Source: Gnetum montanum (lineage: Eukaryota > Plantae > Gnetophyta). Taken from it: a stretch of 63,664 nt of DNA. The stretch is from contig MNCI01001817.1 of the NCBI GenBank assembly GCA_015680685.1, positions 1,083,532 to 1,147,195 of the forward strand, written 5' to 3'. Position 1 is the first letter of the stretch, and each line of letters begins with the position of its first letter. Both the position numbers and the translations under genes were made by a program. The notes below the pieces were generated by a model. The model saw only the letters and a list, made by a program, of their open reading frames with translations. It made no database searches and was not told where the DNA came from. Below are positions 1-63,664 of this stretch, piece by piece.

Positions 1-1400
1 GAGGGCTATGCTGGAAAAACAAATCCACGGCGCCCTGAACGGTCTTGTCGATCAGACAAGGACTTACTAATCAGTAAACTGATGAATATCTCGTGGAACA
101 ATCCGATTCGAGGAATCGCAAAATGAGGGGAAAATGATGTAGACAAATTGTAACGATGATAACACTAAACACGATAAGAAGAGGCTAACACAAGAGAAAC
201 ACGTAGTTTCAAGATCTACGCTTTGACTTGAAAGATGTATATTTTATATGCCTTGTTACACTGGGGAGACCTCGATTACTGGATGTAAAGAAAGCACAAA
301 ACAACAAGGAAACTGTCCAAACGGAAGTCCGGTCTACCTCGTGGGCTAAAGCTGGGATGCAAGGAAGGTCAAGCTCTAACATCTATCAATCAACTGTTTC
401 TGACCAATAGAGCCTGCGAATCGTGCAAGATGATCCCATGATCTTGGATCTGCTTCTTTCACCTTAGGTGGTTTCTGTTTAGGACGGCCAGTGGTTGTTG
501 ATGGAGAAAATTGTGTCTTCCCCAAAGAACGATTACTCTTGTTGCCGATGCTCATGCGAACAACGCTCTGTCTCTGCTGTAAGGTGATACTGTCAACAAT
601 TTCCAAAATGCTACTCTCTGTATCTCTGCTCAAAAGTGATAAGTGCTCCAATGCTCAGAAAATGCCTTTGCTTCTTTGACTTGCCAACCCCTGTATCTTT
701 GTCAACTGGGGTATTTATAGGCTGCGACGCTCTGTGGAAAAGGCACAACCTTGATGACGTGTGTCCCGAATGTTTCAGGTACTGTTGGTTTGACCATTTT
801 TGTGTCAGATTTCATGACTACGCACAATANNNNNNNNNNNNNNNNNNNNNNNNNNNNNNNNNNNNNNNNNNNNNNNNNNNNNNNNNNNNNNNNNNNNNNN
901 NNNNNNNNNNNNNNNNNNNNNNNNNNNNNNNNNNNNNNNNNNNNNNNNNNNNNNNNNNNNNNNNNNNNNNNNNNNNNNNNNNNNNNNNNNNNNNNNNNNN
1001 NNNNNNNNNNNNNNNNNNNNNNNNNNNNNNNNNNNNNNNNNNNNNNNNNNNNNNNNNNNNNNNNNNNNNNNNNNNNNNNNNNNNNNNNNNNNNNNNNNNN
1101 NNNNNNNNNNNNNNNNNNNNNNNNNNNNNNNNNNNNNNNNNNNNNNNNNNNNNNNNNNNNNNNNNNNNNNNNNNNNNNNNNNNNNNNNNNNNNNNNNNNN
1201 NNNNNNNNNNNNNNNNNNNNNNNNNNNNNNNNNNNNNNNNNNNNNNNNNNNNNNNNNNNNNNNNNNNNNNNNNNNNNNNNNNNNNNNNNNNNNNNNNNGT
1301 GTTGCTCTATCTTATTCTCCCATCTGGAATTCTGACATGCGCCCTTGCCTGAATTGCGGATCTTTGCCTGAGGCCGACTCACAATTTTCATGGTGTTTCA
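1..1400 (-). repeat. 3' LTR of element 1 (contains N gap 830-1298; probably starts ~78 bp left of window)
   Basis: Matches 15645-17122; ends ...TGGTGTTTCA (TG start on minus strand), next to the PPT. Confidence 0.93.
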
Positions 1401-1416
1401 ATGGCCCCTCTTTGTT
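1401..1416 (-). other. Polypurine tract of element 1
   Basis: Minus strand AACAAAGAGGGGCCAT immediately before the LTR TG. Confidence 0.75.
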
Positions 1417-2574
1417 GATGGTTGGAGGGCTTGCCCGAAAGACGTCGACAAAGAATATGAAACACCGGATTGGTAAAAGCAAGAACAACGTCCATCCATG
1501 GCTACTCAAGCGTTTCCCTACCAATATGGAAGAACAAAGCTGGAGGGAATGGGAGATAGAATGACATAGTAGGAAACAGGTTCGGGGAAGACGTAAAGTA
1601 AGTCAAGAGGGTAGGAGTATGGAGTACGCTTACTGAATGCATAAAAACGTACGTACATTTATGTCAACAGGAATTCTTTCAGACGAGCGTAGCGCATCAG
1701 CCTGAGATCTCTCTGTCACCGATTATAGCAGGAATGCTTGCAAAAGGAGCACAGCGCATCACTTCTGTGATATCTCTGCTAGTGTGAGTGCAAAAAATGG
1801 ATGCTTGCGTATGTAGCTTTGCGTGCGGGAAGCAGATGGTAGGGATGAAACGAGATAAGAGCTAAGGGTGGGATTATGAGAGGTATAGGCATGCAGATCT
1901 AGGTGGTCGGGCAAACCTGAGCAGCCATTTCGAGACGCTGTTGTTCTTCACCGCTCAGGTGAACGCATCTTTGAACGACATCCTCGAAACAAGTAACCTG
2001 CAACCATAGAAGAAAAAACAGTGGACACCATTGCTCATGCGAATAAGAGGCGAGGTTGTCGAAACGAGCGCCGTTTGATGCGAGAAGGAGCGATTGGGCC
2101 ATGAAGAAGGGGCTGGAGCATGAGGGCGGAGCCTCCAATCCTCACGATTGGCCCAGCACATCTTCGCCAAAAGGCATGAGACACAGTGCAGCTAACTGGT
2201 CGTACAGGGAACCAGCTAGATGAATTTGCGAAGCCGGCGTCCGATAACGATGATCGGCAGGGGTTGCTGAGGTCGCTGTCGTTGAGGATTGCGTCGGGGC
2301 TCCAGCTGGTGAGACTAAACTCTCAGAGGTACCACTGTTGCAGTGGGTGCAGCAGCAGCATCTCCGAGGGATCAGTAAGATGCCTCTTAGCTTATCTGAG
2401 GAATCAGTAGGATGTCGATGAGGTGGCGACGCTGGGACTGTCCCAGTATCCCACCTCGTTTGTCGTGCAGCTGTACAGAGATGATCATGCTCGCTTGATT
2501 TATATGGCAGTAGTCTATGAGTCCTAGTTTTAAGTCCTGGTAGACTATCATTGCTAATTTTAAGTCTTAGCAGC

Positions 2575-3020
2575 CCATGGTCCCAGTTTAAAGTTCGGGC
2601 AGACCGAGAAATGCTAGTTTTACGTCGTAGCGGACGGTGGCATGTCTGATTTATGGTCTCAGTAGACCATGTTGTGGATGTCAGTTTCGTGTCATGACCC
2701 AAGGACAGAGCTACGTTGGTTTTACGTCTCAGCAGACGGCTACTTACCTGTGCTAGTTTAGCGTCGTGGCGGACGTGTGCAAAAGATGCCAGTTTTTCAT
2801 CTTGGCGGACCTGTACAACATTGCCAGTTTTACATCGTAGCGGACGGTTACAACATGCCAGTTTAGCGTCATAGCAGACGAATATTGCCAGTTTAGCGTC
2901 ATGGCGGACGCGTGCAAGGAATGCCAGTTTTACGTCGTAGCAGATGGTGGTTGCCAGTTTAGCGTCGTAGCGGACGTTCAGTGCCAGTTTAGCATCGTGG
3001 TGGACGAGTATTGCCATACC
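2575..3020. repeat. Degenerate 33-40 bp tandem repeat in the 3' UTR of element 1
   Basis: About a dozen units with core GCCAGTTT(T/A)(A/G)CGTCGT(A/G)GCGGACG; generates the spurious repetitive ORF 2142..3032. Confidence 0.9.
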
Positions 3021-3043
3021 TACTGTTGACACCGTAGATGCTG

Positions 3044-3937
3044 CTAAATGTAATACCGCTTCAAATACAGATGATTTACAGGATTTGGTAATTCATTGTC
3101 GTTGACGTCTGCTAACTTGAATGCTCCGTTGCTGTATATGTCAACCGCCAAGAAAGGGCCTTCCCAGTTTGCAGAGAACTTGCCTACTGGTTCACGTACA
3201 GCCTTGAGAACTAGACCTCCTTTCTTGATCGGGCACTGTTGAAGGTTGTGGCGATGTTTCTGTCTCTATTTGTCTTGATACCTTTCAATCATGTCAAGAG
3301 CCTATATCCGTTTTTCTTCTACTAAATCCAGATCCACGATTCGAGACTCGGTATGTTGAGCCTCATTTATAACCATGGAGAGGACCATTCTCAGAGAAGG
3401 AATTTGCAACTTGAGAGGCAACACTGATTCAGACCCGTAAACCAGGCTATAGGGCGTACTACCCGTAGCCGTCATACACGCAGTACGATACGCCCATAGC
3501 ACATAGAGGATCCGTTCGTGCCACCGCCTTTTGTTGTTGTCGAGCATTTTCTTGAGCAGATTGATGATCACTTTGTTCGTTGCTTCAACTTGACCATTCG
3601 CTTGCGGGTAATAGGGGGAGGAAAAAGATTGTCTAATGCCCAGGTTATCACAGAAGGATTTGGTTTCTGTGCTACTAAACTGTGGCCCATTGTCGGTCAC
3701 GATAGTCATCGGGAGACCAAATCTGGTTACTATATTGTCCAGGATAAAATGGCAAATCTGCTGAGATGTGATCTTCCACAGGGGAATAGCCTCTACCCAC
3801 TTTGTAAAATACTCAGTAGCGGTAATAATGAAGCTATGACCTGCGGAAGATTTCGGCGTGACGGGGCCTATGATGTCTAGTCCCCATCGCTGAAATGGCC
3901 ATGTTATCTGCGTTGTATGTAATTCTGTAGGTGACAC
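3044..3937 (-). pseudogene. pol: Integrase core and C-terminus of element 1 (N-terminus in gap)
   Basis: WPFQRWGLDIIGP, TEYFTKWVEA, IVTDNGPQF, YYPQANGQVEATNK; continues past a TAG at 3302 to KFSANWEGPF. Confidence 0.93.
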
Positions 3938-4381
3938 GTGTATGAGATTTGCGTGACGCTGACACGTGTCACANNNNNNNNNNNNNNNNNNNNNNNNNNN
4001 NNNNNNNNNNNNNNNNNNNNNNNNNNNNNNNNNNNNNNNNNNNNNNNNNNNNNNNNNNNNNNNNNNNNNNNNNNNNNNNNNNNNNNNNNNNNNNNNNNNN
4101 NNNNNNNNNNNNNNNNNNNNNNNNNNNNNNNNNNNNNNNNNNNNNNNNNNNNNNNNNNNNNNNNNNNNNNNNNNNNNNNNNNNNNNNNNNNNNNNNNNNN
4201 NNNNNNNNNNNNNNNNNNNNNNNNNNNNNNNNNNNNNNNNNNNNNNNNNNNNNNNNNNNNNNNNNNNNNNNNNNNNNNNNNNNNNNNNNNNNNNNNNNNN
4301 NNNNNNNNNNNNNNNNNNNNNNNNNNNNNNNNNNNNNNNNNNNNNNNNNNNNNNNNNNNNNNNNNNNNNNNNNNNNNNNNN

Positions 4382-4788
4382 CTCAGAAGATCTTTAGCTT
4401 TATCGCAGTAGGGCTGAAAATGTACAGCCTTGCAGGCGTAGACTCCTGTGATCTAATTTATGACAAGCATCGAATCGCCCCTAATCGCCAAGTGTCGAAC
4501 ATTGAGTTCGCTGGCAGTTATTAATCCCCTGAGGAGCCCCTCGTACTCTACCATATTGTTCGTACAGGGGAAGGTCAAGCGATAAGCGGGGAGACACAGG
4601 TCCTTAGGCGATATCGTAATGACCGTGGAAACACTACCACCTCTAGCGGTTGAAGCTCCATCGAAATACAATGTTGCTTCAGGGCCTGTCAATACAGGGC
4701 TTAAACTATGTACATGCTCGTCAGGGAACTCTGGCTCTATAGTTTCCTGATTGTTCATCGGTGAAGTTATTAACTGGTCAGCTATCGC
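4382..4788 (-). pseudogene. pol: Archaeal-type RNase H (aRH) of element 1
   Basis: LYFDGAS...TNNMVEYEGLLRGL...IRGDSMLVIN between RH and INT, the Ogre/Retand arrangement. Confidence 0.9.
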
Positions 4789-6429
4789 CTAGCCTTTCAT
4801 AGATGATTGGCCAATATAGTGCAGATCGAATTTCGCCGTGATAGCCTTCCAGTAAGCTATTTTACTACTCTCGTATAAGTTGTGCGTAATGGCCCTAAGA
4901 ATGTTGTTTTTACAGATGATGTTGACCTTGCTACGGAAAAGATAATGCCTACACTTTTTAAGTGTAAAAACTAATGCTAGGCAATTACGCTCTACGTCGT
5001 TGTACCTCGTTTCGTACGCACATAGAGCATGACTCAAGTAGTAGATGGGCACTTTCGACCCATCATCCCTCCTTTGACAAAGTAATGCGGCTAACGCTAC
5101 GTCCGAAGTTGCGAGGTAAATGTAAAATGGCAAGTCCCTTTGTGGTGGGAAAACCATCGGTAAATGTTGCAGTTCTTGTTTTAAGCTGTCAAACGCACAT
5201 TGGCAATCATCGATCCATTCGAAATTAACCCCTTTTTTCAGCAAGTGTTGCATAGGGTGTAGCTTGTTAGTTAACCTCGAGATGAACCGGCGTATAAATT
5301 GTAAACGTCCCTGTAACCCACGTAATTGCTTGAGGTCTGTAGGAGGCGTTAATTCGACAATGGCTTTGACCTTATCAGGGTCAACTTGTATGCCGGTTTT
5401 CGACACCACAAACCCTAGCATGCGTCCGATTTTGACTCCAAATATGCATTTCTTTGGGTTAAGCCGGAGCTCGTATTTGAAGCATCTTTTAAGGACTAAC
5501 TCCAGGTCACTTGAATGATCCTCAGACTTTAAAGACTTAACAGCTATGTCGTCTACGTAATCATTCAACCTTCCTAGGAGGTAATCGCTGAAGATGTATG
5601 TCATGACTCGTTGATATGTTGCTCCGGCGTTCTTTAGAAAAAAAGGCATCATAGTGTAACAAAAGGTGCCCCAGGGTGTCATGAACGTTATTGTCAATTG
5701 ATGTTCTAGGTTGATTCGAATCTGATTATAGCCTGAAAAACCATCCATGAAGGACAGAAGCGCATGCCCAGCTGTCGTATCGACTAGCTGGTCGATACTC
5801 GGTAGTGGGAAGTTATCCTTGATCGTGGCCTTATTCAAAGCCTGGAAGTCTATGAAAATGCGTATGCTTCTGGTCTTCTTTGGGACAACTACAATGTTAG
5901 ACACCCAATCTGAGTAGTCGACTGCGCGAATGAAACCAGGCTGATACAGTTTAGTGATTTCATCATGCACGGCTAGCACGATCTCTAGCTTGATTTTGCG
6001 TGCCTTTTGCCTAACTGCTTTGATCTGCAGATCTAAGATAATGTTATGCTGGATTAACCTGGGATCTAGTCCAGGCATATCCTCGTATGACCATGCAAAG
6101 ACAGTAATGTTGTCTTGCAGGACCTGTTTTATAGCATCGTGTGTTTTCTGGTCTAGTAAAGAGCTGGCTTTAAGTGTTTTGGCTTCACCCTTATGCGTAA
6201 TGATAGAAACCTCACTGAGGGGGTCTTCGGTTATGTCCCCAGCCTCCAGGTCTAGCATACAAGCCGACTGTTCTGGCCATTCTGGGTACATCTCCGAAGC
6301 GGCTATGGTTACGTCTTCTTAATAGGAGCTAGCGTCTACTAGCGTGGAGTCAAATTGCCTAATTACCTTCCCGTATGGGCCTGTCAAAGTTAGGGGTGCT
6401 GAAAATGTTGCGTCCATTTGCCGTCTGCT
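4789..6429 (-). pseudogene. pol: Reverse transcriptase and RNase H of element 1
   Basis: FAWSYEDMPGLD, LSFMDGFSGYNQI, LKNAGATYQR, YVDD, LRLNPKKC, YLATSD, ETRYNDVE; frame extends upstream to a candidate splice acceptor at 6430. Confidence 0.95.
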
Positions 6430-6683
6430 CTGCAAAACCACCAAGTGTGTGAATGATTAGGAGAAAGGTGATGTGATGTCGTTGAACGTGGAAGGCTAAC
6501 TGAATTTTGAATATTGTAAACAAGCTGTAATCAATGCAACCCGATTACGAGGTGATAAGATGTGGTAGTTTAACATCATTTCGGACAGTGGTGCATGCGA
6601 TATCAGCTGCATTAATATCTTGATTTTCGAGTTTCGTTTTAGGAAAGTCCCGCTGAAATTGGATATCAAGTCGGTGATCCTCA

Positions 6684-6692
6684 CATATAAGT
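6684..6692 (+). promoter_or_regulatory. Candidate TATA box of the antisense cargo gene
   Basis: CATATAAG about 155 bp upstream of ATG 6841. Confidence 0.35.
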
Positions 6693-6840
6693 AAGTAGTT
6701 TTTGATGAGGACAGGTTGTTGGCTATTGTGAATTCGAATTCGTAGCTGTTGCTGAGAGAAGGAAGAGCAGAGGACTAGAGTGTGTGATTTTGCGAAGATT
6801 TGCAAGTGTTAAACTGTGGAAAAATTCTGAAATTGTTGCA

Positions 6841-9800
6841 ATGGCACCAAAAATCAAAAGGAAGAATGCAAAACTGGCCAAAATCGATGAGGTGCAAGAA
6901 AATTTGGAGCGCGTTTCGCAGGCGGTGGTCGATGTTCGTGACCCTACGCCTTTGAACCGGTAGGTCATTCTTTACAGGCTTACGTTTGTTTTAATGTCTA
7001 CTTTTCGTGGTATCTTTTGCGTGAATGTGGATTTCAAATTGTGGACCTCAGGTTAATGTGAGGGTTTGATGGGGTTGCGTCTACCGCCGTTGTCAGGGAC
7101 AAACCTTGCGTTATTGCAAGGGTTTGGGCGATTTCAACCTGGATAACTAGGTGTAGTTTATAAGTTTTCTGTATTAGTCATGCAAATGTAAATGTAGGTG
7201 TTAATGTATGTATTGGGTTTTCTGTACAGCGTTACGCTAAAGCCTGTTCTGATTGTTTTGGATATTGTCGGGGTTTTGTGTTGTGTAAACCCCATCGTCC
7301 CCAATGTCCCTCCCCCGCACACACGGTTGCAAGGGAAGGTCATATGGTTTCGATGGGGTGCGCTGGAGTTTCTGCAGTTCTTGCTACGCAACTATAGCAT
7401 CATTGTGTGGTCTGATTTGTCTGGCGACATCGCCGGTGCCCTTTTAGAGCACCTGCTGGTGGGTTCTGCACAAGGGATTCTGGCCTTTTTGACAGAAGGG
7501 GCCATCGATACGGGTCGTCCCGAGGATCGAGAACTTAGCGCCCGGGGCTTAAGGAGCTTAAACTGGATCTGAGAAATGGCTCAGTTCAGTTGTTATCATG
7601 CATATAACATGATGTTCGTGGCTCGCCATGTCTTGACCTATTTCCAGAACCCACAAGGCACGGTGTACTACGCAGGCAGGTAAGCAAATTTTATCAACTT
7701 TCTATTTTTTGTTGTCGTTATATGTTTGTTATCAATGTGAAATGTAAGAGAAGCCTAGGTGCAAAATGTAAGATAAGCCTACGTTGTATGGTACAGGTTT
7801 TTTATTCATGACAACAGGTTAGTCAGAAATGGAGATGCGTTATCATGGGCCGAAACGACAATAATGGCATTCACCTCAACTAGCAACATGCGCGTTGGTG
7901 TTATTGGGCAGATTGGCTTTGACATGCGTGAGTACCCCACCTGCTATGCTGGGGCTTTTGAGAATTGCCAGAGACTCGGGTGGCTGCACGATGACTGGAC
8001 CTGAGATCCACCCCTTACCTTTGAGGATGTGCAGAGGAACCTTCCACCATTTCCTTTGCCATTTGGACCTGGTGAGGCTGTTATATTGCGTAATATAGTT
8101 GTGAATTGTGGACATTGCGTAATAGTGTTTTGGTTTGACTTGTGTTTCACGCTGTTCAGTTAGGGAATCCCGGGAGATTACCCTTACGATTTCCGGCCGT
8201 GAGGCGAACACTGTACTTTTCTGCTACGGCGACATCAAGGACGCACAGCGCTGGCTCGGCCACTCGGCGGCCCCAGTCATGGTGACCACCAAGATCCGAG
8301 TAGCAGGACTAATGCATCTATTTTTAGCTGCGACTCCTGATGTCCCCGCTAGTGAAATGCTAACCCTGGTCAACTCCTTCAACGAAAAGGCAGAGCGTTT
8401 TTGCACACGTGTACATAACGTACACGTAAGCTTTAAAATTGACGCTCAGCTCTTTGCGGACCTATTCAGCATCCCCTCGGATGGCCTTCCTGTAAGTGAG
8501 AAGGCGAAGAGGAGCCTTGACTTCCAGGATTGGCTGAAGGAGCGGGTAAGGGTCCCAAAGGAGACTAAAGGGTTTCCTTGCAAAAAATTTCAGATGGGCG
8601 TTGCCAAGACACTTTATCCCCTTTTCTGGGCCCGGACTTTCCCCAAAACTCTCTCGCAAGGGAAGTTCCTTTCTGTAGAACAGACCCATATTATGCGAGA
8701 GGTTCTAGAGGAGGGGACCCAGTTCAATTGGGCAAGCTACTTTGCTAAGGGACTGCGCAATGAGATGATCAAGCTTCACAAGAAGCTTGAGTCCCGTTTC
8801 AACGTGCATTATGCCTTCTTCATAGCTTGCCTTCGGTGGTTTGCTGAGTTTCTGGTCATCCAAAGGAATGGGTTCTGGGTGCAGCAAGATCGAGACCAGT
8901 TGTCCAGACCTTGGATTGCCCACATCCTCAACACTACCCATGGGCAGGATCCGTCGGAAGGGATCGGGGAGTCATTGTCTATAATGACCAAGGGTTTGGC
9001 GGTGCCCCAAGTGCAAGGTCTCAACAGCATAGGCGGGATAATGCCTACTTACACCGGCGATGCCTCGCGAGGGAAACGCCTGGCGGAAGAAATTGTAGAA
9101 CCTGCAGCTTAGCGTAAAAGGCTCCGTATAGCTGAGGCCCCTGGGAGTGACGCAGGCCAAGCTGTGGCGGTCAAAGTTCAGCGGAGTAAGCCTCCGCCTG
9201 GTAAGCATGAAGGAATTGTATTACGCAATATTTTTTTTGGATAGTGTGGAATGATATGCTAAGGTGTTGTGATATGACCAATGAGAATTATAGAGGAACT
9301 GACCCCTGAAACAGGGGCAGTAGTATTACATCGTGGGGAGGGGGCCTCAATTTTGGAAGAAGAGGCCCCAGCTGTTAGCATGAGCCATGCACAGGCTCTG
9401 GTGCGTGAGGAGGCCCCAGCTGCTAGCGGGAGCCGTGCATAGGACCGGGTACATGAAGAGGCCCTGGCTACTGGAACCAGTGACGCACAAACTCAAGTGC
9501 CCGAAGAGGAAAAGGAGGTGGAAGATGTTGGCGAAGTTTCCACTGTCACTGGTAGAGGTAATGTGTGTGTTAGCACATTTGCAGGATTCTGTAAATAGAT
9601 GAAGTTTCTAACTGGATTACGCTACAGGAGAAGAGGACATATCCACGTCTGTCGCTGTGAGCAAAGCATGGAGAGACTTCCCTGACAAATTCGCCTTCAT
9701 GGAAGGTGTTGTCAGTGACATGATCGAGCGCCTAGAGCACGTCGAACCTGGAGCTGGTACGTTATGGTTGTAGTAGGTTTGTGATATTACATAGTGGTAA

Positions 9801-10987
9801 TGTGTCTTCAATATTTGATGGTTGTTTCTGTTAGGAGCTTGCCTCCGATGGGATCCCACGGAGCCCATTGATCTGGACACAGTGGAGCCACCATATGATG
9901 AAGCAACCGTGCCACGTCACATTTATGAGGAACTGCGTAAATGTGTGTTACGCTCGACACGCTCCTTATGGGAAAGTAGGGGCGTAAATGAAAATCTATG
10001 GAAAAGGTTGTAGAGGTCAGAGCAGAGGGTTGAGTCTCTGACCAAAGAGGTCAGAGACTTAAGATCACGGTGCGACTTCCTACAGGCATGAGTGACAAGG
10101 GATGAAGACTGGCGTACCGCTGTTGTCGATTACTCCCGGTATTGAACCACCATCAAAAATAGCGTACAGACCAGTCGGGCGTTGGTCGAGCAGCGGATGT
10201 AGATAGAACTCCTAGTCCAGAAAAGCCAAGACTGGAGGGATTATTGTGCAAGCGTTCAAGAATGAGGGCAAAAGGAAAAGGACCACAAACATTTGTATAA
10301 GCGAGAAAGCATCACTTATTGGAAACTTTATCGCGATTCCACCGTCAGGGCCCAATCCTTGGAAGTCTTCCTGGACGTCATCAGAGCTTTCAAGGCCTTC
10401 AAGAGGTTCGAGGAGTAGGTGACTGTAAGTGCGTCCCCGGAAAGGGCGATGACTCTCCCTAGGGATCAGGCTATAATCCCTACTTTCTTCCCGGACCCAC
10501 CTTGCTGGAGCAGCATGGAAAAAGAGAAAGTGAAGGCCGGAGCTGCCTTGGGAGAGGATGTATGGCTAGATCTAACGGAGGAAGAGATTATGAAGCACCT
10601 GTGGGCTGGCCTGGACAAGCTTCCCTTTGCTGCGAAAGCAGGGCTGTCGCAAGTAAGTTTATGCATGAATTAGTTTGCATTTTCTAATTATGATGTTAAG
10701 CCTTGTGTAGCTAATGTGCTTACTATACTTAGGTACCAACTGAAGATAGGGAAGGCGAACAAGCTGAGGGTCCAGTAGAGGAAGTAGTAGAAGTAGAGGA
10801 AGAGGAAGAACGCAATGATGAAGAGTGCCCCCCAGTGGAGCCGGTGCAGGAACAAGGACCCCGTGAAGTGGAAATTCTTCGTAAAAGAATAATTCGGAGG
10901 GATGACGACCCACTAGAGGACGATCCACTAGGGCTGGATCTGGATTTAAGAGATACAGGTGACAGCGGCAGTAGAGGAAATGCGTAA
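6841..10987 (+). pseudogene. Antisense 8-exon cargo gene of element 1 (~1116 aa): NLS, FCP1/NIF-like degenerate phosphatase, plant-transposon/PMD-like domain, coiled coil, acidic tail
   Basis: Exons 6841-6959, 7230-7679, 7797-8071, 8160-9200, 9294-9557, 9628-9756, 9835-10652, 10733-10987; all GT-AG, phases 2,2,1,1,1,1,0 consistent; 3351 nt, no frameshift; internal stops are only TAG/TGA; homologous copy at 18940-25565. The exon 5 acceptor is the least certain boundary. Confidence 0.85.
7230..7679 (+). pseudogene. Exon 2: FCP1/SCP/NIF-family HAD phosphatase-like domain
   Basis: KPVLIVLDIVGVL (cf. KLLVLDL(D/N)xxL), WFRWGALEFLQFLLRNYSIIVWS (cf. RPxxxEFL...F/Y.V.xWS), LNWI*...YHAYNMMFV...FQNPQGT (cf. 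L..LW...Y...NTLLLDD....NP..T). Confidence 0.7.
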
Positions 10988-11177
10988 TTGTGGTTTATGC
11001 ATAGTTTTATTGATGGTAAAGTGAAGTATTGTTTTAGGAATGATTGAAAAGATGCGTTATAAGACCTGGTGGATGTGTCAAATGTCAATTATTTTGTCTT
11101 TTTTGGCTTTTATGCTTTTACAGTGTGAACATAATTATTAAAGATTTCTCCTAAGTTATGATGATAGAATGTAATGA

Positions 11178-11305
11178 CTAGTTTAAGGCCGTTGTGGGCC
11201 AGATGCGTAATGTAGAGAAAGCATAAATGATGATAATGCATAATTCTGGGTAACTAGTTTAAGGCCGTTGCGGGCCATGGCTAGTTTAAGGCCGTTGCGG
11301 GCCAA
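11178..11305. repeat. Three copies of CTAGTTTAAGGCCGTTG(C/T)GGGCC downstream of the cargo gene
   Basis: Copies near 11178, 11254 and 11281. Confidence 0.85.
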
Positions 11306-11527
11306 CTACGTAATACAGCAAGCGTACTGGTACAAAATTTTGCGTAATTATGCTAAAGTGATCAGGAAATGTGAATATCACGCGTACAAAAAAAGATAAC
11401 AGTGTGAAGATTAATGACAAGCGTAAGAACCGAAAACGAAAGTAGCGTGAAAATGCATGAAATAAAATTGCTAAGTAATAAACATGATAACTCGCTAAGA
11501 CATGATAATGTACACAAGGACCATCAT

Positions 11528-12590
11528 TCAACCATTGATACGCAATTGTCTCTTGATGGCCTTTACATTGAGCGTTGCGTAAGGGCGAGGAGACTTATGG
11601 TTTGACTCCTCTACGCTGCCATCCGGAAATGGCAGGTCGGCCCAAGCTAGATCGTCATTATTGCTGTCAGCCTGTTGAGGGGTTTGGAGATAGGTTTGAT
11701 CATCAGTCGTTTCTATCTCTAAACCCCGTTCTTCTTCAATGTTATTGACGGTCGTGGGGGTGATTTTGTCACCGCGTATCACAACTTCCCCTCTGGCATA
11801 AGGAAGGTGTATCTCGTGGTGTATCGGTGATGAAACCGTCCTCAGCTGGGCAAACCATGACCTCCCCAAGATCAGGTTGAACCCCGGCATCTCCTCGATG
11901 ACTAAGAAAGTGGCCTCTCTTGGGAATTGATCCCCTGCCACAAACTCAATACGCACCGTCCCCTNNNNNNNNNNNNNNNNNNNNNNNNNNNNNNNNNNNN
12001 NNNNNNNNNNNNNNNNNNNNNNNNNNNNNNNNNNNNNNNNNNNNNNNNNNNNNNNNNNNNNNNNNNNNNNNNNNNNNNNNNNNNNNNNNNTCTACGCGCA
12101 CTCTCCGGATCCGGTATTGACCGACCCGGATGGTGATGAACATAGGTTCAGTTGTGACCTGACCTTTCTCAGGATCGTCTTTGATAGACTCATCGTGGAA
12201 GGTCAGCGAGGTAGGCGTAGGTTGCTCAGCTTCAGAAGGAAACATGATAGCATGTATCGCTTCCTCCTCCGCTGGCAAGCTTTCATCCACTGATATGGAT
12301 GTGAGCATGCAAACCATAACATCACGGTGCTCTTGAGACGTCATAAGCAGGTCATAAAGGCTCAGGGTTGTGTTTTTTTGTTTGAGAGCCTGTTTAACTT
12401 GCGTAAATGCGTCGAGGAGGTCCTTCTCTCGGCTAGTTTGTTTATCCCCCTTGTCCTCTTCCATTCGGCCCAGGAGACGAATCTCCCAAGGTAGAGTGGT
12501 GTTAGTCGGGGGGCTGTTCTTTTTCTTGCCAAGAGAAGGCAGTTGTGTTTTCGCACCTTTATCCTGCCCCTGAGGTACAGGCGAAGGCAC
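11528..12590 (-). pseudogene. pol: Aspartic protease region of element 1 (active site in N gap), ending in a stop
   Basis: PMFITIRVGQYRIRRVRV then FLVIEEMPGFNLILGRSWF...VSSPIHHEIHLP...VVIRGD. Confidence 0.85.
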
Positions 12591-12649
12591 AGAGGCCAGG
12601 GGCCTAGGCTTAGGGAAGCCAAGCGTAGAATGGTCTTTCGTTGCATTAA

Positions 12650-15320
12650 CTAATGTGTCCTTTCCCTTTCGCTTGGGAGGTGACAGTTGACGCTTCTGGT
12701 TGGAGGTCTACCCCTACGTAAGAGGAGTAGCTTGTGGTCTTGGTGCCCTAATAATGAAGGGCACCTTAGGCATGGGCACGGACGAGGCCGCGGCTTGACT
12801 GTCGCTGTGTGACTGAGGGTGTATCCAAGAAGGTGCCCGTATAATGAAGGGTGGTCTCGAGACCCCACTGGCTTTCGATGAAATGGTTGGCCCCCTTTGT
12901 GAGCTGGCAGGGACACGCAAAACAAAAGGTTGTTTTGGTGGTTCCCTCCTCCCACTGTCCATACTTACCACAGTGATTGTATAAGGATCATTGTTTGCGT
13001 TCAACGGGTCCTTATATACGTGCAATGTTTGGTTTTCGGGACGCGTCGGGTTGCTGCTGTCTAACTTGAGTGAACCATCGTCCAACATACGTTGAATCTC
13101 GTCTTTCAACGCCCAACAGTAATCCGTATCATGACCACACAGCTGGTGGTAGTCACAAAAACAGTCTAGCCTGAAAGACCTCGGAACTGGTGGTTCATTA
13201 GGTAAGGCTAAAGAAGGGTTCTTCAGCAGTTCACAATGACATCTGTGATGCTTCAGAGCTTCCTCGGACACCTTCTTAGGTTGAATGTGCCCTACCCCTA
13301 ACAGTTGTTTCAGCAGTTCGGAATGCTTTACAGGTAAAGCCGTATACTTTGAGCGATCCTTACGCTCAAAGTTTGGCTTAGGCTAGGGGGGTCCTTCAAG
13401 GGCAGTTGTGTCTTGGCTGGTGCTGGCACCAGCCGTGGTTTCAGGAGGCACCGTGGGTGCCTTCTTGTTCTTAGTCTTTGTACCCTCAGTCATCGCAACT
13501 ACTGTCATTGTCGCTGCTTTACCTTTATCTTTGCTCTTGTTATGTGCATTCCTGTAGGCGACATACGTCGGGTCCTTGCTAGCCTTCGCAGCATCTTGGA
13601 TACTTCTAGTTTGAGCAAAGGCCTGATGCAAAGAGTTGGGGGAAAGATAATACAGCTTCGACTTAATAAAGTCGTTGACTACTCCCTTGAATATAGCGAG
13701 CAGATGTGAGTCTGCGATTGGCTCGCGGATCTCATTCAAGGTAGCATTTTAGCGCTGTATGAACTTTTGGATGGGTTCGAGCGGGTCTTGCTTCACCCCC
13801 ATGAGCTGATCCAATGTGACTTCCGGTTTCAAGTTGTATTTGAAGCGGGTCACAAATTGGGTCAACAGCTCTTCCAAGGTTGAGATGGAAGAGTGTGGGA
13901 GGGCTCGGTACCAATCCAAAGCTTTCCCTATTAGAGACATTGCAAAGACTCGGATGATGGTGTGTGGCCACTGTTGCAACAACAAGAACTTAGATCTAAA
14001 CGTGACCAAGTGAGTGTTGGGATCTCCCTCCGCATTGTACTTGGTAAAATGAGGCAGAGACATCCCTGGCGGTAATGACAGCATAGGGACCGCTAGACTA
14101 ATCAGATCATCCTGGTAAAAGTCCATGATCTGAATAGTATCAGAACCAGCGGCTTTGAGGCATCAAACCTCCTCGGTGAGAGTCTGTATAAGCTGGAAGG
14201 CTTGGTCCAGACCTATTGATGGAGGTGTCTGTGCAGAAGGCATAGGAGGTTGGACCGGGAGGGCAGCGCTAGGGAACAGAAACGATGGGAGAGGTTAACT
14301 GGCTACTTGTGGGGCAGGGATCCCTACAGGTGGAGGGGCGTGTGAAGACCACCACCCACTGGTTTGCAAAGCGGGGTTAGCCGCCACCTGTTGCGTAAGA
14401 TAAGGATAGATATACTACGGGACCACCTGTGGAGCTTGTATTGCGGGTGCAACGGAAGGTTGCACACCATACAGCGCGGATTGGTTGTATTGCGCTATAG
14501 GGTTGGGGCACTGACTTGCAGCAGGTTGTTGGATGTATGTTTGTGGCTGAACAGCTGCGATGATCTGTTGATTTGGAGGGGGCGGGGATGGTAAAATCTG
14601 TGCTAGGTGAGTTGTTGATATGGTGTGAGGTCATATCTGAGGGATGAAATGGGGCGCGGTGGTCGCCGGGACCACTGGTGGAATGCTGAGAACTCGTGAC
14701 GATGCAACTGCCCCCATATTATTGTGGGGCACTTGCACTAGTAGCCTAGATGGCTGCACAATGGCTTGTGGGATGATGGGGACATGCATCTATGTAGTTA
14801 TGGCCGAGTCAAGAGGAGCGGCCTCTTCGTTGAAAGGAAACAGGGGATTTACGTACGTGTTGGGGCTCAGGGTATGGAACGAATGTTCTGACTGGGCTGC
14901 CAATTCATCCTCTTCCTCATCCCCACTCTGGGGTTCCCCCACAGCTTATGCAGCTTGGCCCTTGGCCATGACCAACTGTGTAATGAGTTCATGTTGGTGT
15001 TCGGTCAAGGGAATGATGTCGTAAGTTGTTGGCTTGAAATCATGGCCCCCTCGGTGGACCACCTCAAAGTTTCGTTTCGCTTCGACTTTGGCTCGGCTAA
15101 GAGCTAGCTTCGCCTGGATCTTAACACATATAAAGTTGTATTCTTTAGGGGTTATGACCATGAAGATAGGCTCTTTTCCCTGAAGTCTCAATGATCGGCG
15201 CAATGGCCCTTGAGATCCTGTTGCGCCAGGAGCTGGTCTGGCAACCGCGATAGGGTTCACAGATGTGGCACCCAAATCGGCAGGGACCATGGTGGTTGTG
15301 GTCGTGTACAAGGAATCCAT
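12650..15320 (-). pseudogene. gag: gag of element 1 (fragmented)
   Basis: PHFTKYNAEGDPNTHL, SLIGKALDWY, VKQDPLEPIQKFIQR, Tat-type knuckle CDYHQLCGHDTDYCWALKDEIQ. Confidence 0.9.
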
Positions 15321-15542
15321 TAAGCTATGAGATTAACGATAACCAGTAATCAGATCTAAGAAATGGGTGGCAACAAAAAAACACGAATAGGCTTTCTACC
15401 CTGCAGGATTCCAAAGAAATCGTCCTTGTGATCGATCTATACCACACGGTTTGCCGTAAACTTCCTTAGAGGTATTACGTCTACGGTTTAGGGTATGGAC
15501 CGCTAACAGGGTTACCCGAAATATTCGGATCAAAGCCTTCAG

Positions 15543-15560
15543 GCCCTCCTTCTAGCGCTA
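15543..15560 (-). other. Primer binding site, tRNA-Asn
   Basis: Minus strand TAGCGCTAGAAGGAGGGC, one mismatch to the complement of the plant tRNA-Asn(GTT) 3' end GCCCTCCTTCTAGCGCCA. Confidence 0.85.
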
Positions 15561-15566
15561 GAAAAC

Positions 15567-17122
15567 TATAACGACAGAAAACGTTGGTAGCTGGAAAATA
15601 CCAAACAAAATCCCATGTACACAGTTTTGACCATGGATCCGTGCGAGGGCTATGCTGGAAAAACAAATCCGTGGCACCCTGAACGGTCTTGTCGATCAGA
15701 CAAGGACTTACTAATCAATAAACTGATGAATATCTCGTGGAACGATCTGATTTGAGGAATCGCAAAATGAGGGGAAAACGACGTAGACAAATTGTAACGA
15801 TGATAACACTAAACACGATAAGAAGAGGGTAACACAAGAGAAACACGTAGTTTCAACATCTACACTTTGACTTGAAAGATGTATATTTTATATGCCTCGT
15901 TACACTAGGGAGACCCCGGTTACTGGATGTAAAGCAAACACAAAACAACAACGAAACTGTCCAAATGGAAGTCCGGTCTACCTCGTGGGCTAAAGCTGGG
16001 ATGCAAGGAAGGTCAAGCTCTGACATCTATCGATCAACTGTTTCTGACCAATAGAGCCTGTGAACCGTGCAAGATGATCCCACGATCTTGGATATGCTTC
16101 TTTCTCCTTAGGTGGTTTCTGTTTAGGACGGCCAGTGGTTGCTGATGGAGAAAATTATGTCTTCCCCAAAGAACGATTACTCTTGTTGCCGATGCTCATG
16201 CGAACAACGCTCTATCTCTGCTGTAAGGTGATACTGTCAACAATTGCCAAAATGCTTCTCTCTATATCTCTGCTCAAAAGTGATAAGTGCTCCAATGCTC
16301 AGAAAATTCCTTTGCTTCTTTGACTTGCCAACCCCTGTATCTTTGTCAACTGGGGTATTTATAGGCTGCGATGCTCTGTGGAAAAGGCGCAACCCTGATG
16401 ACGTGTGTCCCGAATGTTTCGGGTACTGTTGGTTTGACCATTTTTGTGTCAGATTTCATGACTACGCACAATACGCTTATTTGCGTATTGTGCATGTAAA
16501 GAATAAATGCACGTCGGGCGTGTTTCAACTATCTTTGGGTTATATTACGCTCATTCACGCTACATTGCGTGCACGAGCGTAACATAACATGGAAACAGTG
16601 GATTCAAGCTGTTTTACGCTCGCTTACGCGGCCGCGCGTAATGAAGCGTAAAACAATGTTTAGCTTGGCGGTGCAATACGCTGTGATACACTACATTGCG
16701 TGATGAGCGTATCATGAGCAATCGCACTTTCTTAGACTTTACCTTTGACTGTTTTGGAACTTATTACGCTGCCGTGCGTAACAGAGCGTAAACCTGGCCT
16801 TGAACAAAAGACTTAGCAAAATATACAAGAAGTCGCATATTACGCTGCTCAAGCCTCTCCCTATGCCAAAGTAACTAGCCTTCTGATGTCGGGCTATGTT
16901 TAAACAGAATCATGCTAAGCGCCATTATGCTACATCACGTGGTATAGCGTAAACAGAGAAAACATGGTAAGATTAGGAATCTACACAAGAATTTGAAGAC
17001 TTGATGCTATGTGCCTCTTGGTATTGATCTATCTTATTCTCCCATCTGGAATTCTGGCATGCGCCCTTGCCTGAATTGCGGATCTTTGCCTAAGGCCGAC
17101 TCACAATTTTCATGGTGTTTCA
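15567..17122 (-). repeat. 5' LTR of element 1 (~1.56 kb)
   Basis: Repeat of 1-1400; minus-strand TATA CTATAAATA at 16356-16364; left terminus next to the PBS, with TG decayed to TA. Confidence 0.9.
16460..16952. promoter_or_regulatory. U3 array of palindromic TACGC/GCGTA modules
   Basis: 16 TACGC/GCGTA pentamers counted in ~490 bp, arranged as TTACGC..ACGC..GCGT..GCGTAA modules. Confidence 0.7.
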
Positions 17123-17129
17123 ATGCTAA

Positions 17130-18325
17130 AACTACATTAGCCAACGTAGTCCAAGCTTGCTCCAACACAATTACAACATGGATTTTGAATTTTGGTGTAA
17201 TTCTATGGTTGATCGACTAGATTTTCAAGTTCTAAGGTTACTAGTGTTGAAAACTAGGGTTACGGGCCTAAAATTGTTAGTTTTGATGATCAATTTAATG
17301 TCACAATAGTCAAACACCATTGGACTACACTACCCAGAATAGTCATAGTGTGGATGTGGTGTATGATGATTTTTGACCATTTTTTTACTAAGGTTGTAGG
17401 GTTTAGAGGTCTCTAGAATCTTCAATAGGGTTTTGGGGCTGACAAAATGTACTAAGAAGTTGATAATTCATTTTGATGTTTTGAAAGTATGACTATGTTG
17501 GGACTATGCTAGCTAGCATAGTAACAAGTCCCCTTAATGTAGTCACATAATAAAAATGAAATTTGGCTTATTTCTACTTCACAATTTATTGATGTAAGGT
17601 CATTAGAGGTCCTAAAGGAGTTTTGAGATTAAGATACTTAAAATTTTAGAGGTTTTTATTTGATTTTGGCACTCCACCTTCACCTGACTACACTAGGACT
17701 ATGTTGGCCAACATAGTCAGGGCCATTCCTAGCATAGTTCAAGATGGAAGATAACATTCGACTAGTTTTTGCTTTGTTATTTGTCATTTCAGGCTTACTA
17801 ATATCCATGGAAAGGAGTAGTGTCCATGATATGTTGTTTTAGCTACTATTTTTGGTTTCTAGTGGCCATCCTCCACCCATCTACTCTAGGACTATGCTAG
17901 CCAACATAGTCTAGGCCTATCCTTAGCATTGTCACAAGTTTTGAGTGGAGTTTGACTTGTTGCAAGTTAGTTGTTTACTATTTCAATGCTACTAGAGGCT
18001 TTAGGGTGAATTTGATGTCAAAATATGTTAGTTTGAAGGATATTTTAGGTATTTAATGGTTATTTCTTTCTCAACTACTGGTGATTATGCTATCTAGAAT
18101 AGTTGAGACCTCCCCCAGCATAGTTCATGTAAGAAAATTAGGTTTTGATGTTTTTTTGGCATGTTTCATGCAATTATGGAGCTGCTGGAGGTCCTGGTTA
18201 GGTTTTAATGTATGGAGTTATCATTCAAGAGTCAATTGGGAGTTTAGTTAATGGTTGGAAACATCCTCCTATTGGTGACTATGCTAGCCAATGTAATCAG
18301 GTTGCTGGTTAGCATAGTTGCAGTA
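17130..18325. repeat. ~190 bp degenerate tandem repeat with palindromic core GACTATGCTAGCCAACATAGTC
   Basis: Cores near 17130, 17322, 17501, 17696, 17889, 18082 and 18276. Confidence 0.75.
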
Positions 18326-21300
18326 ATTTTCGGTATGGGTTTCTACCTACCTCATTAGACAATTTTCATCAATTTCAACAGCTAGTTTCTTGTCTTGGGC
18401 ATAAGGTTTCATGACATGGATGGGTAGTTTTGAGATGGTTTTTGGTAGTAGCTTGGTTTTGCAATTCATTTCAAGGATTCTAGATGCTTGAAACCCAACG
18501 TAATCACCCTAGGAAACTAAAAACCCAAGTGTGTTAGGATTTCCATTGGATTTCTTCCTAGCCACCTAGTGGGACCCACCTTGAATTTGAATTTTTTCAT
18601 GCATTAGTTTCCCACTAACCGAGCATAGTCCTAATTACTAATTGTGATCATTGAGTTCAATGGAACTTAGGTGAGTGTTTTGGAAAACCAGGGTTTTCCA
18701 AGGGGGTGCATAAGTATGGGAGTGATTTTCAAGAAACAACTCTATCCTAGCTTGTCCCACTTTCTTTTCTTACTACTCTCAAACTTTATCATCTTAGATT
18801 AGAGCTTTGAATCTATCCTAGATTCTACCACTTTCATTCCCAACATAGTTAAGTTTTTCTACCCTAAGAGGCTAGTGTAGTTGTTGTAGAAGGCTATAGA
18901 AGCTCCAAAATTTTAGTTGTTCCTACATTGATTGCCACCATGTTGAGGAGATAAGCTTCCATCACTAAGAACCTTACCCTAGAGGAAGTTGACACTACTA
19001 CCCTAGGCCTCTCTAGTCTTCCATGGCTAGTTATTACTAAGAGCTCCAACACCATGATGCCTAGGTACAAAAATTCTAGTATTTTCTTGCAAAATTTCAC
19101 TAGAATCCTAAGCATTTTTGGTCATGATGGTTTGTGCATTTGTTTTTTTTTTTAATTTTTTAAAAATCCTATATTAGATTTAGGTTATTTCTATGGGTTT
19201 TGATGTTGCTTTGGTTGTGGGATTGGTCTATGTTGAGTTAAAAAATTATTTCTATTGTTTTTAGTCATTTTCATGTGTTTTGGAGCAAAAAGGAAATACC
19301 ACTTTTGTATTTTTTATATTTTAAAAGGTTTAGAGTTTTTAGTTATTGTGGCCTTCTAGTTATCATACTATATTTAGTGGTCAAATGGATTTTTGAACCA
19401 CCTAATTCTAACCTACGATTAATTCTCTATGAATTTTTCTATAAGATAGTGCAAAGTGGATTTTTAGTTTTGGCCATTTTTTACATGGTACTTTGGTAAT
19501 TTTTCATGTTTGAATGGAAGAATTCTTGGTCAAGTGTGAGTTTTGGCCATGAAAACTACAAACCTCTCTGTCTATACAGGTAGCATTGGTGCTAGTGTTA
19601 TGTTTGATTTTTATGTTTAAAGGTTCATGAAGCTATTTACATGTTGTATTTTTAGTTCTAAATAGTCATTTTGAATTTCTAGAAAATTTTAACTAGCCTA
19701 CCTAGAGATTTTACTATGGCTAATTTCACTATTAACTAGGGTGCTTAGCAAAATTTTGCAAAATCCAAGTTGGTGTTTTGACTATTGTAGTTGGTACAAG
19801 CTATTTTTCATGTTTTTTTTGTTTCTACATAAAAATTTTCACAATGTTTATGCATATCTTAGCATGAAAATTACAAACAATTGTCAGTAAGTCACTTGGT
19901 TGTACATGGTGTTTAGTTAAAAGTTGGTCCTAGCTTTGGTTTTGGTTTTAAGTGTTGCAACTATAGTTTGGTTGTTGTGGAATGGCAACATTAGCATTAA
20001 AGTTATTGTAATTTTGGCTATTTAAAGTTTGATTATATTTAGTTATGTTTACTTATGGTTGAAAATATTGTTATTATTGTGTGTAGGGCCTTCCTCAAGC
20101 CCATCTTGGTGGTGATAGAGTTGGTGGGATTGCTATGTTGCATCCACACCCTAGGGTGAGTGTGGCTACTTATGGTTTTGGCCAAGGGCACAAGAGTTAT
20201 TGGCCTTCCTACTATAGAACTTTAGTGTGATGATATGGTCACACTTATCAACCCACATAATTGTTGTCATTGTTGAGACCTTGCTACCTTGATCTTCTAG
20301 CTTGATCATCAAGTTCATAGAAGATGATCCTGAGACATGCATAGAGGGCAAGGTGCTTAATAACAATCGTACAAGGGGAACTTGTAAGTTGTCTAAGATT
20401 TGGGACATGCCAGAGTTCAACTTCTATAATGCTAACAACATTTTGCTAGTTTGACACTAGGCCAACACGTTGTTTTAAAACCCTTCTAATACAGTCTACC
20501 ATGTGGAAAGGTAAGCATGGTTTTGAGTTTTTATCTTTCGATGCTTTAATTATTGGTTTTACTAGGCTATTTCATTTTAACATTTCTTCTTGTGTACTTG
20601 TAAGTACAAGGTGGATGACAAAGGGTTAGTTAAGCATGACTAGCTCCTACCCTTAGCCTAAACATTGGAGGTTTTTGCCAGAAGCCTCATAGTAAGGCTT
20701 ATGATGGTGAAGCAACATAGAGGAGACCTAAGTAGATATACCACATGTTACTCCAAAGCCTACCAATTTTGTATAGCTAATGGGACAATGCATGGCTAGT
20801 GGGATAAGTCAAATATTTTCCTCATACCCATTGAAGGCTCCTTCAATACTCTTCAAGTAGGAAAGATAAGAGTTATATTTTTGTTTTTTTTTCATGTCAA
20901 TGTTTTTTCATGGTTCTATGGTTGTAGGTTACTTAGGCTTTAAGTATCTAAATAGTTTTACTCATAATGTTTGGCTATAAGTTTTGTTTTAATGTTGATT
21001 ATACTTGTTATATTTTGGTTTTACGCATCTATGCCTAAGCAAATTGGCCTCTTGTTGTATTGTAGATGCTAGCACCTCCTCCCCTGTCATACTTGTTATT
21101 TTAGGATGCTCCAAGGAGACTTTGATTTTCAAGTAAGAGGAGGTGGATTTAGTGTGGTAGTGGTTGACTAGTAGGGTGCCCAAACATATCCAAGTAAAAT
21201 TTCCTAATTTAGGTTTACTTGATCTATTCATGACCCCTAGCTCCACTGTTCCTGTCTTTGAGATGATGAACATCATTGACTCCTTTGACCAAGGAGTGAA

Positions 21301-23043
21301 GAAGTTCATCATCTAGATTCATGATGTGCCTATTACCTTGGCCATTAATAAATCCATCTTTAGTGATCTTTTTGGCATTACTCATGAAGGATTATAGGTT
21401 TTCACTAAGGCAGGTAAAGATGTAGAGCACCAAAAGGAGGTGAAGGAATGGCTAGGCACTCACCGTGATTACAAGGGGTTTTCTCTTAGCTAATTTAAGG
21501 TTGAAGAGGCTAGGGAGGCATAACCCTTATTCTACTCTAAGGGGTTCCCAAATCTACTATCTCAAGAAAATATCATGGGGATTGAGTAGGAATGAACCAT
21601 GAGGAAGCTCCATATAGAGGATGCTCAATTCAATTGGGTTGGTCACTTAGTTTTTGGGCTTCATGGTGAAATCCTCAAACTCCATGATAACCTCACAACA
21701 AAATGCCACATGCATTATGCATTCTTCACAACATATTTGAGGAGGTTCATGGAGTTCCTAGTGGTGAGGAAGGATGGAAAATGGATAAGCCAAGATCCAT
21801 TCTAACTTTTCAAGCCATGGGATAAACATTTTTATCCCACTATGTAGGCTCAGAACCAGCTAGAGGACATTGGGGAGTTACTATCTATTACCACTAAGGC
21901 ACTTAGTGATAGGTGTTGTGTTTCCCCTAATAGCACATGGATTGAGCCCCATGTTGTGCATGGAGATGTAGAGTGGACTAGGACATTATGGTCTAAAGCT
22001 GATGGTTCAGCTAAAGCCAAACTAAAGAGGCCCATGGTTGAGACAAAAGTAATAGTCATTGAGAAACCCTCTAAGAGGAGGTTCATGGTGAGACTTGGCC
22101 AAGTAGGTGACATGGTCATGGATATGGTTTAATTTATTTAGATTACTTTATCTTATTATGTTTTTTATTATTGGGTTATATTTTTATTGTGTTTTATGCA
22201 AGATATGCCAAGTCATACCATGTTTTGTCCTTGTTGTTATTGCAAGCAAACAACAAGAGTTAGCAGCTTAGATAGTAATAATGATGACTAGAGGAGGGGA
22301 TCCTATAATGCCATGAGGATGAAGGATTATCCAATGTCTCATTAGATGACCTTAAGACCATATTTGATCTTTCATAGCTAGGTGAACCCCCTATCATTGT
22401 CCTAGATGATCCTCTAGGTGCGCATGCCTTTGTTTCATATGTTTAAGTTATGTTGTTTTGTGATTAAGCTTGGTCTTAATAGTTTTTTGGTTGTTATGCT
22501 TACCTTAAACCATTGAACCTTAGCCTACTACCTCCACCACCACATTCTACATGAAGCCATGTATTGACATTCCTAATAAGAGGGAGTTCATGTGGGGGAT
22601 AGGAGAGGATATGATTGATCAATTACACTAGGTTGCTCCCAATATGGGTAAGTACTTAGTTGATATTTCACTTTATATTTTTTTTCTTTATGGATATATT
22701 GTTTTAGTTATTATTTTTTTTATCCTTTGGTCATTGGGTTACTTATCCTTTTTACTTATTTTTTGTTGTTTTTAGTGCCTAAGCGAATGGGATCCTAACT
22801 ACCCCCTTGAGATTGATGCTTTACCCAGCCTATCATCCAATGTAGAGAATGTACCATGAAACTTATATGAAAGTGTCACTACTTGTGCATTTTCATGTGC
22901 CAAAACTTTGTGGAAAATTCAACACTCCAATGAGTTCCTATGGGAATGTATTGTAGCATTAGAAAAAGAAAACAAGAGGCTAGTTGGGGCTAATAAGGAT
23001 CTCAAGGATGGTAAGGAATTTGTGGAGGTCCAAGTAGCTAATA

Positions 23044-24751
23044 GGAGTTCTAAAACACCACCAAGATTTGCATGTTATGATCATATTTCTTCATGTAGCC
23101 TTCACCCCATGAAACCAGAGGCAAAACTTCATTGTAAACATGGAGGTCATAGCCCATGAGGGGCAGTCTCACGCATTTCATACTTTTTGGACTAAAAATG
23201 CCTCATAAGTAGTCAAAGCCTCATCCCCCAAGTGGAAGAAGTCATGTAATGTATATATTTGATCTTGGAGGGATTAAAAATTCCTTTTAGAATGCCAAAA
23301 GAGGCATTTGGATGGGTTTTATGGGGGGTACAACACTTTCAACACTGGAAATGCATGTAGGGTGATGTAGTTCACCTACCCCCAACATGAAGGGGTAGAT
23401 CTCACCAACTCCTACTATGGAAGATGTGGCATTCATCGTGCACATCATGAAGGGGGATTTGACCTTCCCCCGAGTGTGGATGACCTACCTCCAATATGGA
23501 TTCATGAGGGTGAAACTCACCTACCTCCAACATAGATGCATGGGAGTGCAACTCACCTACCACTAGTAAGGAGGTGTAGATCTCACCTATCCTTAGCATG
23601 GAGGGGTACGGGTCACCTACCCCCAACTTCAAGGAGTCAATCCTAGCATGGAGGGGTGTAAGGGATGGGTCTCACCTACCCCCTAGTATAGAGGGGGGGG
23701 GGGGGGGGGGGGGGATGGGATGCAGAGGGTTCAGGGTTCAGGGGGTAATGCTTAGCGTAGAGGGGTATGACCCTCATCCCTAGCATTCATCCTTCATTCC
23801 CCCAATATTGACACCTCCTCCCTAGTGTAGAACTAGCATGGCCAAGATTTCAATGTTTCATAAACCCCAACAAGGATCCTGCAATGCCAGTGTAGAAGGT
23901 TAAAGGCCTAACATGGAAGAACAATGCTAGTGTGGAATGTGTGCCTCCATTACTATTTTTGGTAAATGGAATGGCCATGGGGGTATGAAATTTACTATAT
24001 ATGGTAATCCCCCAAATGTTTTCACCTACCCCACCTAAAATGTAATAGAAATTTGCAGCCAATTTGTAGAAGTTTTGTAGCCCAATTTGCAGCAAAAATT
24101 AAGGCCAAAACCCTATATAAACCAACCCCAAAAATCATTTTTAGGTTCCACCCCCTAGGCATTAATATACTTTGTCATTCTAGGCATCTAAGAGCTCTTA
24201 CAAACCTACAAAAAATGTAGCTTCTTGGATCTATTTAGCATGAAAACCCTACAACCATTATTACCCCCATTATCCACTTGAAATTTGTGAACCTTGGGTG
24301 TCAATGTTGCCCTCCCATGGAAATCCCAACTCCTAGCATGGAGTGTCTTGGCCATCCAAATCCTTCACATTTCTCAACCCCCAGTAGTAACCAAAATTAT
24401 AGATCTAAAGTGATAGTAAAGGAAGCTCAAGAGCATTGGGAGTGGTAGAGATACTAGATCATGAAGTTGATCATAGCTTCAATGGGCTCTAAACCCTTGT
24501 CCAAGTGAACCCCCCTTACCTTCCTCATGGGCACAAATGTTGTACACATCTCTAAACTCATTATTTTTTATTTAATAAAGTTTATAGTTTCATTTTGTCT
24601 ATAATTTCAGATTTAATTGTTGTATTTTTAGTGCATTATTTTATAGATCTGCACCTCTTTACTTTGTTACCTCCATTTTGCACCCCCCTAAGTCCCTCGA
24701 TGATCTACTAAACTGTCTAAGGTACCCTAAATCCCCTATTTTTGGAGGCCC
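23044..24751. mobile_element. Probable non-autonomous DNA-transposon insertion splitting exon 7 of the element-2 cargo gene
   Basis: Coding homology stops at ~23043 and resumes at ~24752; TA on both flanks; imperfect inverted ends GGAGTTCTAAAA / TTTTGGAGGCCC; internal ~43 bp repeats and a G22 run. Confidence 0.45.
23340..23790. repeat. ~43 bp tandem repeat (CTCACCTACCCCCAACATGGAGGGG core) with poly-G at 23693-23714
   Basis: Repeated TCACCTACC units; 22 consecutive G. Confidence 0.8.
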
Positions 24752-25877
24752 TATGAACTCAGGGTTGAGGCTATTTTGGCTAAGATTTCTAGCTTTCTAG
24801 CTACCAAGATTTTTAGTTGCTACAAGTTGCTTATGAACCAAAGAGATCAATTGGGCACAGTACTAGAATGATATTCATGGAAAGGTTTCCCTTGCTTGGG
24901 AGGTTTCTGAATAGAAACTGCAAATGGACCTACTAACACGTAAGGCTAGGAAGTAGAGAGACTAATATGCCTAGGTTCTTGAGTGGGGCCACACACAAAA
25001 GGACCACAAGAAGAAGTATAAGGCTAAGTGTGAAGCTTACCTTAAGTGGTTGAAGTAGGAGTCCATTGAATGGTGCATGCTAGAGTTGCTCGTGAGGGGG
25101 ATTCAAAAGGAGGATGTCTTTAAACTCTTTAAAGGCACCTTAACCATGGTTGAATCCCCATCTCCTCAATTCTCTACTACTTCAAGAGAGATGACTACCA
25201 AGACATTTTTATAGGAACCATCGACATGGACATACATTGTTGATAGCAACACCTTGATAGGCATTAATCTTGGGGAGGCAGACTAGGCCCACATGATCGA
25301 GGAATTGATTCTCCATCATTTAAAGGTTGGTCTTGGGAATCTTCCACCAAAAGATGTTGCTCCCGAGCCACCCAAGTTTGCTTATTTCATTGGTTTTAGC
25401 ATATTTTAGTTTAATTTAATTTAATTTTATAGTTTGTGATTCAATTTTATACTTTGTTGATTATTAGTTAACTTATGTTTTGTTGTGGTATAGGTACTAA
25501 TTAACACTGATAGCCCCAACAGAGAAGGTGGAAGTGCTCCTCAACCCCCTCTAACATCCTCTTAGTACCATCTATGATCTTTTTTCTATGGTTATTTGAT
25601 TGCTTTTAGTTGTTGACATTGTTGATGATGTATTAGCTAGTGTTAACCATTTGATTAGTTGATAGACAATTTATTATTTGGAATTTCATGGTTACTACAT
25701 TGTAGACATTGGATACTTATTATTTATAAATTTTAATTTGGTTCATATGTTTCTAAAACTTTAATGTTTCATATACGTTTAATGTTCTACATTTTGTTTA
25801 TGTCATAGGCTATGCTGATTAACTTATGAAAAATGACCATAATGTAAACTAGGTTGTAACAATTATAAGAGGTTTAC

Positions 25878-26210
25878 GAGTTTTAGGCCATGACAATCCA
25901 TATGGTGTTTTGGTAGTTTTAGGTCATGGTGAGCCCTATGATTTGCCAATTTTATGCCATGGTGAGCCATGCGATGTTTTAGGCAATGGCAAGGCATGCG
26001 ATGTTTTTCCAATTTTAGGCCATGGTGGGCCATGCGATGTTTTTCCAATTTTAGGCCATGGTGGGCCATATAGTATTTTGCTAGTTTTAGGCCATGGTAG
26101 GCCCTACAATTTTCCAATTTTAGGCCATGGAATGCTATGCAATGTTTTGTCAATTTTAGGCCATTGTGGACCATATAATGTTTGCCAGTTTTAGGCCATG
26201 ATGGGCTCTA
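25878..26210. repeat. 36 bp tandem repeat CCAATTTTAGGCCATGGTGGGCCATGCGATGTTTT
   Basis: About 10 units; same position relative to protease and cargo gene as the 11178-11305 repeat. Confidence 0.9.
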
Positions 26211-26589
26211 CATTTTAAAAGAAAACTTTCTATCGATTTTTTTATGTTTTTAAAATTTTTATAAGTTTTTTAGGTTTTAAAAATTTTATCATATTTTTAT
26301 AGTTTATGTTCTAAGGTAAAAAGGCACAAAAGGCAAAACAAGAGTAAACCTTAGGCTACATGCAAAGTGAAGGTTAAAACAAAGGTAAACAAAACAATGC
26401 ATAAAAAATGTTAACTAGGCTATCAAAGGTTATAGACAAAAATGGCTATATGGTCACAAGTGTAAGGGCAAGTGAATCAAGAGAATAGATCAATTATGCA
26501 AGTGTTTTCTAATCTTTGACAAAAATGTGTATGGCCTGCTTTACATAATTTTTTATTTTTCATTTCCTTCACTCACAACATTAAAGTGG

Positions 26590-29110
26590 AGCTCTTCCCA
26601 TGGTGCATCCCTGGGACCATCGTTGTTGGTCTTGGTCACTTTTGCTTTCTTGGGCTTCTTAACTTTGTGGTCAACAGTACCAATTTCTTTCTAAAACTCT
26701 ACTTCAGACCCTCGCTCAATGTTAACATTGTTGATCACCAAGGGAATTGCATTATCATCATGGATGATGATTTCACCTCCCTCGTAAGGCAAGTGCATCT
26801 CTTAATGGATTGGTGAGGAAATTGCATGTAATTGAGATAACCAAGGTCTTTCCAAGATAAGGTTCATTCTTGATATTTCTTCCACCACCAAGAAATTGAC
26901 TATTGTGGGGAATTGCTCCCCTACCACAAAGTCTAAAGAAGTTGTGTCTTTTATAGTTACTCAAGATCCATTGAAATACTTAAGAGTGATTGTTGTGATA
27001 TGTTGCATTTACTTGGTTAGGCCTAAACATTCCACAATTGTGTAGGATATTATGTTTGTTATGGCTCCATCATCAACCTGCACTATATACACCTTGTATT
27101 GTCCTACCATAATGATTATGAATAGGGAAGCCTTAGTTGTCTCACCATCTTGGGGATTGGTTTTGACTTTGCTATCATGAAACACTAGCACCATTGACCT
27201 CATTTCTTCCTTTGGTGAAAAAGGTAGCATTACTACATTTATGAACTTTTCACTAGTAGGGATATCCTCACTAATAGGAATAAAGGTCAACATCTCGACT
27301 AATGTCTTGCTGTGTGTAGTGGAATTCATCACAAGGTCATGCAAGCTAAGAGAAGTATTTTTTTTGTTTTAGCGATTGTTTGAATTGTTCCATCACATTG
27401 AGGAAGTCTTTTTCATTGGTTTTAGGCATTTTGTTTTTAGTGTTCTTGACTTCCTCCATGCATCCCAAAATGTAAAATTTGTGCTTCAATGATTGTTTGG
27501 CTTCTTTTCCCTTTCCCTATGACTTGGGATTCTCCCATGGTTGACTAGTTAATGTAGCCTAAGCATTGGAACTCATCAGGATAGATGAGATGGAGGTGGG
27601 CTTTGATGAGCCCACTTCCTTCCATGTATTGACCTATTTATTGTTGTTGTTATTTGGCTTTAACATGAGCTTCTTACATTGTTTTCTTGATGATTTTTTA
27701 TTTTTTATTGATTGGTTGCAAAAAAGTCATTGCATTGGCCAGTAAAGGAGGACACTTATCAATTGTAGGGGCAAGTTTGGTTTTGGCTTTGGTGGGAGGG
27801 GGCACCTTGATCACAAAAGGATCCTTGAAAGGCATAGGTGATGGTACCCTTACAAAAAAGAGGACCTTGAGCTAGTTGAAGCTGAAGGACCCTTGTCATT
27901 GCTAGGAGGTACCTGTATCACAAATAGCTCCTACACAAGTCTAGTTTTGTTCGTCACATTGAATGTCACTATGGTGTATGGACTATTGTTGGCATTCAAT
28001 GTTGTAGACTTACATGGATTAATTTTGTGGTTTGGTTGGATTTGAGGCATCAAGGACCAATTCATCCTTTTCTATCATCTTCTGTAGGTCATCTTTTAAG
28101 TGCTCAACAAAAGTCAATGTTAAGACCTAGCAATTAATGATAGTGGAAAACATGATCAAGTTTGAAGTATTTAGGTATCAGGGGCTATCCTTGGTTGCAA
28201 GAGTGGAAATTTTGACTATCTCACATAGCTTGTCATGCCTTTGATAGGCATTTTTTATCATCTATTTGTACTAAAATCTCCCACTATTCAATAGTTGATC
28301 AAAGAATTTTGATAATTTTAATGATAGCTTACTATACTTTGATTGGTCTTTCCATTCAAATTTTGACCTCATGGTGTTTAATGTAGAGGCCTTAGAAGTT
28401 GAAGATTGATTGTTGTTGATAGGATCCTTGGATTGATTGGTCTTATGCCCCTTCATGGATGTTTTGTTATTGTCTTTGGCCACTATGATCACAGTTGTGT
28501 TGTTTAGTCTTCCCTTCTTCCTATTCTTCCATGTGTGTTGGTTCTTGAATGTCATGTAGGCAAGATCATGATTAGCCTCGGTCACATTCTCTATGTTCTT
28601 CATCTAGGAAAAGGCTTGCCTTAGTGACTATGGGTCTAGGTAGTATAGTTTTGACTTAATAAAGTGATTCACTACCCCCTTGAAGATAGCTAGAAGGTGT
28701 GTTTTGGCTATCGATTCTAGAATCTTATTTAGCAGAGTATTCCATTGTTGTATAAATTTTTGTATAGGTTCAAGGGATCCCTACTTGACCTTCATTAGCT
28801 AGTCAAGAGTCATATTGGATTTTAATTTTTACTTGAAATGGTTAAAAAAAATATGAAATTAAGTGTTCCAATAAGGATATAGATCCTTTTGGAAATGCAC
28901 AGTACCAATCCAAGACTCTTCTACTTAGGGATATAAGGAAGATCTGCATGATGGTATGTAGCCAAGCTTGCAATCATAATAGAATGTTATGAGGTGGGAA
29001 TTTGAGTCACCTTCACCATTGTACTTGGTGAATTTAGAAATGGGGATGCCTCGTGGAAGAGTTATTGGTGGGATAGTAGGACTAATGGGATCATCTTAGT
29101 AGAAGTTCAT
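26590..29110 (-). pseudogene. gag: gag-protease of element 2
   Basis: LFIIIMVGQYKVYIVQVDDGAITNII; KYNGEGD-type gag start near 29030; KFEWKDQSKYSKL; colinear with element 1. Confidence 0.8.
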
Positions 29111-29446
29111 TATCTTGACTATCTAGCTTGTGGAAGCTTTGAGCTTCTGTAACTCTTCTATCAAGTCCTAGATCATCTGAAATGCTTGATCAAATCCTTA
29201 GGAAATTCCTGTGGGCTACAGTGTTTGTACAAATGGTTAAGGGGTTAATTGAGAGGCTTGTGGCCTCACAATGGACTGTGGCCTAGAGGGGAAAGGTAGT
29301 GTTATGATGGTCATAGGTGGGCTAAACAAGGAGAAGGATGTTTGTGCCAATACTTGAGGCACAAAGAGGATAAAGGGTGTTTGTGTCCCCTGGGTCACTT
29401 GTGAGCCAACTATGGGGCCCAGTGATATAGAAAAGGGATGTGTGGT

Positions 29447-32400
29447 TGTGACTATCTTAGCTTATTATTTTAGTTGATTAGCTTTTCCTATTTTGTCTAG
29501 TTTTGATATCACATAGTTACACATGAATGAATTACTAGTTTTGGAATAGGCTATATTCTTTATGAAATGGAGGTTTGGCTTATTTCTATTATTCTGATTG
29601 GATGGAATAGCTCTTTTAAGTGTCAATTCTTAATTAGTTTAATGCAAAGATATTGTTATCTTTGTGGAATTCCAAGCTTTATGAATAATTCTTTTTTTTT
29701 CTTAGTCTCTCACTCTAGTTAGTAAAGCTATTGTGATTTTGCATTAGGAAGTTAGCTAGTAGATAGCTCAAAATTTAAGATTAACATTTTCTATAATTTT
29801 TTTTTCATTTACTATATGTGTATGTTACAATTTTCAAGACTAGACTTATAGGAGAGCTATATATTTTCTTGATCCATGTTAAGAGGTAGCTAAAAATAGA
29901 TGATTAATTATATACAAAATAGCATATCCCTTAAATTGATTTCTTATATCATAAATAGGTTTTTTATTATTATTTGCAATTAGTTACATAAGCTCATTTA
30001 CCAATAGGGGCTATTTGGAGACATCCATGCCTTAGTGGTACCAGAGATCAACAATCATCTAAAACGAGTTTAATCATAAAGTCATTGTTCTATGGTAGAG
30101 TCATTTACAATTCTACTACAACATCTTTAACCGGTGCTAAAAGGAGGGGTAATCTTGCTAGTACGACCTTTCCTTTTTACTGTAGAAGTAGGCTATAAAA
30201 CTGGTTAAACAAATTTTATCTTCAACAGAAATAGAGATATAAGAATTTTAGTAAAACATTAACCTCATAGTGATGAATCTTTGAGAGTATGATATGCTTC
30301 TTAAGATTCTCTTTGTAGGAAAGAATTTATAATCCAAGAAAGCAAGAGGTAATTTAAGCCTAATCTTATAAATTTTCAAGAAGTTCAAGAGGCTATACAA
30401 GGCTATACAAGGTTATGGATGTTACATGATTTCAATGCATAATATAGTTAGGAAAGGGGTGGAGAAAATTCTAGTGATTCAAGATTTCTTAGATGTATTT
30501 AAGAAGGGACTCCCTATGTTACCTCTTATTAGATACATTGAGTTTATGATCACTCTAAATATTGAAACCTAAGAAATTCTAAGGTTCTTCATAGGATGTC
30601 TCTTTTGGAGTTAAAAAATTTTAAGATACAAATTCAAGAATTAATATACAAGGATATGATTTGATCAAGTATTTTACCTTGGGATGATTCAATGCTTTTT
30701 GTTAAGAAGAAGGATGATAATCTAACGTTATGTAATGATTATAGATAGTTGAATCAGGTTACAATCAGAAATTAGTATCCTCTACCCAATATTGATGAAT
30801 TCTTCTACCAATTGAGAGAAGCTAAGATGCTTTATATGATAGATTTAAAATCTAGATATTATCAACTTAAGATGAAGTAGGTGTATTTACCTAAGATAAC
30901 TTTCAAAAGAAGATATGTATCTGAGTGGATAGAGTGGAAGGTAAGCTTGACATTAGCAAAAAATGATGAGTGGTCCTAGATTGAATAGAAAATTCTAAGG
31001 AAAAATATAGACTTATCACTAGACATCATTGGATTGATGCCTTGGAGTGACTAGAAATTTCTTCTTTATTACTAGACATCATGGGTTTGGTAACTAGTAA
31101 GATGATATTTCATTCTTATATTTTCATGTACCATGAGACATTGCCAAATTGATGGAAATTGACCTATTCTTTATTGCCTAATTATCATTAAATTAATAGC
31201 TTATAGTGACTAGAAAATCCTTTTTTAATGCATCTCATCACTAGAGCTACAACCATTGATATTTAAAATCTATCACTAGACATTATTGGATATTAATTTA
31301 GTGATAAGGCTTGGGTTTCATAAATTTTATTAGTGTTGGAAATCACTAGGGTGATATGAAATCAATATGCAGATAAACTCAATCCTTAATAAATTTAAAT
31401 ATGTTTAGGTACAACTAGATAAGGGTGACTAAAATCTTTATCAGAGGATAAATAACATTGTCATGCAAGCTATATTTAAATAATTCTATACAAAAATTGA
31501 GCAAACATGGCATCATAAAATATGGATAGGCAACTTGACATTGAATTAGACATTACATGGGCATGCAAAGATGAATAACATATCTAGATCTACTTTACAT
31601 ATCATGGAATAAACATAGGCTTAAACATTCTTGATATTGAAGGCCAAATTAAAAATTTAACTCATCAATAACATAGGACTTAAACATGAATTTGGATGAC
31701 CATCCATTCTAAAACATAGAGTTTAACTATAATTACCTCATAAATTCTATAAAAATCCTCCACAAACTCCCATCTACTTTATAGAGGAGAAAGCATGAAC
31801 AAAACTCATAAAGTAAGGGGCTCTTAAGCCTACATTCATGTCTTCAAATATTTTCATTAAAATAATTCATAATAATAATTAAGGTTTAAGAATAAGACAT
31901 AAAGCATAATACCAAACTAAAATTTAGCATCTCATTGGATGCATGAAAGGGCCTCCTCCTTCTTCAATCTTTGTGAACAAATTTGTAAGAAAGGATTAGT
32001 AAGAATTTGAGAAATTTATGGGAAAAGTAAGAGAAAAACTTATGAGAATATAGGCTTGCAAAAGTCATGATGGGAGAGCTTAATTATGATATTTTTGGCT
32101 GCAAGCAGAGGAAATTGGGTACCTACACTAATATATTGACAACCACTCAAACGAATAGAATATGGAGTAAGATAGGAGAATGAAAGGCTTTACTTCATTC
32201 ATCTTGAGAATATTATTGGTCCATTGTACATTTCGTTGAGGCTTATGCCCCTTTATATAGCTTGAGGAGTGGCAAGAATTTGCAACTACTCTTCATGTGG
32301 AATAAACTTTTCTCCTATTTCCTCTTTTTGTTTATCATAAGAAAAGCTATTCTAAGGTTTTCTACCTATTTTTCTTGGTTTTTTTTAGTGTTCTTTGAAT

Positions 32401-32990
32401 ACATAAAACTTCTAACATCTACTTGACTTTAAACATGAAGGAAAAACAAAAACAAAGTTTGGGAATTGCCCAAATATCATGATAATATGAATATTATAAG
32501 TTCATGGCTATGTTCTTTAGACTCAATAAAGTTCCTAAAATTTTTATACATTTGATGAATAATGTATTATGTCAATACTTAGATCAATTTGTTATTATCT
32601 TTATTCATGACATTTTGATTTACTCTAAAGATGGGAAGAAACATAAGGAGCACTTGAGAACAATATTGTAAGATTTGAAAAAGTAATAACTCTTTGCTCA
32701 TGCTTCTAAGTGTATCTTCTAGAAGAAAGATATTTAGTGTTTTGATCATATAAGATCAAGAGAAGAAATAGTAGTGGATCCTTTGAAAATATTAATAATT
32801 AAATATTAGTCCAATTTAACCTTAGTGAATGAAATGAAAAGCTTCTTAGGATTGATAGGATACTATTGAAGATTTGTAAAAGACATTTCTATGATAGCAA
32901 TACTTCTACATATGTTGCTAAGGAGATATCTTGTTTTCTCTTAGAGAAATACATGTCATAAAGATTTTGATGAACTAATAAAGAAATTAA
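29447..32990 (+). mobile_element. Highly decayed chromovirus-like gypsy fragment with RT remnants
   Basis: PBS-like TGGTACCAGAGA at 30036; RT motifs PW..MLFVKKKD..L.LC.DYR.LN..YPLP.ID (30480-30917) continuing as YKFM.MFF.L..YLDQFVIIFIHDILIYS (32490-32990). Confidence 0.7.
30918..32484. mobile_element. Solo LTR (1567 bp) inserted in the RT
   Basis: 5-bp TSD ATATG at 30913-30917 and 32485-32489; termini TATC...GATA (decayed TGTC...GACA); the RT reads through when it is removed. Confidence 0.75.
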
Positions 32991-33246
32991 TGTAACATCC
33001 TATCCTTAGATATTCTTATCCCTTGACATGTTATTTTATTTGAATTCTTGATGTGTTGATTTCTTAGCTAATGTCCTATGCTTTGATATCCCATTTGATG
33101 TACCCTATGCTTGTGCTATAGTTGTTGAGCTATATGTATTGTAATTATCTTTATTAGGTTATTTTTGATATTTTTAATAAATTTTATTATTATTATTATT
33201 ATAGTATTTTTTGCTTCATTAATTTAGCATATGCACAATAACCCCT

Positions 33247-34638
33247 TGTTAAGTTTAGGATCTATAATAAGTAATCTTATGGCTAGACAAGATAAGAATG
33301 GAACCTCACTTGAAAATTGATGATAAAAAATGTAAAATAAAGGGAGTATTTAAGATACATGAAACTACACATCCAAAAGTCAAACCATTGTATCTATATC
33401 AAATAACAAGTAATATAACTTTAACTACCATTAGTTAAGATAAACAAATTGAGCACTTTATTGTAACACTGCAATGATACCACTATATAAACACCATGAC
33501 AATGTACATTGATGGTGATAACCAAGAATAGTATTATAATAAACCAAAATAAGAAAATTAAAATGAATATTTTAGATATCCTTAACATCCTCCATCAGAT
33601 GAAGTAGCATTTTTATTATAAACATTGTATGTTTAGTCCATTTACAAAATGTTTGAAATTTTTAATAGCTAATGGTTTCTTAAAATTGTTAACAATTTAA
33701 TTATTTGTATTAACAGAAACTTGAGAGAAATTCTTTAACAAAGACATGATGGATGTAATGCATGATAAACTTAATGTTCTTTGTCCTCTCATGAAAAACA
33801 AGATTCTTAATCAATTTAATTGTACTTTGATTTTCACAAAAAATTGTGATTGGACAAGAAATATATTACTTGAATTCTTGGAATAATTAATGAAGCTACT
33901 TTAAGTCAGTAACAAGATTTACTCTAGTCCTATATTTAGATTTTATGAAAGATAGTAAGACTGTCTTTTATTTGGTTGATCATCATAAAATTATATTTTC
34001 ATGATATTTGATAAGAAAATAGTGGTAAAATACCATGAAAATGCATCATCTTTATAGTCTACATCTATATAGCCTTCTAAATTAATTGTAAAAGTACAAA
34101 AAATTATTCTATAATCAACTGTGCTATTTAGATATTTTAATATACTAATGGCTAAAGATAATTCCATGTTTGTTGGTTTTTATTGAATTTGGATAATAAA
34201 TTCATTAAATAACATATATCTAATCAAGTATTCATTAAGAAAATTAACGTTCCAAATAATTTTTAGGTACACCTTGGGATCAAGAGTAGGTTTCAAATGA
34301 TCAATTCATTATGCACTTCCTAAGTCGAGTAGTTTTTATCTTGGTTTATAATCCATCTTATAATATTCCTTTAATAAATCAAAGATATATTTTTTCTAGG
34401 TCATTCTTATTTGGTTAATGATTGATGTATCTCAAAACCAAGGAACTAATTCAGTTGGCATACATTTTACATCTTAAATTTATTTTCAATTGATTTTTAA
34501 CTTGGTTAATTAGCTAACCATTCTTCTCATTAATTACAATATGGTCAACATATAATAATATGATCACTACCTTCTACTAGTCTTTTATTTTCATAATGTA
34601 AAGAATAACATCTACATTAGATCATTTAAATCTTAAAT
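33247..34638 (-). mobile_element. Decayed Ty1/copia 3' fragment (RT/RNase H, PPT, LTR 33247-33587)
   Basis: Minus strand ITIFCENQSTIKLIKNLVFHERTKNI (copia RNase H); LTR termini TGTTAAG...CTTAACA. Confidence 0.75.
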
Positions 34639-36316
34639 TGTAACATCCCATTCCTTGTTAAGGATGAAATTGTATTAATAATCATGTAATTAACTTTTGA
34701 AAGAAGGGTTACCTCATTATGAGGAGTTGTAACTATTCATGGTACCCCCTTGGGGAAGGGTTTGATTTGTGACATTTAAGACTAGGCTTAGAGGCTGTAT
34801 CAACATGATGGAGCAGAGCTAGATTGGCAAGTAATGAGAGCTAGGTAAAGTAGGACAAGAAGGGATTAATCACCCCTTTGATCTAATGACCTAACCATGG
34901 TGGTAGTGTTGGATTGCCTCTAAGGTCCTAAGTGTCATAGGAAGATAACCCATGATCATTAATAGTGTACCCAACAATCCCATTAATAAAGTTTTCATTT
35001 GTTATTTTCCCTTTCAATTCCATGTTCATTCATCATTATTTTTTAAGTTGAGTGATCTAAATTATTTTCACATAATATGATGGAATTATGCAATGAACAA
35101 TTATATTGATCAAGATCTAAAAATGGGATATCATATTTGGTATTGGAGCAAACCATGATTTAGAAGCCAAAGTAGAAGAAAAAGGGGAAATTTTATTAAA
35201 GATTTATTATTAATATAAGAAGATGATACATTAAGAAGAGGAAATATGGAAAGAGTGGACATAGAGGAAATCAAGCATCCAATTTATAAAATTGGAGGAG
35301 ATCATTGACAAATTTGGATTAGGCCTCACGTTCTTCCTTGGTGACATCATTTGAGTACATCCCAGTATCCAATCAAATCATCATAAAGTTTCCTATTATA
35401 TTTTGTGATAATTTTGGTAGCATCCTTTGCTTGGTTAGCCTTCACAAATTCATATTCCAATAGGTTTACTTGAAGGATCTATTGTGTCACCTCCTCCTAC
35501 CATTTCTTCTCTTTCCTATGTATGCATAAGATCAAGGTTGTAAGTATAAAAAAAGAGAGAAAAAAGAAAGAAAGAAACAAATAATATAGATTCATTACTT
35601 ATGCAAAGCTAATCATTTTCAATTTTAAGTATTCACTCATGATTCAATAAGTGTCAAGCTAAGCAAGTAGTACTTTCTAGTTCCCCTAAGTTTTGTTCAA
35701 GATTTTTAGTGACCTTTGGAGCCCTATCAAGGATGGCATGAAAAGCTAATGAACCACTAGCCTACAGAAACTCATAATCACTTTTAAAGTCATAGAATTT
35801 GAACTCTCTTAAGTGATATAACTTCTCAAGAATAGAGTGGGGGATATTATTTGCAATACAATCACTAAGAGTATGAAGAAGAACAAGTTCCTCTTTTGCA
35901 ATAGCCATCATCTATTAGAAGGAGTAGGATGAATCCTTGATGGTAATTAGAAAAAACATGCTAACAAAAAGAGATCCAAAAATATAGAATGCTGATATGA
36001 TCTATGGACCACCATGTAGCATAAAATCCTTCACTAGAGTCACCCACAAAGACTACACTCAAGGAGATTTTGGAGGTGGGATCATAGTATGTACAGAACT
36101 AGACTCACATAGAGAATCCCTCTTCAACTCTTGGATAAAGTACCCTTAATCCAATGACACTTGTAATAAAAAAGTAAAAATAATATAAGGAAACAAAGAG
36201 ATAACTGTTAGTTAAGTTACCTCTAACTCTTTTCCTTTTTCTTTTTGCCTACCACTTAAAACCTTTCTACCAAAATCTTGTTCGATGCATTGTTTCAAAT
36301 CAAAAATCAAAATTTG

Positions 36317-36349
<33 letters not shown>

Positions 36350-36529
36350 TTGATGATAAACCTTGGAACTAAGTTCTATTACTACCACATCATCTTGTCT
36401 TGGAGTTGTTTTCTTATCACCTCCCATTGACTCAATCTACAACCTAGAGTGCACTATTACATAAATACCCTAAAGATAAATAATCAATAAATAATAAAAA
36501 TATAAATCAAAATCAAAATTTTCTACCTC

Positions 36530-37460
36530 ATCAAACCCCTCTAGATTGTGGCCCTATATGAAAGCTTCTTGATCTTTTTTGGAACTTGCAATTCAAGTCC
36601 TAACAACTTTCTATTTTTAAGGAACTTTGAGTATAGATGAGGATTGTACTAACAAAGGATATTTGTGGAATAATCATAACTTAATATTAAGGTAATAATT
36701 AAGGGTACATAACATATGGTATAATGTTTTGTAGGGTTTCTTTTAGTGTGGTTGCAAGCTCCATGACAAGGAATAAAGTAGAAAAATAAGAGAAGGACCA
36801 ATCATAAACCCTATGAGTTTTGGCACCATGAAGTAGGTAGATTGTGTAAGAATTAATATGGGAAGATTAGGCATTTCACAAAACCTTATTATTTATAAAC
36901 GTACATACTTGAAAATTAATTTTTTCATTAAAATCGACTTCATAAAACTCCTTTTGAATAAGAGTAGAATGAGAAAGATAATTAACCATTTTTCTTTAAT
37001 AAAAAGTTTTAAATTTTATTGATTGTATGCCAGGTTCAAAAGGATTTTCTCTAGTTTAAAAGCCAAAAATATATTGAATATTAGTAGCAGTAATCACTAG
37101 ACTTCCAAAAGTCATTCTTGAAAGAGAACCTTCCCAAAGACTATAAATATTACACCAATTTATTATGAGGTTCTTGCAGGAATTAGTCTTTAAAATGGAA
37201 AAAACTAGCAACTCTAATAATCTAAAAGTTTTAACATATTCAAGACCTTTAATATCTAATAAAATATGAACTAGTTCAATAGCATCAATTATACTATTTA
37301 GATATAAAATAATAGAAATAGATGCATGGGTACCTAAGGTGGTGGGAAAGCTTGACCAAGACACTTTGGAAGAGTCATGCCACAATTTGCTATGCTAAAG
37401 AAATCTCTCTACAACTACTATGTAAAAAGGATTGATTTGAAAAGAATGGATAAAAAGACA
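36530..37460 (-). pseudogene. Possible plant-mobile-domain-like ORF remnant, antisense within the element 3 leader
   Basis: WCNIYSLWEGSLSRMTFGSLVITATNIQYIFGF and downstream RVYDWSFSYF resemble the PMD IT..DV..I.GL and Y.W motifs. Confidence 0.35.
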
Positions 37461-37854
37461 CCATTTCCATCAATTTATAGAGAAAATCTAAGAACCCTAT
37501 TAATAGTTGAAGTTATCAATGACTAGAAAAAACTATAGTTACAACCTATGTTAATATGTAATTAATTATTAATAAATTTTTCATTGATAATTAATTTTCT
37601 AAATTTAACAATTGATAGGTTTAGTAAATTAGAGTTATCATGATTCTACCACATAGCGTTCTTCAAGATGATTTTAACAATACTAATTTCATCGAAATCT
37701 AACTTATGATTTGTGAGGTATCTCATTTCTCACTAAGCATGTTGTTAATTAAAATTTATAATTTTTAAATTTAGAAAATTGAACGTTAAATTTAATTATT
37801 ATTTCATTAAATTTAATTTTTTTTATTTTAAATTTTTACTTTAAAAAATAATTG

Positions 37855-37932
37855 AGGTTGGGAGTCAAATCCATAACCTTGTCATTACAAAGCCTAACTC
37901 TTACCCTCTTTTAGGCTAACCACTTGTGCAAC
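37855..37932 (-). other. tRNA-like/SINE-like Pol III box A and box B remnant
   Basis: Minus strand TTGCACAAGTGG (box A-like) and GATTTGACTCC (decayed box B). Confidence 0.4.
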
Positions 37933-38264
37933 TTAATAGGTTGAATTGGATCATAAACTTATTAATATTTAAATATTAATAATTAAAATTTAATTTTAAT
38001 TATAAAAAATCTATCTAAGCCACAAGACAAGCTGCTAGTAATTATTCTGGTTGGCCGGCTATTTAGTAGCACAGCTGGCCATCACAGTTGGCCAACTAAG
38101 TCGTAGTGCTGCAAGTTCTAGCATGGCTACTACTAGGGAAGCGCAGCCATCCTTCATGTAGCTACTAAAGACTAACCATCTTATAGCCATCATGCACCAT
38201 CCTACGTCATCCTCACCACCTATCCCTTCCTTCCCTTATAGCCCTTCTTGATTTTTTTGTGGTA

Positions 38265-38640
38265 TTTCTTCTTGTCAATGGATATTGTCAACACCATAAA
38301 ATCCTACCTCCCGTGGAGCTCTAATGAACATTATCAATGTTGTAAAATCTTTCTTTATCTAGATCTTTGATGGAAACTATAAGTACCATAACATCTTGCC
38401 TCCCTTGGAGCATTGATGAACATCACTAGTACCATATAATCCTACCTTCCCTAAAGTGCTAATGAATACCATTGATGCTATAAAATCCTACCTTTCCCTG
38501 AACCAATAGACATTGTTGTCATTGTAAAATTCTCCTTCCCCCTAAGAATTAATGAACATTTCTGACATCATAAAATCCTACCTTTCCCAAAGCATTGATA
38601 AACATTGTTAGTGTCACCATCCTACCTTCTTAGTAAACTT
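38265..38640. repeat. ~60 bp degenerate tandem repeat (CCATAAAATCCTACCTTCCC..GATGAACATT)
   Basis: Six to seven recognisable units. Confidence 0.75.
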
Positions 38641-38790
38641 TTTCATCAATTGACAAAAAATTTCCAATTTTTTATCAATTGATGGAATCTTCAAACACAT
38701 CAAACATAGGCTAAAATTCAAATTTAAAAACACAAAGAAAATTTTCAAAAAAAAAAATTACATGTGTTGATAAGAACTAAGATAAAAATT

Positions 38791-38850
38791 TTGTAATTAA
38801 GCACACTCATATTGGAGCGATACTAGGATGGATGATCTCTCAAAAGTCTT
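38791..38850 (+). other. 5S rRNA-derived segment (internal control region) in the element 3 leader
   Basis: TTAAGCACACTCATATTGGAGCGATACTAGGATGGATGATCTCTCAAAAGTC aligns to plant 5S GTTAAGCGTGCTTGGGCGAGAGTAGTACTAGGATGGGTGACCTCCTGGGAAGTC. Confidence 0.7.
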
Positions 38851-39264
38851 AATTTACGTCAATTTTTTTTCAACTGAAAATGGCCCTAATTTGTAATTTT
38901 GAAGTTCAATTTTAGTAAAACAAGAGTCATTTCCAATAGATTTGAACCTCTTGGATGTAATGGAATAGTCATATTTAGCCTACAAGAGATGGAAAAGTAG
39001 TTTCTAAATTTGTTATTTAGCTCTTCAGAACATGAAAAAGCTTGATTGGAAACCTAACAAATGGAATATTCTTTTGAGTAATTAGTCTTTTGTGGCTAGT
39101 TGGGACTTAAGGAAGAGAAAATTATTTCACAATAGTTCTAACCTCTTTTAGAACCAATTAACGATCACATAACCCATAAAAAGGGCCATAGAGGTAAGGG
39201 GATGATCACCTTGTCTGGTTTCTTTGACTTATCAATGTCCAAAGTTGAGAGACTACATTAGAGA

Positions 39265-40772
39265 ATGATGGAATCCCAATTCAATGATTGAATGAATACC
39301 CTTAAACAACATAGTAATAAAATTAGAGTTTTCCAAGAGGAACTCCATCAATCAAACCAAGGGTTTGGGACAAATATGTAAAATATGTTAGAAGAGATTA
39401 GGGAATTATCCTAGAGTTTGAAAGCAAAATGGTAAAAATTTCAAGGGAAGATGGATTTCTTTATGGATTCCATCAAGAAATTAATTGATCATTTAATCCA
39501 ACCTTCCAAATAGAACCAATATTCACCTAGAGATCATAATCAAAATTAATTTCCATGTAGGGATTATCACCAAGATTAATTCCAACATCACTAAGATTAG
39601 TACCAAGATTAATTTTCTCCTAGGGATCAGTATTAAGATCAATCTCCACTTGTTGGATGATAAGGTGCCAACATTCCTTTACAAGGGCAAAGAATCAAAC
39701 TTAAAGGTAAGGGTTATTGGAATTGGCAAAATTCACCAAGAAAATCATTAATCCAAGTTCATGTCAAAAAGGTCAAACTTGATCATTATGATGGAGCCCT
39801 TGGGTCTAGTTCCAAAGTGAAAGATTGGCTTGATGCCATGGAGAATTATTTTGATATGTTGAATTTACCAAGCCAAGAATGTTTAGAATTAGTTTCTTTG
39901 TATTTAAGGGGACTTGTAGCAACATGGTGGAATGGACTATGATCTTAAGGCTTAATTACAAATTGGCTTAACTTTTGTTGATATTTTAAACAAAATATTG
40001 TACCAAATTTATTTCTTAAGATAAGATTGGGTAGGCAATCCGTGGAAGATTACTATAAGAAATTTTGTGATTTCTCCTAATATTTAAGCCATCAAGATGA
40101 GGGAGAGTTGGATTCAAAGTTTATTGATGGAATACATATGTAACTACATCCCCATACATGTGCAAATAATCGCCAAAAAGTTGATGAAGCATATAGAATT
40201 GCTATGGATTATGAGGAATCAAATCAAGTATGTATTAGCAAGGATAGAAGACACACCCACTAAGAGAACTTGATATAGATGTTTCACTTAAGATGAATAT
40301 TACTTCAAGCAAGATTATTCAAAATTATGAGCAAGAATGTAAAGAAAAAATCAAAACTAAAATTAAAAACCCAATTTCAATGTCATCAAAGGAGAGAGAA
40401 AAACTACTACTATGGCCACAATGAAGAAGATTTTAGCATCAATAAAGTTAGATTTGATAAAATTTCAATTTTCTTTAGTCATTTCTAAAGGATTAATTAA
40501 GGATCATAAGATTAAATTTTTGATTGATAGTGGAGCAAGTGATAATTTTTTTCACCAACTTTAGTTAAGCCATTAAATCTAATCTTACCTTCCAAGAAAG
40601 TTATTAGAAGAGAACTTGTAGATGGAATGATAGTAAGCAAGCATACTAGGTATGGAGAAATTACTTTTATCTTGCAAGATATTTCTTTTGTTGATGAATT
40701 ATTTGAATTTAAGTCAGGAGACATTGATGAAATATTAAGAATGTTTTCTTCTTCTACAAAAATTTGATATTA
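39265..40772 (+). pseudogene. gag: gag-protease of element 3
   Basis: DWLDAMENYFDML..LYLRGLVATWW; Q.VEDYY.KF; protease LIDSGASDNF. Confidence 0.75.
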
Positions 40773-40777
40773 CTACC

Positions 40778-43700
40778 TATCACACCCTAAAATTTCATAC
40801 TTAGATAATCCAAGTTTATCTATGAAAATATTCTAACATGGACATGTGATGTCATAATGCTTATAACCAAATGAAAATAATCACCAAAAGCATTATAAAT
40901 CTTAACCAAAATGCATGGTTAAATAATAACAAATTGGAATATGTTAAGAAATAATTCCATTATCCATAAATTATAACTGAATCTCATAACCAAACATGTT
41001 CATTGTCTAAAAAAGAGCTATTATTATTCAAGATTACAAAAGCACAAATACATTATGATCATCATGATTACAAAATAAAAATTTTAAAACATAAAGAAAG
41101 GCTCCAAGGATCTAGCTTCATCATCATATAACACCTAGCTTCTACTACCTAAATCTACATCCTCACATGTAGGAAGGATTAGAAATCTTCTAGTAGAAAT
41201 AACCACCTTGGTGCACCAAGAGTAAGCTGACAAATGGGGTATGTGTTGCACAAGTCAAGATCCATGAGATTATATACTAAAAAGCCATATTAAAATCATG
41301 ACATTCACAAAATGTCATGAGATAAACAGCTAAGAATGAACTAGAATCGATCATCTGAAAGGACTCTTGGTTTTTAAAGATCTCACCTATCTTAGATGGA
41401 TCTGATCCTCCTCAAGAACTAGTTGATTAATCTTATCTCTCTTGGATGAACTAAACCTAGATACAAACTTAGATGGATTACCCATTTTTTAGTTTTGTAT
41501 CATGAAAATCAACCACATGACATTCACAAGTAACATGAGTAAACATTGTTATCTAGAAAATTCCCCTAGAATGCTTACCCAATGTTACAACCTAAGTGTA
41601 ATCATAGGTAAGATGGATTAAGCAAGGATACCATCCTTACCTCTTACAATTCCTACCCATTAACACTTAGATCTAGCCATCCATAATATGAACATAAGTA
41701 ATGTTGGTTAAGTTTTTTAGAGGCCATATTAGACTTCATACAATGCTAACCCATAAATCTCATAATAATCCATCATGAGGAAATTAGAAAGAGGAATCAA
41801 AGATCAAGAATGCTCTAGAGAATATGTAAACAACATGAAATAGATAAGATAAATACTAACCATAAGATGTCCATATATTGGTATGTTTTACCTAATTTTG
41901 AATGACTTTGGTTGTGTTTCAAAGAGTTTAAGGTGTTCTAAGATTAAAGGGGACCTATTTAAGCACAAAACAGAACTCTTGATCTTCGTTTGGATAGTTT
42001 TCTAAACATTCCTAGTAGGAGAGATGTCTTGACCTACTAAGAGATGTCTCTGGTAAGACATCTCTAGTCCAACGAAGATGTCTCCTCCAAGCAGTCTTCT
42101 TGGAGACATCTCTTATGAGATGTCTCCCTCTCTATGAGACATTTCTTACAAACATCTTCTTCCTAGATAGATGTCTATGGCAAGATGTCTTTTCCACCAA
42201 AAATATGTATTTTGTAATTTCTAGTACTTTGGGAAAGACATCTTCCTAATCTCCAAGACATATACTTCTATCAGAAAAAGGATGAAATAATCACAACAGA
42301 TTACCAAAGGATAAAATTTCATTTGAAAATTCAAAAACATGAATGATAAAGCTAGTAATCACAAGGCAATAACTGAAACATTGAAATTGAATAATGAAAA
42401 ACAAAGCTTGGATTGGTTACTCTACCTTAATAAACTTAATAGATATTGGACTACAACACATGAGTTGAATGTCAAGGAATCAGATCACTACAAAAACGGA
42501 AGACACAATTGATGAGAAAGAGAAAGCAATGTTAGAGAAAGATAGAAGCTCACAATTAAATATAAGATTACAATCTCTACTAAATATAGCAACAATGGTT
42601 TACAATGAGTTATCTCCAAAATTACATTCATAATAAATGAAAAGGTTTAATAAGAGTTTGATAAGTAATAGGAATTCTCTAGTTCACATTGGAAAAGAAA
42701 ATAGAAGCAAGGCTTTGTGCAAGTTATCAAAAGTATGATATTTTTCCAAAAATCAATGTTCTAGATCACAACATGTGTCAACTTTCATCAACCTATTTTT
42801 AGTAAGAAACACCAAGAAAATTAGTAGCATATAAATCTAAAAGCTCAACAAAACAATATTAATAAAATATTCTATTAGATACCAATATTAGAATTTAAAA
42901 AAGAAATATTTCAAAATGGAAAGATGATAAAAATATAAATCAAGTTAAATAAAGCTAATTTAAAGATTCCATAATATAATGGAGCACAATCATTAATGTT
43001 TTAAAGGTGATGAGATCAAATCCTTAATAAGACTTAAATCAATAAAGATAGATGAAAGATAGTGATAAAATAGAGAATTAAAAATATGAGTTATTACATT
43101 CTCACTTCCTTAAGGAATCTTCCTCCTAGAAGATTAGAGAAGATTAGAGATTTTAGCAAGTTATATATTCTTGGAGCTATTTCTTCTTCTTTTCATTGGA
43201 TAACTTTCACAATACTACATGCTTTACCTCTAGAATAGTTATTGAATGACTCCTTATCCCTCTTTAGCTTTGGAAAAAATGCCTTAATGTGATCCATTTT
43301 CTTATAATAAAAACATGTTATTGTCTTACCTTGACTCTTTTTTTTGTAATAAATTGGTAAATTCTTATGTGGTTTCTCTTGCTCCATTCTTAGGGCCTTG
43401 TTTCTCTTTTCATCGATCTTTGTTAGGGCCTTCCTTTTCTATATCTTCTTATTTATCCCATCTTATCCTCGATCCTCCATTTAGTTCCTCTCCACTCATA
43501 GTACTCACATTCATGTCTTCTCATACTCTATTATAATAAAAGCTAATAAATGCTATTTGATGAATGGCCTTAGGTTCTTTAAAAATATTTTGGCATAAAA
43601 TTCATCATCTTTCAAAGCATGAGGAACATACTCAACTAACCCACAAAACTTACTATCATTTCATCTTGCACCAATATATAGAATTCATCTTCTTTCTTTT

Positions 43701-46164
43701 TTCAGTAGTTCTTAATGACATATTAATCTTCTAACTCCTTCTTGAAGTCATCCCATGCCACATTATTTACTTCCCATTCTTTAACTTGAAGTAAATTATT
43801 CCACGAATGTCTTGCAAAACCTTGGAGTTACTAAGTAGCCAACCTTGTGTTTTGGATTGGTATGCAACTCAAAATATTAAAAGCCTTCTTTATTTATTCC
43901 ACTAACTAATGGGCCACTGTTAAATCATCAATTTCTTTGAATGTAGGTGGAAGAAACTTCCTAAACTCTTTAACCAACTTTTGGTTACTAGGCTCTACAC
44001 TTGTGACTCCTTCTTGGTTACTTTCATTACTCAACAAGTTTAGCAGCATTTGGAGAAATTATTATTATACATTACTAGAACTTGCCTCATCACTCTCTCT
44101 TCTTCTTGGAGGCATCTACAAAAACTAACAAATTTGATCATTGATCCAAAAACCATGCTCTAATACCAACTTGTCACACCCAAAAATTTTATACTTAGAT
44201 AATCCAAGTTTAGTTACATAACTCTTATAATATGGACATGTGATGTCATAATGCTTATAACCAAAAGAAAATAATCACCATAAGCATTATAAACCCAAAT
44301 TAAAATGCATGGTTAACAAATAATGCATCAGAGTATATTAAGTAGTAATTCCATTATCCATAAATTGTAAATAAATCTTAACCAAACATGTTCATAGTCT
44401 CAAAAGAGAGTTGTTATTATCCAACATCACAAAAGCTCAAATACATCATGATCATCATAACTACAAAATCAAAATCTAAAAACATAAAGAAAGGCTTCAA
44501 TAATCTAGCTCCATCATTATCTAGCACCTAGCTCCTATCACTTGAATCTACATTCACACATGCAAGAAGAGTTATAAAAATTCTAGTAGATTTAACCACC
44601 TTGGTGCACCTAGCATAAGCTAACAAATGGAGCACTTTCTGCACAAGAAGCCACCTCAAGATCCATGAGATTATACACCAAAAATCCATATTCAAACCAT
44701 GATGTCCATAAAACATTAAGAGATATGCAAACCAATAATGAACTAGAATCAATTATGCATAAGGACTCTTAGTCTATAAAGATATCATCTATCTTAAATG
44801 GTAGTGATCCTCCTCAAGAACTGATTGACCTATCTCACCTCTCTTGGACAAACTAAACCTATATACAAACTCATACAAATTACCCATCCTTTAGTTGTAC
44901 ATCCTAAAATCTATCAACTTGACATTCATAGTTCTCCCATAATTCTTTCCCAATGTCACAACCTAAGTACAATCATAGATGATATGGGTTAAGCAAGGGC
45001 ATCATCCTTAACCTCCATAATGCCTTTCCATTAACTCTTAGTTCTAGCCACCCAAAGTACAATCATAAGTAATGTAAATCAAGTTCTAGAGACCATCCTA
45101 GACTTCCCACAATGCTTACCCATTGATCCCATAATAATCCATCATCAAGAGATTAATAAGATGCATCGAAGATCAGGCATACTCTAGAGATAAATGGTAA
45201 TCATAATATGACCATAAAATGGTACGTTTTACCTAATTATAGGCATTTTTAGGTGTGTTTCAAAGAGTTTGAAGTGTCTCAAGGCTAAAGGGGAGCTATT
45301 TGAACACAAAACAAAAATCTAGACCTCAATTTGGGTATATTTTTTAACAATCCTAGCAAGGGAGACATCTTGACCTACCAAGAGACATCTCTAATGAAAC
45401 ATCTCCAATCTAGAGGATACATCTCCTACAAAAAATCTCTTTGGATACATTGTCTATGAGACATCTTCCTCTCTAGCAAGACATCTCTTACCAGATGTCT
45501 TCTTCCTAGAGAGACATCTTTGGCAAGACCTCTTCTATGGTAAAGAGACATATTTTGCAATTTCTAGTACTTTAGGAAAGATGTCTTCTTGACCTTTAAG
45601 ACTTCTCATTTGGTTGGAAAAAGTGCGAAATGATTGCAAAACATCATCAAAGGATAAAAATTCATTGGAGACTCTAAAAACATGAATGATAAAGCTAGTA
45701 ATCACAAGGTAACAACTAGAACCTTGCAATTGAATAAGTGAAAACAAAGCTTGGATTTGTTACTCTACCTCAACAAACCAAATTGCAATAGAGATTGCAT
45801 TATAGCACGTGAGCTAAATACCAAGGAATCCAATCATAGCAAGAAAAGAAGACATAAATAATGAGAAATAGCAAGCAATGCTAGAGAGAGATAGGAGCCC
45901 ATAATTAAATACAAGATTATAGTTTCCATCCAATATTGCAATAATGATTTACAATGAGTTATTTCCAAAATCACATTCATTATAAATGAAAAGGTTTAGT
46001 AAGAGTTTGTTAAATGTGAGTCAATTTAAAGATTTCATAATATTATGGAGCACAATCATTAATGTTTTAAAGGTGATGAGATCAAATACTCCACAAGACT
46101 TAATTCAACAAAGATTAATGAAAGATAAAGATAAAATAGGAGGTTAAAAATATGAGTTATTACA
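40778..46164 (-). mobile_element. Element 4: non-autonomous gag-only LTR element (TR-GAG-like) with 2.0-2.3 kb LTRs
   Basis: LTRs 40778-43098 and 44172-46164; TSD CTACC at 40773-40777 and 46165-46169; Met PBS 44157-44168; PPT 43099-43114; 1.07 kb interior. Confidence 0.9.
43193..44115 (-). pseudogene. gag: gag of element 4
   Basis: Starts MPPRRRES; decayed gag core; decayed zinc knuckle ITCFYYKKMDHIKAFFP. Confidence 0.7.
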
Positions 46165-46169
46165 CTACC

Positions 46170-49110
46170 CATTTTGCAACCCATATTTTAGAAATGCCAA
46201 TCACTGATAGAGTCAGGGTTTTAAGGGGGTAGGAATAATGAAGAAAATTCATATAATAACTATTAAGCAAGCTAAGAGACTAGTTAAGAATGATGCTACT
46301 ATGTTCTTCGTAAAACTCAACCCCAAAAACTTTTTGATAGTGTGATTTCAAAAGAACTTGAAGAATATGAGGATTTAGTATTTTATGAAACTATGAAATT
46401 CCCTTTAAAAAGAATTGATGAACATTCCATTGAAATCTTTCCTAATACAAAACTAGTTTTAAAAGCCATATATAGGTTTTCCACTTTAGAATTAAGAGAA
46501 TTAAAAGTACAATTAGACCAATTATTAGAAGAATGGAAGATTCAACCAAGTATCTCACCTTGGGGGTACACCAGTTTTATTTGTTAAGAAGAAGAATGGT
46601 ACATTAAGGTTATGTATAGGGCATTAAACAAAGTAACAATTAAAAATGCCTATTCCTTACCTAGGATTAATGACCTATTTAACCAACTTATTAGAGCATG
46701 TTATTTTTCTAAGATTGATTTAAAATCAAGTTATCACCAAATAAGGATTAAAGAAAAATATTTTGATAAAACAACATTTAGAACTAGGTATGGATTCTAT
46801 GAGATTGTGGTGATGCTATTTAGATTGATCAATGCCCCTACAACATGCATCACATTAATGAATAATATCTTTCAAGAATGCCTTGATCAGTTTTTTATCA
46901 TATTTATAGATGACATATTTATTTATTCTAAGTCAAGAGAGGAACATATTAAACATTTACAATTTACAATGAAAATTCTCAAGGAATATCAATAAAAGGT
47001 AAAATTAAGTAAATGCAAACTCTTTAAAGAAGAAGTATCATACTTGAACCATCTTGTGTCTAAGCAAGGACTACAAGTAGATCCATCTAAAGGTAGTATA
47101 GTTTGTGATTAGCCAAATTTTAAAGATACTATAGTAGTTTGCATGTTCTTAGGCTTAGTAGCCTTTTCTCAACATTTTATTAAATATTATTCTACCTTGA
47201 TAGCCTTCTTGACTAACCTCTTATAAGAAAAATGTGCATTTAAGTTTGATGAAGAATGCAAGGAAGCTTTTCTAAGACTAAAGATTCTATTAACAATGGT
47301 GTCTATTGTGAGAATCCTAAATGAAGAGATATCATTTGAAGTATCTACGAATGCCTACAAAGTAGGGATTAGTATGGTTCTTTTACAAAAATATAAAGTG
47401 GTATGTTTTGAGTCTCATAAATTATGAGGATTTGAGGTAAACTACTTAACCCACAATCTAGAATTATTGATAAGTTTTCATGATTTAAGAATGGGATACA
47501 TTATCTTTGTGGAAAAAGATTTGTAATAAAAATATATCATAAAAGCCTAGAATATTTAGAGAGACAACCCATCTTAAACACTTGAAAATGAAGGGGGGTA
47601 GAATTATTGACCAAGTAAGATTTTGAAATTAAATATATTCTAGGGAAATAAAATATAGTGGATGAAAACCTTAGTCGTATGTGGATTAGTGTTGTGATAA
47701 CACATAAGAAAGAAGAGATCAAGGAATGGATAAAAAGAAGATCCTTATATCAAATTCATTGTAACCAATATTTCTTCTAAGCATCATTACCATCTTTTCC
47801 TAAATGATCTATTAATGAAGGGATAAAGGGTATACTAGAAGGAAATTGGATACTTAAATTATTGTCCAAAGCCCATGAAGTATCACATGCCAGACATCAT
47901 GGATATATTAAAATCTATGTGATGATACGCAAGTTTTATTTTTGGCCTAGAATGAAGAATGATGTATCCAAATACATTAAAAATTTCCCAACTTGCCAAA
48001 GAGTGAAGGTTGAACAAAACAAACTAAGAGGATTATTACAACCTATGTAGGTTCCAACACAAAAATGAAAAGATGTTATGAGGGATTTCATTGTGGGATG
48101 GCCAATAACCAAGAAAGGAAATGGCTTAATCTTGATGGTAGTTAATCATCTATCAAAATGGCTCATTTCATAACTCTAAAATCTATAAATACCACCAAAT
48201 ATGTAGTCCAAAAATTTGTACATGAGATATTTCAACTATATGGATGCCCAAAATCAATAACATCATATAGAGATCCTATGTTTATCTCTAAATTCTAGTG
48301 AAATGTCTTCAAGGAACTTGGGACTTAATTGAAATTTAGCATGCTATACCACTAAGAAACAAACAACCAAATGAAACATGTCAATTGAATACTAGAAGAT
48401 ATTCTATAAAGCTACATTAGAATTAGACCAAAAACATGGAAAAATTACTTGCATCTAGCTAAATTTTCTTAGAATAATAATTATTAAGGATCCATACATG
48501 TAACATTAGAAGTTATATACAAATGGAATTACCATACATCACTAACTAGGGTAGATCAAACTTTAAGAGCAAAGTGGAAGAAAGAAGAAATGAAAATCAT
48601 GGAAAATATCATTACAAGAGTTAAATAGAATTTGTAAGTAGCCTAGGATAAGTATAAGGGATATGCAAATTAACATTGCCTAAAAAAAAAATTCGGATTA
48701 GGGATCAAGTATTATTAAGAGTAAGGCCCACTAGGAATTCCTTAAGATAGGAAAATCTACTAAGTTAGCCCTAAGATACTTTGGACCTTTTGAAGTTTCA
48801 GAAATAATTAGTGTATCCTATCAATTAAGTATTCTAGTAAATTTAAAGATTACTCTTGTTTTCCATGTGAGTTTTCTTAAGAAGTTCCATTAGAATGATG
48901 TATCTTATGTACTATATTAGAATATCTTACCCCTAAGATCTAACATTAACTTTGAAGTTAAACCTATTGCAATTAAGGGTCATAGAACAAAGAAGATTTA
49001 TAATAAAACCATTAGCAAAGTACTCATCCAATGGTCTCATTGTGATTAATAAACTTGAAAAAATAGGGAGTTTATTCTCAACACCTACCCTTAACTTTTT
49101 TATCGTCATG
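46170..49110 (+). pseudogene. pol: pol of element 3 (RT-RH-INT-chromodomain-like)
   Basis: IQPSISPWG, YRALNKVTIKNAYSLPRINDLF, FSKIDLKSSYHQIRI, FIDD, HHGYIKIY..FWPRMKNDV..CQRVK, PRYFGPFE. Confidence 0.9.
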
Positions 49111-50487
49111 ATATTAAGTAATAAATTTTATTTATTAATAGGTAATAGTAAGAGATTAATTCATAGTTTTTATATCTATAGATGATAATGAAGATAATAA
49201 TGGAGCTAAAAGTGAGAGCATAGTGAGGATGTAATTGTTGACTTACTAGACATAGAGGAAGCACTTGAGGAAGGGTAAGATTCTTAAGGGAGGTAGATTG
49301 TATTGTCCCATCCTTTGTTAAGGGTAGAATTATGTTATTAATCATGTAATTAACCTTCAAAAGAAGGGGTTCCTTGTTATGAAAATTTGTAACTATTTAT
49401 GATACTTCTTGGGAAAGGGTTTGACTTGTGACATTTAAGTCTAAACTTAGAGGTCATATTAGCATGAAGTGGTGGAGCTAGATTGGTAAGTGATAAGAGC
49501 CGAGTGAAGTACGACAAGAAGAAATTGATCATACCTTCAGTATGATGGTGTGACATTCTATTCCCAGTTGTCATGGCAAACATCAAATATACATTATATT
49601 AGAAATTATGCATAAAGAACATAATAGGAAAAATGCAGAAGAGAAAAGAAAAGAATGCTTTATTGATGCAGAATAGTATGTTTGGATCATGCTCTGAGAG
49701 TGTTCCTTGGGGTTTTCTTCCTTCAACATCTATCCCTTAGAGGTAATCCAGCAGTGCCACCATGGTTAGGCCTACAACTGACTAGAATGGATGGTTAGTC
49801 CTCTTCCTGTCCCACTTTACTCGACACCTGTTACTCACCTTTACTGGTTTTACAACTCCATGTTGATACAACCTTTGATCCATAGGTATAAATTCCTTAG
49901 TTCAAACCCCCAAAGGTTACTAAAGATACACATCCATTATTACAACATGTCCTTTCATATCTTAATTACAACTTTCCTTTTAGGTCTTGTTATGATAATG
50001 ATAAGACTTGTAATGAAGAAGCTTCATCTTCATTATGTAGCATCTTTGGAAATAGGGACATTACAATCTACTCTCCTTAGGTTTTATTTGTCCTCAAACA
50101 AGTCCACTTTCACTATCTTTTTCTAGCTTAAATGATTCTTTTATGATCCTATGCTTCAATAATTTGATTTGTCCTTTGGACTTGAAGTTGTCTCTTGCTT
50201 ATTCTACAAATAAAATATAAGTGAAAAGAATTTATATAAGTATTAAATATTATTTTATTAATACTTATCTCATTTTCTAAAATAATGACAAGAGTTAAAT
50301 TAAAGATCTACCAATGACTAATCACTAGTTGTAACTAGGATCACATAAGATACAACTCATATTTAATTATCCAAGTGAAGGTAGGGAAAATCCTTATTCC
50401 GAACTTGCATTACCATAAAAATTTTACTTATCTAAATTAAAATATAAATAATAAATAAAATTAAGAAAATCATAAATAAAAGTAAGG

Positions 50488-51746
50488 TTAAGATGCTTCC
50501 TCATCTTGATCAACCTTTGGAGTTAATGGAAGTAGTTGTAATTCTGCCATAGGTGATATATGATTAGATGATCTTGTTCAAGATGGAAGGGCTTGATCTT
50601 GCTTCTTCTCAATGTTTTCTTTAGGAATTAACTCTAGCAACTTGCTAACTTGGAAGAATCGAACATCATACCAAATATAATCTAGGATCTCAATGAAGAA
50701 TGATGTTAACCCATCTTCATTAATCATGGTAGAGTAATTGGTAAACTGTGATTCTTGATAAATACTATCCATCAACATCATCTATTCCTAAATTCTAGAA
50801 TCTGATTTATCTATTGAAGATTCGAAGTAAGCATAATATGCACTAGCTAATGGAATTGCATGTTGAATTGATGGGAACTCCTTCTTCAAATTGGGTTTGT
50901 CTTTCAAGGATTCCTTTACACATCCATGTTTTACGAATTGATAAACATTGCTTCTAAATTTTGTATTGAAGTCTCCATAAAGAAAAATTAGCACTAGATT
51001 GGTATGGCATAGGAATAACTTATTCTTCAAACTTTCTTCTATTTTCTTAATCAAGTATGCCTCTTGACACAATCTAACATATGGACATGTTGATTTGGCA
51101 ACTAAATGTGTTAACTACACATACACATCTTCCTAATAACTCAATTTTTAGTATCATTTCCAAAGTAATGTGGCTTCTCTAGAACCTTGACCATTCTTTC
51201 TTTCCCATGATTTGAAGTTTTGGGATTTTAAAAATGGTATCTTCTAAACTCCATTTAAATCTTTGTACTAATTCAAAGTTGTCTTCTTTATAAAAGATCA
51301 CATAACCATCAATGTTATGATTTTTGTAATAAGCTCATCTTTATGGCTCAAAAGAAGAACTTCCAAAAGAACCTTTTTGCTTGTAAATACCTTTGTATCT
51401 CATCTTTCCCAAGCTCAATTGGAACTGGTATAGAAATTTCCATGGCAAGACTTTTTGTAGGCATAAGACATCAACATCTAAATCTTGTAACTTTGCTAAG
51501 ATGCACAGATATCAAGCCCAAGACCCATGGAGGACATAGTAGATGTTGTCTCTCACTAAATAGGGCTCTTGCAAGCATGTTATATGTTGCAAATTTCATT
51601 CTCACTCTTGGATTCTCTTCTACATCATTACTCTTCATGGTATCATACACCTTGTCAGAATGAGATTATAACTCTTCTTGTTTTTCTTTAGTATGATTTA
51701 ATTACAAGACAAATTGATATACATCTTCTTAACCATTTTGGTTCAT
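50488..51746 (-). pseudogene. CCR4: Intronless CCR4-type deadenylase (EEP nuclease) domain
   Basis: In order: FATYNMLAR, CPPWVL, DVDVLCLQKV, YKGIYKQK, IDGYVIFYK, CVVNT, VRLCQ, GDFNT, HAIPLASAY, QFTNY, LDYIWY, LLEL, ALPS*TRSSNHI. Confidence 0.85.
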
Positions 51747-52320
51747 CAATTGATTTTGGCAATATTTAGCTATGTTATCTAATTTTTAATGACCTTTCTA
51801 CACCACTTAAGACACCGATTCTAGTAGTGTAACTAAATGACAAACTAATGGTTTAGAAAGCTAAGACTATCTATCTACATAGGTTACATGCTTAATCTTA
51901 AGGTTTAAGACGTTAAATTTGTAAGTCTCAATAATTAAATTGGTAGGCATAATTAGCTAGTCTATGTTATAGCCTCTTCAAACATGATTTAAGTTATCAT
52001 TAAATTATTGGGTAACCAAATAATAAATCTAACCTTGCTATTAAATCTAGAAGGCTAACAAATGTTAGAAATAATTATTCAAATGTTAAAAATGGACATT
52101 GTATGCTTGAGTTATGCTAAAATGGAGTTTTTAAAGATCTTGAGGCATCATATTGGGCAAGGAGTAAAACTAATATTTAAAGTTTCATGGCATAGATCTG
52201 ACTTCACCATTACATCCAAGAGGTTGAAATATATAGGAAACAACTCTTTGTTTGTTGAAAAGGGCTTCCAAAATAAAAAATTATGACTTCTAGAGTTGAA
52301 AATATTAGACATGAAAAACA

Positions 52321-52387
52321 AGACTTCTCAAAAGATCATCCATCCTAGTACTACTCTAGAGCAAGCACACTTGATTAAATAATTCTT
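52321..52387 (-). other. 5S rRNA-derived segment in the element 5 leader
   Basis: Minus strand AAGTGTGCTTGCTCTAGAGTAGTACTAGGATGGATGATCTTTTGAGAAGTC. Confidence 0.75.
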
Positions 52388-52698
52388 ATCTTACTTGCTA
52401 TCAAGGCCCCAAATTCCATTTTGGTAAAGTTTCCTCCATGTTTTGAATTTAATTTTACTGCTTATTTTGTTGGTGTTTTCAAATTTCCATTAACTAATGT
52501 AAAAATTTTACAGTTGATGGTATGACCTACTGGTAGTGCCTACGAAGCTCTGTGGAAGGTAGCATTCCACAGTGGCATAGCAGCCAGCACAACATGACCA
52601 GCAGTGCCCAAAAATGGTGGTGTAGCCCTTGTCGGGTCTCTGAGGTTACGTAGCCCTTGCAGGGTCTTGTGCTCCATATATATATTTTTATTTTTATC

Positions 52699-55600
52699 TA
52701 TTAATGGGTAAATTTTGGATGCACCAACATTGGGAAAAAAACTCATTTAAAAATATTATTAGCTAGGGTGCCTCCTATATGGGTATGGAAACCTAGAAAT
52801 AGTCTCAGCTAGAGAGGGCCATGTGACATTCTAAAAAAAGTAAATTAAACTAATAATTCAAAAGAATTTAAATTAAATAATTTTTTTAAATTTTAAGACT
52901 TAATGAAAATATAATAAGTAACTAGTAAATTTTAAACTTTTCCCTAGTCCCCATTGACTGCTACTAGTCTATGTTGTCTTGTTGTTAGACATTGCTGCAA
53001 CCAACACCAGACATAGCTATTAAGAGAGGGAGAGAGAGAGAGATTTGTTTCACTGTGCCTGCCATGCATGCACACTACACTGTCTACTGCACGTTGCTGT
53101 TGATGCATCTTTAATGTGCAACAGTAATGCCGTCGGGAGAGCCTGCAAAATGCTATCACCGTTCGCATGTAGCAAACATCACATGCCTACTAGCTGTCAT
53201 GTCTTTACCAACTGATGTATGCAACATCACCGTTGTTTTTGTGGCTCTTCTACAGTGCACTTCATCTATCGTTGTCTACATGCATCATCCACTGCAATCC
53301 CATCAATGTGTAACTGCATACTAACCTTCTGGTTACCGCAATTGTAGTTCCTATCACATGCATGCAACATCTATTGGTAGGAGAGGGGAGGCCAAGAGAT
53401 GATTTCTTGGTGTCTACTTGCTTCCCCCTTAATAAGATGCTCCAATGGTATCCTTTAATACCCATGTCCACCACTATTGTCCACATCTTCCACTAATGTC
53501 AGTGGTTACTACAACATCAGTTATGCCCACTAAGCATAACGTCCACCACTCGCCTATGCATACTACCTTGTAATGCCCATCATTGTCATGATGATTCATC
53601 TCCCCTATGCATTGGTTACATCCACCACCATCATTTCCACTTCCCCATGTCAGTCTGCACCTACACATCTCTCATTTTAATGCATATTTCATGCTAATAG
53701 GAAATCCCATATCATCATCTAAGTTTTATTTTGTGCTATGCTGAAATTTAGAAAAGTTGAAAGATAGCCTTGGAAACACTAGAGGGAAAGCCATTGTGAA
53801 CCATCATTCCATGGATAGGTTGACCATGGTCAACTAATCATGAAATTAATTATTTAATAAATTATTTTTATTATGTGAGTTCATATTTCTTAAAAACTTG
53901 TTATTTTGAATATCAACATTGACATGATATTGTTGAAGAATAAATGCATATTGATAAAGATAGCAGGCTTATAAGACTTTTTAATTTTCATGGTATTTGA
54001 ACTTATTTAAACATGGCCCTATGCCTAGCATGGGTGATGTTGGCATCAACACTTAGTCCCCAAACTAGAAATTGCATGCAAGTGCAAGGGACAACAAAGC
54101 CATAGAAATTTTAAGATGAGATGCAAAAGATAGAGAATCAAAAAGATCATAAAATAAAGACAACTTGAAATTTAAAAGCAATCTAGACTGATCTAAACAT
54201 AATTAATATAACCGTATGATCAAAAGAGAACTAGACATGGGCCACCCTTATCACACCATCTTATTTCATTAATCTCAAAACATATACTCTTTATAAATCA
54301 TAACTTTAACTAGATTGATACATATATATATAATATAAAGTATATAATTAAGATTTCATTCCCAATCTTCTCACAAGGTAAAAGTAAAAAGTATGTAAAC
54401 TATTTTGAGCATGATACTTATGCCAAACTTAATGAGGAGGACAAGCTTATGTTAGATCGTAGCTAATTGCAACTTTCGAATGTTTCCTTAGGATTTTTTT
54501 TATACATTTTGAAAGGGAAGGGATGAAAAGGGATTATTTGCTTTTTTTTTTCTTTTTTTTTTTCTTTTTCTTTTTTGAATTTCAGGGAAATAGGTTTTAA
54601 AAGGGAATGGAGGCTAGGGTAAGGATTGCTACTGAATCCCAACACACTCAAGAACTTATTACACTATCAATGAACATGGTCATCATCTTTTTTCTTTTGT
54701 TTCTTTTTCTTTTTTTTAGGAAACTTTGCTCATGGTGTACTTTATTCTTAAGGTATGAATTCCAACATGAGTCTGGCTAATTAGTTGCACTACCAAAGAA
54801 CATGGTCTTTTCAAAACTTTTCCCATGGTGCAGTTTAACCCTTGTGTATGTGCCTTTTAATTATGATCTAGCTGGCATCATATCAAGTCTCCTAGGTGGC
54901 TAAGGATTCTCAAGTAGGGATGGACATACTTCACCCTATTATTCATAGGATAGTCAGGGATCATCACACCTGAGGGTGGGGGCTTATGAGAGGAAAAAAG
55001 GTATTTTCCAAGGTCACCTAGTGATTATGGCTAACCATTCTCCAACATCACATATCCTACACGTACATGATCATGATAATTACATGATAAGTTAGCATAA
55101 ATCCCATCCTTCATAATCCAACATACTAATAAAACTAAAAACTTGAAATAGACTAGGAAGAATCATAGCATTATTGAAACATATCATATAAAGGATGTTA
55201 TAGTACTAGGATATATCATATAAAATATTATTTTCAAATGGTGTTATGATGACCCAATGCCTAGTAGCTCAAATAATCATAATGATTATTAAAATCATAA
55301 GCAAAGCAAAATCCAAAACTAATGCACTAAGAAAGAGATGATGGAAATGCAAAGAAAACATGCAAATGCAACAATATATAAATGAAATGCATAGTGAAAG
55401 GTGAAGAAAACATGCAACTAAGGATCTACTAGGTGTCCACATGGGGCACCTGAGTAAAAATGCTTCAAATGAAATGCATTAAAATTTCTAGGTAACTTTT
55501 ATCCTTGTAAATCAGCAATTTTGTGAACATTGGAGCCAATGACATTTGTAACTTGGAATGGACCTGACAACATAGAAGAAAACCTACTTTGAGGACCTGT

Positions 55601-58600
55601 TTGAACAAATGCTCTATCTCTTCTTAGGACTAAATCTCTTATTTTAAAGACTGTACTTGCATATCTCTTATCAAACCACCTTTTAACAATTTGTCGATGA
55701 TTAAGATTACAAAAATCGATACATGATTGTAATTCACTTGTTCGTTTTCTATCAAGCACTAAATTTGATGTCCAACTTGAATGTTTCATAAGATGAACAA
55801 TTTTAAATTCTAAAAGTTCATCAAGTTCTTCTTTCATCCAAGTTTCAATCTTAGGTCTAATAGGTCTAAGTTTTTGTAAGTCATTGAATACAGCTTCTTT
55901 AGGAATATGTTCAATGGATATGTCATTAAAATTTGGCACTCCTTCTAATGTTTTAAGGGACAAATTTTCATTTATATCATTTTCCTCTCCTAATGGTGGT
56001 AAGTCACCTAGAAGAAATCCCTTTCCATCATGTTGATGATAAGGCAAGGTATCTTCATAGATTTCTTCACCTTCTCTAGAAGTTTGATAAGGTTGGATGG
56101 AATTTTTATGAGAAAATGGCTTATTTTTGTAATTTCACTCACATGGTCATTTATAACATGTTCATCATGCTCAACCTCAATAACTCCAATATAAAGATTG
56201 GTGTTTTGATTTTTCAAAGATTGATTTTGCTAATTGAATGTTGTAACTACTTGTTTATAGAAAGGCTTTCTTGGTATGACCATGTATTTAAATTTTCCTT
56301 TGATAGGGATTAATAGTTCTGAGAAATCTAACCTAAAGAAGCCCCCAAACTTGGCTCCAAAAGTCCTAGATAAGAGCACATCATAAGTGGGTGATTGTTC
56401 AACTACTATGATATCTGTATAATATGTAAATGTAGGGTATTTTTTAAGTTGTACTTTCACTCCTTTTACTATAGGTACATTAGATCCATCAAGTTGAATC
56501 ACACTTCTCATTTGTGGTAGCATCCATGCTTCTAAGGTTTTACATACCTCAAGTGGAATGACACTAATGATTTCTCTAGAATCCATCAAACAATTATGAA
56601 CGTTCTTTCCTAAAATAATCAAAGTTGTTAGGAAAGGAGGTTACTCTTTCTTACTCATCATGGAATTGCTTATGTTTTGTATTGATAATGCATTAGGACT
56701 TTCAGCAAAATGAACTTTTCTTTCGGTTGTTGGAGATTTTTCTTTAGTGGTTTCAAGTCTATGAACTATCTTTTGGATCACATCTTTTATTTTGTTAAGA
56801 TGTAAAGGTTCATACATTGAAATGTTGACTTTAATTTTCTTCAAATCCTCAACTAGATCGTAAGTCTTATGTTCATATTTGGCTTCTTGTTGACGTGAAG
56901 TTCTTTTTAGTGTAGAAGGGGGGTTTGGTCATTGTGGGGCATTTGTTTGTGACAACCCAATTTGAGTATTTGTGTTGTTTTGACTATGAGCTCTTTTGTT
57001 TGGAGGAGTATAAGGATCATTCCTAGTTTGTTGTTGTGTGGTGTTCATAATGTCACTAAGTCTACAGTAGCTAGTGTTATGTGGGTTGGGATCACTTATC
57101 ATAACTTGTTCCAATGAGGGAACCTCTTCATTTTCTATTTCATGAGGTATATTAAGGATCATAACAGGGGTTTTTCCACTTTGTTGACTCTAGGAATTGT
57201 CACCATAAAGTGCTAAAAATTGAGGACAAGTTTTCTCAGAGTGTTGCCTAGTGTTATGAAGATAATAATAATTATCATTGATTGACGTACTTACCTTTTC
57301 AAATTGTATAGGCACCTTGTTGTTATTCTACTTTAATTCAACTACTTCATTTGAAAGTTTTAAAAGTGAAGTAAATATTTGGGTCATCTAGTTTTGGGTT
57401 TGAGTTGGAGGTTCAATAAAATTAGATATCTTGTTTGGGTTTATGATGGATTGAATTAAGGCCTTCAATTGGTCATCATTCAAACCAGTGTTAGATGGTA
57501 GAAATGAAGCAGATGTTGAACTTTGAAAATAATTGTTTGTAGGTTGAGCCAGTTGAATGAGAGTGGGAGTTTGAAACATAGTATTGGTCATTGAGAAAGT
57601 TGGTAAAAGTAGAGGGCTAGAATGCATAGGGTTACTAACCCTCATCATTCCAAATTGGGTTTGAATACTATTCATGAGCATAATTTGTTCTAACTCGATA
57701 GCTTTAGCCATTGCTCCTTGTATTTCTATTATGTTGGAATCAGATTTGATAGCATAGGAAAAGAATGGGTCAATGGTGGATAAGTAAAAATTGAGGATGC
57801 CACCAGGTTGTGGATGCATCTCACTTAGCACATAAGCAAGTTGATGAATGAATCTTAAGTTGTAATCCCAGACATTTTCCCCAAGTTGCTTTCTTAAGCT
57901 TGTGAAGTTGCTTGATGCTATGGCCAAGTTAGTGAACTTATCAAACTAAAGCAAAAACTTATTTTTGAATTCTTACCATGAGTTAATAGAGGCATTAGGA
58001 AGCATCAAAAACCATTAGGTNNNNNNNNNNNNNNNNNNNNNNNNNNNNNNNNNNNNNNNNNNNNNNNNNNNNNNNNNNNNNNNNNNNNNNNNNNNNNNNN
58101 NNNNNNNNNNNNNNNNNNNNNNNNNNNNNNNNNNNNNNNNNNNNNNNNNNNNNNNNNNNNNNNNNNNNNNNNNNNNNNNNNNNNNNNNNNNNNNNNNNNN
58201 NNNNNNNNNNNNNNNNNNNNNNNNNNNNNNNNNNNNNNNNNNNNNNNNNNNNNNNNNNNNNNNNNNNNNNNNNNNNNNNNNNNNNNNNNNNNNNNNNNNN
58301 NNNNNNNNNNNNNNNNNNNNNNNNNNNNNNNNNNNNNNNNNNNNNNNNNNNNNNNNNNNNNNNNNNNNNNNNNNNNNNNNNNNNNNNNNNNNNNNNNNNN
58401 NNNNNNNNNNNNNNNNNNNNNNNNNNNNNNNNNNNNNNNNNNNNNNNNNNNNNNNNNNNNNNNNNNNNNNNNNNNNNNNNNNNNNNNNNNNNNNNNNNNN
58501 NNNNNNNNNNNNNNNNNNNNNNNNNNNNNNNNNNNNNNNNNNNNNNNNNNNNNNNNNNNNNNNNNNNNNNNNNNNNNNNNNNNNNNNNNNNNNNNNNNNN

Positions 58601-59484
58601 NNNNNNNNNNNNNNNNNNNNNNNNNNNNNNNNNNNNNNNNNNNNNNNNNNNNNNNNNNNNNNNNNNNNAGGAGACTATTGCCTAGGGCGCCTCCCATATG
58701 GGTACAAAAACTCAGGAATAGTCTTAGCTAGAGAGGGCCATGTGACATTCCAAAAAAAGTAAATTAAACTAAAAAGTGGGAAGAATTTAAATTGAATAAT
58801 TGTCTTGAATTTCAAGACTTAATGAAAATACAGTAACTCATAAATTTTAAACTTTTTCCTAGTCCTTGTTGACTACTGCAAGTCCATGCTATCTCATTCT
58901 TGCAAACACTGCCATAGCTAACATTGCTCATAGTCACTAGGAGAAGAAGAGAGAGCCATCTAGTTGGCTTACTGTGCACATGCGTTGCACTAACTACCAA
59001 GCATTGCTACTAATGCGTAGCAGTAACGCTGCTAGGAGAGCTTGCAAAACGCTACCATTGTTTGCATGCAGCGTTCGTCATGTGCCTGCCAATTACCGCA
59101 TGTTCACCAACTATTTTCTACAACATCATTACGTCGTTGCGACTTCCCCACGTTAGTCTGCAGCCGCAATTGTCATTTTAAAGCATATTTTATGTTGATA
59201 GAAAAGCCCATATCATCATCTAAGTTATATTTTGTGATGTGCTGAAATTTGGAGAAGTTGCAAGGTAGTCTTGGAAACACCAAAGGGAAAGCTGCTGTGG
59301 ACCACCATTCCATGGATAGGTTGACCATGGTCAACTAATCATGAAATTAATTATTTAATAAATAATTTTTGTTGTGTGAGTTCATATTTTTTAAAAGGTT
59401 ATTATTTTGAAAATGAGCATTGACATGATATCGTTGAGGAATAAATGCCATGGTATTTGAACTTATTGAAACATGGCATCAACA
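52699..59484 (-). mobile_element. Element 6: non-chromovirus gypsy deletion derivative
   Basis: LTRs 52699-54051 and (gap)-59484; TSD TTATC at 52694-52698 and 59485-59489; PPT-like GTTTGGGGACTAAG next to 54051. Confidence 0.85.
55440..58020 (-). pseudogene. gag, protease, RT N-terminus fused to integrase C-terminus
   Basis: gag KQLGENVWDYNLRF; protease NVHNCLMDS..YDVLLSR; RT HSSWTSNLV..SCIDFCNLN joined directly to HRQIVKRWFDK..LVL..GPFQV. Confidence 0.85.
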
Positions 59485-60978
59485 TTATCATTATTATTCT
59501 ATAAGAATGGAGGCAAAGGCACAAGCGAGCATGGCAGGAATGCCGCAGTAGGAGGGATCATGGTCTGCAATGAGGAAAGTCATCGCGGGAGATCGTCTGG
59601 CGCGGTGGCGATTCAATGACAAACGAGTCGCACCGAGCAGGTGGGAGGGCGACGCAGCGGAGTCAGCGGTGATGAACAAAGAATTAGCAGATGCAAAGAC
59701 CAAAGATGAAGAATAGCAATCACAAGGTGGGGTTTTCAAGCCAAAACAAACAGAAAAGAAAGCGAATTCCCTGGGTTGTGCAGATTTCTGCGGTTTTGGA
59801 AATTCTAAGCAACAACGGCTTACAAGAAGATGAGAAATCACAGCCACAGGAACTGCCTTGCAAAGATTTTCCCAATTTTTTTGGCAGTGATAGTCCTTTG
59901 ATCCACACTGAAATGCTCTCCTGTGATAATCCCGTGATGATTCCTTCAATGTCTTGTACTTCATCATGGGTGGAAGAGTGTAGCGATTGGTGATGTGCGT
60001 TTGCATTTGGAGAGTTCAGACTGCACTATCAAGAAGTTGGCAGCCATGGGAAGTTGCATCCCTCCTCTGCTACCAGTAGCACCAGCTTGCTCATCCAAAG
60101 GACATGAGTAAGATCTATGCGCTGGCTGTGAAGCTTTTGGTGTGAGTTAGTTAATTGATCTAGTGTCAAAATTAAAGTTGGAATTTGATTGATCCGTATA
60201 CGGTTATGGTATAAGAACTAGTGCAATGGTGTTAATTTGATTTTTTTTTTCTTTTTTGATGTCGTGATTGATTAAAAGGGCATGTGATGGATCTTACGAT
60301 TCTAGTAATGGAATCTGTGTTTCTGTGCATGAAAATATTGAAATGATATTGCAAACTCTACCAGGTTGTTGGTGGTGCTCCAACTATAGCTTTTTTTTGT
60401 GGGTGTTGGTCCCGGATCTATAAGTTGTTCCATTAAACTACCGGCTATTTTGACTAATATTAAATTTAGTGTTGGTAAAAATATAATGCTATATGCTAAA
60501 ACATTGAAGTTTTCACAAAGATGCCCNGGGTTCTCGATGCACGTTAGATTTCTTACATTTGGTATCGGAGCANGTCCTAAAAACGATTCAACTTTCTAAT
60601 GTAACAATGTGATAGCTTTGGAAATTTCTATTCATTGTTATCGGTAATGGTCTCATATTTTTCTAATAAATGGTAACTGGTTCCGGTGCCTTACGGTTTC
60701 TTGATGGGAGAACACGGCACCGGGAATCAATTGCAGTATAGCAATTCAGGTCCCTTTCACAGTCCTTACAGTCTGCATACCCCATCACCGAGCGCCCGTG
60801 TAAAAGAAGATCCAGAACATTCATCAATGGCATCAATGGCTGGAGGTCAGTTCGATCTGTTTTTTCAAATTGATTTGTGCATTTTTGTTTCATGCACATT
60901 TGTAGATTAAGAGATTTTTTTTTTACATGCTTCCGCTTGTGCAATCGGGTTCTCGATGCACGTTAGATTTCTTACATT

Positions 60979-60990
60979 TGGTATCGGAGC
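60979..60990 (+). other. Met-tRNA PBS of the copia element; 5' LTR ends at 60976 (start uncertain, ~60470-60600)
   Basis: ...TTCTTACA TT TGGTATCGGAGC. Confidence 0.7.
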
Positions 60991-62065
60991 ATTTGGATCT
61001 CTGCCTTGATGCTTAGTTTTGTTTTTCTGGGTTTTCTGCGATTTCTGGTTTTTGCTGCACTATTTCTGTCTGCGAATTTTTGCGATTTCTGGGTTTTCTA
61101 CGATTTGCGGCAATTGTTCGCAGATATTGTAAGAACCGCTTGAGGTTGAATCTGCTGCTGTGTTTTTTAACCTGCTGAGATTTTAAATCGCTTATTTTGG
61201 ACCTGGGGAAGGGACTGTTACAATTTAATTTATTCACTGGATGGAGTTTTATTACATGCGGCTTTTTACACATGTTTCCAGTTCACTATGTAAAGATTTT
61301 GGAAACGATAGAAGCTCGGTCTTAAATTATTGTTGATCGGCAATTTACAATTTCGGGAATTATTGTTGATCCATTGGCATTCCTCGTGCGAGTGCGTGCT
61401 CTGTTAAGGTTTCTGGCACTTCCTAATTAGGAATTTCTTCAAGCATTTAGAAAATTATTTGTTTGTCATACCGTCTGTCCGCAACCCATTATTTTATTTG
61501 ATGGTGGTGTTTTTCCGTTGCTTTGATGCCCATGTTGGAATCACCTTTTGAAATGTAGATAAATTTAGTTTTTTTTTTTATTATACAAATTCCATCAAAA
61601 TAAAGCACATCGTCAAACTGGCAATACCGTTTTGCATTGGTATAACTGCTACACCCGTAACACAATAATAGAGTTTGATTAGTCCAGTACAACTACGAAA
61701 TGGTAGCTTCATATTGTGCCTATTTCTGGTAATTGTGCTTCTGGTTTACAGAATTTTGAAAAATTGTTGCCATTCTGCGTTACTTGCTGTGTAGCACATG
61801 GCAGAAGGTTATTTCATTCATGAAAATTCAATTCTTCTTTTATGGCAATTTTCTATTTGCTTGCATTAATAACAATAGCAGGAAAATATATCACTAGTTT
61901 AGTCAATATTGATTTTGTCAACATTGATTTTGATGCATAATGTAATCGTTTGTATAACTAGAAAGAAATTTTTGCATCATTTACTAGTGATCCTTATATT
62001 TTGTATAGTCTAAGAGTGGCCACAGCATCTTTGATTATACAAAATTATAAATTAAGAGTTTTAGA

Positions 62066-62600
62066 TCACATAAGTAATTGTGATTAATCACATATAATAT
62101 AATAGACTTTATCCCACAGGAATTTCTATTATATTTAACGTGGTCAATCAGGATGAAATATTGAATTATTTTTCTTAATTTGCCCACAGGGATTAAGAAA
62201 AGGCATATAATTCAATAGTTTCCTCATAAGGATATATGGATCTATTTGAATTAAAATTTAGCCCACAGGCAATTTTATGTCATTTGATTCATATTTTGCA
62301 TGTTTTACATTGGTAAATGTGCCCTAAGGTATTTCATCACATATATAGTATTGTGATTAATCATCTGTCATATAATAGATTTTGTCCCACATGAATTTCC
62401 ATTATATTTACAGTGATTAATCAGGGTGAAGTATTGAATTATTTTTCTTAATTTGCCCACAGGGATTAAGAAAAGGAATATAGTTTAATAGCTTCATCAT
62501 AAGGATATATGAGTCTGTTTGAATTAAAATTTAGCCCACAGGCAATTTTATGTCATGTGATTCATATTTTTGCATGTTTACATTGGTACACATGTCCTAC
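62066..62600. repeat. ~270 bp tandem duplication with CCCACAGG motifs in the copia 5' UTR
   Basis: 62066-62340 repeated at ~62338-62600. Confidence 0.85.
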
Positions 62601-62648
62601 AGTTTATAGCCTAAAATTTAGTGACATAAGCATGTTTATTTTGCAGCT

Positions 62649-63664
62649 ATGCAACCTGTAAATTACTCTGACTTTAAATGTGACATTCCTGAATTGATGG
62701 GTGATAATTACAAGGTGTGGAAGGAGAGAATTCTCCTTCATTTAGGATGGATGGACATTGATTATGCTATCCGTAAGGATGAACCACCTGCGGTTAATGC
62801 AACCAGCCATCCAGATGATATTGGTCTTTATGATAAATGGGAGCGATCTAATCGTCTCTGCGTAATGTTCATAAAAACCAAGATCTCGGCTGGTATACGT
62901 GGATCATTGGAACAGTATAACAATGTGCGCGCTTTGTTAAAAGCTATTGATGAACAATTTGAAACATCAGACAAAGCGTTGGCCAGCACCTTGATAATGA
63001 AGTTCTCATCCATGAAGCTCACTAGAATTGGTGGTGTGCGTGAGCACATCATGCACATGAGGGACATAGCGGCTCAACTAAAAACACTTGAGGTTGAGAT
63101 GTCTGAATCTTTCCTTGTGCACTACATCCTAAACACGCTCCCACCGCAGTATGGACCCTTTAAGATTTCTTACAACACACATAAGGACAAATGGTCAATT
63201 AATGAATTGATGACCATGTGTGTGCAAGAAGAGGGTAGACTTGCCATGGAAGCGAAGGAAAGTGTGCATCTGGCCATGCAAGGAAAGAACACAAAACAAG
63301 TCAACACTAAAGGGAAGGGAAAAATCCCTCCACAAGCTGATATCAAGAAGGAATCTAGATGCTTTTTCTGTAAAAAGAAAGGGCACATAAAGAAAGATTG
63401 CCTTAAACATCAGAGATGGCTTGAAAAGAAAGGTACTCAATCCTCATTTGTTTGTTTTGAATCTAATATGGTTGATGTTAGTCATAACACATGGTGGATT
63501 GACTCCGGTTCTACAATCCATGTTACTAATTCCTTGCAGGGATTAGCAAACCTAAGGAAGCCAGTAGGAAGTGAGTCATGCATCTATTCGGGCAACAAGA
63601 TGCGCTCACATGTGGAAGCGATTGGCACATGCAAATTAGTTTTAAGTAGTGGTTTTGTTTTGGA
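62649..63664 (+). CDS. gag: Ty1/copia (TAR-like) gag-protease, open to the window edge
   Basis: MQPVNYSDFKCDIPELMGDNYKVWKERILLHLG..YDKWERSNR..LPPQYGPFKISYN..CFFCKKKGHIKKDC..WWIDSGSTIH; no stop seen; absent from the ORF track because it is unterminated. Confidence 0.92.
   Translation, partial: MQPVNYSDFKCDIPELMGDNYKVWKERILLHLGWMDIDYAIRKDEPPAVNATSHPDDIGLYDKWERSNRLCVMFIKTKISAGIRGSLEQYNNVRALLKAIDEQFETSDKALASTLIMKFSSMKLTRIGGVREHIMHMRDIAAQLKTLEVEMSESFLVHYILNTLPPQYGPFKISYNTHKDKWSINELMTMCVQEEGRLAMEAKESVHLAMQGKNTKQVNTKGKGKIPPQADIKKESRCFFCKKKGHIKKDCLKHQRWLEKKGTQSSFVCFESNMVDVSHNTWWIDSGSTIHVTNSLQGLANLRKPVGSESCIYSGNKMRSHVEAIGTCKLVLSSGFVL

Follow-up and report, generated by a model that had tools for sequence, protein, structure and literature searches.

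A predicted 5.1 kb intron enclosing an antisense gene between protease and reverse transcriptase in an Ogre-type retrotransposon of Gnetum montanum

How can an LTR retrotransposon house a gene of 4.1 kb between its protease (PR) and its reverse transcriptase (RT)? Retroelements lose introns that lie in the sense orientation, and little extra DNA is tolerated inside gag-pol. The question is raised by an Ogre-type LTR retrotransposon, here element 1, which lies on the minus strand of contig MNCI01001817.1 of Gnetum montanum (assembly GCA_015680685.1, positions 1,083,532-1,147,195 of the forward strand) and carries a predicted cargo gene of this kind on the plus strand. The whole stretch of 63,664 nt that was analysed is termed the window and also contains a second element, element 2 (Table 1).

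A preliminary description of the locus regarded the span between PR and RT as an Ogre intron that had expanded into a cargo bay. Our analysis makes it probable that this is the gag-pro/pol intron of Ogre elements, enlarged about twenty-fold, with splicing predicted from 11566 to 6430. Support for the earlier proposal comes from the acceptor, from the heptamer at the donor and from the placement of the RT, and from these we infer the splice; the copy of the donor that had been claimed for element 2 was borne out only in part.

Architecture and relatives of element 1

The LTRs of element 1 are 95% identical (38 mismatches in 829 nt, 15570-17122 compared with 1-1400). The gag region matches Retrotrans_gag (E 2.8e-6) and PR was matched in Ogre-like proteins, the continuity from one to the other being masked by the N gap at 11965-12090. 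Matches to RVT_1, RT_RNaseH, RVT_3 and rve place RT, RNase H (RH), archaeal-type RNase H (aRH) and integrase (IN) in that order on the minus strand. Pol is 45-49% identical to Ogre-like proteins, the RT is likewise 45-49% identical to its nearest proteins, and the aRH (RVT_3 match at 4456-4788, E 4.9e-6) is 37-41% identical to the aRH of homologues; no RT homologue was found in viral contigs. The copy in the window is decayed. Over 682 codons its pol frame is nevertheless interrupted by only three stops, and the other frames by 48-59. The three-copy repeat close to the 5' end of the predicted intron and the array after integrase have TAAACT(A/G)G in common.

Table 1. Features of the window, with strand and basis of assignment
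Feature	Position	Strand	Basis or remark
3' LTR of element 1	1..1400	-	extends past window edge; purine tract precedes
Tandem repeat array 3' of integrase	2532..3016	.	shares TAAACT(A/G)G with repeat at 11174..11314
pol, decayed: RT, RNase H, archaeal-type RNase H, integrase	3045..6429	-	N gap 3974-4381
In-frame ATG, 13 nt inside RT exon, rival Pol start	6415..6417	-	conserved in DNA run X1
Predicted sense-strand intron (cargo bay), 5,137 nt	6430..11566	-	inference from the two sites plus homology
Predicted 3' splice site TTTTGCAG, phase 0	6430..6437	-	site pattern, shuffles, family-copy conservation
Predicted branch point CTAAT	6456..6460	-	branch A 27 nt before G of AG
Predicted antisense cargo gene, 9 exons, ~1,140 codons	6841..10985	+	gene model, consistent phases
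Cargo exon 1	6841..6959	+	ATG; basic N-terminus
Cargo exon 2, least certain	7052..7150	+	gene model; no homologue found in element 2
Cargo exon 3	7230..7679	+	weak NIF/FCP1-type HAD phosphatase match
Cargo exon 4	7818..8071	+	gene model
Cargo exon 5	8160..9200	+	domain without known family
Cargo exon 6	9294..9551	+	repeats of 48 nt; alternative donor 6 nt further on keeps the phase
Cargo exon 7	9628..9756	+	gene model; element 2 homologue
Cargo exon 8	9835..10652	+	helical, coiled-coil-like by eye
Cargo exon 9	10733..10985	+	acidic tail, stop
Three-copy tandem repeat close to intron 5' end	11174..11314	.	shares TAAACT(A/G)G with array at 2532..3016
gag-protease region, decayed	11528..14300	-	N gap 11965-12090; terminal TGA 11530-11528
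Predicted 5' splice site AAT/GTAAAG, phase 0	11561..11566	-	PR translation; relatives' heptamer; shuffles
PBS-like site	15544..15560	-	sequence inspection
5' LTR of element 1	15570..17122	-	starts TG at 17122; inner end approximate, inferred from PBS-like site
Element 2	20094..29143	-	gag, PR, donor-like AT/GTAAAG at 26544, tandem repeats, homologous antisense cargo

The second, archaeal-type RNase H that marks the Tat clade is present, and its location between RH and integrase is that of Ogre and Retand. Element 1 also has the two ORFs of Ogre (Gag-PR and RT-RH-IN), with the RT frame closed at 6459, and it departs from Ogre in the length of the spacer between them. An Ogre element has a primer-binding site for tRNA-Arg; the PBS-like site at 15560-15544 presumably resembles the 3' end of tRNA-Asn instead. 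A profile built from nine PMD/DUF7745 sequences, representing the extra ORF that is present 5' of gag in 57% of Ogre elements, had no match in the window. The antisense TRP28 ORF that Retand carries between pol and the 3' LTR is absent from element 1, where the plus-strand frames of 1420-3040 are closed.

Eighty related loci were considered, of which 58 have both PR and RT and 17 a long two-ORF gap. The PR-to-RT distance is 5624 in element 1 compared with 37-1470 in the 58 loci. In a quick RT tree that excluded three of the 80 loci and held no named Ogre reference, element 1 falls, on a long basal branch (0.93), within a clade of support 97 that includes all 16 two-ORF rows. Among the 17 two-ORF relatives, 14 have a GTAA donor with T-rich sequence behind it, and nine have AAT/GTAA at the start of the predicted intron; in 11 of the 14 the donor is in phase 2 with a stop inside the site. 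Five relatives with paired sites have predicted introns of 173-228 nt. These introns are all predictions, several of the loci are near-copies, and no named Ogre is among them.

The predicted splice sites

The PR frame of element 1 ends in the TGA whose last base is 11528, and GTAAAG starts at 11566, after AAT and in phase 0 of that frame, 12 codons ahead of the stop; both points agree with the preliminary description. Judged by its match to U1 alone (6/9) the donor is weak and at the level of chance, an equally good phase-0 GT being present in 35-53% of shuffles, and the sense-strand GT sites at 8018 and 10500 within the span match U1 better. As the heptamer AATGTAA of the relatives, the site is beyond chance: it arose in 1.5% of shuffles, or 0.6% in phase 0, and 11566 is its sole minus-strand occurrence inside element 1. 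The T fraction is 0.21 before the donor and 0.46-0.50 from 40 nt after it.

At the other end TTTTGCAG finishes at 6430, and in the RT frame a codon starts at 6429; the acceptor and the CTAAT branch point are as previously described. Upstream the RT frame is closed by an in-frame stop, which is the TAA of CTAAT itself. The plant consensus is TGCAG with a CTRAY branch, and on both strands of the 63.7-kb window this is the only TGCAG with such a branch 18-40 nt upstream and no intervening AG, the search pattern having been chosen after the site had been seen. A site of this kind in the needed slot and phase was obtained in none of 5000 shuffles; allowing a looser branch gave 3 of 5000, and any YAG gave 4.4%. 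The acceptor is far beyond chance. Eleven weaker acceptor candidates lie within the span. The acceptor lies 315 nt ahead of the start of the RT profile; where sites could be paired, in five relatives, the distance is 257-319.

Conservation was assessed on family copies, which are short contigs from two DNA runs with two species labels (2004 and 1769 aligned). The acceptor AG and the branch AA showed no variability of at least 15% in either run, which answers the earlier suggestion that the sites be compared across copies as far as the acceptor is concerned. Positions 6428, 6429, 6438, 6440, 6448 and 6451 around it do vary; for the 13 bases of the acceptor and the branch, being conserved has by itself a probability of about 22% by chance. 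Variants just after the acceptor showed no significant codon-position skew (third positions 4/11 and 6/13).

Since both sites are in phase 0, the 5,137-nt span could splice out in frame and bring RT into the frame of PR, as had been proposed. The PR-to-RT linker would then be 212 codons in length, within the range of 91-552 seen in the 63 of 120 homologues that have both motifs.

The antisense cargo gene and element 2

The preliminary description mentioned a cargo gene. The gene as modelled is more elaborate than was described: it runs antisense to the element, is divided into nine exons by eight GT-AG introns (76-138 nt) and is common to element 2. The GC content is 0.30-0.39 in the introns and 0.49-0.57 in the exons. 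In this copy the gene has decayed, with ten premature TGA or TAG codons (11 stops in the chosen frame including the terminal one). The cargo and pol are arranged head to head, 420 nt apart.

Exon 3 matches PF03031 with E 0.002 and 18.2 bits, under the cut-off of 21.8, and at the position of the DxDxT motif it reads D-I-V, lacking the second Asp; membership of the NIF/FCP1 HAD phosphatases is not supported on these two grounds, and sequence searches gave no homologues of the exon. Exon 5 has no Pfam match up to E 5 and no homologue among 937 candidates, viral and metagenome contigs, the 80 related loci or the PDB. The one match among 1.84 billion representatives (E 2.6e-5 over 46 residues) was to a repetitive protein and was discarded. 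A likeness of exon 5 to the plant mobile domain, noted by eye, was also set aside, as the hhalign probability of 0.16, from profiles shallow on both sides, equalled that of controls. The single-sequence fold of this exon has a pLDDT of 36, too low to be informative. The frames scanned gave no match to TRP28/Transposase_28, and the cargo has no PMD match. A nested DNA transposon was rejected as the origin of the insert, which lacks terminal inverted repeats and is co-inherited in two elements. Judging from the basic N-terminus, the weak HAD/FCP1-type match, the unknown domain, the helical region and the acidic tail, the product is most likely a nuclear accessory protein encoded by the element, a putative function.

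Elements 1 and 2 are 35-48% identical in protein and carry the cargo at the same place. Exon 5 aligns with 21035-21907 of element 2 (34% identity over 292 amino acids), with identities of 0.51, 0.62 and 0.33 at the three codon positions, the same pattern as in gag. The donor of exon 3, GTAAGC, is shared with element 2 (at 20511), exon 7 with its donor is homologous to 22566-22648 and the start of exon 8 to 22758-22946; the donors of cargo introns 3 and 7 align between the elements.

As far as the donor region of element 1, the PR of element 2 aligns with it in frame. The GTAAAG that had been assigned to the equivalent position is present at 26544, where the PR frame ends and T-rich sequence begins; it is in phase 2 and 24 nt out of place. 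The DNA alignment pairs 11566 with the GT at 26520 rather than with 26544 (score 77 versus 48), and ATGTAAAG occurs three times on the minus strand of the window. A search of element 2 for a homologue of the acceptor was negative, the alignment scoring 212 and shuffles reaching 235. Element 2 has no pol or RT within the window and so does not bear on the join.

Splicing, alternatives and comparison with known elements

RNA reads spanning the 11567/6429 junction had been suggested as a check. None is listed among the 538, 200, 285 and 2385 RNA reads aligned to 4400-17125, from runs picked by species label; most of these are less than 90% alike to element 1 and so represent diverged copies, and the eight introns of the cargo are equally without a spliced read in the same data. 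The sole joint listed was dismissed as a repeat slip. In run X16, 10-12 RNA reads cross the acceptor, and all continue straight through. Among the DNA contigs listed none lacks the intron, and no loose end at 6430 was seen among the best 12 of 143. DNA depth is similar on both sides of the acceptor, indicating that the 3' end of the intron is kept in most copies.

An unlikely alternative is that the acceptor at 6430 is real and is served by another donor, with Pol made as a separate protein that starts at the 6417 ATG, while gag-protease RNA ends in the T-rich tract after 11528. That ATG is conserved, the donor at 11566 is weak, and candidate donors are found upstream, in the leader or LTR (such as 15711 and 16742) and behind an internal promoter (6684 and 6983). 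The head-to-head arrangement of cargo and pol also fits this reading; T-rich tracts converge at 11000-11500, resembling two terminators, and first mates in run X15 are mostly plus at 5675-6524 and minus at 6525-8649. This strand switch, however, comes from diverged copies and from reads piled up at a few starts, one of them with 108 molecules. The heptamer of the relatives is present where the PR frame ends and in the right phase, and a Pol made without Gag would, on general grounds, need some other route into the particle.

It is quite improbable that the sites are relics of a short Ogre intron in which the insertion broke splicing, leaving non-autonomous passengers that use the Pol of others. 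The RNA alignments with no spliced read would fit, as would element 2, with cargo and no pol in the window, and an intron-rich gene that resembles captured host or DNA-transposon sequence. Against this, pol is complete and almost free of stops, the acceptor is near-perfect and conserved, the insert is not bounded by terminal inverted repeats, and the cargo occupies the same place in two well diverged elements and has evolved like gag. Removal in stages through internal sites, or from a phase-2 donor to a tandem CAG at 6425, is likewise very unlikely: phase-2 donors occur in the relatives and in element 2, the CAG ending at 6425 is in phase 2 and absent from the variable sites listed, and a one-base slip private to this copy could lie between 11644 and 11566, but the first AG past the branch point is that at 6430, the PR frame is open through the donor site and element 2 aligns in frame to the same region.

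If the span is a single enlarged intron, the LTR would drive a full-length RNA. Unspliced, this would be translated to Gag-protease and would also be packaged as the genome, so that the cargo would be inherited. The weak donor and strong acceptor would have a minority spliced to encode Gag-protease-RT-RH-aRH-IN, and partial splicing may set the ratio of Gag to Pol, by analogy with the pea and Medicago Ogre. The cargo would be transcribed from its own promoter (6460-6840) on the opposite strand; on account of that orientation the spliceosome would not see its eight introns on genomic RNA, and they would survive reverse transcription. The intron would be the sole internal site in which 5 kb fits without lengthening or breaking the polyprotein.

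We suggest, as a tentative and on balance doubtful interpretation, that an old, high-copy Ogre-like branch uses its regulated gag/pol intron as a heritable bay for a spliceosomal, nine-exon accessory gene of a new family, the product of which, with a phosphatase-like N-terminal domain, acts on the transcription, splicing or silencing of the element. If this is correct, an intron-rich gene is faithfully transmitted by a retroelement through reverse transcription. Plant elements have been described with extra ORFs ahead of gag or following pol (PMC6317226, PMC7264820); the bay would be a third cargo location and a general way to move complex genes via an RNA intermediate. Questions about the Gag to Pol ratio of Ogre, the propagation of unspliced RNA and the roles of Tat accessory proteins would become testable. 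Pipelines that seek ORFs of 250 codons on the upstream or downstream side of the polyprotein, the method outlined in PMC6317226, would overlook such cargo.

No description of a multi-exon gene placed antisense between PR and RT turned up in the openly accessible main texts of the literature; long PR-RT spacers may be listed in the REXdb tables. The Ogre elements of pea and Medicago are alike in having two ORFs, an aRH between RH and IN, a spacer with donor and acceptor, a weak donor (PMC6317226) and tandem repeats in the 3' region (PMC6317226, PMC4408406). In Ogre the two ORFs lie on average 274 bp apart, and the spacer is an intron that some of the transcripts lose by splicing (PMC6317226), whereas the spacer of element 1 is 5,137 nt and encloses a whole gene, and its phase 0 differs from the phase 2 predicted in the relatives.

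Retand, Grande and RIRE2 (aORF-3R) also carry a large antisense accessory gene within a Tat element, and gene23 of Grande has its own promoter (PMC7264820, PMC11963269). As far as these accounts extend, their antisense ORFs lie between pol and the 3' LTR, are described as ORFs and mostly carry TRP28; in element 1 the cargo sits between PR and RT, is predicted to contain eight introns and has no TRP28 or PMD match. The orchid element Gypsy_Pa_2799 is related to Ogre and has a fixed extra enzyme-like domain (2-ODD/AlkB); in the available account it has a one-ORF Gag-Pol without an intron, and its cargo is unrelated (PMC9289625). Engineered retrotransposition reporters likewise use an antisense gene in which the orientation of the intron determines its loss, the intron being sense to the element and lost on retrotransposition (PMC12786077). 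In element 1 the introns of the cargo run antisense to the element and are retained, and a natural sense intron would enclose the cargo in its entirety.

Architecture of element 1 and its antisense cargo

Features of element 1, the minus-strand LTR retrotransposon carrying the predicted intron
Feature	Position	Strand	Remarks
LTRs	17122 to ~15570; 1400 to beyond window start	-	95% identical pair
gag and protease (PR)	14300-11528	-
RT, RNase H, archaeal-type RNase H, integrase	5.1 kb past gag-protease	-
Cargo gene model	6841 to 10985	+	nine exons, ~1,140 codons; eight GT-AG introns of 76-138 nt

Among Tat elements, this order of the pol domains is characteristic of the Ogre and Retand clades (PMC6317226), and plant Ogre-like sequences are the closest RT proteins (45-49%). 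In a quick RT tree of 77 of the 80 collected loci (three omitted, no named Ogre included), element 1 falls on a long basal branch inside a support-97 clade with all 16 rows that carry Gag-PR and RT-RH-IN in separate ORFs (two-ORF). Membership of the Ogre clade is likely on these comparisons. Scattered stops mark this copy as decayed. The family has a high copy number under at least two species labels; for 4800-12000, runs of four labels contain 0.36-0.49 of the words in the stretch, and those of two labels almost none.

The cargo introns have a GC content of 0.30-0.39 vs 0.49-0.57 in the exons, and the phases link exons 1 to 9 in the frame that has the fewest stops, 10 premature TGA/TAG remaining in it. 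Exons 3, 5, 7 and 8 have homologues at the same place and strand in element 2, a related neighbour, and two cargo donors align between the elements. Codon-position identity in exon 5 (0.51/0.62/0.33) resembles that of gag (0.58/0.69/0.30), the first two values of each being inflated by protein-guided alignment. Exon 3 gave a sub-threshold NIF/HAD phosphatase match. No homologue of exon 5 was found in the proteins, viral and metagenome contigs, 80 loci or PDB searched; its assignment as PMD failed a profile test. No terminal repeats bounding the cargo insert were found.

TTACGCA occurs in or near cargo introns (8093, 8122, 9221, 9940, 10987, 11210, 11347, 11582); 13 of the window's 15 copies lie inside element 1, an excess that may just be CpG retained in a younger element. 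Short tandem arrays sharing TAAACT(A/G)G follow the PR stop (11185-11293) and the integrase stop (2532-2991), and a related array follows the element 2 PR (25889-26197); these are possibly packaging or protein-binding sites. The 3' region of element 1 holds a second acceptor-like sense-strand site (pyrimidine tract, TGCAG|GT) at ~1998 (-) and a mainly repeat-derived 316-codon frame (2142-3092).

Candidate splice sites flanking the predicted intron

The preliminary description read the frames correctly: PR stops at 11528, the donor AAT|GTAAAG at 11566 is in phase 0, and the acceptor TTTTGCAG ends at 6430 with an RT-frame codon starting at 6429, so that removal of the 5,137 nt between them would join the two in frame. 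Within the CTAAT branch motif (6460-6456) an in-frame stop ends the RT frame on its upstream side, so read-through from the left cannot reach RT, which needs either a splice or the ATG at 6417.

The acceptor is a strong one. On neither strand does the window hold another TGCAG with a CTRAY branch 18-40 nt away and no intervening AG, a pattern matched in 0/5000 shuffles (looser branch, 3/5000; any YAG, 4.4%). Conservation across copies, proposed as a check for both sites, is suggested at this one: in aligned contigs from the DNA of two species labels (n = 2004 and 1769), 32/301 and 33/301 places vary at 15% or more, and neither the acceptor AG nor the branch AA is among them, nor is either the one unlisted place per run. 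Neighbouring positions 6428, 6429, 6438, 6440, 6448 and 6451 do vary. The pattern fits conservation, with a chance of ~22% by itself. DNA depth is similar on either side of the acceptor, so most copies retain the intron end. The ATG at 6417 is likewise conserved in one contig set (X1), which is compatible with separate initiation of Pol with use of the same acceptor; we consider this improbable, though the foremost of the alternatives.

The donor is weak but homologous. Its U1 match (6/9) ranks first among the 15 GT sites of 11800-11500 and is equalled in 35-53% of shuffles. AAT|GTAA occurs once on the element 1 minus strand, at 11566 (1.5% of shuffles; 0.6% in phase 0). PR and RT are both present in 58 of the 80 loci, with gaps of 37-1470 nt vs 5624 in element 1. 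Among 17 loci with a long two-ORF gap, a GTAA site with T-rich sequence behind it is present in 14, and the AAT|GTAA heptamer in nine. The paired sites of five relatives imply introns of 173-228 nt, with the acceptor 257-319 nt ahead of the RT-profile start, compared with 315 nt in element 1. Counting against the assignment, phase 2 with a stop inside the site is seen in 11 of the 14 predicted donors, unlike 11566; the introns of the relatives are themselves our predictions, and several of the loci are near-copies. That the span is removed through other sites or in stages seems very unlikely.

Six two-ORF relatives (L005, L008, L014, L015, L031, L032) carry sense-strand PMD/DUF7745-type extra ORFs. 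At L003 (1-8100), 8.1 kb with short frames only, and no PR or cargo match, precede an Ogre-like RT; this may be a nested insertion or a further case of a long spacer.

Element 2 and RNA reads

GTAAAG is present at 26544 in element 2 and rare in its context (1.2% of shuffles; ATGTAAAG occurs three times on the window minus strand), but in phase 2 rather than 0, the layout of the relatives. Nor is its position equivalent, since DNA alignment matches 11566 to a GT 24 nt beyond. No RT follows PR within the window. Element 2 backs a donor at the PR end, not the exact join. Within 17123-29143 it comprises gag, PR and antisense cargo, while the 2.6-2.9 kb ahead of the element 1 LTR lack an RT; it is either a pol-less derivative or truncated by element 1 insertion. 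Elsewhere, a diverged direct-repeat pair (40780-46164) lies ahead of an RT on the plus strand at 46600, and an LTR-like pair (52757-59448) flanks decayed fragments of RT and integrase (55457-56871). The right end of the window holds a Ty1/copia gag (62625-63662).

Four RNA runs, sampled at 26% or 2%, placed 538, 200, 285 and 2385 reads on 4400-17125, on both strands and mostly <90% alike to this copy. None contained the 11567/6429 junction, the sole joint being a repeat slip. Two further runs gave 21 and three reads at the acceptor, which X16 reads cross unspliced. Because no cargo intron splicing was seen in the same reads either, they resemble unspliced RNA or DNA from silent copies, and neither support nor refute the predicted splice. 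The sites could instead be relics within a passenger element, which we hold to be just as unlikely as removal through other sites.

Comparison with Ogre elements

In pea and Medicago Ogre the Gag-PR/RT spacer is an intron that only some transcripts lose by splicing (PMC6317226, PMC4408406). The simplest reading, and in our judgement the probable one, is that the 5,137-nt span is such an intron enlarged into a cargo bay. The acceptor, the heptamer of the relatives and the RT clade argue for this proposal of the preliminary description; the phase and position in element 2 do not. Unspliced RNA would yield Gag-PR and be packaged together with the cargo, and a spliced minority would encode the full polyprotein. 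The cargo would be transcribed from its own promoter on the opposite strand; its introns would persist because genomic RNA is cargo antisense.

Splicing in Ogre is already known, as are antisense extra ORFs in Tat elements. Reviews locate the extra ORFs upstream of gag or downstream of pol (PMC7264820, PMC11963269, PMC9289625, PMC12786077), and in open-access main texts we found no report of a multi-exon gene lying antisense between PR and RT. Element 1 would work in the same way as Ogre. It differs in its spacer, which is not short as in Ogre, where a mean of 274 bp is given (PMC6317226).
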